Position numbers and translations under genes: made by a program. The notes under the pieces are model-generated. The model was not told the origin of the DNA and ran no database searches. It saw only the letters and a program-made list of their open reading frames with translations. A stretch of DNA of 64,000 bases from a virus (taxonomy: Duplodnaviria; Caudoviricetes): positions 22,883 through 86,882 of the IMG/VR virus record IMGVR_UViG_2857083903_000001. One strand, written 5' to 3'. The number at the start of each line of letters is the position of its first letter. Within the stretch, counting starts at the first letter, position 1. Of the stretch, positions 1 to 64,000 are shown in pieces.

Positions 1-182
1 GCAGGCGAAGGACTCGGCCGTGTACGCGGAGCCGATCGGTGCTGTGGACGAGGCGGAACGGCAGGCGGACCACTACGGGCGGAGCAATTTGGGGGCGAAG
101 GGCAACAGCCTCGCGGTGTCGTTGCCGTTGCAGCGGATGGTGGCGTGGTTCCGGGAGCATCCGGAGGGTTGAGGGTATGGGG

Positions 183-220
183 CGGCCCCGCCTCCGTGGG
201 GGTTTTCGGGGGCGGGGCCG
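183..220 (-). terminator. GC-rich hairpin downstream of the transfer operon
   Basis: cggccccgcctccg...cgggggcggggccg inverted repeat. Confidence 0.55.
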
Positions 221-342
221 GGTCTTGTGGCACGGTCCCTGAGTTCGCCTTGGCGCGGGGGTGCTAAGCCGCCCCCAGGGACCGTGCTAGTTCATGGTGG
301 CGTATGGGGCGGGGTTTGTCAGAGGTGCCTTCCCCCTGCGGG

Positions 343-897
343 TTAGTCGCCTGCGGGGAGTTGGTTGCGGTTGCTGGCCCACAGGCCGCGGTTGGTGCTG
401 TTCACGGTGCGGGTGTCCTGGTGGACGGTGCCGGTGTAGTGCTGGTGGATGACGGGCGGTGCGGCTTCCACGACCTGGCGGGCGCGGCGGAGGAAGCGGG
501 CGAGGGCGAGGATCGGCAGCGCGATGGTGGCGGGCGCGGCCGCTGCGATGGCCAGGGCGGCCGGGTCGACTTGGCCGAGGGTGTAGACGACGAGGCTGGT
601 CATGCCGCCGATGGGGAGTGAGGCGATGCCGGTGCAGAGGATTGTGGTGTTGAGGTCGACGGCGCGCTGGCTCATGGGGGGCCGTCCGGGCTGGGGCACG
701 GGGGCGGTCGGCCCGGTGGTGTAGGTGGCGGGGAGGGTGTCGTCGCGGTAGGCGGTGGGCGTGGTCTTCGCGGTGTTGGTGGTGGTGAAGGCGGATTCGA
801 GGTCGGCGAGGAATGCCTGGGCGGCGGTGTTGGTGGTGGGCTGCCCGGCCTGGGTGGCGTGGGGCTGCCGTCCGGGGGGCTCGGGCAGTCGGTTCAC
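343..897 (-). CDS. Membrane protein, Spd-like plasmid spread protein
   Basis: GTG after AGGAG; two hydrophobic segments then a 'HQHYTGTVHQD' tail; directly downstream of traB. Confidence 0.6.
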   Translation of the reverse strand: MNRLPEPPGRQPHATQAGQPTTNTAAQAFLADLESAFTTTNTAKTTPTAYRDDTLPATYTTGPTAPVPQPGRPPMSQRAVDLNTTILCTGIASLPIGGMTSLVVYTLGQVDPAALAIAAAAPATIALPILALARFLRRARQVVEAAPPVIHQHYTGTVHQDTRTVNSTNRGLWASNRNQLPAGD

Positions 898-923
898 GGG
901 GATCGGTCTCCTGTCGGGGTGGG

Positions 924-3212
924 TTAGTCGGTGAGCTGGTAGGTGCCGCGGCTGATGGCGGTGACGTGGCCGGCGTCGCGGAGTTCGGCCATGGCGTTGT
1001 TGACGCTGCCGGCGGCGACGTCGGAGAGGTGGCGGCGGACGTCCTTGAGGGCCATGGGGCCGTCGGTGAGGAGGTCGAGGATGCGGTCCTTGATGCTGCC
1101 GGCGCTCGGCTGGTCGTCTTCGTCGTCGAGGACGACCTGCGTGTTGGATGCCTGCTGGCCGGTTTCGGGTGTGTCGTCGTCGCATTCTCCGGCGAGGAGG
1201 GCTTCGGCGTGGTCGAGCCAGCGGGCGTAGGACTCCTGGAAGACGCGGTCCTCGTCGGGGGTGAGGCGTGGGATGGGCGCGGATTCCATGAGGGTGATAA
1301 GGCCGGGGTAGGTCTTGTTCTCCTTGTGGGCGTACCAGGTGCGGTTCAGGAAGAGGCTTCCGCCGTTGATGATGTTGGCCATGCCGGCGGTGATGGGCCC
1401 CTTGGGGGCTTCGAGGCCGTGGAAGGCTGCGTCGATACTGCTGCCGTCGCTGGTGTTGAAGTAGCGGGGGATGGGTTCGATCTGGACGCCGGGCGGGAGG
1501 ACGCCGTCGCGGGCCATGCTCTGGGTGGTGGAGGAGTTGGTGCGGCCGAGCCAGACGGTGCCGTTCTTGGCGTTGGCGCGGATGCGGTCTTTGTCGCCGA
1601 GGTCGGCGAGGTGGATGGACTGGGCGGCGAAGCGGATGCCGAGGCCGAGCTTGCGGCCGGTTGACTGGGTGTCGCCGACCAGGCCGGTGACCCACTTGCG
1701 GAAGGGGCGGGGGACGACGGCGTCGGCGGAGAGGATGCGGTTGAGTTCGTCGAGGGTGACGTTGACCAGTGGCCAGGGGTTGCCGATGTCGAAGGAGCCC
1801 CAGCCGTTCTGGGCGCTGACCTGTTCGCGGTACTTACTGAGGTCGTTGGCGGCGGCGAGAGTGGCGGCGGTGGCGGCGATGCCCTTGCCGAAGTGGTAGA
1901 CGCGGCCGTCGACCTCGGGCAGGGACATGCCGTCCTGGGCGTCGGCGGCAATGGAGACGATGCCGCTGATGCGTTCGCCGGCGATGACGTGGAGCAGGGT
2001 GACGGACTTGCCTGCGCCGGGGGCTCCGACGTACAGGTCGGTGATGGCTCCCATCTGGGGGTCGTAGAGGGGGACGCGGCCGGTGCGGCCGTCGGGGCGT
2101 TGGCCGAGGGCGATGGTGCCGTCGGGCTGCATGGTGAGGTCTTCGATGGTGGCTTCGCGGACGTTCATCAGCGGGTGGGTTTTGTAGATGCTGATGAGGC
2201 CCTCTCCGAGTCCGTCGGTTTCGACCATGAGGAGGGTGGCGTCGGCGATGTCGAAGGCGCGGGCGAGCATCTTCTGATTGAGCTGGATGAGGTGTCCGTC
2301 GGGGGCGGTGGTGCGTAGCGCGATCCGGTTGTCTTCGATGCGGTAGTCGGTGAGGAGCATGCCGGGGGCGGCGCCGCGCGGGTGGGTGATCTTCTCGTTC
2401 CAGATGCGGTGGATGGGGTCCTGTTCGGCCTGGGCGGCGGTGTCGAGGGTGGGGCGGGCGATGAGGACTTTCCGGCCGGGTCCGGAGCCGTCCATGGGCT
2501 GGAGGGTGACGGTGCCGGCGGGGAGGTCGAAGACGGCGGCGAGGGTGGTGGGGTTGAGGTCGGGGACGGCTTCGCCTTGGGGGGCGACGACGATGCCCCA
2601 GAAGTCGGGGGCGTTGTCCTGGTAGGGGGTGACGTTGGTGAGGAGGGTGTTGCCGGTGGTTCGGGCGGTGACCCATTCCCAGGCCCGGTATTCCTCGTAG
2701 GTGCGGGGGGCGGGCAGGGCGGGCGGGGTCTGCTGGGCGGGGGTGGTGTCGGGGGTGGGCGTCTCTGTGGTCGGGGTGGGGAGGATGGCCTTGAGGTTCA
2801 GGGAGTGGGTGATGGGGGTGGTGCCGGCCATGGTGATGCCCCAGGCGGCGGGCGCGAGGTACTCCCACCAGGTGGTGCCGGGGTGGAGGAGGTCGGTGAG
2901 GTAGACGCTGGCGCCGGTCAGCCAGGGCAGGGCGCGCTGGGTGGCCTGGAGGAAGCCGAGGGTGTGACCGGTGGTGTCGTCGTCGCGGCGGTCGAGTTTC
3001 TTCCACAGCCAGCAGAACGCGCCGACGGCGATCCCGCCTGCGGTGAGGTGGGCTGCCGTCCAGTCGGGCTGGGTGGGGGCGATGGTGATGCCGAGGGTGG
3101 CGGCGCCGTAGGTGAGGCGCTCGAGCTGGATTCGACGGCGCAGACTGTGTGCGGGTACGAGCCGGGGGCCGTCGGTGGCGGCTTCGATAGCGGGGGTCTG
3201 GTCGGTGGCCAC
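924..3212 (-). CDS. traB: FtsK/SpoIIIE-family conjugative DNA translocase (TraB-like)
   Basis: N-terminal TM helices, Walker A GAPGAGKS, Walker B VTLDE, 'TGRKLG..AAQ', C-terminal winged helix; RBS AAGGAGG. Confidence 0.8.
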   Translation of the reverse strand: MATDQTPAIEAATDGPRLVPAHSLRRRIQLERLTYGAATLGITIAPTQPDWTAAHLTAGGIAVGAFCWLWKKLDRRDDDTTGHTLGFLQATQRALPWLTGASVYLTDLLHPGTTWWEYLAPAAWGITMAGTTPITHSLNLKAILPTPTTETPTPDTTPAQQTPPALPAPRTYEEYRAWEWVTARTTGNTLLTNVTPYQDNAPDFWGIVVAPQGEAVPDLNPTTLAAVFDLPAGTVTLQPMDGSGPGRKVLIARPTLDTAAQAEQDPIHRIWNEKITHPRGAAPGMLLTDYRIEDNRIALRTTAPDGHLIQLNQKMLARAFDIADATLLMVETDGLGEGLISIYKTHPLMNVREATIEDLTMQPDGTIALGQRPDGRTGRVPLYDPQMGAITDLYVGAPGAGKSVTLLHVIAGERISGIVSIAADAQDGMSLPEVDGRVYHFGKGIAATAATLAAANDLSKYREQVSAQNGWGSFDIGNPWPLVNVTLDELNRILSADAVVPRPFRKWVTGLVGDTQSTGRKLGLGIRFAAQSIHLADLGDKDRIRANAKNGTVWLGRTNSSTTQSMARDGVLPPGVQIEPIPRYFNTSDGSSIDAAFHGLEAPKGPITAGMANIINGGSLFLNRTWYAHKENKTYPGLITLMESAPIPRLTPDEDRVFQESYARWLDHAEALLAGECDDDTPETGQQASNTQVVLDDEDDQPSAGSIKDRILDLLTDGPMALKDVRRHLSDVAAGSVNNAMAELRDAGHVTAISRGTYQLTD

Positions 3213-3251
3213 AGGTGGTCCTCCTTCGCTGGCTGTCGTGGGGTGGGCGGG

Positions 3252-3740
3252 TTAGCGGACGGTATTGAAGCCGGGCTTTGGCTGCGCGTAGGGGGATGCC
3301 TGGCGGACTTCGTAGATGCCGCGGTATTCGGTTTCGTGGGCGTCGCCGACGGCGCGGGCGTTGGCTTCCATGCCGTCGGCGGCGCCGGCGAGTTCCCCGG
3401 AGGCTTCCGCGACTCGGTCGAGAGCTTGGGAGGCTTCGATGGCGAGGCCCTGGAAGTAGGGGTCGACGCCTGCTTGACCGCACATTTCGGAGATGCGTCG
3501 GGCCTGTTCGGCGTCGCGGTGCATGCGGTCCTTGAGGAGGTGCAGGTTCTCCTTGAGCCACATCGCGGCAGTGGCGAGGGCCATGAAGCGTGCGGTGAGG
3601 GTGACGAAGTTGAGGATGCCGAAGAGGAGTCCGCCGAACGTTTTGCGGGGGGCGGCCGGCTGGCTGCCGTCGGTCTGGCTGGCGGGCGGTGCGGGCGGGG
3701 TGGGGTCGGCGGGTTCGATTTCGCTGCTCATGGCGGTCAT
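3252..3740 (-). CDS. Transfer-region helical protein
   Basis: ATGA overlap with the upstream gene; C-ending codon bias; TM segment plus amphipathic helices. Confidence 0.65.
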   Translation of the reverse strand: MTAMSSEIEPADPTPPAPPASQTDGSQPAAPRKTFGGLLFGILNFVTLTARFMALATAAMWLKENLHLLKDRMHRDAEQARRISEMCGQAGVDPYFQGLAIEASQALDRVAEASGELAGAADGMEANARAVGDAHETEYRGIYEVRQASPYAQPKPGFNTVR

Positions 3741-5812
3741 TCCTCGTTGTGGATGGGCGCGGACGGGGTGGTGAGGCCGGCGTCGGCGGTGGCCGTGTTG
3801 TAGGGCCGGTAGGCGTCGTTCATTTCGTTGCTGGCCGTCTCGGTCTTCTCTGCGGCTTCGAGGCTGGAGGTCTCCATCTCGTCGGCCATGCGGGCGACGA
3901 GGTCCATGGATTCGGCGAAGCGGGCGAGTGCGGCGGTGAACAGGGGGCCGATGAGGTTGTGGTTGACGGCCAGGTAGTCGGCGAACGTCAGGCAGGTGTC
4001 GCGGAGGCTGCGGGCTTTGGTGGCGAGGCGCTGGGATTCGTCGTGGGTGGCGAACGCGTCGGTGGTGAGTTGGTCGAGGCCGTCGCAGGCGTCGTCGAGG
4101 GTGATCTCGGTGGCGTGCTGGGCGTCCATGCCGTGGGCGACGGCCTGGCTGGCGGTGCGGGCGGCTTGGTGGCGGGCTTTGACGATGCGGGGGTCCGGGC
4201 CGGTGGTGCTGGGGGGCATGGGGCTGGGCTCCTGGGGGCGGCTGGTTCCGGGGCGCGGGGTGTGCGGGGTGGGGGCGGCCGGGAGGGCGGTGATGCCGGT
4301 GGTGACGGCGGCCGCGGTCTGCTGACGCCTGCTGCTGCCGGGGACGTGTTCGCTGACGACGGTCCAGGTGGTGCCTTCGGTGTGGGCGGCGTTCTCGAAG
4401 GGGCTGCGCCGGCTTCCGGAGGTTCCGGAGGTTCCGGAGGTTCCGGTGGGTCCTGTAGTCGGTCCGGTGGTTCCGGTGGGGCGGTGGGTTTGGGCGTACT
4501 TCCAGGCGCGGGCGCGGGTGTTCGTCCACCAGTTGCTGTTGTGCTTGCTCCGGTTGTGGGGGCCGCGGGTGTTGTCGCGGCGCGCCTTCGGGCCGGTGCC
4601 GCCGCCTGTGCTGGTGTTGCGGGGGGTCTTGGGCTTGGGTGCCGGGCCGTGCGTGGCGTGGGGTGGGCGGTGGGTGCGCTGCTTCCAGCGGCGGGCGGCG
4701 GCCTGCTTGAGCTTCCTCCACATCTCCTGGTCCCGTTCGGTGGGCTTGGTCTTCTTGTCGGTGTGCTTGGCCGGGGGTGCGTCCTTGCGGTTCTTGCGCT
4801 TCTTCGAGCTGGTGTTGGCGTTCTTGGGGTCGGTCCAGACGGGGGGCTTGTCGCTGGTGTTCTTGCGGCGCTTCTTGAGCCGGCGGGCGGCGTTCTTGTG
4901 CACTGCGGCGCCGACGGAGTCGGCGTGGCCGGGGCGGTGCTTCTTGTTCTTGCTGCCGGGCTTGTGGGGGGTGTGCTTGCCGCCTGCGTGGTCGTTGGTG
5001 GGGCGGGGCTTGTGCTTGTTCAGGGTGTTGGCGGCGCCCTGGTGCTTGCGGTGCGGCGCCTTGGGGTGTGCGGGCTGCTTGGCGCCGCTGCCGTTGTTCT
5101 TCCGGGGGGTGGTGCTGCCCGGCTTGGGCGTCTTGGGAGTGCGGGTGGGGGTGGGCTTACGGTCCGCGGGACGGGTCTTGCCCCCGGCGGGCCTGGTACT
5201 GCGGGGGCCTGAGGTGTTGCCGGTGGACGGCTTCTTGCCGCCCTGACCGCCGCCCGCTCCCCCACTGCCGGACCCTCCGGACTTGGACCGGTTCAGGGTC
5301 TTACGGCCGTACTCCTGGCTCGACGGGATCTGCTTGGCGCGCTGCTGGGCGGCCTTGTCCTGGATGCCCTGCATGGCGAGCTGGTGCTTGAGCCGGGCCT
5401 CGCGGATCGGGTCGGCTTCGGTGAGGCGGGCCTGCCGGCGGTCCCACCAGGAGGCGCCGACGGTGTGCGCACCGCGGAGCGCGGCGACGGCGACGGCGAG
5501 GATCGCGGCGAGCGACAGGGCGCCGAGCCGGGGGCCGATCAGGTCGTCGTCGTGGGGGGTGTAGCCGTCGCTGCGGAACGTCGCGGGGACGGTGTCGCCG
5601 GCCAGGTCGGGGGTGGGGATGGCGGGCTGCAGGAGGGCCGGGGAGGGCAGTGCGGTGAGGAGGTCGAGGGGGCTGCGCCGGCTCCCGGCGGGGGTGGTGA
5701 GGGAGGCAGGGGTGGGGGTGTCCGTGGCCGTGGTGGCGGGCCCGTCGGGGGTGTTGCCGGGGGTGAGGGTGAACCCGATCCGCGGGAAGCTGATCACGTT
5801 GTCGTCGGTCAT
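3737..5812 (-). CDS. Large transfer-region protein (TM, basic low-complexity middle, helical C-terminus)
   Basis: 691 aa, RBS AAAGGAGG, operon context. Confidence 0.7.
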   Translation of the reverse strand: MTDDNVISFPRIGFTLTPGNTPDGPATTATDTPTPASLTTPAGSRRSPLDLLTALPSPALLQPAIPTPDLAGDTVPATFRSDGYTPHDDDLIGPRLGALSLAAILAVAVAALRGAHTVGASWWDRRQARLTEADPIREARLKHQLAMQGIQDKAAQQRAKQIPSSQEYGRKTLNRSKSGGSGSGGAGGGQGGKKPSTGNTSGPRSTRPAGGKTRPADRKPTPTRTPKTPKPGSTTPRKNNGSGAKQPAHPKAPHRKHQGAANTLNKHKPRPTNDHAGGKHTPHKPGSKNKKHRPGHADSVGAAVHKNAARRLKKRRKNTSDKPPVWTDPKNANTSSKKRKNRKDAPPAKHTDKKTKPTERDQEMWRKLKQAAARRWKQRTHRPPHATHGPAPKPKTPRNTSTGGGTGPKARRDNTRGPHNRSKHNSNWWTNTRARAWKYAQTHRPTGTTGPTTGPTGTSGTSGTSGSRRSPFENAAHTEGTTWTVVSEHVPGSSRRQQTAAAVTTGITALPAAPTPHTPRPGTSRPQEPSPMPPSTTGPDPRIVKARHQAARTASQAVAHGMDAQHATEITLDDACDGLDQLTTDAFATHDESQRLATKARSLRDTCLTFADYLAVNHNLIGPLFTAALARFAESMDLVARMADEMETSSLEAAEKTETASNEMNDAYRPYNTATADAGLTTPSAPIHNEE

Positions 5813-5934
5813 GTCGCCTCCTTTCAGGGGTTGACAGGCTGTAGTCGGTGGGCGATCCTCGCGCGTGCGCGTTGCGCGTGCGCATTGGACGGCTCGTCAC
5901 CCTCGTTTCCGGCGGGTGATGATGATGAATTCCG

Positions 5935-6159
5935 TCACTGGCTGTGAGCGCGGTAGAAGTCGTTGAGGTGTGCCGCAAGCCCGTTGGCGACCTTCGGGTC
6001 ACCGCTCTCGAGAGCGTCCTTGGCGAGCTTGCGGCACACGTTCGTCCAGAACGTGACGAGGTGCATCGGCCCGGCCGCGGCGGCCCTCGCCTGCGCCGCG
6101 TTGTAGTGCTCGGCCTGGTTGGCGCGGCGGGCCTGCTCGGCCTTCTGCGCGGCGTTCAC
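5935..6159 (-). CDS. Hypothetical protein
   Basis: GTGA overlap with the upstream gene; RBS GGAGG. Confidence 0.6.
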   Translation of the reverse strand: MNAAQKAEQARRANQAEHYNAAQARAAAAGPMHLVTFWTNVCRKLAKDALESGDPKVANGLAAHLNDFYRAHSQ

Positions 6160-6716
6160 AGCGCCTCCTGCTGGCCGAAGAAGTCACCGATGTGCGGGAC
6201 CGGGGCGGCCGTACTGCTGGGCTGGCCGGGGAACTGGAACGGCTGCGGGTTCACGTACTGCACGGCCGGCTGCCCGACCGTCGGGGGCTGGGCCGGCATG
6301 GTCGGCTGCACGCCGGTGAGGGTGTTCGTGCTGGTGGTGAGGGACTTGCCGACCTTGTCGTGGACGCTGGCCGCGGCAATCCCGAGGCGCTGCCTGCGGT
6401 CGTTCTTCTTCTCGAGTTCGCGGGCCCTGCGGGCGGGGAGTTCGACGACTTCCCGCAGGTAGACGGCGTTGACGGCTTCGGTTTCGGCGGCCGCCTTCTC
6501 GACGAGGCGGGCGACCTTGGTGAGGCGGCGGGCGACCTTGCGGGCGCGGCGGCCAGCGGAGCCGGTGCGGTCGCCGTCGATCTGGGTGTGGGCGAGGCGG
6601 GCCTGGATGATCTGGGCGAGCTGACGGAGCTGGGTGGCGTCGGTGGTGAACGTCTGCCGCTGCTCGTCGGTGAAGTCCCGCATGCCCTTCTGCGTCATCA
6701 GGGCTTCGATGTCCAT
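6156..6716 (-). CDS. Plasmid transfer protein, TraA-like
   Basis: RBS AAGGAG; coiled/basic 'ARRARKVARRL' segment; position between spd and traB. Confidence 0.55.
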   Translation of the reverse strand: MDIEALMTQKGMRDFTDEQRQTFTTDATQLRQLAQIIQARLAHTQIDGDRTGSAGRRARKVARRLTKVARLVEKAAAETEAVNAVYLREVVELPARRARELEKKNDRRQRLGIAAASVHDKVGKSLTTSTNTLTGVQPTMPAQPPTVGQPAVQYVNPQPFQFPGQPSSTAAPVPHIGDFFGQQEAL

Positions 6717-6736
6717 CGTTCTGGTCTCCTTCGTGT

Positions 6737-7657
6737 TTAGAGGTAGCCGCCGTCGGTGGTGGCGCGCTGCTTGCTGATGCGGGACAGGACGGTGCGCACG
6801 TATGCGGCGTCCGCTTCGATGCCGTGATGCGCGAGGCGCTCCACGATCTGCGGCGCTGATGCGGTCGGCTCCGCGTCACGGACGATGCGCACTGCGGCGG
6901 CCTTCGACAGGCCCTCGCTGCGCAGCGCCTCACCGAGGTGCTGCGGTGCCGCATCGCGGGTGATGCGCGGCGCGCCGGTGGGGGCGGGTGTCACGCGCGA
7001 CAGGGGCGCATCACGCTGCTCATCAGCGGTTTCACCGGCCGCATCGTTGCGGGCCGGGAGTTCGGGTGCGGCGGTCAGGGCCAGGGGCCGCATCCGGTGC
7101 AGCTCGCGGGCGCGGTCCTGCCGCATCACTTCGATGTCGAAGTCGGTGGACACTTCGCGCATCACGAGGTCGGCGTGCATCGTGCGGCGCCTCATCTCGA
7201 TGCGGTGCTGCGCCTCTTCGAAGACCATGCCGCGTTCCATGGCGGCGAGGGTGTGGAGTTCGTCGTGGGTGAGTGCGGCGGGGTCGCGCATGTCGGCGAG
7301 GGCGAGGGCCCAGACGGCTTTGGCGCCGAGGGGGAGGAAGGGGCCGGCGGCGGCCATGGCGAGGGATTCGCGGGCCATGCCGTGCATGGCGAGGAAGGTG
7401 GCGACGATGAGGAGGGTGGCCCAGCCGAGGGTGGGGACGATCCAGGTGCGGCCGGCGATTCGGAGGCCGCGGGCTTCGGCGATGATGACGCTGCCCCAGA
7501 TGATGTCGGCGCCGGCGGCGACGGTGACGCCGATGGGTCCGGTGCCGAGGAGGTCGACGAGGCTCCAGGTGGTCCAGGCCAGGGAGGCCAGGGACAGGAG
7601 TCCTGCCGGGTAGAGGAGCGGGCTGAGCCGCTTCTTGGTGGCCTGGACGGTGGTCAT
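6737..7657 (-). CDS. SpdB-like spread protein (4 TM + coiled coil + C-terminal HTH-like)
   Basis: Four N-terminal hydrophobic helices; 'AAYVRTVLSR' C-terminus; transfer operon. Confidence 0.65.
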   Translation of the reverse strand: MTTVQATKKRLSPLLYPAGLLSLASLAWTTWSLVDLLGTGPIGVTVAAGADIIWGSVIIAEARGLRIAGRTWIVPTLGWATLLIVATFLAMHGMARESLAMAAAGPFLPLGAKAVWALALADMRDPAALTHDELHTLAAMERGMVFEEAQHRIEMRRRTMHADLVMREVSTDFDIEVMRQDRARELHRMRPLALTAAPELPARNDAAGETADEQRDAPLSRVTPAPTGAPRITRDAAPQHLGEALRSEGLSKAAAVRIVRDAEPTASAPQIVERLAHHGIEADAAYVRTVLSRISKQRATTDGGYL

Positions 7658-7662
7658 GGGGT

Positions 7663-8008
7663 TCGGTGTCCTTTCGGGGGTTCAGGGGGTGGGGTCAGGT
7701 GTTGCGCCGGTTGGGGAGCCAGAGGCGACGCTTCGGCTGTGGCTCGGTCTGGGGCGCCTGGGCGGGTTCGGGCTGCTGTTCCAGGGCCTTGGCGATCCGG
7801 GAGAGGCTGTCGGCGATGCCAGTGAGGTGCCAGTTGGTGGCGCGCTGTTCCTTGACGAGGGCCATCAGCAGGTAGGGCATGGCGGCCTGGGGGGCGTCGG
7901 GGATGGGGAAGTCGTGCTTGGGGTGCTTGCCGTCGAGGGCCCTCTCGGCGCGGCGGATGAGTTCGGGGGTGTCCATCACGGGGATCGGTGTCCTTTCGGG
8001 GGTTCAGG
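7663..8008. repeat. 24-bp direct repeat flanking the 7695-7979 gene
   Basis: tcggtgtcctttcgggggttcagg at 7663-7686 and 7985-8008. Confidence 0.85.
7695..7979 (-). CDS. Hypothetical protein
   Basis: RBS AAAGGA; codon bias. Confidence 0.6.
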   Translation of the reverse strand: MMDTPELIRRAERALDGKHPKHDFPIPDAPQAAMPYLLMALVKEQRATNWHLTGIADSLSRIAKALEQQPEPAQAPQTEPQPKRRLWLPNRRNT

Positions 8009-8159
8009 CGGCGAGGTCGTGGTTGTCGGTGGTGGGCGGGGTGGTGTGGGCGTCGATCTCGGCGAGGTTCTGCTCGGCCTCGAAGTCGGCGGTGGTCCAG
8101 GTGCTGGAGTCGTTGCCGTGGGCGGCGGCGAACTCGGGTCCGGTCATCGGTCGGTTCAT
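8004..8159 (-). CDS. Small hypothetical protein (MNRPMTGPEF...DLAA)
   Basis: Read manually; ATGA overlap and RBS AGGAG. Confidence 0.55.
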   Translation of the reverse strand: MNRPMTGPEFAAAHGNDSSTWTTADFEAEQNLAEIDAHTTPPTTDNHDLAA

Positions 8160-8353
8160 CGGTTGGTGCTCCTGTTCTGGGTGCGGTGCCAGGTGGTGAC
8201 GACGTGTTCGGCGCCGGCCTTGGCGGCGTACAGGGAGAGGAGGGTGATGGCGGCGATGTCGAGGACGGGCATGTGGTGGCGGATGGCGGAGTAGATGGGG
8301 TGGCTGACGGCGAGGAGGGCGATGGCCCAGATGAGGAGCTGCTGTCGGTTCAT
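8156..8353 (-). CDS. Small two-TM membrane protein
   Basis: MNRQQLLIWAIALL..., RBS AGGA. Confidence 0.55.
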   Translation of the reverse strand: MNRQQLLIWAIALLAVSHPIYSAIRHHMPVLDIAAITLLSLYAAKAGAEHVVTTWHRTQNRSTNR

Positions 8354-8394
8354 CGAGGTCCTGTTCGGCAGGGGGGGGCGGAGGGGGTCGGGGG

Positions 8395-8682
8395 TCAGAC
8401 CATGAGGCGGTACTCGTCGACCATGTACGGCACCTCGTTCAGGTGGCGGGCTGCCCGCTGGAGGAGTGCGGTGTGGTCGTTGTGGGTGTCGTCGCCGGCT
8501 TCGGCGATGAGGGTGGCGGCGGTGTTGAGGCTGTCGGCGCCCGTGATCCCGGCCTGGTCGAGGTTGTCGGCGGCGTGGCCGAGCTGGGTGACGAACTCGG
8601 CGCTGGACGCGGCCGGGCGGGTGCCGGCGGCGGTGGCGATGTCGTCGGTGTAGGGGGTGAGGAGGGCCGGGAGGGCGCTCAT
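8395..8682 (-). CDS. Hypothetical protein
   Basis: RBS AAAGGA before MSALPALL. Confidence 0.6.
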   Translation of the reverse strand: MSALPALLTPYTDDIATAAGTRPAASSAEFVTQLGHAADNLDQAGITGADSLNTAATLIAEAGDDTHNDHTALLQRAARHLNEVPYMVDEYRLMV

Positions 8683-8762
8683 GCCGGGTGTGTCCTTTCG
8701 GTTGGGCGGGTGGGGTGCTGCCGCGCGGACTGGGGGGCGACCGCGCGGCAGCGGCTGGTGGG

Positions 8763-9227
8763 TTACTGGTTCCTGCAGGCGTCGCACACGCCGCCGTTCC
8801 AGTCGGGGAACGTGCCGCCACAGACGGAGCACTGGCCGGAGTTGGCGGCCGGGGTGTCGAGGGCGGCGCAGGCGGTGGCGGGGTGGGTGCGGAGGTCGGG
8901 GTCGCGGAGCTGCCATGCGGCGAGTTCGCCCTGGTGCTGGATGTCCTTCCTAAGAGGGGCGGGCAGCGGGTTGAGGGCGGGCTGGGTGGCGGTGGTGAGG
9001 TGTTCGATGAGGGCGGCGATGGCTCCGACGGTGTCGCAGGCGTCGGGGCTGGCCGCGAGCTGGGCGAGGAGGAGTTGGACGTCGGTGGGGGTGAGGGTGG
9101 GGTCTTCGGCGATGGTGCGGATGCCGGCGGCGATGGTGCGGACGCCGGGGTGGATGTTGCTGCCGGTGGTGAGGTCGGCGAGGCAGTCCCCGAGCTCGGT
9201 GCCGTCGAGGCGGTCGGTGGCGGCCAT
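8763..9227 (-). CDS. Hypothetical protein with C-terminal CxxC...CxxC
   Basis: CSVC...CDAC; TGATG overlap. Confidence 0.6.
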   Translation of the reverse strand: MAATDRLDGTELGDCLADLTTGSNIHPGVRTIAAGIRTIAEDPTLTPTDVQLLLAQLAASPDACDTVGAIAALIEHLTTATQPALNPLPAPLRKDIQHQGELAAWQLRDPDLRTHPATACAALDTPAANSGQCSVCGGTFPDWNGGVCDACRNQ

Positions 9228-9496
9228 CAGAGGTCCCCGTCCCACTCGCCGGTGACCATCTGCTCGTAGGCGGCGGCCGCGCCTTCCGGGTCGACGGCGG
9301 TAAGGACGTCGTCCAGGTAGGAGAGCGGGTCGATGCCCGCGTACATGGCGTCGATCTCGGCGTGGAGCAGGGGCTCGGGGTCGACGCTGTCCAGCAGGTC
9401 GACCAGGTCGGCGTACAGCTCTGGGTCGTTCTGCGCGACCGCGGCGGCCGACCACTCCCCCGACGGGATCTCCTCGAACTGGGGCTGGTCCATCAC
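9227..9496 (-). CDS. Acidic hypothetical protein
   Basis: Coupled ORF, RBS GGAGG. Confidence 0.55.
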   Translation of the reverse strand: MMDQPQFEEIPSGEWSAAAVAQNDPELYADLVDLLDSVDPEPLLHAEIDAMYAGIDPLSYLDDVLTAVDPEGAAAAYEQMVTGEWDGDL

Positions 9497-9768
9497 CGGT
9501 CACCTCCGACCACGTGCAGAGCCGGACGGCCGGCGGGCGCGACGGGGGCGGGGGCGGTGTCGTTGCGGACCAGGTCCCGCAGGGCACGCAGCCCAGCCAG
9601 ACCCAAGTCGACGTGCCCGAGCCGCTCGTTGCCGTCCAGGCGGGTGAACGTGACCCGGATGACCGGCTGCTCCTGCATCCGGTTCTTGCGGGCAGCCCAG
9701 GCGCGGACGATGTCGGTGAGGTGGTAGCCGACCGTGTTCACGACGGCGGTCAGGTCGCGGGCCATCAC
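9493..9768 (-). CDS. Hypothetical protein
   Basis: Coupled ORF. Confidence 0.55.
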   Translation of the reverse strand: MMARDLTAVVNTVGYHLTDIVRAWAARKNRMQEQPVIRVTFTRLDGNERLGHVDLGLAGLRALRDLVRNDTAPAPVAPAGRPALHVVGGDR

Positions 9769-10067
9769 ACGTTCACCGTCTTGAGGACGCGGTCACTGCC
9801 GGTCCAGGTGGCGCCGGTGTAGTGGGTGGCGTTGGTGTGCAGGTCCTGGACGAGGACCGCGAACCGGGCGGCGTTGCGGCGGAGGATGCGGCGGGCTTCG
9901 GAGGGGTCGGTGACGACGGCGATGACCTGGAACAGGCCGGTCGCGTTGTCGTACACCGTGCCCGGCCTGCGCGGGCCGATCTGCTGCGCGGTGACCCGGC
10001 GCAGGGCCTCGTCGGCCGGGTTGGTGTCGGTGCGGCTGGTGGCCGCGAGTCCGCTACGGTTTTCCAT
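9765..10067 (-). CDS. Hypothetical protein, first gene of the transfer operon
   Basis: RBS AGGAG. Confidence 0.6.
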   Translation of the reverse strand: MENRSGLAATSRTDTNPADEALRRVTAQQIGPRRPGTVYDNATGLFQVIAVVTDPSEARRILRRNAARFAVLVQDLHTNATHYTGATWTGSDRVLKTVNV

Positions 10068-10189
10068 GGGTCGCTCCTGGTTGAGGCTGGTAGCGATCTG
10101 CCGGGTCCTTCGGGGCCCCCGAGAGGCCTGGGTGGTAGGACACCTGGGCCTCTTCGGCTTCCTGAGCCGCCGTCATCTCCGACAACTGA

Positions 10190-10255
10190 CACGTTATTAG
10201 GTACCTCTTGGACGTGTCAAGTAACTTGCAAATGAGATAGGCTCTACTTGACGGA
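10190..10255. promoter_or_regulatory. AT-richer divergent promoter region between the transfer operon and the GntR gene
   Basis: AT-rich, short palindromes aggtacct and caagt-a-acttg. Confidence 0.45.
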
Positions 10256-10276
10256 ACATCAGAGAGGAAGGATGCG

Positions 10277-11050
10277 ATGCCTCAGGCAGAGATCATCAAG
10301 GCGCTCACCGACGCGATCGACTCAGGCATCTACAAGTACGGCGACAGCTTGCCGTCCACCAGGAAGCTGGCTGACGAGTACGGCACCAGCCAGCAGACGG
10401 TGGCCTCGGCGCTCGCGGTCATGGCCGGCATGGGCATGGTGCAGGTGCAGCGCGGCGCCGGTACGAAGGTCATCACGGGTCGGCGCGGGCACATCAAGCT
10501 GGGCACGTACCGGTCCGCCAACCGCACGGTGCCGACAGGAATGACCGCCTGGGCGAGGGACGCTGGCGAAGGCGCTAAGGAGGGACCGACTCAGGTCAGT
10601 CAGACCATCTCTACGGACGCCGATGTCGACACTGGTATCCCGGCCGGGACGGAGGTTGTTGAGCGAGCGCGCACGCGATTCGCTGCGGACGGCGCCCCGA
10701 TGCAGCACAAGCGGACCCTGGTGACCGTCGAGGCAGCCACGCTGACTCCGCAGGGCTGGACGGGACTTCCGCCGATGATGAGTCCGGGCGATGTCATCCC
10801 GCCTGACGGTATGAGCATTGCCAAGTGGCTCGGCATGGGGGTGGAGCGTGTCGTCTACGACATCTGCACGTCGCCGGTGTCAGGCGCCGCTGCAGTAGCG
10901 CTGACTCTGCCCGAAGGAACGCCCTGCTTGCGGATCGTGTCTCGCGGGATCAGGGGTGATGGGCAGGTCGCCTACGCAACCGTGACCACGGCGCCACTGC
11001 GCAGTTCGATCTCGCTGGAGATCCGTGACGACGAGGGAGGATCCGCCTGA
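10277..11050 (+). CDS. GntR/HutC-family regulator (Kor/TraR-like), wHTH + UTRA
   Basis: 'SLPSTRKLADEYGTSQQTV...VQRGAGTKV'; divergent from tra genes as in Streptomyces plasmids. Confidence 0.85.
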   Translation: MPQAEIIKALTDAIDSGIYKYGDSLPSTRKLADEYGTSQQTVASALAVMAGMGMVQVQRGAGTKVITGRRGHIKLGTYRSANRTVPTGMTAWARDAGEGAKEGPTQVSQTISTDADVDTGIPAGTEVVERARTRFAADGAPMQHKRTLVTVEAATLTPQGWTGLPPMMSPGDVIPPDGMSIAKWLGMGVERVVYDICTSPVSGAAAVALTLPEGTPCLRIVSRGIRGDGQVAYATVTTAPLRSSISLEIRDDEGGSA

Positions 11051-11220
11051 ATTTACGAACGGCCGACCGGTGGTCTAGACCGGCCGACCGTCCTGAGCCG
11101 CTGCCCTGCGAAGACAAAGCGGCCCCGCACAGAACCCCCTGCTTAAGGAAGGATCCATACGTTGCCCACCCTAGCGACAACTCCGAGAACATCGAAGTTC
11201 ACGGTCTTCGGTGATGCCCG

Positions 11221-11505
11221 ATGACACGCAACGAACCCCCTTTTGTCACCTTCACGACAGGCGCACAACTCCTGATCGACAAGGGCTTGGTCGAGAGCAT
11301 CACCCCCGATGGCCTCAGGTACATCGCCCGCACCGCGAAGGACTGGCCGTTCGGCGACAAAGCCAGCCAGCGTCCGTACGTGAAGGTCGGCAACGCCCGA
11401 ACCATGGAGACGAAGGCGTTCATGAGGTACTTCGCATCAGGGCCGACGCGCGGCGGCCGAGGTCCGAACGAGGGGCAACACATGCGGACGAAGGCGGAAG
11501 AATGA
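11221..11505 (+). CDS. Small DNA-binding protein (Xis/Cro-like, tentative)
   Basis: HTH-like N-terminus, basic C-terminus, upstream of rep. Confidence 0.5.
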   Translation: MTRNEPPFVTFTTGAQLLIDKGLVESITPDGLRYIARTAKDWPFGDKASQRPYVKVGNARTMETKAFMRYFASGPTRGGRGPNEGQHMRTKAEE

Positions 11506-11727
11506 CCGCGTTACCGGTTCCTGAGATAGCAGCCTCAGCCCGGAAACGCAGAACGGCCGGGTCATCAGGGTCGCAGCAACCCCTAGCCGGCCGTCCTAGT
11601 AAGTCACAGCGGGTTGCACCCCGCTGGTTCTCCGAGTCCCACCTAGCGAAAGGGTCCTCGCAGTGAGGGTACCCAAGGTTGTTGGTGTAGCAAGCACTCC
11701 CCCGGCCACTCGGACGCTGGGGGAAGC

Positions 11728-12759
11728 ATGAGCGATCAGTTCAGCGGTGCTGCTTTTGGGCGTGGCGACGAGGCTCCTGAGGAGGTCATCGTTGGTCGCG
11801 GCATTGCTGAGACCCACGGACTTCAGCCAGAGGACCTGGGTGTACTCATCCATCTGCTTCTCCTCCCTCCCGGCCAGTTGACTGCCGGCAAGGAACTTGC
11901 GGCCGGAATGCGCGCACTCGGCTGGAAGATGAGCGTCGACCGGTTCGAAGTGATCTCGAAGCGACTGATGGCTGCTGGCCACCTGCACCGCAAGTCGGTG
12001 TACGACCAGTCCTCGAAGCGCCCTCAGTGGCGGTACTGGGCGTACCGGAACCCGGCGAACAACCCTGGGTACGTCACGGCAGGCACTGCCGCGTTGTCAC
12101 AGGTCAGTGGCGAAGTAGGGGAAAACCCGGTTTCGCATGAGCAGGGCCCGAGGGAAGTCGGGGAACCCCCTGTTTCGCAAGGTCAGAGCCGGAATCGGGG
12201 AATCCCCGACTTCGGGAAATCCCGATCGGCCGATTCGCACGTTGATGCAGGTCAGAGCCGGGATCGGGAAATCGCCGGTTTCGGCGTTCACCCCCCACAC
12301 CCCCCGGAGGAGGTGGATACCTCCTCCCCCTACCCCCTCACTACGGTCTCGCGGCCCCATCCGCCACAGACGGAGGAGGGGCCGGAGTTCCTCCCAGAAG
12401 AGATCCGGCAAGCCGAGGTCTTCCTGCAGCAGATGAAGCGCTGGCAAGCAGGAGCTGCGACCGCCCGGAAGTGCGCGCCGCGGCTGCTGCGGGTGATGCG
12501 CACTCAGGGGTGGCCGGCGCTGGCCGACTTGGATGATGAGGCGCGCTCCAAGCTCGAGGCGGAGATCTTCCGCAACACCGGTGGCGCACGGTCCTGGGTG
12601 AAGTGTCTTCCCGGATGGATCGAAGACCTGAGGCTCTACGACCGCGTGCGGGCCCGGAAGGGCGCTGAGCCGGGCTCTGACGGCCGTGAGCGCTGCCCGG
12701 AGCATCCCAGCCGCTACCGGGTCAGCTGTGTCATCTGCGCCATGGCTGTGCCCGTCTGA
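11728..12759 (+). CDS. Phage-type replication initiator (wHTH, linker, C-terminal domain)
   Basis: Upstream of dnaB; internal DNA repeats; C-terminal CxxH..CxxC. Confidence 0.6.
   Translation: MSDQFSGAAFGRGDEAPEEVIVGRGIAETHGLQPEDLGVLIHLLLLPPGQLTAGKELAAGMRALGWKMSVDRFEVISKRLMAAGHLHRKSVYDQSSKRPQWRYWAYRNPANNPGYVTAGTAALSQVSGEVGENPVSHEQGPREVGEPPVSQGQSRNRGIPDFGKSRSADSHVDAGQSRDREIAGFGVHPPHPPEEVDTSSPYPLTTVSRPHPPQTEEGPEFLPEEIRQAEVFLQQMKRWQAGAATARKCAPRLLRVMRTQGWPALADLDDEARSKLEAEIFRNTGGARSWVKCLPGWIEDLRLYDRVRARKGAEPGSDGRERCPEHPSRYRVSCVICAMAVPV
12101..12283. repeat. Iteron-like degenerate repeats inside the initiator gene
   Basis: aggtcag...gggRaa...ttcg units at about 12101, 12180 and 12249, plus a partial unit at about 12151. 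Confidence 0.65.
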
Positions 12760-12768
12760 CAGCACAGT

Positions 12769-12800
12769 GCGGGCCGCTCCCATGCCGGGGAGCGGCCCGC
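12769..12800 (+). terminator. Hairpin between rep and dnaB
   Basis: gcgggccgctccc...gggagcggcccgc. Confidence 0.45.
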
Positions 12801-12837
12801 GTTACCCCTGCCTCTTTGACCGAACAGGAGACCTCCA

Positions 12838-14226
12838 GTGTCCCCCAGCATCCCCGCACAGCAACACGACCCTGCCGATGACACCGAACCGTGGGACGCC
12901 AAGCCCGACGGATGGAGCCGTACGCCCCCGCGAGACCTGGACGCCGAGCAGTCCGTCCTCGGGTCCCTGCTGCTGTCCGGGAGCCCCGGCAGCGCGTCGT
13001 CCCGGTACTTTGCCGAGGTCCTCGAGACCGGTCTCGTTGCCGAGGAGTACTACCGGCCCGCGCACCAGACCATCCACCGCGCGATCTGTGACCTCCACCA
13101 GGCCGGCGAGGCCGTGGACCCGGTCACGGTCGCCGACAAGCTCACCGAACGCGGCGAGATCACCCGTGCCGGCGGGCGTGCCTACCTGCATGCCTGCGTG
13201 CAGGCCGCTCCGACGGTCGCCAACGGCCCGTACTACGCCGAGATCGTCCGGGCCAAGGCGTACCGGCGGGCGGTCATCGACGCGGCGCAGCGCGTCCTGG
13301 AGTACGCGTACAGCGAGGAAGGCGACGAGAACGAAGTCCGGGACCTGGTCGAGCGGCAGCTCACCGAAATCATCTCGGGCATCTCCGGACTGCACGAGGC
13401 GCCCCCCACCGTCGGTGACCTCTACCTCGACTTCGTGTCTGACCTCGAGGACATCCAGAACGGGCAGCAGATCGGCCTGCCCTACGGCTTCGAGGACCTG
13501 GACACCCTGACCTCGGGCATGCGGCCGGGCAACGTGAGCGTGGTGGCGGCACAGTCCGGCGTGGGCAAGTCCACGTTCGCCCTGAACGCCGCGGTCGCCG
13601 CCGCAAAGACAGGCGCGCGGGTGATGTTCTCCTCGCTGGAAATGAGCAGCACCGAACTCATGCAGAAGATCGCCGCCGCGGAGGGGAAGATCGCCCTGCA
13701 CCACCTGACGCACCAGGGCGGGCTTACAGCCGAGGGCTGGGAGACGGTGAGGCGTCTTGGTCCGGAGCTGTTCCAGACGCTGCCGTTGCGGGTCTACCGG
13801 CCCGACGGCGCGTCCCTTGGCGACATCGCTTCAGCGGCACGGGCCTGCGCCCGCGACGGCGGCCTGGAACTCCTCGTCGTGGACTACCTCCAGCTCGTCG
13901 AGGTCGAGCAGTCCCGCAGCATCACCCGCGAGCAGGCCGTGGCGTCCGTGTCCCGCGGTCTGAAGAACCTGTCGGTGGAGCTGGGCTGCCACGTCATCGC
14001 CCTGTCGCAGCTCAACGACGACGGCTTGATGCGCGAGTCTCGGGCGATCAAGAACGATGCCTCGGTTGTCATCAAGGTCGAGCGGCCGGACGCGGACGAG
14101 CCGGAGTCAGCGCGGGCCGGCGAAGTCGACCTGGTGGTCGAGAAGAACAGGTTCGGGCCCACTGCCTGTGTCACCGTGGCTGCGCAGCTCCACTACTCGC
14201 GCTTCGTGGACATGACGCAGACCTGA
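12838..14226 (+). CDS. dnaB: Replicative DNA helicase
   Basis: AEQSVLGSLL, Walker A QSGVGKST, FSSLEMS, VDYLQL, ALSQL, KNRFGP. Confidence 0.93.
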   Translation: MSPSIPAQQHDPADDTEPWDAKPDGWSRTPPRDLDAEQSVLGSLLLSGSPGSASSRYFAEVLETGLVAEEYYRPAHQTIHRAICDLHQAGEAVDPVTVADKLTERGEITRAGGRAYLHACVQAAPTVANGPYYAEIVRAKAYRRAVIDAAQRVLEYAYSEEGDENEVRDLVERQLTEIISGISGLHEAPPTVGDLYLDFVSDLEDIQNGQQIGLPYGFEDLDTLTSGMRPGNVSVVAAQSGVGKSTFALNAAVAAAKTGARVMFSSLEMSSTELMQKIAAAEGKIALHHLTHQGGLTAEGWETVRRLGPELFQTLPLRVYRPDGASLGDIASAARACARDGGLELLVVDYLQLVEVEQSRSITREQAVASVSRGLKNLSVELGCHVIALSQLNDDGLMRESRAIKNDASVVIKVERPDADEPESARAGEVDLVVEKNRFGPTACVTVAAQLHYSRFVDMTQT

Positions 14227-14290
14227 CCGCCCTCGCGGCGCCCCTGCACTCCGGTCTGGGGGTGCCGGTCTGCAACTCACCCCGTCGTAA

Positions 14291-14322
14291 GCATTGCGGC
14301 CCCATGCCTACACGGGTATGGT
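14291..14322 (+). promoter_or_regulatory. Promoter/operator motif, copy 1
   Basis: gcattgcggccccatgc; TTGCGG-N17-TATGGT. Confidence 0.75.
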
Positions 14323-14357
14323 CAGTGTTGCAGGTCCCGCCGGAAGGGGAGTCGGAA

Positions 14358-14903
14358 ATGCACACCACGGTTCACGAACAGACGCAGGCCACGGAAATCC
14401 CGTGCCTCGCCTACGACATCAAGAACCAAGCCCCGACCCAGCGACTCGAAGCAGACGAGGCCGGAGACGCCGTCGTCAAGCACTTCCGCCGTGGCGCCAC
14501 CATCCACGAGTACGACACCACCGACCGTGATGGCATCCCCCTACACGTCGTCATCGCCACCACGGCCGATCAAGGCACCGTCTACGAGTTCCCCGAGACC
14601 CCCGCCACCGTCTCGACCGCATCCTCGCCGCAAGCCGCCACACCGGAGCCTCAGATCGCGCGGCCCGCCCCCACTGGCGCCTATGCTGCCGCCCTCAAGA
14701 CGTGCCGCGCCAAGGGCGCCACTCACGCCCCCGGCGATGCCCTCATGGCCGGACTGTGCCAGGACGTCGTCCAGATCCTCGCCGGCGCCGTCTCCCCGCA
14801 GCTCGTGTGGGAAGGCGCCGTCAAGAAGGGCCTGACTGCGAAGCAACTCCTGATCCTGTGCCATGCCGACTACGCGGCTGTCGATGACCTTCAGTGGGTC
14901 TGA
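14358..14903 (+). CDS. Hypothetical protein
   Basis: RBS GGAG, follows promoter copy 1. Confidence 0.65.
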   Translation: MHTTVHEQTQATEIPCLAYDIKNQAPTQRLEADEAGDAVVKHFRRGATIHEYDTTDRDGIPLHVVIATTADQGTVYEFPETPATVSTASSPQAATPEPQIARPAPTGAYAAALKTCRAKGATHAPGDALMAGLCQDVVQILAGAVSPQLVWEGAVKKGLTAKQLLILCHADYAAVDDLQWV

Positions 14904-14990
14904 TCCACCCGCCAGCCTTCACCACCGTCACCGAAGCACTCGCCCTCCTCGCAACCATCCGGCAACTCCGCTAGCCGAAAGGAACCCGCC

Positions 14991-15176
14991 ATGAGCACCG
15001 GCCGCATCCACGAGACCGACGCAGTGCAGCGAGGCGGCATCGGCCGCACTCTCCCCGTCACCGTCCTCACCGACGACGGCACCCACGCCGTCGTACGCGT
15101 CCAGGACAGCGGCCTGTACTTGAAGGCGGGTGACACCCGCACCGTTCCGTCCAGCATCATCACGCCGCAGCACTGA
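14991..15176 (+). CDS. Small hypothetical protein
   Basis: RBS AAAGGA. Confidence 0.6.
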   Translation: MSTGRIHETDAVQRGGIGRTLPVTVLTDDGTHAVVRVQDSGLYLKAGDTRTVPSSIITPQH

Positions 15177-15195
15177 CCCCCACACCCCCCGATCC

Positions 15196-15240
15196 GGCCC
15201 CGGCCGCCGTCCCCCTCGGCAGCCGGGGTCCTTCGTTTGT
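15196..15240 (+). terminator. Intrinsic terminator
   Basis: ggccccggc...gccggggtcc followed by a T-rich tail. Confidence 0.6.
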
Positions 15241-15252
15241 TCGAGGCACAGT

Positions 15253-15435
15253 TCAGTCGGCCGGCGTCCACGGCGGTGCGGGGCTGGTGCTTTCCCCACC
15301 ACAGAACCAGCAGGTGAACGTGTCCGGCGCCTGATACTTCTGTGTCCACCAGGACATCACCGGCTCGCACCAGACGGCACACTCTTCCCCGCACCAGCCG
15401 CACACGAAGACGAAGTCCACCCGACAGTCCCCCAC
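15253..15435 (-). CDS. Small Cys-rich (zinc-ribbon-like) protein
   Basis: CGWC...CWFC; start uncertain. Confidence 0.4.
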   Translation of the reverse strand: MGDCRVDFVFVCGWCGEECAVWCEPVMSWWTQKYQAPDTFTCWFCGGESTSPAPPWTPAD

Positions 15436-15514
15436 TTCGTACCGTCATGTCCTCGAGGCCATGGTCCCCCATCGCCTAGGGAACGACCGGCGGAAACAGC
15501 GGGACCCTGAGGAC

Positions 15515-15769
15515 ATGACCCCACCGATCCTCGCTTGCAAGGGCTGCGGCGCTACGAAGCCCGAACCTGACGGCACTCCCACCGACCTTTTCCCATCCGA
15601 GCACTGCGGCGACTGCCCGCCCTGGACGTGCGAAGACTGCGGAGCGACCTGCTCCGCTACGGCCCTCTGCTCCTGCTGGACAAGCCTCAACGACATGACC
15701 ACCGCAGACATCAAGGCAATCTTCGCCACAGACGGAACCTTCAACCTGCGGCCGGTGATCGAACCATGA
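15515..15769 (+). CDS. Cys-rich hypothetical protein
   Basis: Several CxxC motifs; RBS GAGG. Confidence 0.55.
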   Translation: MTPPILACKGCGATKPEPDGTPTDLFPSEHCGDCPPWTCEDCGATCSATALCSCWTSLNDMTTADIKAIFATDGTFNLRPVIEP

Positions 15770-16134
15770 CCAGCCGCCCCATGGTGGGCGTCGGCATGCC
15801 GGCTGCCCTCCACCTCGAAGCGTTCGGCCGGGAGATCGACGCCGCGTTCGGGCACCTCCCGTACCTCGTCGGCACTGCAGCCGTCGGCAAGCAGTGGCGC
15901 GACGTAGACGTCCGCCTCATCCTCCCCGACGAGGAGTTCGACACTCTGTTCCCGGCCGTTGATCCGGAACAGCCTGACGGCCGGTGGGGCCTACTGTGCG
16001 CGGCCCTGTCCGAACTCGCCCGCCAGCGCACCGGCCTCCCTGTCGACTTCCAGATCCAGCGCATGAGCGTCGCCAACGACCGCTACCCAGGTCCGCGTCT
16101 CGCCCTCGGCATCCACGACAGGAATGGCCAGTAG
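15766..16134 (+). CDS. Minimal nucleotidyltransferase-like protein
   Basis: YLVGT...RDVDVR...VDFQ, resembling the hG[S/T]-DxD-D pol-beta motif. Confidence 0.55.
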   Translation: MTSRPMVGVGMPAALHLEAFGREIDAAFGHLPYLVGTAAVGKQWRDVDVRLILPDEEFDTLFPAVDPEQPDGRWGLLCAALSELARQRTGLPVDFQIQRMSVANDRYPGPRLALGIHDRNGQ

Positions 16135-16169
16135 GAACGGCACGGAGCGATCGGGCTGGCCCGCACGCT

Positions 16170-16385
16170 CTACGCCGCGGTGCCTGGTCCGGCTTCGCGT
16201 GGGTCTCCGATGGGCCGGGTGAGTGCGTCGTCTGTGAGCAGCCGGCGTTCGGGTGCGGTGGCGTCCAGCTCGAAGTAGTGGAGGCATTCTTCGCAGCGGA
16301 CGCCGTCGATGAGGACCTCGTCCTCGGCGTTGGGGCAGTCGGTGCCGTCTCCGCGTCCGGGGCATCGTTCGCGTGTGTCTGCCAT
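16170..16385 (-). CDS. Small Cys-containing hypothetical protein
   Basis: CPG..CPN..CEEC. Confidence 0.4.
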   Translation of the reverse strand: MADTRERCPGRGDGTDCPNAEDEVLIDGVRCEECLHYFELDATAPERRLLTDDALTRPIGDPREAGPGTAA

Positions 16386-16565
16386 GGGTTGACGGTGCGT
16401 CGCCTGCCGGGGGTGTGGGAGTGGGCGTGGTGGGGCGCACGGGTGTGCGGGTCGGGCAGGGCGGCACTTTGGTGGTCTGGAGTCTCACTGGCCTGGTGTG
16501 AGGGCCTGTCTGGTGGGTGTTGGTGGTTGGGCGGTGAGGGTTCCTGCCCACTCATCCCCGCATGG

Positions 16566-16597
16566 GCATTGTGGCCCCATGCTTAGAGCGGTATGGT
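16566..16597 (+). promoter_or_regulatory. Promoter/operator motif, copy 2
   Basis: gcattgtggccccatgc; TTGTGG-N17-TATGGT. Confidence 0.75.
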
Positions 16598-16719
16598 TGC
16601 AGTCCCTCCCCCACCACCCAACCCCACCTGCGGCCACCCGCAATCAGGCGGAGGGAACAAACCCACACCCCCACGGCACGATCAAAGCCAACGCCCCCAC
16701 CCACACCGGGAGGCCACCC

Positions 16720-17016
16720 ATGAAGGTCCGCGCCGACGTCGCCGAACTCATCTACCAAGGCTTCAACAACGCCGAGATCCGTGAACGCACCGGACTCTCC
16801 GGACAGGCCATAGGCGCCGCACGCCGCCGCCTCCAGCGCCCCAACGCCCCCACCCGCCGCGACACCACCGCCCTCGAGCGGCTGTACGCCGAAGCCCTGC
16901 CGACCGGCCGGGTCAAGGACTGGAAGCCCGCCACCGGCCGCACCCCGCTCTCCCCCGCCCAGCAGCGCGCCAACCGGGAACGGCTCCTCGCCGCCCTACG
17001 CGAACCCGCCGCCTAG
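16720..17016 (+). CDS. HTH-like hypothetical protein
   Basis: 'GFNNAEIRERTGLSGQAI'; RBS GGAGG. Confidence 0.6.
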   Translation: MKVRADVAELIYQGFNNAEIRERTGLSGQAIGAARRRLQRPNAPTRRDTTALERLYAEALPTGRVKDWKPATGRTPLSPAQQRANRERLLAALREPAA

Positions 17017-17047
17017 CCCGCCACGACCCGACACCGCGGAGACGTAC

Positions 17048-17593
17048 ATGACCGCCACACCTCCCACCACCCAAGCCATCGAAGGCCGCCGCGTCACCCT
17101 CAACTACACCAACAACCCCAAAACACACCCCGGTGTCATCACCCGAACCGAGACCACCACCAACGGGGTCCTGCTCACCCTCGTCCGCCTCGACGGCCAC
17201 CGGTCCAGCATCGCAATCCCCGCCGACCACGACGGCCTCCGCTACCTCAACGAGGTCGGCCCGATCCCCGACCTGCCCATGGGCCGCTTCCAGCCCAGCA
17301 CACGGCATCCCGCCATGGACTGGGAGTACGACGGCGTCATCGTCCTCGAGTTCGAAGACGGTGACATCGCCGCGATCACCGGAGACCGCATCAAGGCCGT
17401 CGCCGCGGTCGCCACCTACCTCCGCGAGCGACACGACCTCGACGAGACCGCCATCGGCAAGGAACTGGTCGAGCTGAAGTTGAAGGAGGTCGTTTTCGAG
17501 TGGGAGCCCGAGGGCGCCGAGTGTGCCTGGCTCATGCAGTGGGCTGACCGCGACCCCGAGGCCCTGCCGGTCCACTACCTGCCCTCGTTGTGA
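17048..17593 (+). CDS. Hypothetical protein
   Basis: RBS GGAG; codon bias. Confidence 0.65.
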   Translation: MTATPPTTQAIEGRRVTLNYTNNPKTHPGVITRTETTTNGVLLTLVRLDGHRSSIAIPADHDGLRYLNEVGPIPDLPMGRFQPSTRHPAMDWEYDGVIVLEFEDGDIAAITGDRIKAVAAVATYLRERHDLDETAIGKELVELKLKEVVFEWEPEGAECAWLMQWADRDPEALPVHYLPSL

Positions 17594-17784
17594 CTCGCTG
17601 CCGTGGGTGTGGTCGTCGTCTGTCCCGCCCGTCCCCGACCGGATTCGGGCCCGTCTGCGCCCGCCGCCAAGGCATCACCCGACGCCGGCCAGCACCCGTG
17701 CGCCTGCCACCCGCACCCGACACCGTGCCCGGCCAGACCGAGATACCGCTCTACGTCCACCAGCCCACCCTCTGGTCAGCCTGA
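17590..17784 (+). CDS. DUF6011-like zinc-finger protein
   Basis: CRGCGRRL...GFGPVC. Confidence 0.6.
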   Translation: MTRCRGCGRRLSRPSPTGFGPVCARRQGITRRRPAPVRLPPAPDTVPGQTEIPLYVHQPTLWSA

Positions 17785-17883
17785 CCGACCCGCAGACGCC
17801 CGCACAGCCCCACCCCCGACCCAGACACCACCCCACCCCGTGAACACGCCCCACACAGGCGCACAGACCCGAAAGGCAGACAC

Positions 17884-18363
17884 GTGACCGACATCGCCAA
17901 CCCCACCGACTGGTCCGACTACGACTTCCTGGAGTTCGAAGGCTTCGTCTCCAAGGTCGAGAACGAAGGCTTCACCTACGCCGCCGAGGAGTACAGCCCC
18001 AAGTTCGAAAGCCCCGAACTCCAGGCCATCGCCAACGACTTCGGCAAGCTGCGCGCCTTCTACCTGGAGCACGAGCCGAAGATCGACGCCTGGTACCAGC
18101 AGGTCGGCCCGGAGCGCGCTTGCGACCTCCACAACGCCCACGTCGACGAGGAGCGCCAGCGCCGCGAGGACGCCTGCCTGTTCGGCATCCGCTGCACCGA
18201 CGGCCAAGTGATCACCTGCGGTAGCGAGCAGTACCGGGATCAGCTCTCCGCCGACCTGCTAGCCCGAGAAGGCAACGGCTGGCGCGTTCCCGAAGCCCTC
18301 CTCCGCCGCGACACCCCCGGCGGCCAGTGGACCGACGAACGCCCCGCCCGCCCCGCCGCCTGA
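17884..18363 (+). CDS. Hypothetical protein
   Basis: RBS AAAGG; codon bias. Confidence 0.65.
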   Translation: MTDIANPTDWSDYDFLEFEGFVSKVENEGFTYAAEEYSPKFESPELQAIANDFGKLRAFYLEHEPKIDAWYQQVGPERACDLHNAHVDEERQRREDACLFGIRCTDGQVITCGSEQYRDQLSADLLAREGNGWRVPEALLRRDTPGGQWTDERPARPAA

Positions 18364-18411
18364 CCTGCGGTTCCGCGCCCGCACCCCACCCCAACACACC
18401 CGGAGGAAACC

Positions 18412-19413
18412 GTGAAGATCCCGCCCGCGCTCCTCGCCACACTGAAGGACCGCGCCCACACCGACGGCAACCGGCTCACCCTCACCGGCCCCCGCCTGGA
18501 CCCGCGCACCTACCAGCAGATCAACGAGATCCTTGAAGCCGTCGGCGGCCGATGGACCTCCAGCGAGGGCGCCCACCTGTTCCCCACCGACGCCGACACC
18601 GCCCTGGCCCCCGTGTACGCCACCGGCAGCGTCGTCACCCTGCGGGAGAAGCGGCAGTCCGCCCAGTACTTCCCCACCCCGAAGCCCGTCGTCCAGCGGC
18701 TCATCGACCTCGCCAAGCTCACGCCGGGCGTGCGGGTGCTGGAGCCGTCCGCCGGCTCGGGCGCCATAGCCGGTGCCGTGACCGAGGCAGGCGCAACCGT
18801 GGACTGCATCGAGCGCGACCCTGGCTACGCCGCCGTCCTCGCCGACGCCGGACACCAGGTGCACGCCGCCGACTTCCTCACCGTGCCCGCCGAAGCTGCC
18901 TACGACCGGGTGGTGATGAACCCGCCCTTCACCAAGGGCGCCGACATGCAGCACGTCGAGCACGCGCTCAGGTTCCTCAAGCCCGACGGGCTGCTGGTGT
19001 CGGTCATGTCATGGACAGTGACCACCGAGTCCCGCGCCACCGCGAAGTTCCGGACGCTCGTCGAAGCCCGAGGCGGCACGGTCGAGGCGGTCGGCAAGGG
19101 CGCGTTCCGGGAGTCCGGCACCGACGTGCCCACCGTCATCGTCACCATTCCCGCCACCCGGCCGGCCGATGCGCAGCCCACCACCTGGCCCACCCGCAAG
19201 ACGCCGCCGGCCACGGAGTCAGAGTTCGAGGACCCGGCCGCTATCGCTGCCGAGATCATCGCCAGCCTGAAGGAAGCCACCGCCCAGTTCGAGAAGGTGG
19301 CCGCCGCCCTCGAACGGCCCGCACCGCCAACCCCGGCCCGCCCGGTGGACGTTGTGCCGCTTCCCCAGCGCACGCAGGACCAGCTGTTCTTCGACTTCGA
19401 CGGCGCCGCGTAG
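18412..19413 (+). CDS. SAM-dependent (probably N6-adenine DNA) methyltransferase
   Basis: QYFPTP, VLEPSAGSG, VMNPPF. Confidence 0.85.
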   Translation: MKIPPALLATLKDRAHTDGNRLTLTGPRLDPRTYQQINEILEAVGGRWTSSEGAHLFPTDADTALAPVYATGSVVTLREKRQSAQYFPTPKPVVQRLIDLAKLTPGVRVLEPSAGSGAIAGAVTEAGATVDCIERDPGYAAVLADAGHQVHAADFLTVPAEAAYDRVVMNPPFTKGADMQHVEHALRFLKPDGLLVSVMSWTVTTESRATAKFRTLVEARGGTVEAVGKGAFRESGTDVPTVIVTIPATRPADAQPTTWPTRKTPPATESEFEDPAAIAAEIIASLKEATAQFEKVAAALERPAPPTPARPVDVVPLPQRTQDQLFFDFDGAA

Positions 19414-19510
19414 TCGCGCCCCGGGGACTGCACCCCATGACCCGCGCACGGCTCGGCGGTGGAGCTATCACCGCCGAGCCGGCAGCCGAAACCCTACGAC
19501 TGGAGACCAC

Positions 19511-20797
19511 GTGAACCACACCGACCCGACCGCCCGGCCGCCGCTTCTCGCTGCTGCCCTCGCCCTGGAGTTGGACCGGGATGCTGCGTCCACCGGGGAA
19601 AGCGCTGATTACTGGCGCGGTATGACGCGAGCCGTGGAGCTGCTGCGCATCCTGAACCAGGACGAGCCTGCCGCGCCTGTGCTGGTGTCCCCGCCGCCGG
19701 ACCACGCCCCCCTCCGAGACCGTGTGGCTGCGGCTGCGCGCACGGTGTCGCTGCGCCTGGGCCCGAACGCGCTGGCTATGGCCGAGCGTGGGGAACCGAT
19801 CATCCTGTCTGGCGGCGAGGCCGACATGGTGGCCGACGCGGTCCTGGCGGTGCTGCCCGAGTCGGGCCGGGCCGCCACCCTGCTCGACGCAGCCGAGGCG
19901 ATCGACGCCGAGACCCGACAGTTGAAGGCCGATGGTGTGCTGGAGCCGGACAAGTTCCGTCCGTGCCGGGACGTAGCCGAGCAGCTGCGCCGTCTGGCCG
20001 CCGAGGCGCCCACCTGCACGCCTGGCCAGCCGTGCAACGCCGCCGTGATGCATCGCCTCGGCAACCTGGCCACAACCCACGGCCCGCACCTGTGGGTCGT
20101 GCAGCCGGGCATGGACCCCGTCCGCTGCCCCGGTACACCGATGCCGCAGTCTGAGGCGGGGGAGGCGCCCACTGTCACCTCCAACACTGATGGTGGTGTG
20201 ATCCTGCACCTGCCGGAGATCACGCACCTGGACACCCAGGTGTGGTCCGTCGACATCGGCCTCACCCCCGAGGGGCTGGCCGCGCTCCGGGCCGTGCTGA
20301 ACGGAGCCGAGGCACCCCAGCCCGACACCGAGGCGCGGCCCCGGCAGGCGTCGTGGCGTGTCGAGACCTATGACCCCGATGCGGGCGAGTGGGCGCCTGG
20401 GAGCCACTTCCTGTGCCGGGAGGCTGCTGTCGAGCGGCGGGACACCGCGACTGAGCGCGCCCCCCGGTGGGCGGACGACACCCCGGTTCAGCGGCGGATC
20501 GTCCGGGAGACGACCACCTACAGCGTGGAGCCGCCCAGCACTGGCGTGCCGACGTTGCTGCAGCTCGCTGATGCCGACCCCGAATACAGGGAGGTGCTGC
20601 TGAAGCGCGGCGACGAGATGACCGCCGTGTCCCAGCCTGCGGCAGACGGCGGCGAGGAGACGCCGCTCACGGTCACCACCCACCCGACCCGCTGCTGGCC
20701 GTGCATGACCGACGACTGCCCCACCGGGCCGCACCAGGTCGACGACATGCCGGACGTGGCCTGCGGCTGCGGATGCGTCAGCGAGGGGACGCGATGA
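19511..20797 (+). CDS. Mosaic phage hypothetical protein
   Basis: GTG after GGAG; ATGA overlap with the next gene. Confidence 0.6.
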
Positions 20798-21174
20798 CCC
20801 CCTACCGCGTCCTCGTCACCGGCTCGCGCACGTGGACCGATGTGGGCGCCGTCCAGCGGGCGCTCGCTCGAGCCGCCGAAGGTGTGCCCGCCGGCCGGGA
20901 GCTGGTCGTGGTTCACGGTGACTGTCCGCGTGGTGCTGACGCGATGGCCGATCTGTGGGCTCGCCAGTGCGGCGCCACCATCGAGCGGCATGCTGCGGAC
21001 TGGCGACCCAACGGTGTCTTCGACCGAGCGGCTGGCCCGCGCCGCAACGCCCGCATGGTCAGCCTCGGTGCCGACCTGTGCCTGGCGTTCATCCGTGACG
21101 GCAGCCGGGGCGCCACACACTGCGCCGACCTCGCCGAGAAGGCGGGCATCCCCGTCCGCCGCTACACCGCCTGA
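20794..21174 (+). CDS. SLOG/YspA-like (DUF2493) protein
   Basis: [37 protein letters not shown]. Confidence 0.8.
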
Positions 21175-21220
21175 CCACCCACACCTCCAGCGCGCGGCGC
21201 TCCGACAGATAGGAAACCTT

Positions 21221-21553
21221 ATGAAAGGTCCCCGCAGCGACAACCTCGCCGTCTCCCGGGCCGTCGGCGCCAACGTTGCCGCACTACGCAGAACGCGCGG
21301 CATCTCCCAGCGCACGCTCGCCAGCACCACGGAACAGACAGGCAAGTCAGTCGGGTTCAGCACCATCTGCCGCATGGAGAAGGCCGCCGCACCCGGTGCC
21401 GCCCCCGTAGCGGTCTACGTTGACGATGTCGTCTCCCTAGCCGCCGCCCTCGGCGTCACCGTTCAGCAGCTCATCACCACGCCCAATTGCAACGCCTGCA
21501 TGGACAGCCCGCCGCCCGGATTCGCCTGTCGCACCTGCGGAGCCACCGCCTAA
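21221..21553 (+). CDS. XRE HTH regulator with C-terminal zinc ribbon
   Basis: LRRTRGISQRTLA...ICRME; CNAC...CRTC. Confidence 0.75.
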   Translation: MKGPRSDNLAVSRAVGANVAALRRTRGISQRTLASTTEQTGKSVGFSTICRMEKAAAPGAAPVAVYVDDVVSLAAALGVTVQQLITTPNCNACMDSPPPGFACRTCGATA

Positions 21554-21816
21554 CCCCGCCCCTGTGGCCGCCTCCTTGTGCTCGGGGGCGGCCCCTGACC
21601 GGAAGGACTCCGATGACCCCCGCCGACTACGACTGTGACCCCCCAAGCCCTCGCATGGGCGTTCGCCAAAGTGCAGGCGTACATCGACCGGCTTGCCGAC
21701 TTCGAACAGCAAGCCAAAGCAACACGTGACCACGGTCACGCCCGTTGTGGGCCTGCGGACCAGACGAAACCCCCCACCCCCGAGACAGTAGAAGCAACAC
21801 ACCCAAGGAGAACCCC

Positions 21817-22023
21817 ATGAGCAAGGACATGACCATCGCCGAGATCGTCGCCATGGCCAAGGCTGAGGCCGCCAAGCACCCCAACCGTGACACCGACAGC
21901 CCCCGCAACATCAACATCGGAGTCCTCCACGGCGGGCAGCACGTCAGCAACGTCACCATCACCGGCGACTACATCCCCAACAACAAGACCGGCAAGAGCA
22001 GCAAGAAGGGGAAGAAGGCATGA
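21817..22023 (+). CDS. Small hypothetical protein
   Basis: RBS AAGGAG; ATGA overlap. Confidence 0.6.
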   Translation: MSKDMTIAEIVAMAKAEAAKHPNRDTDSPRNINIGVLHGGQHVSNVTITGDYIPNNKTGKSSKKGKKA

Positions 22024-22469
22024 CCGCTGCCGCGTTCGCCGCCACCTACGCCGCCCTCACCGCCGCCCACGAAGTCGGCGACCATTGGACTCAAGTCGAC
22101 GCCCAGGCTGCCGCCAAGGGACTACCGAACCGTGACGGCGCCCTCGCCTGCACCGAGCACGTCCTCACCTACACAGCCACCCAGGCCGCCGCCCTGTACG
22201 CCATCCACCGGGCCACCGGATTAAGACTGTCGTGGAGGCGGGCCGCCCTCGGGCTTGCCGTGTCCGCGGTCACGCACTACATCGCGGACCGGCAGGGCGG
22301 CCACTGGCAGGACAAACAGCCGCGCGGCATCGTCCGCCTCGCCGCCGCCACCGGGCACGCAGAATGGCTAGAGCGAGACCCGAACGCCGGGTACCTGATG
22401 GACCAGGCATGGCATAAGGGCTGGATCTTCATGGCCGCCCTGGTTGTCGCGGGCGGGCGTGAGCAGTGA
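22020..22469 (+). CDS. DUF3307-like membrane protein; contains a TTA codon
   Basis: HEVGDHWTQ, HYIAD, DQAWH; in-frame TTA at 22221. Confidence 0.65.
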   Translation: MTAAAFAATYAALTAAHEVGDHWTQVDAQAAAKGLPNRDGALACTEHVLTYTATQAAALYAIHRATGLRLSWRRAALGLAVSAVTHYIADRQGGHWQDKQPRGIVRLAAATGHAEWLERDPNAGYLMDQAWHKGWIFMAALVVAGGREQ

Positions 22470-22705
22470 ACGAGCCGACCGAGGAGGACCCGCACGCCTA
22501 CCTCTCCTACCTCATGACCGACGGGCAAGAGCAGGCGTGGGCCCGGCTCTACCGAGAGGCTGCCGAGTGGAAGCATGACAGGCGGTGGGAGCCGCCCAAG
22601 AAGTACGGGCTGCGGGCGGACGACTGGCCGCTCCCCGGCAAGGTCGTAGAGCCGGAGCCCTTCCGCCTCCGCCTCATCGCATCGGGCGGCGAGAGGCTCA
22701 TCTGA
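22466..22705 (+). CDS. Hypothetical protein
   Basis: GTGA overlap; ends before a hairpin. Confidence 0.5.
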   Translation: MNEPTEEDPHAYLSYLMTDGQEQAWARLYREAAEWKHDRRWEPPKKYGLRADDWPLPGKVVEPEPFRLRLIASGGERLI

Positions 22706-22717
22706 GGGCAACACACC

Positions 22718-22756
22718 ACGGTGCCCCCGCCTGACGGAAACAGGCGGGGGCACCGT
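22718..22756 (+). terminator. Strong hairpin terminator
   Basis: acggtgcccccgcctg / caggcgggggcaccgt. Confidence 0.7.
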
Positions 22757-23174
22757 CATGCAGACTACCCGGCACGCGCAGGCAGGCCGGAAAGGCATCA
22801 GGCGGGCCGGGATGGCGCGGGTGTGCTGGCGGCCGGTGTCGGGGCCCCTGGTGTAGGGCGGGAGGACACCGGCCGCAGTCAGACACGTTGCGAAGCAACC
22901 AGTAGGGGGCCGGTCCGATTGCCGCGCTGCGATTCCCCATAGGGAAACGGCTACCGAAACCGGTTACCCACCCGGTTTACCCGCAGACCCCCACCCGAGA
23001 AGCACCCCGACAGTAATTCGAACACCGCCACAGCACCCACAACCCCAGACAAGAGCCAGCACACGATCCCCAACAACCTGGCAGGCCAGGACCGCGCACA
23101 CCGATGATGCACCGGACAACTACCCGTTTTCCACGGAAGATTTTGAGGGGTAAACCTATGCTCACTACCTACAC

Positions 23175-23189
23175 TTGACTCTTAGTCAA
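23175..23189. promoter_or_regulatory. Palindromic operator candidate upstream of the MmyB-like gene
   Basis: ttgact-ctt-agtcaa in an AT-richer intergenic region. Confidence 0.45.
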
Positions 23190-23215
23190 CTCGCCTATCG
23201 GGGGGATACCGCAAA

Positions 23216-24031
23216 GTGAACAAGGACGCACTTAAAAAGTTCCTCAAGGAACGGCGCGACGGTATAGCACCCGAATCCCTCGGCCTTACCCGGCCCGCCG
23301 CACGACAGGGACGCCGCTCCCTCGGCCTCGCCCAGGACCAGGTCGACGAACTCCTGAACCGGGCCCGCAACACCTACCAGAAGCTCGAAGCCGGCCGGTA
23401 CAAGAACCCGCCCGTCGACCTGCTCCGCGACATCGCCTGCCTCTACCAGCTCAACGAGCAGGAGTGGACCGCGCTGTGCCGGTACGCCCGCGGCGAGGAC
23501 CCGCCCACACCCCTCTACGACACCACCGGCTATGCCGTACCCGCGGCCTGGGAGGACGCCGTCACCCGGGTCGTCGCCCCCGCCTACGTCACCGACGCCT
23601 CCTGGACCGTCCTCGCCCACAACCAGCCGTTTGAGGACCTGTTCATCAGGGAGCCGCCAGCGAACACCATGCGGTGGATGCTCGTCTCTGGGAGGGAGCA
23701 ACTCATCGACTGGGAAGGCGCGTGGGCGCCGCTCGTCATGCCCCAGCTCAAAGCGGCTCTCGCCCAACGCCCCCAGGATCAGGTCCTCCGCGGGATCGAA
23801 ACCGACGTCTGCGCCGACCCGGCATCCAGAGCCCTGTACGAGAAGGGTGGGGCGTCGATTCACCCGGACGGGCATGAACGGCCGATCCGGCACGCCGTGG
23901 AGGGCGATGGCTGGGTGACGATGTGCGCGGCGCAGCCCATGGCCTCCCCCGGCGCCCGGTTCATGATCCTCATTTTTCGGCCGGACACCCAGCCCCCCAT
24001 GGACCGGCCGCCGCTCCTGAAAGCCCCCTGA
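23216..24031 (+). CDS. MmyB-family regulator (XRE HTH + PAS-like ligand-binding domain)
   Basis: LKKFLKERR..PESLGL..RR..GL; YQKLEAGR; PAYVTDASWTVLAHN; NTMRWML. Confidence 0.85.
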   Translation: MNKDALKKFLKERRDGIAPESLGLTRPAARQGRRSLGLAQDQVDELLNRARNTYQKLEAGRYKNPPVDLLRDIACLYQLNEQEWTALCRYARGEDPPTPLYDTTGYAVPAAWEDAVTRVVAPAYVTDASWTVLAHNQPFEDLFIREPPANTMRWMLVSGREQLIDWEGAWAPLVMPQLKAALAQRPQDQVLRGIETDVCADPASRALYEKGGASIHPDGHERPIRHAVEGDGWVTMCAAQPMASPGARFMILIFRPDTQPPMDRPPLLKAP

Positions 24032-24162
24032 GCAGCCAGTCCACCCATCTATGCCCCGATTCGACGGGCAGTCGGGCACCATGCCAGTACGGCAGAGGGA
24101 AACGTTCAAGCCATCTGCCGTACTTTGACCGGACCAGGTCACGTGTGTCCAAGGGGGGACCC

Positions 24163-25209
24163 ATGCCCGTCCGTATCAGCCAGCCCGTCACCATCCTCGC
24201 CGCCCACAAAGTCACGACCGCGGAGATAGCCGACGACATCCGCGCCCACCACCCGGACCATCCGCGGCTCGGCGCGATCCTCCGCGTCATCGACAACTGC
24301 GGCGTCGACTCCCGCTACTTCACGCAGCCGCTCACCGCGGACACCATCACCGGCACCGCCCCCATCGCCGACCGTGTCCGCCGCGCGTTCGCCGACGGCC
24401 TGGCCATGGCCGAGCAGGCCGCCCGCCGCATCCTCGACGAGCAGGGCCTCCAACCCGCAGACGTCACCGGGCTCATCACCACACACGCCACCGGCTGGGC
24501 CGTCCCCAACCTGGACGTCCACCTGGTGCACCGGCTCGGCCTCAGCCCGACCATCCGCCGCACCGCCCTCACCACCACAGCCTGCGCCGGCGGAGCCCAC
24601 GCCCTCATCCGCGCCACCGAGCAAGCCCTCCTGCACCCCGGCTCCCACGTCCTCGTCGTCGCCGCCGAAGTCCTCTCCACCTCCTACAACCATGCCGACA
24701 CCGGCATCGAGCACATGATCTACAAAGCCCTGTTCGGGGACTCCGCGGCCGCGACCATCGTGTCCTCCGACCCGCACGGCCCCGGCCTCCAGGTCGACGC
24801 TGACGGCTTGTTCGAGTACGCCATGCCAGGCTCACTGGACTACTACGCCGGCCGCATCGACAGCACCGGCCTCCACTTCGACTCCACGAAGCAAGCCTCC
24901 GGCGGCGCGAAGCAGGCGATGCCCGCCGTCATCGACTGGCTCGACGGCCGCACCGTCGACACACCCGTCATCCACCCCGGCTCCCGGCCGATCATCCTCG
25001 ACACCGCGACCGCGCTCGGCATGACCGAGCACGATGCACGGCACTCCCTGGACACCCTCACCACCGAAGGCAACCTGGGTGGGGTAGCCGTACTCCGGGT
25101 CCTGGAACGCACCCACGACGACCCGCCCGCCGCCGGGGCGCAGGCACTGGTGGTGGCGTACGGGCCAGGATTCACCGTGTCCGCCCTCCACGGCGCCTGG
25201 ACCAACTGA
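24163..25209 (+). CDS. Type III polyketide synthase (PhlD/RppA-like)
   Basis: Catalytic Cys (ACAGG), His (IHPGS), Asn (EGNLG); LFGDSAAA; YGPGFT. Confidence 0.9.
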   Translation: MPVRISQPVTILAAHKVTTAEIADDIRAHHPDHPRLGAILRVIDNCGVDSRYFTQPLTADTITGTAPIADRVRRAFADGLAMAEQAARRILDEQGLQPADVTGLITTHATGWAVPNLDVHLVHRLGLSPTIRRTALTTTACAGGAHALIRATEQALLHPGSHVLVVAAEVLSTSYNHADTGIEHMIYKALFGDSAAATIVSSDPHGPGLQVDADGLFEYAMPGSLDYYAGRIDSTGLHFDSTKQASGGAKQAMPAVIDWLDGRTVDTPVIHPGSRPIILDTATALGMTEHDARHSLDTLTTEGNLGGVAVLRVLERTHDDPPAAGAQALVVAYGPGFTVSALHGAWTN

Positions 25210-25297
25210 GGTAGCCAGCCTGGCGCGCTGCCTGGCGGCATGCGCGCCGGCATCCAGCGGAGGGAACAACCGGCCGGATCAGCGGCACCGTAGAGGC

Positions 25298-25720
25298 ATG
25301 ACCACGCCCCCGCCCCAGGCCATCATCCACCGCATAGAACTTCCCATCGACGACCGCCCCCACGGCATCGACCTCACCGGCGAGATCCTCCACACCGCCA
25401 TCCGCCGCCCCAACGTCGTGGACGTCTGGTACCAGGCCCGCCCAGCCGGCATGGACCCGATGCGGCGCAGCTTCCAAGTCGTCGGCACCGGCCAGCCCAT
25501 CCCCACCCACCTCGGCTTCTACATCCATGCCGGCTACAAGGGCACCGCGATCACTCCCGACGGGCAACTGGTGTGGCACGTCCTCGAGAACTGGTGCCCG
25601 CACCCGAACATCGTCGAGACCACCGAACTGCGGGACAAGCCCGGCTATGGCACTGGCATCTGCGAGTGCTGCCCTGTCGTCCTCCGTGGTGATGGCAACG
25701 GCGGCTGGCTGCCGATCTGA
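25298..25720 (+). CDS. Hypothetical protein
   Basis: 'RSFQVVGTGQPIP...LVWHVLE'; RBS GAGG. Confidence 0.65.
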   Translation: MTTPPPQAIIHRIELPIDDRPHGIDLTGEILHTAIRRPNVVDVWYQARPAGMDPMRRSFQVVGTGQPIPTHLGFYIHAGYKGTAITPDGQLVWHVLENWCPHPNIVETTELRDKPGYGTGICECCPVVLRGDGNGGWLPI

Positions 25721-25762
25721 GCAGAGGGAACACGGCGGCGTTTCGTGCCCACACTGAAGGGC

Positions 25763-26527
25763 ATGCCTCAGCCCAAACCCGCACGAATACGCCGCACCCT
25801 CACCGCCCTCACGGCAGCCGACCTCACCGCGGCCGCGCTGCTCCTCGCCTCCGCCACCGACACCCGCGCCGCCACCACCACACCCGTCTACAAGGGCACC
25901 GGCTGGAAAGCGGAGACCGGCAGCGGCATCTTCAGCCTCTCGCCCGACCCATACACGATCGTCTTCGCCGACACCACAGCCCGGACCAAGCTCACCAGCT
26001 ACCTGACAGCGCCGGCCGCGCAGGTCACCGGCAGCGTCGGTGTCCCCGTCACCGTGTCGACCAGCCTCGACACCACACCCACCAGCGCCTGTCCGGCCCG
26101 GCACCGCATCGTCGTCCACTACCTGTACCGGCCCATGAACGTGAGCGGCATGAGCCAGGCCCTGCCCTGCCACAACACCGGTGACGGCTCCGCGTGGGGC
26201 GGCCACATCCTGATGGACTCGGAGTACTGGACGTCCAGCACGTGGTTCTCCACGAACGTCACCACGAACGAAGCCCGCCGCAAGGACGCCGTCACCCACG
26301 AACTCGGGCACATCCTCGGCTTGGACCACCCCAACACCGACCTGGACAAGGACGGAGTGGTGGAGAACGGCGAGTGCGTGAAGTCCACGGCCGGCCGCAA
26401 GCCGATCCTGTGCTCACCGAACCGTGGAGTCCCGGCCGCCACGGACGGCGGCAGGTTCACCACGGAGTACGACCTACCCGGCCTGCGGCAGATGCTCGCC
26501 AACTACTACCTACGGCAGACCACGTAA
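25763..26527 (+). CDS. Secreted zinc metalloprotease (metzincin/matrixin-like)
   Basis: Signal-like N-terminus; HELGHILGLDH. Confidence 0.8.
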   Translation: MPQPKPARIRRTLTALTAADLTAAALLLASATDTRAATTTPVYKGTGWKAETGSGIFSLSPDPYTIVFADTTARTKLTSYLTAPAAQVTGSVGVPVTVSTSLDTTPTSACPARHRIVVHYLYRPMNVSGMSQALPCHNTGDGSAWGGHILMDSEYWTSSTWFSTNVTTNEARRKDAVTHELGHILGLDHPNTDLDKDGVVENGECVKSTAGRKPILCSPNRGVPAATDGGRFTTEYDLPGLRQMLANYYLRQTT

Positions 26528-26744
26528 CCCAAGGAGCGTTGTCAGACCGGCATGCCACACTGGATACGCGCGCTGATCCCGGCCTCCTTGCCGGAGGTAG
26601 GCGTGAGATCAACCCGGTGGGGGTGGCCCCGGCCACCCACCGATCGGCACCGGGCCTTCGCTGGCCTAGCTAGCCAGTGTTCGCCTTCCGCCCTGCCACG
26701 CACGTCCCCCGTCGTGGCAGGGCGGACGTACGTTCCGGCCCGGT

Positions 26745-27089
26745 CTACTGCTCCAGCATCCCCAGCTCGGTGTCCGGACGGCACACCGTGCACGCCGACA
26801 CCCCCGCCGCCAACGCCTGCCGGGCCACGTCGGCGTCGATGCCCTTCGACCGCTGCCCGGCCATCCGGCAGTCCCCCACATGCACCCCGACCGGCGGCCG
26901 GTCACGATTCAGCCCGTAGTCCAGCAGCCACGCCGGCCGCTCTGCCTCCCGTACGGCTGCGGCGCGGGCCTGCTCGGCTTCTCGCTGGCGGGCCTGGGTG
27001 AGCTTGGCGTCGATCCGGGTGACCCACATGGCGTGCCAGGTCCGCAGGGTTTCGAGGCGGGGCACATCCTCCGGCAGGTCGTCGAACAC
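26745..27089 (-). CDS. DUF6233-like protein
   Basis: VHVGDC...ACTVCRPDTELG. Confidence 0.7.
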   Translation of the reverse strand: MFDDLPEDVPRLETLRTWHAMWVTRIDAKLTQARQREAEQARAAAVREAERPAWLLDYGLNRDRPPVGVHVGDCRMAGQRSKGIDADVARQALAAGVSACTVCRPDTELGMLEQ

Positions 27090-27167
27090 ATGACCGATTG
27101 TATGGGTGTGAAAAAAGAGCCCGCCACCTGGGACGAACGCCAGGACGGCAGGCTCTCGAGAGCACGC

Positions 27168-27800
27168 TCAGTACGACGGGAGGACTACGGTTGCGCGCCG
27201 GGCCAGGGCGGCAGCTTCCCGCCGGGCGGGCGGGCCGTCGTTCACCCGCAGCACCTCCACCAGCCGGTCGGTAGGCACGACGGGCACCTCCCGCACCGTG
27301 AACCCGGACCCGGCCACCGGAGCGTTGTGCACGGCGATGACCGGCTGCACCGGCACCCCAAGAGCACGGGCGATCAGATCCGTCTCGTACAGGACGCTCC
27401 GCAGGTCCCTGCTGCGGTTCGCCGGCTTGTGACCGGCCTCCCCATGCCACAGCGTGCCGCCCGCAGCGTGGACGAGGTACCGGCTGGACCACAGCTTCGA
27501 GTCGACCAGGAACACACGGGCACCGGGGCTGACGAGGACGTGGTCGGCGTTGGCGCTGCGGGCGCCGGGTATCGCCCGGTCGTGCAGCACTTTCCACCCC
27601 ACGGCCTCCAGCGGCTGGAGCAGGGCGGCGGTGCGCCGCTCCCCCTCGGCCCCGGCGTTACAGGCGGCAGCGTGGGCGTCCGCGCGCCGTGCGGCGGGGC
27701 TGAGCCCCAGGGCGGCGAGGAAACGCCTCCACACGCCTCTGCGGGCGGCCTGGCGCTGCTCCTCACCCCACCGGGACACTGACCCACCAGCCGCACTCAC
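27168..27800 (-). CDS. NERD-domain nuclease-like protein
   Basis: GAEGE, VLHDRAIP, NADHVLV, VDSK. Confidence 0.8.
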   Translation of the reverse strand: MSAAGGSVSRWGEEQRQAARRGVWRRFLAALGLSPAARRADAHAAACNAGAEGERRTAALLQPLEAVGWKVLHDRAIPGARSANADHVLVSPGARVFLVDSKLWSSRYLVHAAGGTLWHGEAGHKPANRSRDLRSVLYETDLIARALGVPVQPVIAVHNAPVAGSGFTVREVPVVPTDRLVEVLRVNDGPPARREAAALARRATVVLPSY

Positions 27801-28099
27801 GCGGCACTCGGAGCGGTACGGCGGACGCCCTGGAAGCGGCGTGCCCAGGTCCGGAGCCGCCGCTTCGTGTCATCGCCTCCCCCGCCCTTCCACCACAGCC
27901 AGCCGCTCACCGCAGCGAAGCCAGCCGACATGGATGCGGACACTGGACTCCCGTCCACGACACCGCCTAGCGCGATGACACTGTTAGCCAGGCACATCAG
28001 GCCGTTGATCTTGTGCAAGGGAAGGCGTCGGGTAAACAGCGAGGCCAGGCCGCATACGACGACAGCTATACCGATTCCCCAGAGGACGAACGACAGCAT
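27797..28099 (-). CDS. Small membrane protein
   Basis: Three hydrophobic segments; coupled. Confidence 0.6.
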   Translation of the reverse strand: MLSFVLWGIGIAVVVCGLASLFTRRLPLHKINGLMCLANSVIALGGVVDGSPVSASMSAGFAAVSGWLWWKGGGGDDTKRRLRTWARRFQGVRRTAPSAA

Positions 28100-28335
28100 C
28101 AGAGTGCCTTCCTTGTCTTAACGGTTCGGGCGTGGGCGCGGCGGCGCCGGTGGTAGCGGACAGCCCGCCATCCCGCCTCCACAGCCATGGCGAGAGCGAC
28201 GGCGACGATCGTGCAGACGATGACCGCACCCGGCGACAACACACGGGCGCCGATCAGAGTCAGCCATCCCCAGGCAGTACCCACGGCTATGACGCCGACG
28301 AGGACGCTCTGGGCGAGGAGCGGGGGTATTCGCAC
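28099..28335 (-). CDS. Small membrane protein
   Basis: GTG after AGGAGG; two TM segments. Confidence 0.55.
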   Translation of the reverse strand: MRIPPLLAQSVLVGVIAVGTAWGWLTLIGARVLSPGAVIVCTIVAVALAMAVEAGWRAVRYHRRRRAHARTVKTRKAL

Positions 28336-28360
28336 GGGCCCTCCTGGGCGTTGTTCGGTG

Positions 28361-29017
28361 TCAGGACGCCCGGCTTTGCGGGGCTGGGCTGTCGGGAACG
28401 CTGGAGAGCGCGGCAAGGACCTGCTGGCCCGCGGCCCGCTTCGCAGGAATGTGCAGCCACCGTTTCGCCAGCTCCGTCACCCGACGCACCCCACCCGCAT
28501 CCACCGGCACGGTCCCGGCCTGCAAGGCGCGCTGCTTCCACCGCTGCCTAGACGTGCGGAGGTTGGTGCACTGTCGGCGTTCCTCGTCCAGCAGCGCTTC
28601 CGTCTCCAAGTGAGCGGCGATCAGCCCGCGGAGTCCTTCCCGCAGCCGGTCGCCCTCGCTGTAGTCGAGGCCGCCTTTGCGTTCGGCCCGGCCGATCAGG
28701 TTGAACATCTGCTCCAGCGTGGGCTGCCCGCCGGCCGGGCTGCTGGGTTCGCGGTAGGTGGTGACGGTGACGATCCCGGCCTGGCTGGCGACACCGACGG
28801 CTTGGGCGCGGTCGTTGACGTGGAGCCGTTTGAAGACTTCGGCCATCTGGGTTTTGACGGTGTTTTCACTGGTGTTGAGGTGGTGGGCGATGAGCCGGTT
28901 GGAGTGGCCGTTGGCGGCGAGTTGGAGGACTTGGAGTTGTCGGGGTGTGAGTGTGTCGGGGTGTGGGCGGGGCCCGTCACTGGACTGCGACGGGCCCACC
29001 TGAACGGGTGCGGTCAC
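28361..29017 (-). CDS. LuxR-type HTH protein
   Basis: LTPRQLQVLQLAANGHSNRLIA...TVKTQ. Confidence 0.8.
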   Translation of the reverse strand: MTAPVQVGPSQSSDGPRPHPDTLTPRQLQVLQLAANGHSNRLIAHHLNTSENTVKTQMAEVFKRLHVNDRAQAVGVASQAGIVTVTTYREPSSPAGGQPTLEQMFNLIGRAERKGGLDYSEGDRLREGLRGLIAAHLETEALLDEERRQCTNLRTSRQRWKQRALQAGTVPVDAGGVRRVTELAKRWLHIPAKRAAGQQVLAALSSVPDSPAPQSRAS

Positions 29018-29415
29018 TCGCTACTCCCCTCGTTGGCGAGGGCGAGCAGGACTGCGGCGTGGCAGGGCAGTGACTCGGCGCACCAGCACATGAGGTCCCG
29101 ACCCGCGAGCTGCTTAGGGACCGCCACCCACAGTTGCGGGCGGTGGTTGACGTAGATCTCGAACAACTCGACCGCCAGGGTGTGGGCGTCACGCTGGTCG
29201 TTGGCGAGAATGAAGTCCCGCAGTCCCTTAGGTCGCTGCTGCTGCGTGTGGCCTGCCCAGTTCACGGCCCACCCGGTGCCGGTGTCCGTCTTGATGACGA
29301 CCCAGGGGTTACCCCACTGACTGCCACGTCCGACGTAGACCGGCTTGCGGCCCTGAGCGTCGAGGGGCGCCGTCCACCCGGCCGTACGGCGGCGCTGGAT
29401 ACGGGTCGGGCTCAT
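29014..29415 (-). CDS. DUF4326 protein
   Basis: YVGRGSQWGNPW...LAGRDLMCWC..PCHA. Confidence 0.8.
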   Translation of the reverse strand: MSPTRIQRRRTAGWTAPLDAQGRKPVYVGRGSQWGNPWVVIKTDTGTGWAVNWAGHTQQQRPKGLRDFILANDQRDAHTLAVELFEIYVNHRPQLWVAVPKQLAGRDLMCWCAESLPCHAAVLLALANEGSSE

Positions 29416-29870
29416 GCGGTGGTCTCCTTGCGGCTGCGGCGGGTGAACGGGAGCCGGGCACCAGGACGACCCAGCGGGCGCCGCACAGACACCGGCCGTA
29501 GCACGGCCTGTACGGGCCCGTGAGCCGTCGGGGCCGGGTCGGGGTGCCACACCTCCACCCACACCCCGTCCAGCCGCCACACCGCCGCCGTACGCCCCGG
29601 CACCGTGAAGTCCAGGACGGGCAGCAGATCCTCCCCGCACGGGTTCGCACGGATCGTCAGGAACGAAGCCTGCCGGGCCGCGAACGCGGTCAACGCGGCT
29701 GCCGGGTCGGGGCCGGAGAGTTGGGCGGACACGTGGAGCAGTCCGTCCTGGGCGCGGGTGATGGTCCAGCCGGTGAGGGTTTCGGGTCGCTGGCTCTGGC
29801 TGTCCCGCCAGGCTTTGATGGTGGCGTGCTTGGCGGCGAGGGCGTCGGGATGCAGGGTGAGGGCGGTCAC
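29412..29870 (-). CDS. Hypothetical protein
   Basis: Coupled ORF. Confidence 0.55.
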   Translation of the reverse strand: MTALTLHPDALAAKHATIKAWRDSQSQRPETLTGWTITRAQDGLLHVSAQLSGPDPAAALTAFAARQASFLTIRANPCGEDLLPVLDFTVPGRTAAVWRLDGVWVEVWHPDPAPTAHGPVQAVLRPVSVRRPLGRPGARLPFTRRSRKETTA

Positions 29871-30322
29871 AGGGCGCCACCCTCGGAAGCGACGGACGTC
29901 GGAACGAGGGCACGGCGGCGCATGTCGGCGGCGACGTCGCAGTGGCAGTTCATCCAGACGGTGTCGCGGCTCCCGTGCTCGGGGCAGTGCGCGACAAGTT
30001 CGTCAGCCTCGGTGGTGAGGGAGTTCGTTCGAGTAGCGGCCAGCTCGGCACGGAGGCGACGGGCTTCGGTGACAAGGATCTTCGCCACCTCGGGGCGCAT
30101 CGCGGCGATGTACTCGGCGTCAGCCATTCGCCAGGGCGCATCCGCGACGGTCTGGCGGGTGGTGCAGCCGTCTTCGTCGATGTACTCGGTTTTCACCCAG
30201 TAGACGGGGCGAGGATCGTGCTCGTTGGGCGGGAGTTCGACGGCTGTCCAGGTGCCGGGGGTGGCGGCGTCCGCGCGGGCTTCGATGCCGTCGAGCTGCT
30301 GGTCGGTGAGCGGGCTGGTCAC
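29867..30322 (-). CDS. Ead/Ea22-like phage protein
   Basis: IEARADAATPGTW...DAEYIAAM. Confidence 0.6.
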   Translation of the reverse strand: MTSPLTDQQLDGIEARADAATPGTWTAVELPPNEHDPRPVYWVKTEYIDEDGCTTRQTVADAPWRMADAEYIAAMRPEVAKILVTEARRLRAELAATRTNSLTTEADELVAHCPEHGSRDTVWMNCHCDVAADMRRRALVPTSVASEGGAL

Positions 30323-30413
30323 AGGTCTCCTCGGGGTGTGGGTGGGGCCGTGCAGCGGTGGGGGTGTGCTGCACGGCCCCGAGGAAGCCCCCGTGGGGGA
30401 AGGGGCGGCGGGT

Positions 30414-30530
30414 CTACTGGCCGTAGTGGTCGGACGGGTCGTCTGCGGGGAGGGTGTGGTGGATGCAGTCGGGGCCGTGGATGCCTGCCGCCCGCTCTTC
30501 GGGGGTGGCGTCGCAGTCGCAGGTGAGCAT
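30414..30530 (-). CDS. Very small Cys/His protein, first gene after promoter copy 3
   Basis: MLTCDC...HGPDC. Confidence 0.4.
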   Translation of the reverse strand: MLTCDCDATPEERAAGIHGPDCIHHTLPADDPSDHYGQ

Positions 30531-30571
30531 GGGTGTCCCCGGTGGGTTGGTGGGGGTGTGCCTGAGGTTCC

Positions 30572-30603
30572 ACCATACCGGTTTAGGCATGGGGTCACAA
30601 TGC
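30572..30603 (-). promoter_or_regulatory. Promoter/operator motif, copy 3
   Basis: Reverse complement: gcattgtgaccccatgc; TTGTGA-N17-TATGGT. Confidence 0.75.
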
Positions 30604-30676
30604 TTGAGACGGATTGGGTGCAGACACACAAGAGGGGCCCGACCACACGGCCAGACCCCTCACACAACACCGCAGG

Positions 30677-31213
30677 CTAGAAAGGCGGACTATCCCAACT
30701 ACCGTCCTGCTGACCCCCAGCCGGCGCCGACGACGCCCACGGGTCCTCCGACTGCCCACCACCCTGCTGCCGGCCACCAGACGACCAGCCGCCACCACCC
30801 TGACCCTGGCCCTGGCCGCCGCCCTGACCACCACGGGAGCCACCCGACGCCTTCGTCACCTTCGCCGTCGCGCTGCGAAGGCTGGGACCGACTTCCTCGC
30901 AATCCACCTCGTAGACCGTGCGTCGGACTCCCTGATTGTCGTCGTACGACCGCTGCTTCAGACGGCCCTGCACGATCACCCGCATGCCCTTCTGCAAGGT
31001 CTCCGCACAATTTTCTGCCGCCTGACGCCACACCGAGCAGGTCAGGAACAGGCTGCCGTCCTTGTCGTCTTCCCAGGTGTTCGTGTCCCGGTTGAACTTC
31101 CGCGGCGTCGACGCCACCCGGAACTTCGCAACCGCCGCACCCCCCGGCGTAAAACGCAGCTCAACTTCGTCGACGAGGTTCCCGATCAGTGTGATCTCGG
31201 TGCCGTTACTCAT
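30677..31213 (-). CDS. ssb: Single-stranded DNA-binding protein
   Basis: [17 protein letters not shown]-rich linker, PPF end. Confidence 0.95.
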
Positions 31214-32136
31214 GCTGCTTCCTCCATCTCGTTCTGCTTCAGGGTTCGTTCACGCGGCTGGTACACACGCCGCCACATCCGCCGGCCTTCCAGAGCGGCC
31301 GCTTTCTTCGCCCGCTCCCACCGCTTCTCCGCGGCCACTGGGGACAGGTCGAGCTTCTCTGCGATCTCGGCTGCTGTGTCGTTGGTCCACTCGAACAGGT
31401 GGAGCAGCACCTCACGCTTGGCGTCCTCGGTGAGGACCACGGACTCACCCATCAGCCAGCGGGCGGCCAGGTTGTCGCCATCCGTAGCTACCGGCTCGGG
31501 GCCCTCGGTGACTGGTACCGCCGTAGGGTCGTCGATGGTGTCGTCATCCCAGGCCAGCGGAGGAGCCCATCCGTGGCGCTCGGCCACAGTCCGGGTCTTC
31601 CACGACGTCCCAGTTCGCATCGACATGCGGTCGTACGCTGCACGGACTTGCTCATCCATACCGACCTTGATGGTGGGCCACCGGCCAGCAGCCAGCGCGC
31701 TTACGGCATCCCGTGAGATTCCGGCGGCGGATGCTATCTCGTGGTTGAAGTGCCCCAGCGCGTACAGGGCACGAACCCGGCGGACAGCACCGACCGCCGG
31801 AACGTCGCCCAGAGAGACTCGGACATCGAGCGGAACGGCCAGGACCTTCGTAGCGGTACGCGACCATGTTGTTTTCTGCTTGCCGTCCATCAGGCGGCGC
31901 ACGGTCGACGGTTCGATTCCTGCTTCGCGGGCGATCTGCAAGGAGGTGAGTCCGCGGGCGGTCAGCGCTTTGACGTGAGTCACTACGGGGTCAGCCGGGA
32001 CACTTCGCGGCTTGCCGGCGAGACGGTCCAGTTTGCGTTCGGCGTCCGCGCGGGTGGCAGCGACGGTGCACGGCCGGCACCGGCATCCGTAGGCGTACCG
32101 GTTCGCCGTGGCGTGCGGGGCGATCTGTCGACTCAT
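31210..32136 (-). CDS. Phage multi-HTH protein
   Basis: YGCRCRPC, two HTH-like segments, PPLAWDDD. Confidence 0.7.
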
Positions 32137-32798
32137 GCCGCCAGTTCCTGTCCTGCTCGTTCCGCAGCCCGCTTCCACGCCTGCCTCGCCGCCTGCACCT
32201 GCTCCGGCGACACCCCCAGGTGGAGGGCGATGTTCGTCCGGGACACACCCATGGCCGTCAGCTTCTGCACCAACTGCTGGTGGTCGTCGTGGATCTGAAC
32301 GGACATCAGGCGGCCGTCACCAGACCACGGCTGCGCCACCAGCGCGGCACGGCAGCCCAGCCACCACATCGCCACCCGGATCGTCACCGCCGACGCGGTC
32401 ACCCCTTGTCCACGGAACTCGGTGACGACCGCGGCGAGCGACCAGTCCCGCAGCTTCCACAGCAGATCCCCGAACGTCTGCGGCAGCACCAGCATCCCGG
32501 CCTGCTTCAGGTCAGGGTGCTCGCCGAGGAGGGCGTGGACACGCAGGGCCTGTCGCTGCAGGTGGGTGAGACCGCCGGCGACACCCCACGGCTGGTAGGG
32601 GCCTTCCTCCCAGCGGGTGGCGTCGGCCAGGCAGAGGGTGCGGACGGGGCAGCGAAGGCAGGCGGCCTGTACTTCGGCCTGGTCGCCGCGTTCGTCGGAG
32701 TAGATGGTGTCGATGTCGAGGTTCTGGCAGGCGGCTCGGGTGCGCCAGTCGGCAGACCGGGTGGCGGGAGTTGTGTCGTGGCGGGTCGCGGTGGTCAT
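32133..32798 (-). CDS. WhiB-family protein with C-terminal HTH
   Basis: WRTRAAC...CLRCPVRTLC...WGVAGGLT. Confidence 0.8.
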   Translation of the reverse strand: MTTATRHDTTPATRSADWRTRAACQNLDIDTIYSDERGDQAEVQAACLRCPVRTLCLADATRWEEGPYQPWGVAGGLTHLQRQALRVHALLGEHPDLKQAGMLVLPQTFGDLLWKLRDWSLAAVVTEFRGQGVTASAVTIRVAMWWLGCRAALVAQPWSGDGRLMSVQIHDDHQQLVQKLTAMGVSRTNIALHLGVSPEQVQAARQAWKRAAERAGQELAA

Positions 32799-33466
32799 CG
32801 GTGGTCTCCGGTGAGGGTGTACAGGCGGATGATCGCGCCGGGCTCGGGCAGGGCGTCGGGGTGCTCGTCGGGGTAGACCTTGCGGTTGTGGTTCTCGATG
32901 ACGCGTCCGTCGTCTTCCCAGGCTTTGGCTGTGGTGATGGCGTCGTAGGTGGAGCGTTCGAGCTTGTCGATGTCGGGGCTGACTGCGGGGTAGGTGCGGC
33001 GGCGTTTGGGGGCGCGGCCGGGCTTGGGCATGGTGAAGGTGATGTCGGCTCGTACGGGTCCGACGAGGGGCTGGGCGCCGTCGAGGGCTTCGGTGATGGC
33101 TGCGGTGACCTTGTCGCGCCAGGGCTTGACCTTGGCGGATGACTCCCGCATGAGGGGGATGGCTTTGCCGGTCTTGCGGCTGCGGCCCCAGCCGACGGGG
33201 GACTTGCTGCCCTGAGGTCCGGCGAGCCCGTACACGGTGACGGTGAGAGCTGGCTCGGGTTCCCAGTCGTAGGTGCTCTGGGGGGTGTGGTCGTAGAGGG
33301 CTGCGTGCTGGAGGGTGGCGGCGAGCTGCTGGGCTTCTTCGGTGGTCATGCGGAGGTCGCCTATGGGGGTGGCGACGCGGATGTAGGTGATGCCGAGGTT
33401 GGTGCCTTCGATCTGTTCGCCGGCGAGGTAGACGCTGAAGGATTCGTCGGGGGTCGTGGTGGTCAT
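32795..33466 (-). CDS. rusA: RusA-family Holliday junction resolvase with N-terminal extension
   Basis: PQGSK, PDIDKL, WEDD. Confidence 0.85.
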   Translation of the reverse strand: MTTTTPDESFSVYLAGEQIEGTNLGITYIRVATPIGDLRMTTEEAQQLAATLQHAALYDHTPQSTYDWEPEPALTVTVYGLAGPQGSKSPVGWGRSRKTGKAIPLMRESSAKVKPWRDKVTAAITEALDGAQPLVGPVRADITFTMPKPGRAPKRRRTYPAVSPDIDKLERSTYDAITTAKAWEDDGRVIENHNRKVYPDEHPDALPEPGAIIRLYTLTGDHR

Positions 33467-33675
33467 GGTTGGGTCTCCTGGAGTGGGATGCCGTGCCGCA
33501 TGTACGTGGCTTGGCCGGGGCGGTGCCCTACGTGGAAGTGCGGGCAGAAGTCGCAGTCGTAGGGGCGCATGGCCGGTCCGCCTTCGCGGCGTATCTGGTT
33601 GGCGCGTCTCTTCGCGGCCCGGCGGGTGAGGAAGCGGGTCTTGCCGAGGCAGGCGACTTCTTCCTCGGTCATCAC
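33463..33675 (-). CDS. Small zinc-binding basic protein
   Basis: CLGK..PYDCDFCPHFHVGH. Confidence 0.6.
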   Translation of the reverse strand: MMTEEEVACLGKTRFLTRRAAKRRANQIRREGGPAMRPYDCDFCPHFHVGHRPGQATYMRHGIPLQETQP

Positions 33676-33884
33676 TGGGGTCCGGGTTCGGGGAGTTGAA
33701 GGCGTCGGGCGAGGTTGGTGCGGGCGTCGCGGTCTTGGGTGGGGTCGTGGATGAAGGCGACGGTGAGGGCGATGCGGCTGCGGAGGACGGCGAGGTCGTT
33801 CTCGGCGGTGGCGAGGAGTGCGGTGTGCCGCCGGCAGAGTTCGGTGGCGAGGGTGTCGACGTAGGCCGGGTCGTGGTCAGCCAT
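33672..33884 (-). CDS. Hypothetical protein
   Basis: RBS GAGGTG; coupled. Confidence 0.5.
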   Translation of the reverse strand: MADHDPAYVDTLATELCRRHTALLATAENDLAVLRSRIALTVAFIHDPTQDRDARTNLARRLQLPEPGPQ

Positions 33885-34353
33885 CGGTGTCACCTCGCAG
33901 CCGGCGCAGCTCGGCTTCCAGCTCGGCGACGCGGGCTTCGGCCTTCTGCCGGGCCTCGTGCGGGGTGAGGGCGCCGGGGGCGTGCCGCTGGATGACGATG
34001 GTGTACAGCTCGGGGGACTCGGCGACCTTGATGTCCCACTCCAGCTTGGTCTCGCTGTAGTTCGGGGCGTCGCCGAGCATGGTGCGGGCGGCGGCGACCT
34101 GGTGGGCGAGGAGTTCGCGGGCGGCTTGCAGGTCCATGTGCATGCCGTTGCGGAAGTCGATGGAGCGGATGGCGGTCTCGTCGAGTTGCTTCTGAATCCA
34201 TCGCTGGGTGGCCGCTTCGGCGAGGACGGTGGAGAGCACGGGGCGGAGGATGTCGGTGTCGTGGCCGAAGAGGGGGGCGACACGGGGGTCCTCGTCGTGG
34301 AGGGCGTTGTACAGGACGCGGGCCAGTTCGCTGACGGGGTCGTGGTTGGTCAC
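33877..34353 (-). CDS. Hypothetical protein
   Basis: GTGA overlap; RBS AAGGAG. Confidence 0.6.
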   Translation of the reverse strand: MTNHDPVSELARVLYNALHDEDPRVAPLFGHDTDILRPVLSTVLAEAATQRWIQKQLDETAIRSIDFRNGMHMDLQAARELLAHQVAAARTMLGDAPNYSETKLEWDIKVAESPELYTIVIQRHAPGALTPHEARQKAEARVAELEAELRRLRGDTDG

Positions 34354-35066
34354 GGCTGGGGGTGCTCCTTGGGTGCGTCGTCGGTGGCGGGGTGGATGGC
34401 GGGGATGGGCTGGGTGTCGTCGGTGCCGGCGGCCGAGTGGGTGAGCTGGTCGCCGAGGGCCCGCGGCCGGGTGGGGAGGGGGATGGTGATGCTGCGGGTG
34501 TCCGGGGCGCCGGGCAGGGGCCGGGTGAGGGTGACCGCCGGGTCGATGCCGACTTCCTGCCACTCGATGGGGCTGAGGCCCTGGATGTGGCTGAGGTCGG
34601 TGTGGGGGGTGGTGCAGGTGGCGGTCTGGACGCGGGCGGCGGTGGTGTCGGAGGGGTTGGCTATCTCGTACTGGTGGAGGGCGCCCATGGGGCAGTGGCC
34701 CTGCCAGGTGAGGGTGCGGGTGTTGAGGGTGTAGTGGAGGACGGCGTTGTCGGGGAGTCGGCGGGTGGTGGTGCCGTTGCGGTGGTCGTGCCAGTCGCGG
34801 ATGTGGGGGGTGTGGATGCCGGCGATGCGGGCGGCGAGGGTGGCGTAGCCCTGGAGGTCGGTCATCCAGGGGGTGTGGCGTGTGGGGAGGTTGGTGGTGG
34901 GGGGGTTGACGAGGGAGAGGCGGGGGGCCGGCGTCTTCTTGGCGGCGGTGGTCTTGCGGGCGGCCGCGGTCTTGGCGGGGGTGGCCTTCTTCGCCGTCTT
35001 CTTCGCGGGCTGCGCGCTGCTGGTGGTCTTCTTCGCCGTGCTGGCCGTGGTGCGGGTGCGGGTCAT
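34350..35066 (-). CDS. Protein with a histone-like AKK-rich N-terminus
   Basis: PAKKTAKKATPAKT. Confidence 0.65.
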   Translation of the reverse strand: MTRTRTTASTAKKTTSSAQPAKKTAKKATPAKTAAARKTTAAKKTPAPRLSLVNPPTTNLPTRHTPWMTDLQGYATLAARIAGIHTPHIRDWHDHRNGTTTRRLPDNAVLHYTLNTRTLTWQGHCPMGALHQYEIANPSDTTAARVQTATCTTPHTDLSHIQGLSPIEWQEVGIDPAVTLTRPLPGAPDTRSITIPLPTRPRALGDQLTHSAAGTDDTQPIPAIHPATDDAPKEHPQP

Positions 35067-35180
35067 GGCCTTGCTCCCTGTCGGTGCGGGGTGTGGTGGT
35101 GCTCCGTCGGGCGTGGGGGGTGTGGTTGAGGAGGGCGATGGTGGTGAGGCCGACGGCGAGGGCGATGCCGTCGGGCCAGG

Positions 35181-35417
35181 TCACTGGTCGATGTCGAGAA
35201 ACAGGCGGATGGCGCCGCGGTCGACCTTCGAGGCAAGAACGCCAATGTCTTCGCCCTCACGGGCCTTCTTGGCCAACCAGGCGACGACCTCAGCCTTCGC
35301 CTCTCGCAGGACCTCGTCTCGGTAGTCGTCGAGATCGCCGATGGCTTCCTCCAGTTCCACCTCGTCGGAGGACGCGCGGGCCAGCCAGGACTCGACCTGG
35401 TCGCGGGCGGCGCTCAT
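35181..35417 (-). CDS. Hypothetical protein
   Basis: ATGA overlap; RBS AGGAG. Confidence 0.55.
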   Translation of the reverse strand: MSAARDQVESWLARASSDEVELEEAIGDLDDYRDEVLREAKAEVVAWLAKKAREGEDIGVLASKVDRGAIRLFLDIDQ

Positions 35418-35710
35418 GCGGCGCGCTCCTGCTCGGTGAGCCAGCGGTGGGCGACCTCGGTCTGGGCGCCGATCTGTGCGATGTGCCCGTTGAGGAGACC
35501 GGCGATGGCGGTGGCGTAGCCGCATACGTACAGGTTGGCGGGGACGAGGCCGGTGGGGGCGGCGTCGAGCATCTCCTCGGCGCGCTGCTTCAAGGCGTGG
35601 ATGTCCTCGCCAGCGGTGTACTCGTCGTAGGCGTCGGCGATGCCGAGGCAGTAGAACGGGTCGCGGGCGAAGGGGCTGGGCGTGGTCGCCTCGCTGGTCA
35701 TGGTGGTCAT
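35414..35710 (-). CDS. Hypothetical protein
   Basis: RBS AAAGG. Confidence 0.6.
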   Translation of the reverse strand: MTTMTSEATTPSPFARDPFYCLGIADAYDEYTAGEDIHALKQRAEEMLDAAPTGLVPANLYVCGYATAIAGLLNGHIAQIGAQTEVAHRWLTEQERAA

Positions 35711-35723
35711 GGGGGTGGCCCTT

Positions 35724-36050
35724 TCAGGCGGTGGGGTGGGTGATGGCGGGGCGGCAGTAGTCGTCGATGAGGTCGGTGTCCAGGGCGAGGGCGTGGACGT
35801 AGAGGGGGGTGCCGGTGCCGTGGTTGACGGTGGTGGTGAGGGTCCACTTGGTGACGCCGTCTCCGGCGGGCTGGTGGGTGATGGTGCCGCCGGCAGCCAG
35901 GTACCAGGCTTCGAGTTCGGTGAGGCTGGCGGTGAAGATGTGTGCGGCGTCGTGGTGGCTGGTGATGCGGGCGTGGGGGAGGTCGTTCCACTCGGCGAAG
36001 ACTTCGGCCTGCTGGGCGGGGGTGAGGGGGCGGAGCCGAGTGGTGTGCAT
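35724..36050 (-). CDS. Hypothetical protein
   Basis: RBS GGAG. Confidence 0.6.
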   Translation of the reverse strand: MHTTRLRPLTPAQQAEVFAEWNDLPHARITSHHDAAHIFTASLTELEAWYLAAGGTITHQPAGDGVTKWTLTTTVNHGTGTPLYVHALALDTDLIDDYCRPAITHPTA

Positions 36051-36133
36051 GTGGTTCTCCCTGTGGTCGTGCGGGGGGTGGGTCACCCGGCCGTGCAGCG
36101 TGAACGTGCACGGCCGGGGAGTCGGCGGAGGGA

Positions 36134-36343
36134 TCAGAAGCAGAGGTCACAGGTGCAGTGCACGCGGGTGACCCGGTCGGTGCCCTCGTCGTCGGGCCGG
36201 AAGCTGCTGCGGCAGAACCTGCTAGGCCAGTGCTGGACGGGGAAGCCGGGGCGGCACTCGGGGCACTCGCTCGGACGCCGGTTACTGCGGGCCTCCTGAG
36301 AGGCCTCATCCCGCGTGAGGGAAGGGATTGTGTAGCCAGCCAT
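36134..36343 (-). CDS. Small Cys-rich protein
   Basis: CPEC...HCTCDLCF. Confidence 0.55.
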   Translation of the reverse strand: MAGYTIPSLTRDEASQEARSNRRPSECPECRPGFPVQHWPSRFCRSSFRPDDEGTDRVTRVHCTCDLCF

Positions 36344-36361
36344 AGGGCGCTCTCCTCTGAG

Positions 36362-36691
36362 TTAGGCGGTTTCGCGGTGGTGGTCGGCGCAGGTGGGGCA
36401 CTGGACGCGGCCGAGGTTGTAGCCGCCGGTCCACTCGATGACGTGGGCGTCGGGGTGTTCGGCGTCGAAGACGAGGCCGCAGACGCAGGAGCAGGCGCAG
36501 CGCCGTATGTCGCCGCTCGGGGGGAGGGTCATGCCGATGGTGGCGGCGGCGCGGGCCATGAGGGTGAGGAAGTGGTCGTTTGTGCCCGCTTCGTCGGCCT
36601 GCTCCATCAGCTCGTCGAAGGTGTCCTGGATGTCCGTGGGGAGGTCGCGGTAGTCGACGGTGTCGATTCGGGCGTGCGTCATCACGGCCAC
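36362..36691 (-). CDS. Zinc-ribbon protein, first gene after promoter copy 4
   Basis: CACSCVC...CPTC; RBS GGAG. Confidence 0.6.
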   Translation of the reverse strand: MAVMTHARIDTVDYRDLPTDIQDTFDELMEQADEAGTNDHFLTLMARAAATIGMTLPPSGDIRRCACSCVCGLVFDAEHPDAHVIEWTGGYNLGRVQCPTCADHHRETA

Positions 36692-36761
36692 GGTGGCTCC
36701 AGGGGGTGCGAGAGAGGGGCAACAGGCTGTCGCTGATGCGGTGTTGCCTTGCTACGCCTCC

Positions 36762-36793
36762 ACCATACCCCTCTAAGCATGGAGTCACAATGC
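36762..36793 (-). promoter_or_regulatory. Promoter/operator motif, copy 4
   Basis: Reverse complement: gcattgtgactccatgc; TTGTGA-N17-TATGGT. Confidence 0.75.
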
Positions 36794-36867
36794 TTTCTCG
36801 GGGTTGGGTATGAGAAAGGGGCCCCCGCCCGTCACAGGCGAAGGCCCCACTTGAACTCAGCAGCAGG

Positions 36868-37095
36868 TCAGCGGGAGTCCACCCACCGCGCATGCACCAC
36901 CAGCAGATCCGACCACGACGCCTTCACGGGCCTGCCCCGGCCGGCCTGGTTGAGCTCCACACCCTGGAGCTTGCACTGCCGGACGAGCGTCTCCCGCGCG
37001 ATGGGGTGCCCGGTCTCGGCGAACAGAAGGAGAGCCTCCGGCACGCTGATTTCGTCAGCGGCAGGCTCGTAGGGGGTGAGCATGCTTGCGGCCAT
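36868..37095 (-). CDS. Small HTH-like protein
   Basis: RBS GGAGG. Confidence 0.55.
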   Translation of the reverse strand: MAASMLTPYEPAADEISVPEALLLFAETGHPIARETLVRQCKLQGVELNQAGRGRPVKASWSDLLVVHARWVDSR

Positions 37096-37233
37096 AGCGG
37101 CCTCCCGTTCTCAGGCGGCCATCGTTCGCAGCTCCGGCGGCCGAGACTCGGACACGCAACCCCTTGTGGGGGTGTGCGCTGGTGAGGGTTATGAGGTTGT
37201 TGAACCTACAGTCTTTGACACGCGAACCATCAG

Positions 37234-37776
37234 TCAGGTTGCACGGGCCTGACGGAAAGTTTCCTGGGACATCACCCAGGCGTGCGCGAGGTGGGCGACG
37301 GTGAAGCGTCGGCTGGCGCCGTCACGTGCGGTGCAGCGCCGGTTGGTGCAGATAGCCCGCTGGTCCGATCGCAGCCACTCCAGGCCGAACGTGCGGCATT
37401 TGGGGCAGCGTTCCTTGCGGATGACGAGCCGGTCCCCGGCGCGCAGGGAGTGTTCGAGGTAGTGGCGGCGTTCGATGACGGCGAGACGCAGCCGGGCCTC
37501 TTCGGGGGCGTGCGCGGTGTGTTCCCGGCACCAGTCGTAGACGGCATCGACCGTGGCGGGTGCGGGGCCGGCGTCGGGGTTGACGGCGCGGGTGTGATCG
37601 GTGACTTCGTGGACGGAGGCGGTGATGTGGTCGTGGGTGCTGAGGTTCAGCGGGGTGCCGGCCTCGGTGGTGGTGCGGTGGCCTTCGACGGGTCCGGTGA
37701 CGGGGTGTTCGCGGAAGTACTGGTGGAGGACGGCTAGGCGTGAGGCTGCGTCGTCTTCGTCGGTTCTGGTGCCCAT
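37234..37776 (-). CDS. Hypothetical protein with zinc ribbon
   Basis: CPKC...CTNRRC. Confidence 0.65.
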   Translation of the reverse strand: MGTRTDEDDAASRLAVLHQYFREHPVTGPVEGHRTTTEAGTPLNLSTHDHITASVHEVTDHTRAVNPDAGPAPATVDAVYDWCREHTAHAPEEARLRLAVIERRHYLEHSLRAGDRLVIRKERCPKCRTFGLEWLRSDQRAICTNRRCTARDGASRRFTVAHLAHAWVMSQETFRQARAT

Positions 37777-37994
37777 GGGTTGTGTCCCCGTCCCCTAGGC
37801 GGCCGGTGGCGCGTGCACCGGGCTGTGGGTGTGCGGGGCGCGCGCCGGAGGCCGGATGGTGTGACTCCGGTGGTCCGGACGCCCATCATGGCATGGGTGG
37901 GGCGGGTGTTGAACTCATCGTCAAAAATGATCAACAGAGTGTGTTGGTGGGTAGTCAAGACCCTTTGGAGAGACGGCACATCAGAGAGGCATAT

Positions 37995-38261
37995 TCAGAT
38001 GAGGCCCGGTGCCTGTTCCATCCCCCGGACCATGGCGAGGAGTTCGGCGAGCTCGCTGTCCTCTACGTGAATGAGGCCGGTCGCCTGGGAGCCCTCTATG
38101 GCCTGCGCGCAGATCTGGAGTGTGAGCCGGAAGGCGGCTGCGGTGTCCTCGTCGGCGAGGGTGAGACCCAGGCCGGTGAACCGGGTCTCAAGGGTTTCCG
38201 CCCAGGCTTTCATGGCGGGCGTGGCGGGGGGTTGGGGAGCGGGTGGTTCTGGTGTGGTCAT
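37995..38261 (-). CDS. Hypothetical protein
   Basis: Codon bias; MTTPEPP start. Confidence 0.55.
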   Translation of the reverse strand: MTTPEPPAPQPPATPAMKAWAETLETRFTGLGLTLADEDTAAAFRLTLQICAQAIEGSQATGLIHVEDSELAELLAMVRGMEQAPGLI

Positions 38262-38818
38262 GTGCCACCGTCCCTGGGCTGTGGTCCGTGCGCGGCGCCG
38301 TGCGAGGTCGATTACGGCGGGGCGGGTGGGATTGTTCAGGGGGCGGGGGTTGGCCGGCTCTGCTGCGGACATAGGTCCGGCTCCACATCCTCCGGCAGCT
38401 GGGAAGGGTCCCGTGGGGTTGGTCGAGCCCTGGCGGGTTGGTGTGTGGCTGCCAGTCCACTGCACCGGTAGGTCACTGTGGCATGGCTGGGTGTGGGTGT
38501 GGGTGGTCGGGTCGTGTTTTAACGCTGTTGTGACCGGATGTGGCTACTCGTGTGGCTCGTTCCACTACCGCGAGTGAAGCTCTGGGGTGATATAGGGATA
38601 TCTCTGCTTCGGGGTGGCGGCTGGGGGGCGGCGGGAAGTCGTGGGACCTGAACGCTTCGGGGGCCGCTACACGCGGGGGTGGTGTGTGGGCGTGCCCGTC
38701 AGGTGACGGCAGTCTAGTCCGGCAGTTCACCACCCGGTAGGGGTTGATTCCCTTCCGCTTGCCCGCCGTTGGCCGGGGCGGGTCTGGCGTGCGGCGAAGG
38801 CCCGCTGAGACGACGAAA

Positions 38819-38862
38819 GCGGCCCCGGCCGCCACCCGTCAGGGCAGGCAGGCCGGGGCCGC
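38819..38862 (-). terminator. Hairpin after parB
   Basis: gcggccccggcc / ggccggggccgc. Confidence 0.6.
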
Positions 38863-38864
38863 GG

Positions 38865-40007
38865 TCATGCTTGTCGAGCCTTGACTGCCGCCTGAGTCTC
38901 CTCATCACGGCCGAGGCCAAGGAAGACGGTCGCCCGATCTTCGGCGGCCATCTTCCGCAAGAGCAAGAAGAGAGCCTCGCCGCCATGCTCGTAGGGGAAG
39001 CGCGGTGCCTGATTCTCCGCTTCCGCCGCAGTGGTGTCACGCGGCTCCGGAATCGACTCCGCGGTGCGGGTCTTGCCCAGTTCCGGCCCGCCGTCGCTGG
39101 GGTTGGGGTGTGCCGGTACGGCCGGCTTGGGAGCCGGTGCCGCCTCCGCTGGCGGGTATACCGCGGTATACGCGTCGGCCTCCTGCTGGGCTGGTACCTC
39201 CACTTGGGCCGGCGCCTCCACCTCAGGTCTGCTGGCAACCGCAGGCTCCACGGGAGGCGTCTCGGGCACCGTGTATACCGCGGTATACGCCGCCGGGGTC
39301 TCGGCGACGCCCGGCCGCTGCTGCTTGGTGGGGCGGGGCTGCTCCTGGTCCAGCTTCCAGGTGGCGTACTGCTCCTCCGGCGGCATCGCCGCATAGCGGC
39401 GCATCTCCCGGAACGCAGTCAGCTGGCCGTCGAGAACAAGCTGCACCATCTCGTCGGTGAGCCGAAGCAGGCCGATGCGCTGGTTGAACCACTGCTTCGA
39501 CTTGCCCATGGCCTTGGCCGCGGCGGACTGGTTGCCGTCGTGGAGGGTGAGCATGGCGTGCAGGCCGTTGGCTTCCTCGATGGGGTTGAAGTTGGCGCGC
39601 TGCACGTTCTCGGACAGCACCGCGGCGAGGAACCGGATACGGGACTCGGTGAGGTCGTGCCGGATCAGAAGATCCAGACTCTCCAGGCCGACGTTCACGG
39701 CCGCGCGCCAGCGGCGTTCACCAGCAGCCATCACGTACCGGCAGGTGTCCGGGAGCTCGTCGGCGTGCTCCGGATAGAGCTTGAGGTAGCTGGCTTTGGG
39801 GACGGCTACGCAGGGCTGGAGCTGCCCGGCCCGCATGTCTTCGCCGAGCTCGGTGAGTTCGGTTTCGTCGAAGTTCCGTCGCGGGTTCAGCGGGGTGGGG
39901 GCGACGGTGTTCGGGTGTACGTGGAGCAGGTCGGGTCGGCTGGCGCCGGGCACGGTCTCGACTTTGCTGGTGGCGAGGGAGGCGAGGGAGATGCGCTTGC
40001 CGGACAT
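38865..40007 (-). CDS. parB: ParB/Spo0J partition protein
   Basis: NPRRNFD, AGERRWRAA, ENVQR, PIEEA, HTH; TAATG overlap with parA. Confidence 0.9.
   Translation of the reverse strand: MSGKRISLASLATSKVETVPGASRPDLLHVHPNTVAPTPLNPRRNFDETELTELGEDMRAGQLQPCVAVPKASYLKLYPEHADELPDTCRYVMAAGERRWRAAVNVGLESLDLLIRHDLTESRIRFLAAVLSENVQRANFNPIEEANGLHAMLTLHDGNQSAAAKAMGKSKQWFNQRIGLLRLTDEMVQLVLDGQLTAFREMRRYAAMPPEEQYATWKLDQEQPRPTKQQRPGVAETPAAYTAVYTVPETPPVEPAVASRPEVEAPAQVEVPAQQEADAYTAVYPPAEAAPAPKPAVPAHPNPSDGGPELGKTRTAESIPEPRDTTAAEAENQAPRFPYEHGGEALFLLLRKMAAEDRATVFLGLGRDEETQAAVKARQA
39156..39171. promoter_or_regulatory. parS-like palindrome 1 (inside parB)
   Basis: GTATACCGCGGTATAC. Confidence 0.7.
39273..39288. 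promoter_or_regulatory. parS-like palindrome 2 (inside parB)
   Basis: GTATACCGCGGTATAC. Confidence 0.7.
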
Positions 40008-40669
40008 TAGCGTCGGCCTCCGTAGCCGCGCTCGAGGGCCAGGCGGAAGTAGTCCTCGCGGGCGCGGAGGGTGGTGCCGTTGTCGGCGTACTGGGTGACG
40101 ACCTTCCCTTCGGACGCCGCACGGGTGTGGATCTTGTATCGGCGGATGACGGTCTTCGCGCGGGGCCAGCCCATGGCGTCGATGTAGGCGATGGTGTCGT
40201 TGAGGTCGGCAACACCGTCGCGGGGGTCCCAGGCGTTGATGACGACGGTGTAGGGCAGGCCACGGGGCACGATGACCCGCTCGATGGTGCGGGCGGTCGG
40301 GTCGAACGCGAGGGGCTCGGGGGGCATGGGGACCAGAACGTCGTCGGCGACGTCGAGGGCGGCGGCGAGGATGTGTTCGTTCTCGAGGCTGCCGGGGGTG
40401 TCGATGAAGACGTGCTGCCGGCTGTCGGTGTCGCCGAGGACGTCGTGGGCGACGGCGGCGAGGTTGACGGCGGTGGTGGTCTTGCCGACTCCGCCCTTCT
40501 GGTTGCAGATGACGTGGATCTGCGCGCCGAGGTTTTTCAGTTCGGCGAGGCTGGCGGGGTCTTCGTGGGCGGCGGCGAAGTCGAAGGGGAGGTCGTCGCC
40601 GACGCGGTCGGCCCACCAGATGGTTGACCCTTGGGGGTCGGTGGACACGACGAGGATGCTGGAAGGCAT
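40007..40669 (-). CDS. parA: ParA ATPase with permuted motif order
   Basis: VVSTDPQGS (A') precedes NQKGGVGKTT (A); IDTPG (B). Confidence 0.85.
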   Translation of the reverse strand: MPSSILVVSTDPQGSTIWWADRVGDDLPFDFAAAHEDPASLAELKNLGAQIHVICNQKGGVGKTTTAVNLAAVAHDVLGDTDSRQHVFIDTPGSLENEHILAAALDVADDVLVPMPPEPLAFDPTARTIERVIVPRGLPYTVVINAWDPRDGVADLNDTIAYIDAMGWPRAKTVIRRYKIHTRAASEGKVVTQYADNGTTLRAREDYFRLALERGYGGRR

Positions 40670-40793
40670 GGTGCTCCGTTCCGTGTGCTTCCCGGAGGGT
40701 TTCCGGTACTCGGACGGGCCATAGCTTCTCAGATCGGGTGGGTGGGGCTGCTGATTGGGAGGCGGTTTCGGGTTGGGATTTCTGTGCGGGCGT

Positions 40794-40809
40794 GTATACC
40801 GCGGTATAC
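40794..40809. promoter_or_regulatory. parS-like palindrome 3 (upstream of parA)
   Basis: GTATACCGCGGTATAC. Confidence 0.7.
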
Positions 40810-40830
40810 GCCTGAGCCGGGAGGGCGGGC

Positions 40831-40998
40831 TCAGTCGTCGTCTTCGTCGTCCTCGTCGTCGTAGGGCTGCCCGTCCTCGTAGGCGGGTTCGAGGAACAGG
40901 GTGCGGTGGTCGTGGACGAGGGTGGGCCGCGGCCAGGCGGGGGCGGTTCGCGGGGTGTTGATGCGGGTGGCCGGCGGGCGAGGCGGGGCGGTGGTCAT
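40831..40998 (-). CDS. Small protein with acidic tail
   Basis: ATGA overlap; RBS GGAG. Confidence 0.5.
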   Translation of the reverse strand: MTTAPPRPPATRINTPRTAPAWPRPTLVHDHRTLFLEPAYEDGQPYDDEDDEDDD

Positions 40999-41159
40999 CG
41001 GATGCTCCGGACGGTCAGGGCTGGTTCGGGTGTGGGGGTGCCGGGTTGGAGGGTGGCGGGGTTGATGTGGCCGCGTGCCCACTGGTCGAGCCACGCCCGT
41101 TCTTGGTCGGTTTCGGCAGCGTGCCAGGTGTGGGGGTAGCGGCTGGTGGTGGGTTGCAT
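40995..41159 (-). CDS. Small hypothetical protein (MQPTTSRY...)
   Basis: Read manually; RBS GGAG. Confidence 0.45.
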   Translation of the reverse strand: MQPTTSRYPHTWHAAETDQERAWLDQWARGHINPATLQPGTPTPEPALTVRSIR

Positions 41160-41228
41160 GGCGGCTCCCTGTGGTGCTGGGTGATCGCCGCCAACAGTGC
41201 ACCAGATACGCCGTGGTGTTCCCTCCGC

Positions 41229-42002
41229 TCAGGCGACGTCGAACGCCCGACGTGGTGCGGGGGCGGTGCCGGAGGCTTCTTGGCGCTTCCGGGCGAGGGC
41301 GGCCCGGTGGCTGGCGTCGCTCCGGTCGACCTGCCGGGCGGCCGCCTGCTCCAGGTCCACGGCGGGCTCGGGCTGCCGGTTGGCGCGGAGGGCGGCTTCC
41401 TGCCGTCGCATGGCCCGCTGAAGGTAGGGGTCGATGCTGGGGCGGGTGGGCTGGTGTTGGAGGGCTGCGGCGAGCGTCTGCCGGTAGCCAGGGCTGGCGG
41501 TCTCCCGTGTCCGTACCGGGCCGGGCTGCGGCTTGGGGGCGTCCGGGAGAGCGGCCGCCGCGGTGGTGAGGTTGGCGACGGGCAGGACACGAATCGTGCG
41601 GACCACGGGGCGGCCGAGCTTGTCGTTGATCTGCTTGGCGAGCTGCCCGCCGAGGAGTCGGAGTTGTGCGGCGTAGGCGTGGCTGGCGGGGCGGAGGTCG
41701 AGGCGTCCGGTCTGGTCCTCGTAGTGGGCGGGTTCGACGTGGCCGATGTACTGGGGGCAGAGGGAGGGCCACTGGTCGTGGATGCTGCCGCCGGCGAGGC
41801 CCGCTTCCATGGGGGCTTCGGCGTGCAGGTTGGCGATGGCGGTTGCGAGGCTGACCGGCTCACGGCCTTCTCCGTTGCGCGGTGGGCGCCTGCGCTTGGG
41901 CTTGGCCGGGGCGGCGCCGGGATAGGTGCGGGTGGCGGCTTTGTAGGTCTCGAGGGCTTGCCGGGCGAGGTCTTTCCCGGAGAGCTGCGGGGTGTCGGTC
42001 AT
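41229..42002 (-). CDS. DciA/DUF721-family protein with C-terminal extension
   Basis: DLARQAL, GREPVSL, DQWPSLCP, SHAYAAQLRLL, INDKLG..VRTIRV. Confidence 0.75.
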   Translation of the reverse strand: MTDTPQLSGKDLARQALETYKAATRTYPGAAPAKPKRRRPPRNGEGREPVSLATAIANLHAEAPMEAGLAGGSIHDQWPSLCPQYIGHVEPAHYEDQTGRLDLRPASHAYAAQLRLLGGQLAKQINDKLGRPVVRTIRVLPVANLTTAAAALPDAPKPQPGPVRTRETASPGYRQTLAAALQHQPTRPSIDPYLQRAMRRQEAALRANRQPEPAVDLEQAAARQVDRSDASHRAALARKRQEASGTAPAPRRAFDVA

Positions 42003-42877
42003 GCAGCACCGCCGAAGTCGAGGACACCCTGAACGAACCGGCCCTTTGCCAGCTCGTGGTACTCAGGATTGAGATCGACGCCTATGTACTTCCTGCCGAG
42101 TTGACGGGCCGCCGCGCCGGTCGTACCCGACCCAGAGAACGGATCAAGCACGGTTCCACCGGGCTTGCAGCCAGCCTTGATGCAACGCAGTGGCAGGTCG
42201 ATCGGGAACACCGCAAAGTGCGCGGCCGGGTACGGGCGGGTCGTGATGGACCAGACATCGCCGGGGTTGCGGCCATTACTGTCGTCTGCCGTACGGGAGG
42301 CGGAGCGAATTGAATCAAGATCGAACCAATAGCGGGGCTGCTTAGCGAGCATGAACAGGTGCTCGTGCCGGTTCGACAGCCGATCCCGGACACTCTCGGG
42401 CATGGCATTGGGCTTGTTCCAGATGATCTCGTTGCGGAGAAACCAACCGTCGTCCTGCAACGCGAACGCCACCCGCCACGGGATACCGAGAAGCTGCTTC
42501 ATCGCCAACCCTCCGCCGCTCTTGCCGCCACTCCCCGCAGGCGTCGTCAGGTGGTTGCTGCGGCCCACGAGACCGTCTGTTTTCGACTCGCTGCCCTTGG
42601 GGCTGCACACGTAGGAGTCACCAAGATTGAGCCACAACGTCCCGTCGTCGGCGAGCACCCGCCGCGCCTCGGCGAACAGGCTTCGCATCGTCTCCACGTA
42701 CTCGGCTGGCGACGCTTCCAGACCGTACTGGCCGTCCACGCCATACGACCGCAGTCCGTAGTACGGCGGGGAAGTCACCACGCAGTCGACGGATGCATCC
42801 GCCAGGGTGCGCAGGGTCTCGAGCGCGTCGCCGAGCAGCAGGGTGACCTGGTCGTCGCTGTAGTAGGGCTCGGTCAC
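41999..42877 (-). CDS. DNA methyltransferase, N4-C/N6-A beta class
   Basis: VTSPPYY, HFAVFP, VLDPFSGSGTT. Confidence 0.9.
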   Translation of the reverse strand: MTEPYYSDDQVTLLLGDALETLRTLADASVDCVVTSPPYYGLRSYGVDGQYGLEASPAEYVETMRSLFAEARRVLADDGTLWLNLGDSYVCSPKGSESKTDGLVGRSNHLTTPAGSGGKSGGGLAMKQLLGIPWRVAFALQDDGWFLRNEIIWNKPNAMPESVRDRLSNRHEHLFMLAKQPRYWFDLDSIRSASRTADDSNGRNPGDVWSITTRPYPAAHFAVFPIDLPLRCIKAGCKPGGTVLDPFSGSGTTGAAARQLGRKYIGVDLNPEYHELAKGRFVQGVLDFGGAA

Positions 42878-42890
42878 GGTTGGTCTCCGT

Positions 42891-44177
42891 TCAGAAGGCG
42901 GGGGCGAGGGTGTTACGGCGGGCGTTGATGGCCTCGAGGGCGAGGGTCTGATCGACGAGCCGGCTGGTGTAGAGGCGGCGGGCGTACTGCTCGCCGGCCA
43001 GTTCGATCGTGGTGAGGAGCAGGCCGGGGTCGGCCATGGCGTCCAGGCGCATCTGCACGACCTCCTCGGAGGTGAGGTCCTCGAGGTCGAGCGGGCTGTC
43101 TTCGACGGGCGTGGTGTCGGCGGCAAGGCGGCCGCTGATCGTGTTGAACGCCACGTCCCAAGCGCGGCGGGCAGCGGCGCTCTGGGGGCCTGCACCGAGG
43201 TCGCTGTAGTCGGGCTCGGCGTGGCGCTCCTGCGCGGCGTGCTGGGAGTCCTCCCACATGGCGACCAGCTCGGCCCGCTTGGCGGGGGTGTCGAACACGA
43301 GGTGCTTGGAGGCGAGGCGGGAGGCGAGCAGTCCGGAGGGCCGGGAGACACCGCGGGCGGGCAGGGGGGTGAGTTCGGCGGCGGCCTGGATCTCGCGGGC
43401 GGTCCAGCCCTGGTCGGTGAACTTGCGGATGACCCAGGCGATGCGTTCGCGGTTGGCGTGCTGCAGCCAGGTGACGGTGCGGATGAGTTCTCCGGCTACC
43501 TGGAAGCGGCGGCCGATCTTGTTCAGCTTCCGGGGCCTGTGGTTGGACTTCTTCGGGGTGGGGGACTTTGCCTGCCCGCTTGCGAGCTTGCTCTCAGGGG
43601 GGGAGTTAGTACTAGCCGCAGAAGAAGTGCCAGTAGTACCACCCTCCATTGGGGTGCAACGCGGTCCCTTCGAAGAGGGGGTGCGGTGGCGGGGGCGGCG
43701 GGTCTTCCGGGCGGCCTTCTTCGCCAGCTTCCCCAGCAGGGTCCGGGACTCTTCGGCGGCGCCGATCGGGCGGCGCGTTGCACCCTCGCCGATGGTGCGG
43801 ATACCGAGCGCGTGGTCGAAGGCGGCGGGGATGACGCGCTCGAACTCGGAGGCGCGGCCGCCGATGCCGCTGATGCGGGTGCCCTTGGTCCGGTAGACGA
43901 GGAGTCCGGCTTCGCGGAGCATCCCGAGGTGGTACTGGACGGTGCGTTCGGCGACCTTCAGCTTGCGGGCGAGGTAGTCGACGGATGGCCGGCATTCCTT
44001 GAGTGCGGCGATCTCCTGGGCGATGGCGATGGTGGTGGTGCCCCAGCGGGGGCCGTGGGTGCGGGCGGGGGTGTAGAGGCCGCTGCCGGCGATCCAGTGG
44101 ACGGCGGTCATCCAGGAGTGGGGGCAGGTGGTGATGCGGCCGCTGGTGGTGTGGAGCCACTGTTGTGTGGGGGGCAC
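42891..44177 (-). CDS. wHTH protein, probable plasmid replication initiator (start uncertain)
   Basis: CRPSVDYLARKLKVAERTVQYHLGMLREAGLL; adjacent to dciA/parAB. Confidence 0.55.
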   Translation of the reverse strand: MPPTQQWLHTTSGRITTCPHSWMTAVHWIAGSGLYTPARTHGPRWGTTTIAIAQEIAALKECRPSVDYLARKLKVAERTVQYHLGMLREAGLLVYRTKGTRISGIGGRASEFERVIPAAFDHALGIRTIGEGATRRPIGAAEESRTLLGKLAKKAARKTRRPRHRTPSSKGPRCTPMEGGTTGTSSAASTNSPPESKLASGQAKSPTPKKSNHRPRKLNKIGRRFQVAGELIRTVTWLQHANRERIAWVIRKFTDQGWTAREIQAAAELTPLPARGVSRPSGLLASRLASKHLVFDTPAKRAELVAMWEDSQHAAQERHAEPDYSDLGAGPQSAAARRAWDVAFNTISGRLAADTTPVEDSPLDLEDLTSEEVVQMRLDAMADPGLLLTTIELAGEQYARRLYTSRLVDQTLALEAINARRNTLAPAF

Positions 44178-44504
44178 GGCGAGTCGGGTTTGGGGGCACT
44201 GGGTGTCGCCCGTGCGGGGGGAGATATGCCGCGAATCGCCATGCGTGGGATTGCGAAGCTGACAAGTGGGGGTGCGCTGAGGCACTATGTACCTGCTTCC
44301 GGTTGTGCGGGAGCGTAAAAGGGCCCCGCTTCGGTGGTGGTTCGCTTCGGTGGTAGAAGCACTCGCTCCGGGATTCCGGAGCCTTAGCTCGAAGCGCCAA
44401 CTTCGAGCCGTGGAAGTAGGCCGCGCACGGTGCGCCAACACCAGCGGCCAGCGGTTGAGGGTGAAGCCCCCGCCAAGGGGCTCAGGAACCTCCCGCAGGA
44501 AGCA

Positions 44505-44939
44505 CTACGTCACTCGATCTCCCTCAATGGGTGGGGTCTGCCCCTGCGTCGACGCGAGGGAAGTCTCGAAGTGCCTCAGCCAAACGCTCTTGGCATCGAA
44601 TCCGGCACTGCTGGCCAACCAAGCGCCGCACGAGCAGGAGACGGTCACGCCTTGGCCGCCGGGGTTGTCGGTCTGCGGCAGGTGCTCAGCGACGGCGTCC
44701 GGATGCGCAGGGCACAGGTGCAGCCAGAAGCGTCCGACGGTCCGCACGCCGTCTGCGCTCATGGCATGCAGACGAGCCCGGCCGGACTTCACTGAAGGCA
44801 GGGGGCCGTAAGCCTGGTGCGCGATGCTGGAGACTTTCGTCCAGTCAGAGGGGGCCTCGTTGGTGTCGGAGAGAACCGACGTTGCGCACTGGACTTCGTC
44901 GCACCGGAAACGGTAGGTACGCAGCACCTCGACGCTCAT
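44505..44939 (-). CDS. Cys/His-containing hypothetical protein
   Basis: ATGA overlap; RBS GGAGG. Confidence 0.55.
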   Translation of the reverse strand: MSVEVLRTYRFRCDEVQCATSVLSDTNEAPSDWTKVSSIAHQAYGPLPSVKSGRARLHAMSADGVRTVGRFWLHLCPAHPDAVAEHLPQTDNPGGQGVTVSCSCGAWLASSAGFDAKSVWLRHFETSLASTQGQTPPIEGDRVT

Positions 44940-45334
44940 CGCTCGCCTCCCGTCCAGCCATAGCCCTGAGCGATGAACTGAACGGCGGGGCAGATCTCGT
45001 GGTCGTAGAAGTCGACGCGCTGATCGAAGTCTCCGTCGTCGTCCCACACCGGGCAGGAGTGCGCCCGGCCGCCGTGAAGCCCCAGCAGCTTCCGGTCGGC
45101 GGCGCAGCGACGCAGAACCGATGCAGGGTCGGCGGCAGCGATGTGAACGATCGAACGCGCCCGATCCTCGCGGGACTTGGCCACCAAGGCGTTCTTCTGA
45201 TCCCGCACGCCGTAGACGAACGGGTCCTCCCGCCACTCACCACCAGCTTCAGCAGCAGCATCGCTGGCCACCCGCTCGCGCTCACGGATAGCGGACTCAA
45301 GCCAGGCGAGGACGGCCTCGCCCTGGGCGGTCAT
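44936..45334 (-). CDS. DUF6221-like protein
   Basis: HIAAADPASVLRRCAADRKLL. Confidence 0.65.
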   Translation of the reverse strand: MTAQGEAVLAWLESAIRERERVASDAAAEAGGEWREDPFVYGVRDQKNALVAKSREDRARSIVHIAAADPASVLRRCAADRKLLGLHGGRAHSCPVWDDDGDFDQRVDFYDHEICPAVQFIAQGYGWTGGER

Positions 45335-45677
45335 GCGACTGCGGGGGTAGAAGTGACAGGGCCCGTGTGCGTCGGCGGTGTGATCTTCACGCCAGATACG
45401 CGGAAACTTCGGGCTGCCCTGCCTACGTGGTCGGGACCACGGGTACGCTTGGCCATTGTCGGCACCTTCGGTTGAGTGTGGTGTCGGCCCGGCCCCGCTC
45501 CTGATGTTTGCCGCATCAGGGTTACAGCGGGGCCGTTCCTTATTGTCTTGTGGCGTCGGACTGCATCTGACTGCATGTCTGGCGCAGGCACCAGCCTACC
45601 CGTTGACCCCGCCATCTGTCTCCGGTCCTTCCCCTTGTGTCTCTCATGCGACTTGTCACACCGTTCGTGACGGTGTA

Positions 45678-46112
45678 TCAGCGTCCGCGCTCCGACTCGC
45701 CGTCCGCCGGATGACGCCCCTCCACCGGAGCCACCAACCGCCGCGACCTGGCCGACAACCCGCCCATCGCGTTGAACCCCACCTCCTCGAACACGCCCTG
45801 CACCCGCGCCATCTCATCCGCGAACAGACGCGGCGCCGACGACAACCTCCCGGCATAGAAGCCCACCGCCAACGCCCGATCCCACACCGCTTGAATCAGC
45901 GCCGGGTCCTGGTCAGCCCATATATCCACCGCGAGCTTGTCCGGGCGTCCCGCCGTCGCCAGCTCCGCATGCGCCAACAGACCCGCCAGGAACTCCCCCG
46001 ACGACATCGCCCGCCCCGCCAGCACCGCATCCCGGCACATCACCTCGAACCCCGCCTCCTCCCCGCCATCCACGGCGGCGTCCACGGGCGTGGGGGTGTG
46101 GTTCTCGGTCAT
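45678..46112 (-). CDS. Hypothetical protein
   Basis: ATGA overlap; RBS GGAG. Confidence 0.6.
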   Translation of the reverse strand: MTENHTPTPVDAAVDGGEEAGFEVMCRDAVLAGRAMSSGEFLAGLLAHAELATAGRPDKLAVDIWADQDPALIQAVWDRALAVGFYAGRLSSAPRLFADEMARVQGVFEEVGFNAMGGLSARSRRLVAPVEGRHPADGESERGR

Positions 46113-46945
46113 GCGGCAGCTCCCAGGTTGGAGGGGATCAGAGACTCGAACGACAACTGGCCCGGCAACACCGGAACCTGACCGGGCATGACCCGGACCT
46201 GCGGACGGCGCGGCCGGCTGGTCGGGGTGCGGCGCGGCCGCGGGACCGGCAGCACAGCCACCGGCGGGACCTTCGTCGGCGGCGGCACCGCAGGCACCGT
46301 GCCGTCATCCGCCACCACAACCACCCCCTCCAGCAGCCCCCGCTCACGCGCCACCGCCAGAGCCCGCATCCGTGTCACGTCCTTCGGCAACCCCAGCAAC
46401 CGGACAAGCTGCGACCGCTGCCAATTCGCCGTCCGCACATCCACCCCGCCCGCAGGGCCCTCCCCCCACACCGCCAGCAACCGAGACGCCTCCCTCGCCA
46501 CCTGGAACGGCTCCCACACCACGGCCAGCGCCGCCAACACAGCCCGCTTCTGCGCCGTCCCGAACGCCGCCCTCGGCGCCGCCACCGTGGCGACCCGCCG
46601 CTTCACCAACGCCCGATGCCGCTCCAACGACCGCCGGCCACCCCACACCCCATCCGGCTCCGCCAACTTCCCGTCCACCGTCACCGACGAGGCATACGCA
46701 TCGCACTGCACCATCACCGGACACGCCACACACACCGCGATAGCCGCAGCCTCACGCTCCAGACGCTCCCGCTGCCCCTCCGCCTCAAAAGCGTCCGGCC
46801 CGTGATGCGCCCCCACCGGCAGCCGCGTGTCGCCAGCCATCCGCGACGGGTCATCCACATCCGGAGCACACCCCCGATACCGGAACCACCGGTGCTCCAG
46901 CCACCTCCGCCGCAATTCCTCACTACTCAACGCTGCTGCACTCAC
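46109..46945 (-). CDS. WhiB-like protein with C-terminal extension
   Basis: C...CVACPVMVQC...GVWGG. Confidence 0.7.
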   Translation of the reverse strand: MSAAALSSEELRRRWLEHRWFRYRGCAPDVDDPSRMAGDTRLPVGAHHGPDAFEAEGQRERLEREAAAIAVCVACPVMVQCDAYASSVTVDGKLAEPDGVWGGRRSLERHRALVKRRVATVAAPRAAFGTAQKRAVLAALAVVWEPFQVAREASRLLAVWGEGPAGGVDVRTANWQRSQLVRLLGLPKDVTRMRALAVARERGLLEGVVVVADDGTVPAVPPPTKVPPVAVLPVPRPRRTPTSRPRRPQVRVMPGQVPVLPGQLSFESLIPSNLGAAA

Positions 46946-47217
46946 CGGGAGCCTCCCTCCGACACCGACACCGGCCCACACGACCCACACCCACACGCAC
47001 GCCCCGCCACCACCCGCTCCAGACGGCGCCGAAACACCTCCACATCCCGCACCAGACACCCCTCCACCAGCCCGTGAGACGCCCGCTCCCGCACCAACAC
47101 CCGCCGAAGACGCCGCCTCTCACGACACCCCCACACCGCCACCCACACAGCCGCCACACCCACCACGACGGCCCGAACGCGAACCGCCACCGCGGCCACC
47201 TCCTCCACTCGGGAAAC
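46942..47217 (-). CDS. Possible small membrane-anchored protein
   Basis: GTGA overlap with the next gene; very G/T-rich, start uncertain. Confidence 0.35.
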   Translation of the reverse strand, partial: VSRVEEVAAVAVRVRAVVVGVAAVWVAVWGCRERRRLRRVLVRERASHGLVEGCLVRDVEVFRRRLERVVAGRACGCGSCGPVSVSEGGSR

Positions 47218-47265
47218 ACAAAGGCCGGACCCGCACACCGCGAGCCCGGCCACCACCAGAGCTGA

Positions 47266-48864
47266 TCACGCAGCAGCCACGAACCCGCTGCTCTCCGACC
47301 GGCTTATCTCCTCACCCGTGATCGCCTCCACCAGCGCGCACACCAGGACCTCGGCGGCGTTCGGCGTGACGGCGTTGCCGTACTGCCGGACCTTTTCCCG
47401 CTTGTTACCGAGGACTATGTAGTCATCGGCGAAGCTCATGGCCCGCCCGATCTCGTGAGGCTCGAGCATCCGGAACAGAACGTCGTCGATGTCGACCTCC
47501 CCCCGCACCAGCGCATACCGGTCGCGGGTGGTGAGCGCGCCGATCGGCTCGTTGACGGACCGCGGGGCGCCGGTGCCGTAGTACGGGATCAGCATGTTCT
47601 CAGAGGCACCGGCCGGGGCGACGAGCCCGTGATGGTTACCGGACGCCGTCACAGTGGCGAGGGACTCGCCCACCGACCGGGCGACAGAGCCGCCGCCGCG
47701 GAGCTCCGCGATGAACGGCAGCCACGCCAACCCCGTCTCGTTCCGGGTCGTCATCGTGCGCAGCGGCCCGTGCGCCGAAGCAGCATCCTTCCCATCCCGG
47801 CCCTCCACCGGGACCAGGAGCGGCGGCACCATCAGCGCATCGTTCTCGCGGGTGGTACGGGCAGGCATCGGCTCCCCGACACTGACCGCCGCGTCCCGCC
47901 AGGTACCGCCGGCCGGAACCATCATCGGGACCGGGCGGGCGAACTTCTTCAACCCGGCCTCGATCCGCCTGAGGGTCTTCTCCGCAAGCGGCTTGGCACG
48001 GTCACCGATGCGCTGACCGGGGATCGACCAGTCGATCGCTGCGGCGGCCGGGAGAGCCTCCGGCTCGACGACCTGGTTCCGGCACGAAGTGTTCGGACAC
48101 CGGTAGACGTACTGCTGCCGGTAGCGGCCCATGTCCCGCTTGGGGTCCTTGAACATCTGCATGGCCTGCACCCACGTGTCGCAGCCGGAGCACCAGGCGC
48201 GCGGCCGCAGCCACTTGTCCCAGTCGGGGGTACGACCCAGCGACTCGTGCCAGTAGCCGACGTACAGGCGGTCGCGGGATTGTGGCGCCCGGTGCACGGA
48301 CCGCGGGTTGGCGTGCATCGAGTTCAGGGCGATGATCCGGGTGCGGTATCCGAGCTTGTGGATCTCACCGATCCAGCGATCCCACTGGTCCCAGGCGCGG
48401 ACGTCGACGACGTTCTCGACGATCCCGGCCTTGACCAGGCCGCCCCGCTCGATCACGCCGCGCAGATACAGCGGCACCTCCTCCATCAGCGCACGGGACT
48501 CCTCCTCCGCGGTCGGCTGCTCCTCCTCGTCGTCGAGGCCGGCGAGGAGGTCGAGGAGGCTGCCCTGCATGGCGTTCTGGAAGTCCCGCTTCTTCCCCTT
48601 GGCCACCGACCAGTTGGTGCACTCCGGGGACGCCCAGAAGATGTCGGTGACGGGCCAGTCCCACACCGGCGCCTTACGGATGTCGCCCTGGTAGTGACTG
48701 GTCTCCGGGAAGTTCTCAGCGTGCGACTCAATCGCAAGCCGCCAATGGTTCGCCGCTCGCGCCACCCGGACGCCAGGCACAGCGTGGACGCCCTGCGAGG
48801 ACCCGCCAGCACCACAGAACCAGTCCATGACCGTGAGCGCGTTGTCATCGTTGCGGTAACCCAT
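47266..48864 (-). CDS. C5-cytosine DNA methyltransferase
   Basis: DWFCGAGG, SPECT, VENV, QSRDR, QYGNAV. Confidence 0.9.
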   Translation of the reverse strand: MGYRNDDNALTVMDWFCGAGGSSQGVHAVPGVRVARAANHWRLAIESHAENFPETSHYQGDIRKAPVWDWPVTDIFWASPECTNWSVAKGKKRDFQNAMQGSLLDLLAGLDDEEEQPTAEEESRALMEEVPLYLRGVIERGGLVKAGIVENVVDVRAWDQWDRWIGEIHKLGYRTRIIALNSMHANPRSVHRAPQSRDRLYVGYWHESLGRTPDWDKWLRPRAWCSGCDTWVQAMQMFKDPKRDMGRYRQQYVYRCPNTSCRNQVVEPEALPAAAAIDWSIPGQRIGDRAKPLAEKTLRRIEAGLKKFARPVPMMVPAGGTWRDAAVSVGEPMPARTTRENDALMVPPLLVPVEGRDGKDAASAHGPLRTMTTRNETGLAWLPFIAELRGGGSVARSVGESLATVTASGNHHGLVAPAGASENMLIPYYGTGAPRSVNEPIGALTTRDRYALVRGEVDIDDVLFRMLEPHEIGRAMSFADDYIVLGNKREKVRQYGNAVTPNAAEVLVCALVEAITGEEISRSESSGFVAAA

Positions 48865-49781
48865 CAGGCCGCCCCCCGTTCCCCGTTGTCCTGCGCCTGC
48901 TGCCCGAGCCGACTGATCTGGTTGTTCAGCAACTCCCGGAACGTCACCACCGACTGGTCCCTCAGCGTCACCTCCGCCTCGGCGACACCGTGCTTCTCCG
49001 CGTCCAGGACGATCTGACCCAGCGCATCCGAGTTCCCCCAGCACGACGACGCCTGACCCTGCAGCCGCGCCAGATGATCGACCCCGTCAGCATGGGCGGC
49101 CTGCGCCGGCGGCTCCTCCACATCCACGGAAGGCGCCTGCGGTTCCGGCTTCACCGGCGGGTCCACCGGCACCGGCTCCGGCGCGGCCTGCCGCTGCCAC
49201 TCACTCGGCGGATGAGCCGCAGAGAACTGCACCACCGCGTCACGAGAACCGTCGTTGTACAACGACAGCCCGAACTGGTCACCCAAGTTCGTCGCACAGC
49301 GCTTCACCGCCTGCGAGAGGCTCGTCTTCATCGCCATGTCGTGGGCATCGCCCACCGACGGCTGGTTCACCGCGTCCCCGGCAGCCCCGTCCTCCCAGTG
49401 GGAGATCTCCCGCCCGCTGGTGTCGTAGATGGTCAGCCGGACCTGGGCGCGGTAGACGACCGTCCAGGCCGTGAACGGGTCGCCGTAGTACTCGCCCTGC
49501 TTGTTCTTCCGCCGGAAGCCCTCCTGCCCGTGGTTGTGCACCAGGTCCAGAGAGAGCGTCTCGATGGAGAAGCCACCGAAGCCGAAGATGCGGATGAGCT
49601 GGCGCCGGACGTCCCAGGCTTCGAGGTGAGCCAGCCCGCGAAGGTTCTGGACCCGGTTCGGGTTGATGCCACCGTGCAGCAGGCGGAGCTGCGGGGCAGT
49701 CAGCCGGGCGACCTGATTTTGGGTGTGCGAGGTGGGGCCCTCCGCCATCGTGCCAGCGGGGGCCTCAATGGCCTGAGCCAT
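48864..49781 (-). CDS. Rad52/Sak-like single-strand annealing protein
   Basis: LIRIFGFGGF, AMKTSLSQAVKRCATNLGDQFGLSLY. Confidence 0.85.
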   Translation of the reverse strand: MAQAIEAPAGTMAEGPTSHTQNQVARLTAPQLRLLHGGINPNRVQNLRGLAHLEAWDVRRQLIRIFGFGGFSIETLSLDLVHNHGQEGFRRKNKQGEYYGDPFTAWTVVYRAQVRLTIYDTSGREISHWEDGAAGDAVNQPSVGDAHDMAMKTSLSQAVKRCATNLGDQFGLSLYNDGSRDAVVQFSAAHPPSEWQRQAAPEPVPVDPPVKPEPQAPSVDVEEPPAQAAHADGVDHLARLQGQASSCWGNSDALGQIVLDAEKHGVAEAEVTLRDQSVVTFRELLNNQISRLGQQAQDNGERGAA

Positions 49782-49867
49782 GAGGGATCTCCTATGAGGT
49801 TGTACTCAACGAAGAGGTGGCGGCCGGCCCGGCCACATCACAGGCCAGCCCACACCCCGGAATCGAC

Positions 49868-50671
49868 TTAGTCGGGCATCCCGAACTGGTTGATCAACAC
49901 CTGCCGCAGGATCGTGCCGGGGAAGACGCGAGCACCCAGCTCCTTCGACAGCTCAGGCGCGAGCTCATGCAACGCGGTGCGCTGCGAGTCCTCCACCCGA
50001 ACCGGAAGGGTGTTCCACCCGGTATCAGCCCACGTGTGCTTCGGGAACCGAACCGGCTTCGGCATCGACCACGAGCCATCCAGCAACTCGCTGATCCCCT
50101 TAGCCGCAGCCTGCTCCAGCGAAACACCCGAAGACTCGGAAGCAGACCGGAAGTGCGCGATCACAGGCTCCGGCAAGTACAGCTTCATATCGAGGCCGGT
50201 ACCCCTGTCCACCCCCAGCTCGCTGCACGCGTACGCCATGATGATGCCGCCCTCACTGATCCGACGGCCCTCCTGGTCCGACAGACGCGGCAACTCGGCC
50301 TGGAGACGCCCCCGGAGCTCGGCGTTGACGTCCACCGACAGCACCGCCCGCTTCAGACCGGTGCCCTTCAGGCGCCGCTGCCCCGTCTTCGGGGGAAGCC
50401 ACTCACCGGACAGGACCTTCTCGTACGCCTCCTCAGCCACGATCCGAATCGACGTCTCGAACTCGTCGAGCGCGTCCTGCAACGCCGCCTTCAGTTCGTC
50501 ATCCGTGGAAACGCTCAGAGGGGAGGTGGCAGCCGGGTCGGCAGTCTGCTTCAGCTTGTTCCATCCGCCAGGGGCCAGCAGCGTCTCAATGGCCTGAGCC
50601 CACTCGTGATGGCCTTCCTGCCTCAGATGCCGGGCGCCGGCGGCCGCACTCGAACGGAGGGAGCCTGCCAT
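49868..50671 (-). CDS. Putative DNA-binding regulator (repeated RHH-like segments)
   Basis: LSVSTDDELK, LSVDVNAELR, LPVRVEDSQR segments; RBS AAAGGA; operators upstream. Confidence 0.5.
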   Translation of the reverse strand: MAGSLRSSAAAGARHLRQEGHHEWAQAIETLLAPGGWNKLKQTADPAATSPLSVSTDDELKAALQDALDEFETSIRIVAEEAYEKVLSGEWLPPKTGQRRLKGTGLKRAVLSVDVNAELRGRLQAELPRLSDQEGRRISEGGIIMAYACSELGVDRGTGLDMKLYLPEPVIAHFRSASESSGVSLEQAAAKGISELLDGSWSMPKPVRFPKHTWADTGWNTLPVRVEDSQRTALHELAPELSKELGARVFPGTILRQVLINQFGMPD

Positions 50672-50758
50672 GGGGCGGGGTCCTTTCTTCGGGCGCCCGT
50701 TTGGCGGGTGGCCAGGCGGGCGCGTGGGGGAGTTTGCCACGCCAGTGTCCTCCAGTCT

Positions 50759-50863
50759 GCATTGCGACGCCATGCCTAGATTGCATGGTGGTCGGGGCGG
50801 CGCCCCAACACCACAGACAATACCGTTCTAGGCATTGCTTGGCAATGCGTATCTCGGTATGGT
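50759..50863. promoter_or_regulatory. Divergent promoters with operator copies 5 and 6
   Basis: gcattgcgacgccatgc at 50759; perfect GCATTGC-N3-GCAATGC at 50832-50848; TTGCTT-N17-TATGGT on + and TTGCCA-N17-TATTGT on -. Confidence 0.75.
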
Positions 50864-50895
50864 GGGCACACACCGCACCACAAGGGGGAGCCACC

Positions 50896-51234
50896 ATGAA
50901 CGCCAGCAGCCGCCAGGCCCGCCACACCATCCGCACCCGGACCCGCACCCAGCGCGCCGCCTCCCGCATCAACCGCCGCGGCAACGGCTCCCTCACCACC
51001 CACTGCCTCGCCGCTGGCCTCACCCCCAAGGAAGCCCGCACCGTCGCCAGCTCCCTCCGGAAGAACGCCGCCAAGGCCGGCGTGGTCGGCACCACCGGCA
51101 TCGCCTACACCAAGGGCCGCGCCCGCCAGTGCACCCGCTACACCCCCGCCCAGGTCGCCGCCCTCGCCGTCGTCTACCGCCCCCGCAAGGCCGCCTACGT
51201 CCAGGCCGCCGCCCGTCTCGCCCTCGCCGCCTGA
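50896..51234 (+). CDS. Basic hypothetical protein
   Basis: RBS GGGAG; YRPRK motif. Confidence 0.65.
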   Translation: MNASSRQARHTIRTRTRTQRAASRINRRGNGSLTTHCLAAGLTPKEARTVASSLRKNAAKAGVVGTTGIAYTKGRARQCTRYTPAQVAALAVVYRPRKAAYVQAAARLALAA

Positions 51235-51295
51235 CCGGAGGCAACGATCCCGGCCAGCAAGGGCATCGTGGGCACCAGCCGCATAGGAGGACGCC

Positions 51296-51748
51296 GTGAG
51301 TCTTCACCTCGTACCCGTCCGTTTCCAGGACGCCGCAGCCTTCGTCGCCATGTGGCACCGGCACAACGCCCCTCCCATCGGCTGCAAGTTCTGCATAGGC
51401 GTGGCCGACGAAGACGGAGTTCTGCGCGGTGTTGCCATAGTCGGTCGGCCCGTAGCCCGCCACTTCGACAACGGCCAGACCCTCGAGGTCACCCGCACCG
51501 CCACCGACGGCACCGCGAACGCCAACTCGATGCTCTACGGCGCCGCATGGCGGGCAGCCCGAGCGCTCGGCTACACCCGGCTGATTACATACACACAGGC
51601 TGCCGAGACGGGCGCCAGTCTCCGTGCAGCTGGATGGCATGTCATCGCCCACCGACCCGCCCGCCCCGGCTGGAACGTCCCTTCGCGCCCCCGAAAGCTC
51701 AACGGCACCGAGCACATGCCGCGCAGTCTTTGGGAAGCCACTGCCTGA
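51296..51748 (+). CDS. XF1762-family (GNAT-like) protein
   Basis: WHRH, GVAIVGRPVAR, LEVTR, ITYT..ETGASLRAAGW. Confidence 0.75.
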   Translation: MSLHLVPVRFQDAAAFVAMWHRHNAPPIGCKFCIGVADEDGVLRGVAIVGRPVARHFDNGQTLEVTRTATDGTANANSMLYGAAWRAARALGYTRLITYTQAAETGASLRAAGWHVIAHRPARPGWNVPSRPRKLNGTEHMPRSLWEATA

Positions 51749-51763
51749 CCCTGGACACGGAGA

Positions 51764-51794
51764 AGGCCACCAGCCCGATGGGGGTTGGTGGCCT
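51764..51794 (+). terminator. Hairpin
   Basis: aggccacca...tggtggcct. Confidence 0.5.
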
Positions 51795-51988
51795 GAGGTG
51801 TGGGTGTTGCGTAGGCGCAGCATACAAAACCAGTTCACCACCTGGCTAGCCCGGCGCCCGAAGCCCGCCCAACTCCCGCCCGGCGCGCGGCCAAGGGGAG
51901 CGGAGGGAACACCGCGGCGGATCGGCCGTAGCGTGATCCGTGCAGCCTCCAAGAGGCACCCGCACCCCCAACCCAACCCCCCACCTGC

Positions 51989-52113
51989 ACTTTCAGTAAA
52001 ACCTCAGAAGCCCCCACCCCCAGCAGCCCGTCGTGGTGTACGGCCGGACCACCCCCGCCCCTCGCCCCCGCGACATCCCCTAGTGGGTGGTGAGCTGAGG
52101 TTTTACCGAAAGT
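51989..52113. repeat. 19-bp inverted repeat pair, 87 bp apart
   Basis: actttcagtaaaacctcag (51989-52007) and ctgaggttttaccgaaagt (52095-52113), one mismatch. Confidence 0.8.
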
Positions 52114-52148
52114 ATTGATCTTGAGTCGGGGGCGGGCACAATACCCCC

Positions 52149-53006
52149 ATGGAACCGCTCACACTCCTGAACCACTGGCTCGACACCGCACCCCTGCGCT
52201 CGTCCAGCCGCATCGAGTACGAGCGTGAAATCACCCGCTGGCTCACCTGGTGCGCCGCACAGCACCCCCCGATCAACCCCTTCGACATCAGCATCGAAGA
52301 CATCGCCGCCTGGTGCGCCGGCTACCTCACCGACCAACTCGACGGCCGTCCCTTCAACGGACCCGACGCCCTCACCCACATCGCACAGCACCACCCCGCC
52401 GCAGCCCTCACCCACGACCGGCGCATCACCGCCCTCACCCAATGGCACGAAGCCGCCAAACAGCACGGCGCGATCCGCCTCGTCCCCGACCTGACCATGC
52501 TGCGCTCCGGCCTCGACCGCGACGCCAACCCCCCACGCCGCCTCACCCCACCCGAACGCGCCATGCTCTTCTACTGCATCGGAATGTGGGGCCCCGACCA
52601 CGCCCGCCACTACCGACGCGACCGGCTCGTCGCCTTCCTCCTCCTCGAGGGCTTGCGCCCCGCCGAGGTCACCCGTGTCGACATCCGCCACCTCTACGAC
52701 GTCCAGGACGGCACCTGGGAAGTCCGCGCCCCCGACTACGAGTACGAGGCCGTCGGTAAGAAACACGTCCTGGAGTCGCTGACCGTGGCCGCGTTGAAGG
52801 CGTACCTGCCGCACCGTATCCGGCCCGCCGAAGGCGTCCACGCCCTCATCCTCGGCCAGGGCGGCCGCCCCATCACCACCGACTACCCGAACAAGCTGGT
52901 CCGGCAGATCGTCTCCACCGAGCCCTCCCTCGCCCAACGCCAGCCCCCCGTCACCGCCGACACCATCGCGCACACGGGATTCTGGGACACGCCGGTCGGC
53001 GGATAG
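52149..53006 (+). CDS. Tyrosine-recombinase-like protein lacking the catalytic C-terminus
   Basis: RDRL..LLEGLRPAEV (Arg I); HxxR position reads DTIAHT; ends before the Tyr box. Confidence 0.7.
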   Translation: MEPLTLLNHWLDTAPLRSSSRIEYEREITRWLTWCAAQHPPINPFDISIEDIAAWCAGYLTDQLDGRPFNGPDALTHIAQHHPAAALTHDRRITALTQWHEAAKQHGAIRLVPDLTMLRSGLDRDANPPRRLTPPERAMLFYCIGMWGPDHARHYRRDRLVAFLLLEGLRPAEVTRVDIRHLYDVQDGTWEVRAPDYEYEAVGKKHVLESLTVAALKAYLPHRIRPAEGVHALILGQGGRPITTDYPNKLVRQIVSTEPSLAQRQPPVTADTIAHTGFWDTPVGG

Positions 53007-53039
53007 CATGCCCGCACCCGCCGACGAGAAGGACCCGTT

Positions 53040-53288
53040 GTGCCCGAGGACGACCTCACCCCCACAGAGCAGCCCGCACCGCCTACAGCCGCGGACAAGG
53101 ACCTGCAAAGAGAGGCTGTCAGGTTCGGGATGATCCTCGTCGGAGCGATCGTCGGCACCGCACTGTGGTTGCCCAGGGAGTACAGCCAAAGAGCGTTCCG
53201 ACTGATCGACGTGTTCAAGCGAGACCCGAAGCTGGCACCCGAGTACGACGACGGGGACGAGGACGACCTGCCTTCCATCGAGCGCTGA
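53040..53288 (+). CDS. Small membrane protein
   Basis: One TM segment; RBS AAGGA. Confidence 0.5.
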   Translation: MPEDDLTPTEQPAPPTAADKDLQREAVRFGMILVGAIVGTALWLPREYSQRAFRLIDVFKRDPKLAPEYDDGDEDDLPSIER

Positions 53289-53352
53289 ACACACCCCAAG
53301 TAACCCGCCAGTACCCGCATCTGCCCGCCCACACGGGGAGGAGGATGCGGGC

Positions 53353-53679
53353 ATGACCTGCGAAGACACCAACCCCCGGCGCATCACCTGGGAAGTCCAA
53401 CTCTACGAGCCCGTCAGCCGTGTCTGGATGTGCGAAGCATACGGACGAGCCACCACCACCGCGGCGCCCGCCGACATCGCCCACGCCGTCCTGGCCGGCT
53501 ACCTCGCCCACCACCCACCCCGCAGCACCGACACCTACCGGGCCCTCGCACGCCCCGACCACGGACCGGCCGCGATCGTGAGAGCCGACCAGCTCGAGGA
53601 CGACGGCTGGACAGCAGGACCAGACGTCCGCCAAGCCCTCCCCGTCTACCTACGCGAGGCGCTGGCGGCGGGCACCTAG
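53353..53679 (+). CDS. Hypothetical protein
   Basis: RBS GAGGA; codon bias. Confidence 0.55.
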   Translation: MTCEDTNPRRITWEVQLYEPVSRVWMCEAYGRATTTAAPADIAHAVLAGYLAHHPPRSTDTYRALARPDHGPAAIVRADQLEDDGWTAGPDVRQALPVYLREALAAGT

Positions 53680-53687
53680 CAGCGGGA

Positions 53688-54338
53688 TCAGGCTGCCTTG
53701 CGTGCTGGTCGGCGGGCTCTCGCCTGCATGTGCTCCACGTTGATGAGTAGCCCAATGCGGTCGGAGTGGTACGGCCAGCGCGCGACGCCACCTTCCATGT
53801 GCAGGTGCATGTAGGTTCGGCTCGGCTTCGAGGTCCCCACCTCAAGGGGTACTCCGCCAGGCTCGACTAGCAGGCCCATGTTCACAGGAGATGTTCCGCA
53901 GTCGGTGATGAGGCCCAGACTGGACGACCTGTTCATGCTGATGTCAGTCTTCCAGGAGAGCCACCCATCGCAGTCGGCGCCGTTCTGTTCCATGTCCAGC
54001 TCCGGACAGAACAGCGGGTGGGTGCCTCGCAGTTTGGCGGCGTTGCCGACACGGTCGGCGTCCGGGCCGGGCATGGCGTTCACGGAGATCTCTACGCGGG
54101 CGTACAAGCCGGCCATGAGCCCCGTGTGAACCTTGAGGAAGGCTGCCACCTGCTCCAGAGGCCAGTAGGCGGGATCGTGCTGGGTCTGTCCGATCTGGGC
54201 CACGTACTGCTCGTCGAAGTCCCGTGCCTTGAAGCGGTTTCGCCAGTCCGCGAGGACAGCCGCTGCGCCAGGGTGGGTCAGGATCTCGTCCAACATCGAT
54301 TCGGCGATCTCTTCGTGCATGGTGCGTGCGCTGCTCAC
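53688..54338 (-). CDS. Hypothetical protein coupled to the recombinase
   Basis: GTGA overlap; lower GC. Confidence 0.6.
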   Translation of the reverse strand: MSSARTMHEEIAESMLDEILTHPGAAAVLADWRNRFKARDFDEQYVAQIGQTQHDPAYWPLEQVAAFLKVHTGLMAGLYARVEISVNAMPGPDADRVGNAAKLRGTHPLFCPELDMEQNGADCDGWLSWKTDISMNRSSSLGLITDCGTSPVNMGLLVEPGGVPLEVGTSKPSRTYMHLHMEGGVARWPYHSDRIGLLINVEHMQARARRPARKAA

Positions 54339-55369
54339 AGGCCGATTCCAATCAGTGCGTTGTCGTTCTCGTCCCACTGGTCAACGATCTGCATGTAGCC
54401 GTCCAAGACCTTCGAGCCGTCCGCGTGCCCAGTCACCGCAGCGATGGCCTTCCGGTCCTTCCCCGCCCGGCGGGCCTCCGTGGCCATGCCAGACCGCACT
54501 GAGTGGCCGGTGAACAGCTCCTCGAAGCCGGCGCGCAGCCCGGCCGCCGTGATGAGGTCGCCGGCGCGCTGCGGGGAGAGGCCCTGGGGTTGGACGGCAC
54601 CGGTGTGGTGGATACACCGGAACGCGTGCCGGTCGGGGTCGGTGATGCGGGCGGCGGCGGCCCACGTCTTCCAGGCCCGGACGGGGCAGGTGTCGGGGTT
54701 GGTGCCGTAGGGGACGGCGACGGTGCGGGGTTCGGTCTTGGAGACGCGGACGTCGACCAGGAGGCCGTTGTCGTCGTCGCGGATGTTGCGGAGGCGGAGT
54801 CCGGCGAGTTCGGCGCGGCGGGCGGCGATGGCGAAGCCGAGGAGGATCATGGCGCGGTCGCGGAGGCCGAAGATGTCGGTGTCGCACTTGGAGACGATGA
54901 CCCGCAGGTCGACCAACCGCATCGCGGGTGCCTTGCCGCGGCCGCGCCTGGGTTCCTCGGCGGCTTCGGCCTGCTTGCGGTAGTCCTTCAGCAACTCGCG
55001 GGCGGCGCGGGTGGCGTCGGGGTCGACGAGGATGCTGTACGGCGGCCGCCGGAGGGTGACGACGACGCCGGCGAGCTTGCGGTCGATGGTGGCGTAGGCG
55101 CGTTTCTCGCGGTTCCAGAGGTAGTCGACGAAGGCGCGGAGGGTGCCGCGGGTGGCGGCGGTGGTGGGGATCTGGAGTTGGGTGCAGAAGGTTTCCCAGG
55201 TGCGCCAGTCGCTGGCGTAGGAGCGGGTGGTGTTGTCGGGGCGTTGTCCGGCGGCGTGTTGGTCGCTGGCGGCGTCGAGGGTGGCGAGGCGGGCGCGGAG
55301 TTCGGCGCTGTACTGGTCGGGTAGGAGCGGCGGTTCGGCCTGTCTGGCAGGCAGGCGCTCAGCGCTCAT
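54335..55369 (-). CDS. Cre-like tyrosine recombinase/resolvase
   Basis: NTTRSYASDW, RDRAMILLG..AARRAEL, SKT, TCPVRA, GHSVRSG, TGH..LDGY. Confidence 0.9.
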   Translation of the reverse strand: MSAERLPARQAEPPLLPDQYSAELRARLATLDAASDQHAAGQRPDNTTRSYASDWRTWETFCTQLQIPTTAATRGTLRAFVDYLWNREKRAYATIDRKLAGVVVTLRRPPYSILVDPDATRAARELLKDYRKQAEAAEEPRRGRGKAPAMRLVDLRVIVSKCDTDIFGLRDRAMILLGFAIAARRAELAGLRLRNIRDDDNGLLVDVRVSKTEPRTVAVPYGTNPDTCPVRAWKTWAAAARITDPDRHAFRCIHHTGAVQPQGLSPQRAGDLITAAGLRAGFEELFTGHSVRSGMATEARRAGKDRKAIAAVTGHADGSKVLDGYMQIVDQWDENDNALIGIGL

Positions 55370-55638
55370 GACTTCCAGTCCAGTTGCTCGCCCTTGCGGA
55401 TGTACTTGCCGCTGCGGTGGTCGAAGATGAGCGCCTTGCCTTGCTGTACGCCGATGCTCTTTCGGACAGGCATCCCCCATAGTCGGCAACCTTCGAGCCC
55501 CTCGGCGTCCTCAGGGTTCAGGAAGACCTCCAGCTTGTCGGAGTTGGTGATGGTGAGGGCCCACGCCTGTGTGTCGTGAATCTCCGTCCCCAGGGATGAC
55601 GTCATGAGCCGTTCGAGGGCGGTTCTCCAGTCGCTCAC
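55366..55638 (-). CDS. Hypothetical protein
   Basis: Coupled at both ends. Confidence 0.6.
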   Translation of the reverse strand: MSDWRTALERLMTSSLGTEIHDTQAWALTITNSDKLEVFLNPEDAEGLEGCRLWGMPVRKSIGVQQGKALIFDHRSGKYIRKGEQLDWKS

Positions 55639-55991
55639 GGCCGCCAGCTCTCCTTGTAGTCCGGGTGGTCGGAGTACGCCAGGCCCATCTGCTGGGCCAC
55701 GAACAAGAGGGCATCCACGAACGGGCGTGGCTGGCCGTGCACTGCGAGGTCCAGTTCGTCCAGGACCGCGATCTTGGCGTCTGATTCACGGAGAACGCGC
55801 GCGGGATCGTGGCGGGCGATGTGCTCAGCGTTGTCCCCGTCGCTGGGGTCGGTCCGCCACTCCGGTCCGGTGCACTCTGCGGCGACATCCTTGTCCTCAG
55901 CAATGCGCTTGCGGAGGAAGGTGGTGAGGTCGTCGACGGCGGGCGGCCCGGAGGCGGCGATGATGCGGTTCGTCAGTTCGGCTTCGTGCAT
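55635..55991 (-). CDS. DUF6221-like protein
   Basis: EHIARHDPARVLRE...YSDHPDYKESWRP. Confidence 0.75.
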   Translation of the reverse strand: MHEAELTNRIIAASGPPAVDDLTTFLRKRIAEDKDVAAECTGPEWRTDPSDGDNAEHIARHDPARVLRESDAKIAVLDELDLAVHGQPRPFVDALLFVAQQMGLAYSDHPDYKESWRP

Positions 55992-56178
55992 GCCTCATTC
56001 TACGATTTTGAGGCTTGATATGTGAGCTTATCGTGCCCCAGTAGCGCGCCTCCCTGACTAACGGGCCATCAACTCCGTTTAGCAGACCGTCAATAGACCG
56101 CTGACAAACGAGCCCGGCTGCGCTACGCTCATCTCGTTAGCCCGGCGTTCATCCGGGTTCATCGCAACGGGAGGCATC

Positions 56179-56616
56179 TTGAAGATCACGGTCACCATCG
56201 ACCAACCCACCGGAGACTTCCAGGACCGACTCCTGGCCCTCCTCGCCGAACACGCCGCCAACGTCGAGATCGACACCTCCTGGACCGTGCCGCGCGCGGA
56301 GAACTACTTCACCCGTCTGCCGCCCCGCGCGCAGCGCATCGTCCGCCAGGCCGTCGCCCGAGGCGGGTACGTGGCAGCAGACGACCTCCGCGACTCGCCC
56401 GAGGCCAGCCTTCGCGGACACAGCGGGGCACTGACTCGCGCTCTACGCAGCGGGGCCATGGGAGGCGACTGGCCCGACGGGATGCCACTGCCGGTCTTGG
56501 CTCAAGGCCCCGGCTTCGGGAAAGTCGTCGGCTACCGAGTGCCCGACGAACTCCTGGACGTGTTCCGTACCGCTGTCACCAACATCGACGGGCAGCCGCC
56601 CACCACTGAGAAGTGA
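56179..56616 (+). CDS. Hypothetical (wHTH-like) protein heading the cassette array
   Basis: TTG after GGAGG; ends TEK*. Confidence 0.65.
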   Translation: MKITVTIDQPTGDFQDRLLALLAEHAANVEIDTSWTVPRAENYFTRLPPRAQRIVRQAVARGGYVAADDLRDSPEASLRGHSGALTRALRSGAMGGDWPDGMPLPVLAQGPGFGKVVGYRVPDELLDVFRTAVTNIDGQPPTTEK

Positions 56617-56627
56617 GGACACCGACC

Positions 56628-56822
56628 ATGGACATGCAGGAGATCAACGAGCGCGTCGCCCAGATTGCCGCATCTGGGGACGATGAGGAGCAGCACGGCA
56701 TGGAGGACTCGCTGTACGAGGACGTGCTGAAGGCGATTGCCGAGGGAGCACCGAACGCGTCCGAACTGGCCGCCGCTGCGCTCAAGACGAAGGACATGGA
56801 CTTCAGCCGCTGGTACGCGTGA
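56628..56822 (+). CDS. Cassette ORF 1, acidic helical protein
   Basis: ATG supplied by repeat 1. Confidence 0.65.
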   Translation: MDMQEINERVAQIAASGDDEEQHGMEDSLYEDVLKAIAEGAPNASELAAAALKTKDMDFSRWYA

Positions 56823-56859
56823 CTGCCTTCAAGAACACCGAGAAGTGAGGACAGCGACC

Positions 56860-56991
56860 ATGGCCGGCATCTACGACGACGGCGCCACCTACGGCCCCGA
56901 CCCGAGCGCCACCATCCCGACCGACACGCCCGCTGACCCGATCTACGACGACGGGGACGTGTACGGCGCCGACCGCACCACCGAGAAGTGA
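56860..56991 (+). CDS. Cassette ORF 2, 43 aa with a duplicated IYDDGxxYG
   Basis: ATG from repeat 2; stop in repeat 3. Confidence 0.55.
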   Translation: MAGIYDDGATYGPDPSATIPTDTPADPIYDDGDVYGADRTTEK

Positions 56992-57002
56992 GGACACCGA
57001 CC

Positions 57003-57179
57003 ATGGCACTTGCCGTCCCACGCGGGGTCTGCACCGTCTGCGAACGCTCGTACCAGTTGAAGGCCGACGGCACCGTGCGCGCCCACTGGGCTCGCTCCGC
57101 CGACGGCACCGCCGCGCCAGGCTTGAAGGACTGCGCTGGTACCGGACAGCCACCTGCCGACCACGCCACCGAGAAGTGA
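57003..57179 (+). CDS. Cassette ORF 3, CxxC...H...C zinc finger
   Basis: ATG from repeat 3; stop in repeat 4. Confidence 0.6.
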   Translation: MALAVPRGVCTVCERSYQLKADGTVRAHWARSADGTAAPGLKDCAGTGQPPADHATEK

Positions 57180-57189
57180 GGACACCAGC

Positions 57190-57618
57190 ATGAGCGCAGC
57201 TGCCATCTACGCCGACGCCGCCACCTACGAGCGCAAGGCCCGCGAACTCCTCAACACCCTGAACCCGACCATGCCGTGGGAGCAGCGCTTCCAGATCGAG
57301 GACCAGGCCGAGGAACTGCGTGAGGACGCCCGCAGTATCCGCACCCGCGTCGAGAATAGCGTCGAGCACATCCGGAACTACTACGGGTTGAACCTCCGTG
57401 TCGGGTTGGAGGTGAAGCACGAGGGCCGGGCGGGTCGGATCGTCGGGTTCGCGGGCCAGTACGTGGCAGTGCACCTGGACGGGGACGAGACTTACGTCGT
57501 CTGCCATGCCACGGCGGAGATGGAGTACCCCGAGGGCGTGCAGGTCGGGCCGGGCCCCGACGAGCGGTTCGCCCACCTCGTTCAGGTACCCGCCGCCGAC
57601 CGCAACAACGAGAAGTAG
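57190..57618 (+). CDS. Cassette ORF 4, coiled coil + small beta domain
   Basis: ATG from repeat 4; stop in repeat 5. Confidence 0.65.
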   Translation: MSAAAIYADAATYERKARELLNTLNPTMPWEQRFQIEDQAEELREDARSIRTRVENSVEHIRNYYGLNLRVGLEVKHEGRAGRIVGFAGQYVAVHLDGDETYVVCHATAEMEYPEGVQVGPGPDERFAHLVQVPAADRNNEK

Positions 57619-57629
57619 GGACACCGATC

Positions 57630-57893
57630 GTGGGGCATCAGATCATCAAGCAGCCGGATGGCCGTCTCGCTGTCTTCTCCAGCGTCGTTGACGCCTTCGT
57701 CGTCATGGACGCAACGCCCGAGGAACTGGTCGAGTGGTACGCCCAGGAAGCTGCTCAGGATGCGCGTGATCGGACACAGCGTCTCCTGGACAAGCTCCAC
57801 TCCGAAGGCGCTCAGTTCGTGTACGGCCGTCGGGCACTGACGTGGGAAGAAGCCTCACGGATGAGCGAGGAACACGGAGGGGATCTCCACTGA
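57630..57893 (+). CDS. Cassette ORF 5
   Basis: GTG from repeat 5. Confidence 0.65.
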   Translation: MGHQIIKQPDGRLAVFSSVVDAFVVMDATPEELVEWYAQEAAQDARDRTQRLLDKLHSEGAQFVYGRRALTWEEASRMSEEHGGDLH

Positions 57894-57907
57894 TCCGGTG
57901 TGTATGA

Positions 57908-57944
57908 CGGTGCCCCGCCTGAGGTGAATTCAGGCGGGGCACCG
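57908..57944. terminator. Hairpin between the convergent array and dcd
   Basis: cggtgccccgcctga / tcaggcggggcaccg. Confidence 0.75.
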
Positions 57945-57957
57945 GTGCGTCCGCACC

Positions 57958-58539
57958 CTACCCAGGCAGGACGGTGCGGTGGAAGTTCTGCCACGACCGG
58001 GATGCGGTCGGCCCCCTCTGCCCCTGATACCGGGAGCCGCGCACCGCGCTCCCGTACGGATGCTCAGCCGGGCCACTCATCTGCGTCACCGCCAACTGGC
58101 CCACCTTCATCCCCGGCCACAACTTGATCGGCAGGCGGGCCAGGTTCGCCAGCTCCAGCGTGATGTGACCCTCGAACCCCGGATCGATGAACCCCGCCGT
58201 CGAATGCGTCACCAACCCAAGCCGCCCCAACGAGCTCTTGCCCTCCAGCCGGGCAGCCAGATCATCCGGCAACGACACCCACTCCAACGTCGCCGCCAAC
58301 ACGAACTCCCCCGGATGCAGCACAAACGGCTCCCCCGCCGCAGGCACCACCAGCCGCGTAAGGTCCGGCTGCGACCGCGATGGGTCGATGCATGAGTAGC
58401 GGTGGGAGTCGAACACCCGGAACTCGCCGCCCAGACGGACATCCAACGACGCCGGCTGAAGCATCCCCTCCTCGTACGGGGAGACACCCAGCCGGCCAGT
58501 CGTTATCGCGGCATGCAGATCACGGTCACACAGCAGCAT
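57958..58539 (-). CDS. dcd: dCTP deaminase
   Basis: [46 protein letters not shown]. Confidence 0.95.
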
Positions 58540-58548
58540 TCCCGCAGC

Positions 58549-58725
58549 CTAGGCGCGAATGCTGCCGCCCTTCCCCTGGCTGTCCCGCCACGCATTCAGG
58601 ACGCCCGCGCAGCCCTCACACAAGGGGCTGCCACCCGGCCCGTAGCGGACGGTAGGAGCCTGGCAGCCGGTACACGGGCCAACCTGAGACGGGGAAGGGG
58701 CGGGAGCACTAACGGGACTGGTCAC
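58549..58725 (-). CDS. Small zinc-finger-like protein
   Basis: CTGC...RYG...LCEGC. Confidence 0.4.
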   Translation of the reverse strand: MTSPVSAPAPSPSQVGPCTGCQAPTVRYGPGGSPLCEGCAGVLNAWRDSQGKGGSIRA

Positions 58726-58786
58726 ATCCCCATCGTACGTACCAGCCCCGCAGCCACGGCGGCCGCCTCGCAGCACCATCCATGCA

Positions 58787-59095
58787 CTAGCTGGCGCTCG
58801 GAGTAGGCGTCGGAACCTCCGAACAGATCCGGTCCGCAGCCTGCCGCATCTGCGCAGTGATATCCGCCGCCCTGTCATTACGGAGAATCGCCCACAGTGC
58901 GCACGTCAACTGCTGCTGATCCGTACGCTGCGCCAGCCCAGCCGTCTGCCCGGACCGCAGAGTAGTCAGACGGTCCTGGGCTCGGGAGTTCTGCCACATG
59001 AGGACTGCGGCGAGGACCATGACCAGGGACAGGACGGCCGCGATGACCGGGGTGGTGTCGTGTCGTACCCGGTGAGGTGTTCCAGAGATGGCCAT
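58787..59095 (-). CDS. Membrane-anchored protein in the lysis region
   Basis: RBS AAAGGAGG; TM segment + Cys pair. Confidence 0.6.
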   Translation of the reverse strand: MAISGTPHRVRHDTTPVIAAVLSLVMVLAAVLMWQNSRAQDRLTTLRSGQTAGLAQRTDQQQLTCALWAILRNDRAADITAQMRQAADRICSEVPTPTPSAS

Positions 59096-59107
59096 GGGGG
59101 CCTCCTT

Positions 59108-59791
59108 TCAGCGGGTGATCAGCCCCAGCAGGCTGGGCAGCAATGGGGTGTCGCTCGGTGCCGGGGATGCCGAGCCGGTGGGTTCGGCATCGCTGCCGGC
59201 GCTACTGGAGGTGGTGCGACGGCATACGAGGGTGTCAGGGTCGTTCGGATCGGGTTGGAGGCTGTAGCCGTCCGGGCAGGTCTGACCGTCCTTGCCGTCC
59301 CGGCCGTCGGCGCCGTCCTTGCCGGGCTTGCCATCCGAGCCGTTCTGCCCGGACTGGCCGGCCGCGCCAGACGGCCCCGGAGAACCCGCGGCGCCGGGCA
59401 GGCCAGGGACTCCGCTCGCGCCCGGAATACCGCTCGTTCCGGGCGGTCCTGGTGACCCCACCGACCCTGGGGAACCTTGCGGGCCGGGCACCGTGGACGA
59501 CGGACCGGGAGAGCCACTATCTCCGGTGTCACCCTTGTCGCCTTTCTGGCCGGGCAGTCCGTCACCGTCCCGGCCCGGCTTTCCCGACGGGCCGACGACA
59601 GGGGTGGCGCCGAGGTCACGGACCTGCTGGGCAAGTAAGTCCCGCTGCCGGTTCGCGTCGTGCAGGGACGCCGACAGATCCTGCATCGTCACCACGATCC
59701 AGCCGAGCACCACCACCAGCAGTGCCATCCCCACCAGCCACAGCAGATCGGTGCGACGCCTACGCCTGCGTGACACCGCCGACTCCCTCAT
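59108..59791 (-). CDS. Membrane-anchored collagen-like protein
   Basis: TM, coiled coil, long Gly-X-Y run, CPDGY..LVC. Confidence 0.85.
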
Positions 59792-60135
59792 CCGCTCGAC
59801 CCCCTACTGGCCAGATAGACCTGCAACAGAAGAAGCAGGAGGGGGACGACCAGTGCGGTCAGGATGAGCCGCTTGTCCCCGGCCCGCCGGTTCTCGGCTT
59901 CGCGCTGTTCTTGTTGGCGCCGCTCTGCCTCTCGGGCGCGTTCTTCTTCGATGGCACCGACGCGCATCATGAGTGCTTGGTGTCGGTCGTCCTGCGCCTG
60001 CTGTTGCAGGGCGAGAAGGCTGGCGTCGACCTTGGTGTCCAGGCGCCCCGCGAGGGTGCGCATGTCTTCCTTGAGGTCGTCGAATCCGGCGTCCAGGCGA
60101 CGAGCCAGCTCTCCGTTGGTCGGCTCGTCGCCCAT
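59788..60135 (-). CDS. Coiled-coil protein with C-terminal TM (lysis cassette)
   Basis: [10 protein letters not shown]; RBS AGGAG. Confidence 0.7.
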
Positions 60136-60152
60136 GGCAGCGGCTCCTAAGT

Positions 60153-60512
60153 TCAGGCGTCCTGCCGCGCGACGGCGGCGGCCGGGACCGGAGCGATGAC
60201 CTGGGTGCGGTCCCACATGCCGATGACGACGGTCACCGCGGCCATGACGACGGCCTGCTGGTCCGCGGACCAGTCCAGGCCGAAGCCGAGCGCGAGGGCC
60301 AGCGCGGACTGGGCGAACCCGATGAGGGCGGCGCCGAGGCCGTCGCTGGCCAGGAGGGCGATGAGAACGCCCATCCCGGCTGCGGCGACGGCGTTGATGG
60401 ATGCCTGCTGCTCGGCGGACACGTCCAGGCCGAACGCGGCGAGCAGCTTCACGGCGACGGCGATGACGCTCAGCCATGCGGCCGGTTCGCGGCCGAAGAG
60501 TCTGGTGGACAC
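60153..60512 (-). CDS. Holin-like four-TM protein
   Basis: FGREPA, internal duplication, directly after the endolysin. Confidence 0.75.
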   Translation of the reverse strand: MSTRLFGREPAAWLSVIAVAVKLLAAFGLDVSAEQQASINAVAAAGMGVLIALLASDGLGAALIGFAQSALALALGFGLDWSADQQAVVMAAVTVVIGMWDRTQVIAPVPAAAVARQDA

Positions 60513-60544
60513 GGTTTCTCCCGATGGATGGGTGTTGGGTGGGT

Positions 60545-61708
60545 TCAGACCTTGGGAACGCGGAGCTTGTCCCAGGACGCCTTGCCGGGGATGCCGTCGG
60601 CCGCGGTGCCGGTGTAGCCGAGCTTGCGCTGCCAGGCGGCGTAGGAGTCGCGGTCGACGGTGGTCCAGTTCGGTCCCGGCCCGGACCGGTACTTGCCGCA
60701 GCCGACGGCTACCAGGCGGCGCCCCATCGCGGTGATGATCGGGCTGTGACGGCCGCCGTGGAAGAACCCAGCGCCGGGGAACGGCTCGTACTGCAAGGCG
60801 GACGGGGACGGCTTCGACGGGGCCGGCGCAGTCGACGGCTGGCCGGGCACGATGTCCGTGTTGATGGCGCCAGGGTCCCAGTGGGTCTGACCGGGGACCT
60901 GGCCGTGGGCGAAGTGGCCGCCCTTGGACTGCCACGTGCTGCGGTTCCGGGGGGTCTTGGCGACCGCTGCGGCGGTGGCGAGCGGCTTGCCCGCGGGCCA
61001 GGTGTCGGCGATGCCGTGGGCGCGCATCGCTGCCAGCAGCTTGCGGAAGTTCGGCTTGCCCGCCGGGTCGAATCCGTTCGTCCACGGGGAGGCGGCACGG
61101 CCGAGGACCTCGACCTGGATGCACACCTTGCCTTCGCGGTTGGTGCGGCGGGAGCCGTCGTTCTGCAGCGCCCGTGCGGACTGGGTGAGCGGCCCGAACT
61201 GGCCGAGCTTGTCAGAGATGGGGTCGTAGATGACCTGAGGTTCGGAGGCGACCCGGATCAGGTAGAGGGCGACCGAGTTGAAGTAGGCGTCGCCGGCCGG
61301 GGACTCGGTGGTGTGCCAGACCGCGCGGGGCGGGTTGCCGGGGTAGTCCATGGCGCCGCCGATGGACTGGTCACCGAACTTGACGACTCCGTCGATGTAG
61401 GCGGGCCCGGACGACAGGGTGCGCGGCTCGTCGGCGGTCTTGGCGCGCTTGGGTTCCGGGTCGGGCTGGTGGACGCGGTACTCGGTGGCCCCGTCGGGCA
61501 CGTACACGTCCAGGTCACCGTCGTCGCGGAGCACCATGAACGCGCCCTCGACGTGGGGGTGGTCCCGTACGAAGCGGGGGGAGGTGTCGAGCGCGGCGAT
61601 GGCCCGGACCTCGTCCACGTGCTCCTGCGTGCAGGTGCCGTGGTAGGTGGTGGTGACCTGCCCGGAGTCGGCGTCCAGGTGGTCGATGGCGACGTGGAAG
61701 GCGGTCAT
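60545..61708 (-). CDS. Endolysin: N-terminal extension + amidase-2-like + peptidoglycan-binding domain
   Basis: VWHTTE, IQVEV, H-x3-PG-x2-HWDPG; WQRKLGY..ADGIPG. Confidence 0.85.
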   Translation of the reverse strand: MTAFHVAIDHLDADSGQVTTTYHGTCTQEHVDEVRAIAALDTSPRFVRDHPHVEGAFMVLRDDGDLDVYVPDGATEYRVHQPDPEPKRAKTADEPRTLSSGPAYIDGVVKFGDQSIGGAMDYPGNPPRAVWHTTESPAGDAYFNSVALYLIRVASEPQVIYDPISDKLGQFGPLTQSARALQNDGSRRTNREGKVCIQVEVLGRAASPWTNGFDPAGKPNFRKLLAAMRAHGIADTWPAGKPLATAAAVAKTPRNRSTWQSKGGHFAHGQVPGQTHWDPGAINTDIVPGQPSTAPAPSKPSPSALQYEPFPGAGFFHGGRHSPIITAMGRRLVAVGCGKYRSGPGPNWTTVDRDSYAAWQRKLGYTGTAADGIPGKASWDKLRVPKV

Positions 61709-62529
61709 CGGGAGGCGTCCAATCGAGGCTGTACGACGTCGATGTCGTGGCGGAGGGCCTGGTAGAGGGCGAGTGACATACGAAAGTCGCCGTGGTCGGC
61801 CCAGGAGGAGGACCAGGAGTTCCGTATGCGGAGCACGGTGCGTGCGTAGTCGAGGTCGCCGTCGGGTCGGTAGGTGACGTGCTCGAGCGCGGTCACGCAC
61901 ACTTCGTGGCCGCCGGCGATGGGCGAGTCCTGCCAGTTGGGAAGGTCGTCCAGCAGGGCATGCTTGCCGGGCGGGGTGAAGAACTCCTCGTACCAGGGCA
62001 TGCCGATCAGGAGGGGCCCGGTCTGGAGGTCGCGGCAGAGTTCCTCGGCGGTGGTGGCGTGCCCGTACTGGTCGATAAGGCCGCGGCCGCGCAACGCTTT
62101 GGCGACGCCGAGGCCGGAGGAGCCGCAGTCCTGGTCGGGCCAGGCCGAGTCGTGCCACTGGTCGCGGTGGGTGGCGTCGCTGTAGAGGCCGATAGCCCAC
62201 GATTCGGCGGCGGCCGGGTCGGTGACGTCCAGGCCGGCGGCCGCCAGCTCGTCGGCGGTGTGAAGGATGGAGATGAGGGCCGTGGCCGCGTTGGCGGTGC
62301 AGGACCCGAGGGCGTCCACGTCGCCGACACCTTCGACCAGGGTGGAGGTGCGGATGCCCTGGGCGAGGAGGTCCTGCTGGTTGAGGACGGGAACCTTGGG
62401 TGCCCATTCCACGGGGTGGATGGGTTCGCCGGTGTAGCGGCGCCGGTAGGCGAGGCTGCGGGGGTCCAGGACGAGGTGCCTGCCGAGGGCAGGGGTGACC
62501 TCGTATTCGTGAATGGTCAGGTCGGGCAC
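61705..62529 (-). CDS. Papain-like (C1) cysteine peptidase
   Basis: LNQ, GSCTANA, GGHEV, RNSW. Confidence 0.8.
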   Translation of the reverse strand: MPDLTIHEYEVTPALGRHLVLDPRSLAYRRRYTGEPIHPVEWAPKVPVLNQQDLLAQGIRTSTLVEGVGDVDALGSCTANAATALISILHTADELAAAGLDVTDPAAAESWAIGLYSDATHRDQWHDSAWPDQDCGSSGLGVAKALRGRGLIDQYGHATTAEELCRDLQTGPLLIGMPWYEEFFTPPGKHALLDDLPNWQDSPIAGGHEVCVTALEHVTYRPDGDLDYARTVLRIRNSWSSSWADHGDFRMSLALYQALRHDIDVVQPRLDASR

Positions 62530-62673
62530 AGGCCCGTACTCCTGGATCTCCCCGCGCCCAGGTTTGATGGTGGCGGACCACTAGGTGTGGTCGTCCCTCG
62601 GGGGCGGATCTGCGGGCGGAGGGTCGCCCGTTGATCTCAGGCTACGGCCTGCGGGGTGGGGTGTTCCCCCTGC

Positions 62674-63003
62674 TCATTCCTCGATGGGCTGGGGGTCGAG
62701 TTTCTGCGCGGTGAGGATGGTGCAGTCTTTGCCGCAGCAGCCGTCGGCGGCGCAGACGACGCGGATGAACTTCAGTTGCCCGTTGTTGGAGTAGAACATG
62801 GGGGCTGCCTTGACGATGTTCTGCTGGGAGCAGCCGGGGGTGAGGCAGGCGAAGGTGATGGAGTACCAGGTCTGCGGTTCCCAGGTGATGGGGTCTGGTG
62901 CGGGCGGCGGGGGCGGCGGCGGGTCGGCGGGCGGCGGCCAGGCCGGCTCGGTCACGTCGGTGGTGCTGTCGGTGATATCGGGGTCGCTGCTGTCTTCGGT
63001 CAT
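62674..63003 (-). CDS. Hypothetical Pro/Cys-rich phage protein
   Basis: ATGA overlap with the tail gene. Confidence 0.6.
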   Translation of the reverse strand: MTEDSSDPDITDSTTDVTEPAWPPPADPPPPPPPAPDPITWEPQTWYSITFACLTPGCSQQNIVKAAPMFYSNNGQLKFIRVVCAADGCCGKDCTILTAQKLDPQPIEE

Positions 63004-64000
63004 GAGCCGATCACCATCCAGTTGATGTTGGTTGCGCTGGTGTTCTCACGGTTGACCCAGACGACCATGCTGGTCGCTGAGACGCTGGAGACGGCGACGC
63101 CGGTAACGCCGGCGGCGCCGACGGGTGCGCGGACGCCGGGCACTGTGGAGTTGGCGGTGGCGTAGCCGCGCCAGGTGGTTCCGGGGACCGTCGGGAAGGT
63201 GACGGTCATGCTGGTGGGGGTGCTGGCTGCGGACGGGGTGATGCTGACGGTGCCGGTGGCGATGCTGGCGGCGTTCAGGAGCCCGGTGACGGTGGTGTTG
63301 CCGTCCTTGTCGACGGTGAACTTGTCGCTGCCGTTGATGCCTGCCCGCAGCAGCGGACCGGTGTGGCCGGTGGACGCGCTGGCGTAGAGAACGGCGCTGC
63401 TGCTGGCGGGGGCGGCGACCTGCATGCGGGCGTTGTCGACGTGGACGTAGTTGGCTTCGGCGGTGACCTGGGTGTTCTTGCTGGTGTCAGTCGTGTTTTG
63501 GATACCGATGAGTGCGAACGTTTCACTGAGGGAGAGACGGCCGCCGATACGGGTGGTGTTGGGGTCGCTGTTGCGGAGGCGTTCGATGGAGGCGAAGTCT
63601 TTGGCGAGGATGGTCCGCCAGGTCATGTCGGTGAATCCGTTGCCGGCGAAGGGGCCGCATGCCTGCTCCAGGGATGCCTCGCCGGTGGTGGGCTCTGCTA
63701 CTTGGACGTAGGCGTAGTTGGTGATCCCTGCGTTGTACAGCTTGATCTGCGGGTAGGTGGTGTTCGGGTTGAGCCAGATCACGGCGCCGTTGGTGCCCTG
63801 AACGAGGAGTCCGCGGGCGGAGAGTTCGTTGATGGCGGTGCCGGCGCTGTTGTAGACGAGGAACTTGTTGACGCCGCCTTCGTTGAGGGCGATGCGTTCA
63901 CCGCTGGCTGCGGTACGGATGAGACCACCAGTGATAGTGGTTCCGTTGATGGAGCCTCCATTAATGATCTTTCCGGTAAGGGCGTCAACAGCCAAGGCTG
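63000..64000 (-). CDS. Phage minor tail/tail-fibre protein, C-terminal part (5' end outside the window)
   Basis: GKIINGGSINGTTITGGLIRTAASGER repeats; G/T/S-rich beta content; upstream of lysis genes. Confidence 0.7.
   Translation of the reverse strand, partial: ALAVDALTGKIINGGSINGTTITGGLIRTAASGERIALNEGGVNKFLVYNSAGTAINELSARGLLVQGTNGAVIWLNPNTTYPQIKLYNAGITNYAYVQVAEPTTGEASLEQACGPFAGNGFTDMTWRTILAKDFASIERLRNSDPNTTRIGGRLSLSETFALIGIQNTTDTSKNTQVTAEANYVHVDNARMQVAAPASSSAVLYASASTGHTGPLLRAGINGSDKFTVDKDGNTTVTGLLNAASIATGTVSITPSAASTPTSMTVTFPTVPGTTWRGYATANSTVPGVRAPVGAAGVTGVAVSSVSATSMVVWVNRENTSATNINWMVIGS

What the first reader, a model, noticed from the sequence alone, without database searches (positions are those of the whole stretch)
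56179..57944. Modular gene-cassette array joined by a conserved stop-RBS-start repeat, divergent from a Cre-like recombinase
Seen: five copies of CACCGAGAAGTGAGGACACCGACCATG (extending to about 38 bp with gccgacc in copies 3-5) at spacings of 232, 143, 188 and 439 bp. Each copy supplies the RBS and start codon of the next unrelated small ORF, and four also supply the (T/N)EK-stop of the previous one. Copy 2 lies wholly after the upstream stop codon, so the motif is kept at DNA/RNA level. A terminator closes the array. Inference: an integron-like plug-and-play array in which recombination at the junctions (by the Cre-like enzyme or the Rad52/Sak annealase) swaps expression-ready genes, possibly anti-defence effectors. 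The repeats lack attC-type palindromy. An alternative is a shared translational-control site, like the start-associated sequences of mycobacteriophages.
Basis: partly seen in the sequence, partly recalled or inferred. Interest (0 to 1): 0.82.

Follow-up and report, generated by a model that had tools for sequence, protein, structure and literature searches.

The report
Shared stop-RBS-start linker joins phage gene cassettes
A short DNA linker that ends one small gene and starts the next is reused between dozens of unrelated small genes in Streptomyces plasmid-phages, and related elements have swapped genes exactly at this linker, so it looks like a plug-and-play joint for accessory genes.

Summary
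Five copies of a stop-RBS-start junction (core GAGAAGTGAGGACA; about 23-37 nt conserved) link six small ORFs at 56179-57893, closed by a strong hairpin. The window lies on an 86.9-kb second contig that resembles the Streptomyces plasmid-phage pZL12.

A profile built only from copies in other genomes finds these five copies and nothing else in the 6.43-Mb genome. The same junction occurs in 24 Streptomyces plasmids, 22 IMG/VR contigs and 21 of 401 Streptomyces genomes, in arrays of 1 to about 12 copies.

It joins at least 75 unrelated small-protein families; 128 of 130 tested have no Pfam family. Cassettes recur in different orders. High-identity blocks between arrays start and stop inside the junction at 16 of 19 ends. 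One family gained the junction-encoded tail at least twice.

The junction has no dyad symmetry or hairpin. Arrays also lie beside other recombinases or none, so an integron-like site-specific mechanism is not supported.

Best reading: a translational-coupling joint that also serves as a short-homology linker for modular shuffling. It parallels the PeSLs of T4-type phages, but acts at the level of translation. The recombination machinery and the cassette functions remain unknown. I found no description in print.

The parts
48864..49781 (-). Rad52/Rad22-family single-strand annealing protein of the plasmid-phage. It is a candidate, not shown, catalyst of short-homology exchange.
   Evidence: Pfam PF04098, E 3.3e-16. 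The family was not found in 5 other array-bearing genomes.
54338..55489 (-). Tyrosine recombinase (integrase), last gene of the unit that diverges from the array.
   Evidence: Pfam Phage_integrase E 7.4e-13, PHROG 1 integrase. 80-87% identical relatives lie on ~85-94 kb Streptomyces contigs.
55638..55991 (-). DUF6221 gene, first gene of the leftward unit.
   Evidence: Pfam PF19730, E 4e-26.
55992..56178 (.). Divergent control region. It holds a promoter-like site for the leftward unit, a motif shared with pZL12 (gatatgtgagcttatcg), and a GGGAGG RBS before the TTG start of the head gene.
   Evidence: The promoter for the array itself is inferred, not shown.
56179..56616 (+). Head gene c0 (145 aa, family 'F6'), with its own classical RBS. 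It ends in TTEK-TGA inside junction 1.
   Evidence: 190 Streptomyces homologues; 42 of the 120 listed end in EK. It is paired with a tyrosine recombinase on 5 plasmids without an array. No Pfam, PHROG or NCBIfam match.
56592..56630 (+). Junction 1 (core at 56608; TGA 56614-56616; ATG 56628-56630).
   Evidence: profile E 4.7e-7.
56628..56822 (+). Cassette c1 (64 aa). Its own stop lies 13 nt before junction 2.
   Evidence: PHROG 10733 (unknown function), E 1.9e-25, aligned to the profile's end.
56824..56862 (+). Junction 2 (core at 56840). It is wholly untranslated and lies after the stop of c1.
   Evidence: E 5.4e-5.
56860..56991 (+). Cassette c2 (43 aa). It holds two copies of an IYDDGxxYG motif that also opens c4.
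   Evidence: Repeat family D2. The same cassette occurs at 90% identity in IMG/VR locus L080, bounded by junctions on both sides.
56967..57005 (+). Junction 3 (core at 56983), identical to the family consensus.
   Evidence: E 2.6e-9.
57003..57179 (+). Cassette c3 (58 aa, Cys-rich).
   Evidence: PHROG 6601 (unknown function), E 7.8e-8. Relatives in L080 and L093.
57155..57192 (+). Junction 4 (core at 57171; spacer one base shorter).
   Evidence: E 1.2e-5.
57190..57618 (+). Cassette c4 (142 aa): a helical hairpin plus a small beta-barrel. Its last ~7 residues (ADRNNEK) are encoded by junction 5.
   Evidence: 61 homologues, of which 10 carry a junction tail. AlphaFold model pLDDT 87, tail residues 137-142 below 50. 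Only weak KOW/Tudor/SH3-like fold matches.
57594..57632 (+). Junction 5 (core at 57610; TAG stop, GTG start; the most diverged copy).
   Evidence: E 0.003.
57630..57893 (+). Cassette c5 (87 aa), last of the array, with no junction tail.
   Evidence: PHROG 14682 (unknown function), E 4e-5. A homologue follows the c4 homologue in plasmid NZ_CP058980.
57908..57944 (.). Hairpin (15-bp perfect stem, 7-nt loop) between the array and the convergent dCTP deaminase gene. It is the likely two-way terminator.
   Evidence: -38 kcal/mol. It has no T run, so the simple terminator scan does not list it.
57958..58539 (-). dCTP deaminase gene, the conserved right-hand border of the locus in relatives.
   Evidence: Pfam DCD, E 5e-44. 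72-76% nt identity in L014, L056, L061, L067 and L068.

Best explanation
The repeat is a portable gene joint. Its core reads ...(T)-E-K-TGA-GGACACCGACC-ATG. It closes the upstream ORF, places a Shine-Dalgarno sequence (GAGAAG-GAGG, which overlaps the stop codon) 9 nt before the next start codon, and leaves 11 nt between stop and start.

All cassettes would therefore be translated in series from one transcript that begins at the head gene, by termination-reinitiation or tightly coupled initiation.

The same 23-37 nt stands between unrelated genes in many pZL12-like Streptomyces plasmid-phages and prophage-like elements. It therefore also acts as a patch of short homology. Exchange inside it inserts, deletes, duplicates or replaces whole expression-ready cassettes without breaking a reading frame. 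The exchange could be homologous recombination by host RecA or a phage annealase, or template switching.

Shown: the anatomy; the restriction to arrays; the pool of unrelated cassettes; the different orders; breakpoints inside the junction; repeated gain of the junction-encoded tail.

Inferred: one transcript, translational coupling, and homology-driven rather than site-specific exchange.
For: (1) Specificity. A profile of 53 junctions from other genomes finds only the five window copies in the 6.43-Mb genome (E 2.6e-9 to 0.003; the next hit has E 3.6).

(2) Spread. The exact 20-mer occurs in 19 genome loci, 17 of them Streptomyces. It also occurs in 26 IMG/VR loci on 22 contigs and in 24 of 72,556 plasmids, all Streptomyces. 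21 of 401 Streptomyces genomes match, against 0 for the reversed control.

(3) Anatomy. 136 of 137 distinct copies have a stop at the TGA place. In 99 of 137 the start codon lies exactly 6 nt after the core. Conservation runs from about -14 to +22. Independent PGAP annotations show 11-nt gaps between array genes.

(4) Ribosome-binding site. The core pairs with the genome's own 16S 3' end (GGATCACCTCCTTTCT, 6 copies) at -10.7 kcal/mol, about the same as a GGAGG site. Junction windows are predicted to be open: median 83rd percentile of unpaired probability for 63 junctions.

(5) Cassette pool. 136 junction-led proteins fall into 75 clusters, 47 of them singletons.

(6) Shuffling. The same families occur with different neighbours and orders.
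- Between L072 and L074, a 293-bp block of 99.3% identity starts at GAGAAGTGAGG of one junction and ends at GACACCGACC of the next. Its flanks are unrelated, and homology resumes at the next shared junction.
- 16 of 19 ends of blocks with at least 88% identity inside arrays lie in a junction in both loci, where about 20% is expected from position alone.

(7) The tail is a DNA module.
- In the c4 family the body ends at ...FAHLV(E/Q)V plus 0-3 residues in most members. 10 of 61 carry an xDRxTEK-like extension.
- A tree of the body alone needs 3 changes, and well-supported branches force at least 2.
- In the 5 members I could place, a tail goes with a following cassette (WIN, L015, L097) and no tail with the last position (L068, L011).
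- The tail is disordered in the model.

(8) Constraint. In 87 pairs of homologous cassettes, the bodies are 73.5% identical in DNA. The untranslated stop-to-start spacer in front is 91.7% identical (68 pairs of equal length). 5 of those 11 nt belong to my search pattern, which leaves roughly 87% for the other 6.
Against: - Breakpoints at gene borders are also what selection leaves after illegitimate recombination, and here the gene border and the junction are the same place. The 19 block ends are not independent; several involve L017.
- Junction flanks are no more alike within an array than between arrays (upstream 0.517 against 0.479, permutation p about 0.07; downstream 0.547 against 0.625). 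There is therefore no sign of local gene conversion. The universal consensus argues at least as much for purifying selection on a function as for recombination.
- The universally shared part is only about 23-27 nt, near the lower limit for homologous recombination as I recall it.
- The SD pairing is ordinary in strength, so translation alone does not explain the conserved ACACCGACC spacer or the upstream GACCGCxxCACC.
- Nothing here shows expression, a single transcript or coupling.
- The window's Rad52-family annealase is not shared by 5 other array-bearing genomes.
Confidence: 0.6

Rival explanations
1. The repeat is purely an expression signal. It would be an optimised translational-coupling or initiation site, or the binding site of a phage or host factor (an RNA-binding protein, small RNA or RNase) that controls all cassettes together. 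It is kept alike by purifying selection. On this view cassette turnover happens by ordinary illegitimate recombination filtered by selection, and the junction plays no part in recombination.
For: The stop, SD, spacing and start are all in register, and the region is predicted to be open. The consensus is the same across elements whose cassettes are only about 67% identical in protein. There is no within-array homogenisation. The SAS of Cluster K mycobacteriophages are a precedent for a conserved start-associated motif that goes beyond SD pairing (PMC3203893, passages read).
Against: Illegitimate recombination would rarely land inside an 11-nt gap or regenerate an intact junction, yet 16 of 19 block ends lie in junctions and a 99.3% identical block is cut exactly from junction to junction. 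The junction's 5' half is read as a dispensable, disordered protein tail that was gained at least twice in one family, which an RBS does not need. No reverse-complement copy that could give an antisense RNA exists in the genome.
Confidence: 0.22
2. The array is an integron-like system. The neighbouring tyrosine recombinase would recognise the junction as a recombination site and excise and insert cassettes site-specifically.
For: Same-orientation cassettes without their own promoters lie next to a divergently transcribed tyrosine recombinase. Relatives with the same integrase carry arrays at the same place.
Against: The junction has no inverted repeat, and single-strand DNA folds of five copies have z-scores of -0.2 to +1.6 against shuffles, so there is no attC-like or lox/dif-like architecture. 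A 9-copy array (L066) has no tyrosine recombinase within about 5 kb on either side. The array in CP108822 sits beside a 'recombinase family protein', and the pSLE1 copies lie in another context. The recombinase plus head-gene module stands on 5 plasmids without any junction. 4 of 9 loci with the related integrase have no junction. The best NCBIfam integron-integrase-type model scores 31 bits against a cut-off of 220.
Confidence: 0.06
3. The similarity is only shared ancestry. On this view arrays grew by tandem duplication of one ancestral gene plus junction, and the ORFs have since diverged beyond recognition.
For: A few cassettes within one array are distant paralogues, for example two in L019 at 36% identity. 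c2 repeats a motif of c4.
Against: There are 75 clusters with lengths of 35-298 aa and different predicted compositions. The untranslated spacer is better conserved than the coding bodies of true homologues. The c4 family exists both with and without the junction tail. Several cassettes match different PHROG families.
Confidence: 0.04

Closest known systems
PeSLs (promoter-early stem-loops) of T4-type phages (Arbiol et al. 2010, PMC2839356: abstract and Discussion read; Comeau et al. 2014, PMC4122927: listing and start of abstract only)
   Same: A short conserved regulatory motif is repeated between small, mostly function-unknown genes in a plastic region. Insertions, deletions and replacements between related genomes are bounded by the motif. 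The motif is proposed to act as the Botstein-type 'linker' for homologous recombination, so that each cassette arrives ready to be expressed.
   Different: PeSLs act on transcription (a sigma-70-like promoter plus a terminator stem-loop), and each cassette is its own transcription unit. Here the joint acts on translation (stop, SD, start) inside one operon. It has no promoter match and no hairpin, and its 5' half is read as a protein tail. The host and virus type also differ: Streptomyces plasmid-phages. Mini-circles were shown for PeSLs and are untested here.
Start-associated sequences (SAS/ESAS) of Cluster K mycobacteriophages (Pope et al. 2011, PMC3203893: passages read)
   Same: Both are asymmetric, one-orientation motifs in the RBS position of actinobacteriophage non-structural genes. 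Both include an SD core with extra conserved bases that rRNA pairing does not explain. Both are absent from the host genome and are associated with genes of different families.
   Different: The SAS is 13 bp (GGGATAGGAGCCC), scattered through half a genome, and mostly sits in gaps of more than 50 bp. Half of the SAS carry 17-bp inverted repeats. The paper proposed no role in recombination. Here the motif is 23-37 nt with a different sequence. It holds the upstream stop codon, and it stands in tandem at 11-nt gaps in one or two arrays per element.
Conserved repeats CR1-CR4 of Cluster M mycobacteriophages (Pope et al. 2014, J Virol 88:2461: not held, recalled; passage in PMC7953290 read)
   Same: These are conserved repeats between many small genes in one genome region. 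Inserted genes come 'with associated copies of CR3' (PMC7953290).
   Different: According to the passage read, CR3 and CR4 have stem-loop sequences upstream. Their sequences and their relation to stop and start codons could not be checked here, because the primary paper is not held.
Integrons (IntI, attI, attC, Pc)
   Same: A one-way array of promoterless cassettes is expressed from one end, next to a divergent tyrosine recombinase gene. Cassette content varies between relatives.
   Different: There is no attC-like folded site, no integron-type integrase signature, and no strict linkage of the array to the recombinase. In integrons the boundaries are recombination sites; here they are translation signals.

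Membership tests
Integron | attC sites: imperfect palindromes that fold as single strands at each cassette border | tested here: not met
   No inverted repeat at any junction. ssDNA folds of 5 copies and one bottom strand have z-scores of -0.22 to +1.61 against shuffles.
Integron | IntI-type integrase next to the array in every case | tested here: not met
   The best integron-integrase-type NCBIfam model scores 31 bits against a cut-off of 220. The L066 array has no tyrosine recombinase within about 5 kb. Other arrays lie beside other recombinases or in another context.
Integron | Same-orientation promoterless cassettes read from a common promoter | tested here: inconclusive
   Orientation and 11-nt gaps are met. 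No promoter-like site lies inside the array. Transcription was not observed.
PeSL-type regulatory linkers (T4-type phages) | Conserved motif repeated between small ORFs of a plastic region, with differences between relatives bounded by the motif | tested here: met
PeSL-type regulatory linkers (T4-type phages) | The motif consists of an early promoter plus a terminator stem-loop | tested here: not met
   No promoter-like or terminator-like site at the junctions. The junctions are predicted to be unstructured.
PeSL-type regulatory linkers (T4-type phages) | Circular cassette intermediates formed by motif-to-motif exchange | not testable with these tools
   No sequencing run could be listed for this stretch.
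Start-associated sequences (Cluster K) | 13-bp consensus GGGATAGGAGCCC, 3-7 bp before the start codon | tested here: not met
   The sequence differs. Only the position relative to the start codon is alike.
Start-associated sequences (Cluster K) | Dispersed copies, mostly in intergenic gaps of more than 50 bp | tested here: not met
   The copies are tandem, with gaps of 10-11 nt.
Translationally coupled operon junction (termination-reinitiation) | Upstream stop within or next to the SD of the next gene, with a short stop-to-start distance | tested here: met
   136 of 137 copies have a stop inside the SD-like core. The start lies 11 nt after the stop in 99 of 137. The core pairs with the own 16S 3' end.
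Translationally coupled operon junction (termination-reinitiation) | Downstream translation depends on upstream translation | not testable with these tools
   This needs reporters or ribosome profiling.
pZL12-like Streptomyces plasmid-phage (the carrier element) | Separate replicon of about 85-95 kb with partition genes and phage genes, and similarity to pZL12 | tested here: met
   Contig C2 is 86,882 bp. It carries ParA, DciA, WhiB, a methylase, Rad52, an integrase and collagen-like tail genes. Parts of window 49707-55314 are 84.7% identical to ZL12. Circularity and phage production were not tested.

The most novel reading that the evidence does not exclude
A translation-level counterpart of the integron. 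On this reading, Streptomyces plasmid-phages keep a communal pool of at least 75 families of small 'dark' proteins, plausibly host-takeover or counter-defence factors. Each is packaged as an expression-ready cassette whose only address label is a 23-37-nt stop-SD-start linker. Cassettes move between elements, and perhaps through circular intermediates, by short-homology annealing at the linker and without any dedicated site-specific recombinase. The linker-encoded disordered tail is the price paid by the upstream protein.
Probability: 0.22. Interest if true: 0.8.

Novelty: new variant of a known kind. Interest (0 to 1): 0.62.

Why it matters
The 'linker' idea of modular phage evolution says that short conserved sequences at module borders guide exchange. 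Few clear natural examples exist, and the best one (PeSLs) works through promoters and terminators.

Here the same logic appears at the level of translation, inside one operon, in a different virus lineage and host phylum. The joint is simple enough to test directly.

It also gives a practical handle. Scanning for the junction pulls out the accessory-gene arrays of Streptomyces plasmid-phages and their pool of uncharacterised small proteins. It further suggests a natural design for plug-in polycistronic expression in Streptomyces.

Tried and rejected
- **Integron or attC reading:** rejected on structure and on linkage.
- **Known RNA family:** none in 55500-58200 at E up to 1.
- **Isolated phages:** no match for the 2.1-kb region at 1e-5. 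Only chance-level hits (E at least 0.8) for the 44-nt junction among 50,697 records. pZL12 itself has no copy in the 21.7-kb locus fetched.
- **Concerted evolution within arrays:** not detected.
- **Unusually strong SD:** not so; -10.7 kcal/mol against -10.4 for a plain GGAGG.
- **Near-identical plasmid pairs** (L103/L104 at 98.9%, L069/L086 at 99.8%): same arrays, so no recent event was caught.
- **L081/L083:** a sharp break 1.1 kb upstream of the junction is not at a junction and looks like an element end.
- **Five NBC plasmids fetched to look for recent cassette changes:** they turned out to carry only the recombinase plus head-gene module, with no array.
- **Function of cassettes:** Pfam, PHROGs and NCBIfam gave only families of unknown function. 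The Atlas search of the head gene gave unnamed actinobacterial clusters and a weak DUF6416 lead. The fold search of c4 gave only weak KOW/Tudor/SH3-like barrel matches (best PDB E 0.08).
- **Sequencing runs:** none was listed and no RNA holder was listed.
- **Literature:** no paper holds substrings of the motif in a relevant context (the 14 hits, of which 10 were listed, are unrelated by title). 'Start associated sequences' plus Streptomyces gave one Microbacterium phage paper. 'Streptomyces phage' with intergenic, repeat and translational coupling gave nothing relevant among the 12 listed of 189. Pope et al. 2014 is not held. The S3 Fig of PMC11302927 (pSAM1 transcriptome heat map, a PDF) could show whether the pSAM1 array is expressed; I could not see it.
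Full report
**What is there.** The window is part of a second contig of 86,882 bp beside a 6.34-Mb chromosome. The contig carries ParA, DciA, WhiB, a C5-methylase, a Rad52-family annealase, two tyrosine-recombinase-like genes, dCTP deaminase and collagen-like tail genes. Parts of window 49707-55314 are 84.7% identical to Streptomyces plasmid-phage ZL12. It is therefore a pZL12-like plasmid-phage.

At 56179-57893 six small ORFs lie head to tail on the + strand. I call them c0 to c5; they are 145, 64, 43, 58, 142 and 87 aa long. They diverge from a leftward unit made of DUF6221, a 90-aa ORF and the integrase. A perfect 15-bp hairpin (57908-57944, -38 kcal/mol) closes them before the convergent dCTP deaminase gene.

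The count is far above chance: 5 against 0.17 expected.

**The anatomy of one copy.** The consensus is (CC)GACCGCxxCACC-GAG-AAG-TGA-GGACACCGACC-ATG.
- The first part is read as the last residues of the upstream protein (xDRxTEK).
- The TGA lies inside an SD-like GAGAAGTGAGG.
- 11 nt separate the stop from the start.

Across 137 distinct copies from all loci, 136 have a stop at that place. In 99 the start codon is exactly 6 nt after the core. In 76 copies, positions outside my search pattern are conserved from about -14 to +22.

The core pairs with the genome's own 16S 3' end (GGATCACCTCCTTTCT, six copies) at -10.7 kcal/mol, no better than a plain GGAGG. The junctions are predicted to be open rather than folded. 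No Rfam family matches.

Copy 2 lies behind the native stop of c1, and at least four copies elsewhere do the same. The 5' half therefore need not be translated.

**It is a family, and it is confined to arrays.** A profile built from 53 copies in other genomes finds the five window copies (E 2.6e-9 to 0.003) and nothing else in 6.43 Mb; the next hit has E 3.6. Elsewhere the junction occurs as follows.
- The exact 20-mer occurs in 19 genome loci, 17 of them Streptomyces. About one chance hit is expected in that collection by my arithmetic.
- It occurs in 26 IMG/VR loci on 22 contigs.
- It occurs in 24 of 72,556 PLSDB plasmids. All are Streptomyces and all are typed non-mobilizable; many are 85-94 kb, including pSAM1 and pSLE1.
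- 21 of 401 sampled Streptomyces genomes hold a 24-mer match with up to 3 mismatches, against 0 for the reversed control.
- It was not found among 50,697 isolated phage genomes, nor in the pZL12 locus fetched.

Arrays hold from 1 to about 12 copies. One element has two arrays.

**The cassettes.** 136 junction-led ORFs (median 82 aa in the 131 from other loci) fall into 75 sequence clusters, 47 of them singletons. Of 130 tested, 128 have no Pfam family and 2 are DUF6354. The window's c1, c3, c4 and c5 match PHROGs of unknown function.

The head of the array is one of a few conserved genes, which I label families F6, F0 and F23. pZL12 has the F0 head gene without the repeat. The window's head gene (F6) is paired with a tyrosine recombinase on five non-phage plasmids that have no junction at all.

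**Evidence for shuffling at the junction.** Nine loci with an 80-87% identical integrase carry 0, 1, 2, 3 or 9-10 junctions at the same place, with different cassettes. The same families recur with other neighbours. For example, c4 lies directly after the head gene in L015 (82.6% nt identity, from repeat to repeat) and is the last cassette in L011 and L068.

The clearest case is L072 against L074.
- A 293-bp block of 99.3% identity begins at GAGAAGTGAGG of one junction and ends at GACACCGACC of the next, with unrelated sequence on both sides.
- Three cassettes in L072 are replaced by one in L074.
- Homology resumes at the next shared junction.

The window's c2 is found at 90% identity in L080, again cut from junction to junction. 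Over all pairs, 16 of 19 ends of blocks with at least 88% identity inside arrays lie in a junction in both loci, where about 20% would by position alone. These pairs are not independent, and gene borders coincide with junctions.

**The junction-encoded tail is an add-on.** In the c4 family (61 proteins) the conserved body ends at ...PDERFAHLV(E/Q)V plus 0-3 residues. Ten members carry a further xDRxTEK-like tail.

A tree of the body alone needs three changes of that character, and well-supported branches force at least two. In the five members I could place, the tail is present exactly when another cassette follows. In the AlphaFold model (pLDDT 87) the tail is disordered. In the head-gene family, 42 of the 120 listed proteins end in EK on otherwise different C-termini.

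**Which mechanism.** A site-specific, integron-like mechanism is unlikely for three reasons.
- There is no dyad symmetry or hairpin.
- There is no integron-type integrase signature.
- Arrays occur without a nearby tyrosine recombinase or beside other recombinases.

Homology-driven exchange fits the breakpoints and the cassette-ready outcome. It is the explanation given for PeSLs in T4-type phages (PMC2839356, Discussion read). It is not shown here.

Two observations caution against giving recombination all the credit. Junction flanks are not more alike within arrays than between them. The untranslated spacer is better conserved (91.7%, partly by ascertainment) than the coding bodies of homologous cassettes (73.5%). 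Both point to direct selection on the sequence, most simply for coupled translation or for a bound factor.

The Rad52-family annealase of this element is not common to other array carriers.

**Verdict.** My reading is a dual-purpose joint: a translational-coupling signal that, because it is shared, also works as a recombination linker. I give this 0.6. The pure expression signal gets 0.22, the integron-like site 0.06, and duplication and divergence 0.04.

**Novelty.** The kind is known: conserved regulatory linkers between accessory genes, such as PeSLs, the SAS of Cluster K, and the CR repeats of Cluster M. The Cluster M comparison rests on a passage in PMC7953290 and on recall.

This variant differs in four respects: it is a stop-SD-start joint inside one operon; it is partly read as a protein tail; it occurs in Streptomyces plasmid-phages; and it draws on a pool of at least 75 families. 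I did not find it in print. Those searches cover open-access text only.

Noticed in passing
window 55992-56040; L001 (pZL12) 13800-13850: The divergent control region shares the motif gatatgtgagcttatcg with pZL12, inside an inverted repeat (acgat...atcgt). It overlaps a promoter-like site for the leftward DUF6221-integrase unit. It may be an operator or the recombinase's own site.
   Followed up: partly
L098-L102 (plasmids NZ_CP108848, CP108498, CP108389, CP108650, CP130724), locus positions 2850-4970: The head gene of the array (F6 family, about 140 aa) is paired divergently with a tyrosine recombinase on five larger, non-phage Streptomyces plasmids. The two may form a functional module, for example a recombinase with an accessory factor.
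   Followed up: partly
L099 4990-5005: About 20 nt after the head gene's stop, a plasmid without any array carries GACCGCGCCACCGAG, which is the 5' half of the extended junction, and then diverges. It may be a scar of a lost array, or chance.
   Followed up: no
window 56869-56974 and 57205-57238: Cassette c2 consists largely of two copies of a 34-nt unit (IYDDGxxYG) that also opens c4. This suggests that c2 arose from the 5' end of a c4-type cassette.
   Followed up: partly
L065 (G404:C26) 3311-6575 and 14481-16572: One plasmid-phage-like contig carries two separate junction arrays about 8 kb apart, both on the same strand.
   Followed up: no
window 57190-57615: The c4 model is a long helical hairpin plus a small beta-barrel. 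The barrel weakly resembles KOW/Tudor/SH3-like domains, such as the PcrA/UvrD C-terminal Tudor domain and Spt5 KOW. An RNA-polymerase-binding role is only a guess.
   Followed up: partly
window 51296-51745 and 57958-58539; L096 7246-7980: A weak Mom-like match (E 4e-4) and a dCTP deaminase lie in the window, and pSAM1 adds thyX next to dcd. This hints at nucleotide-pool or DNA-modification functions in this phage group.
   Followed up: no
L081 and L083, position 889: Two IMG/VR contigs are 99.9% identical from position 889 onward and unrelated before it. This looks like the end of an integrated element in two different sites, 1.1 kb upstream of a junction.
   Followed up: partly
L107 (pSLE1) 3269-4669: In pSLE1 the junction copies lie in a different context: after an HTH gene and before a Ku gene, rather than next to the integrase.
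   Followed up: no
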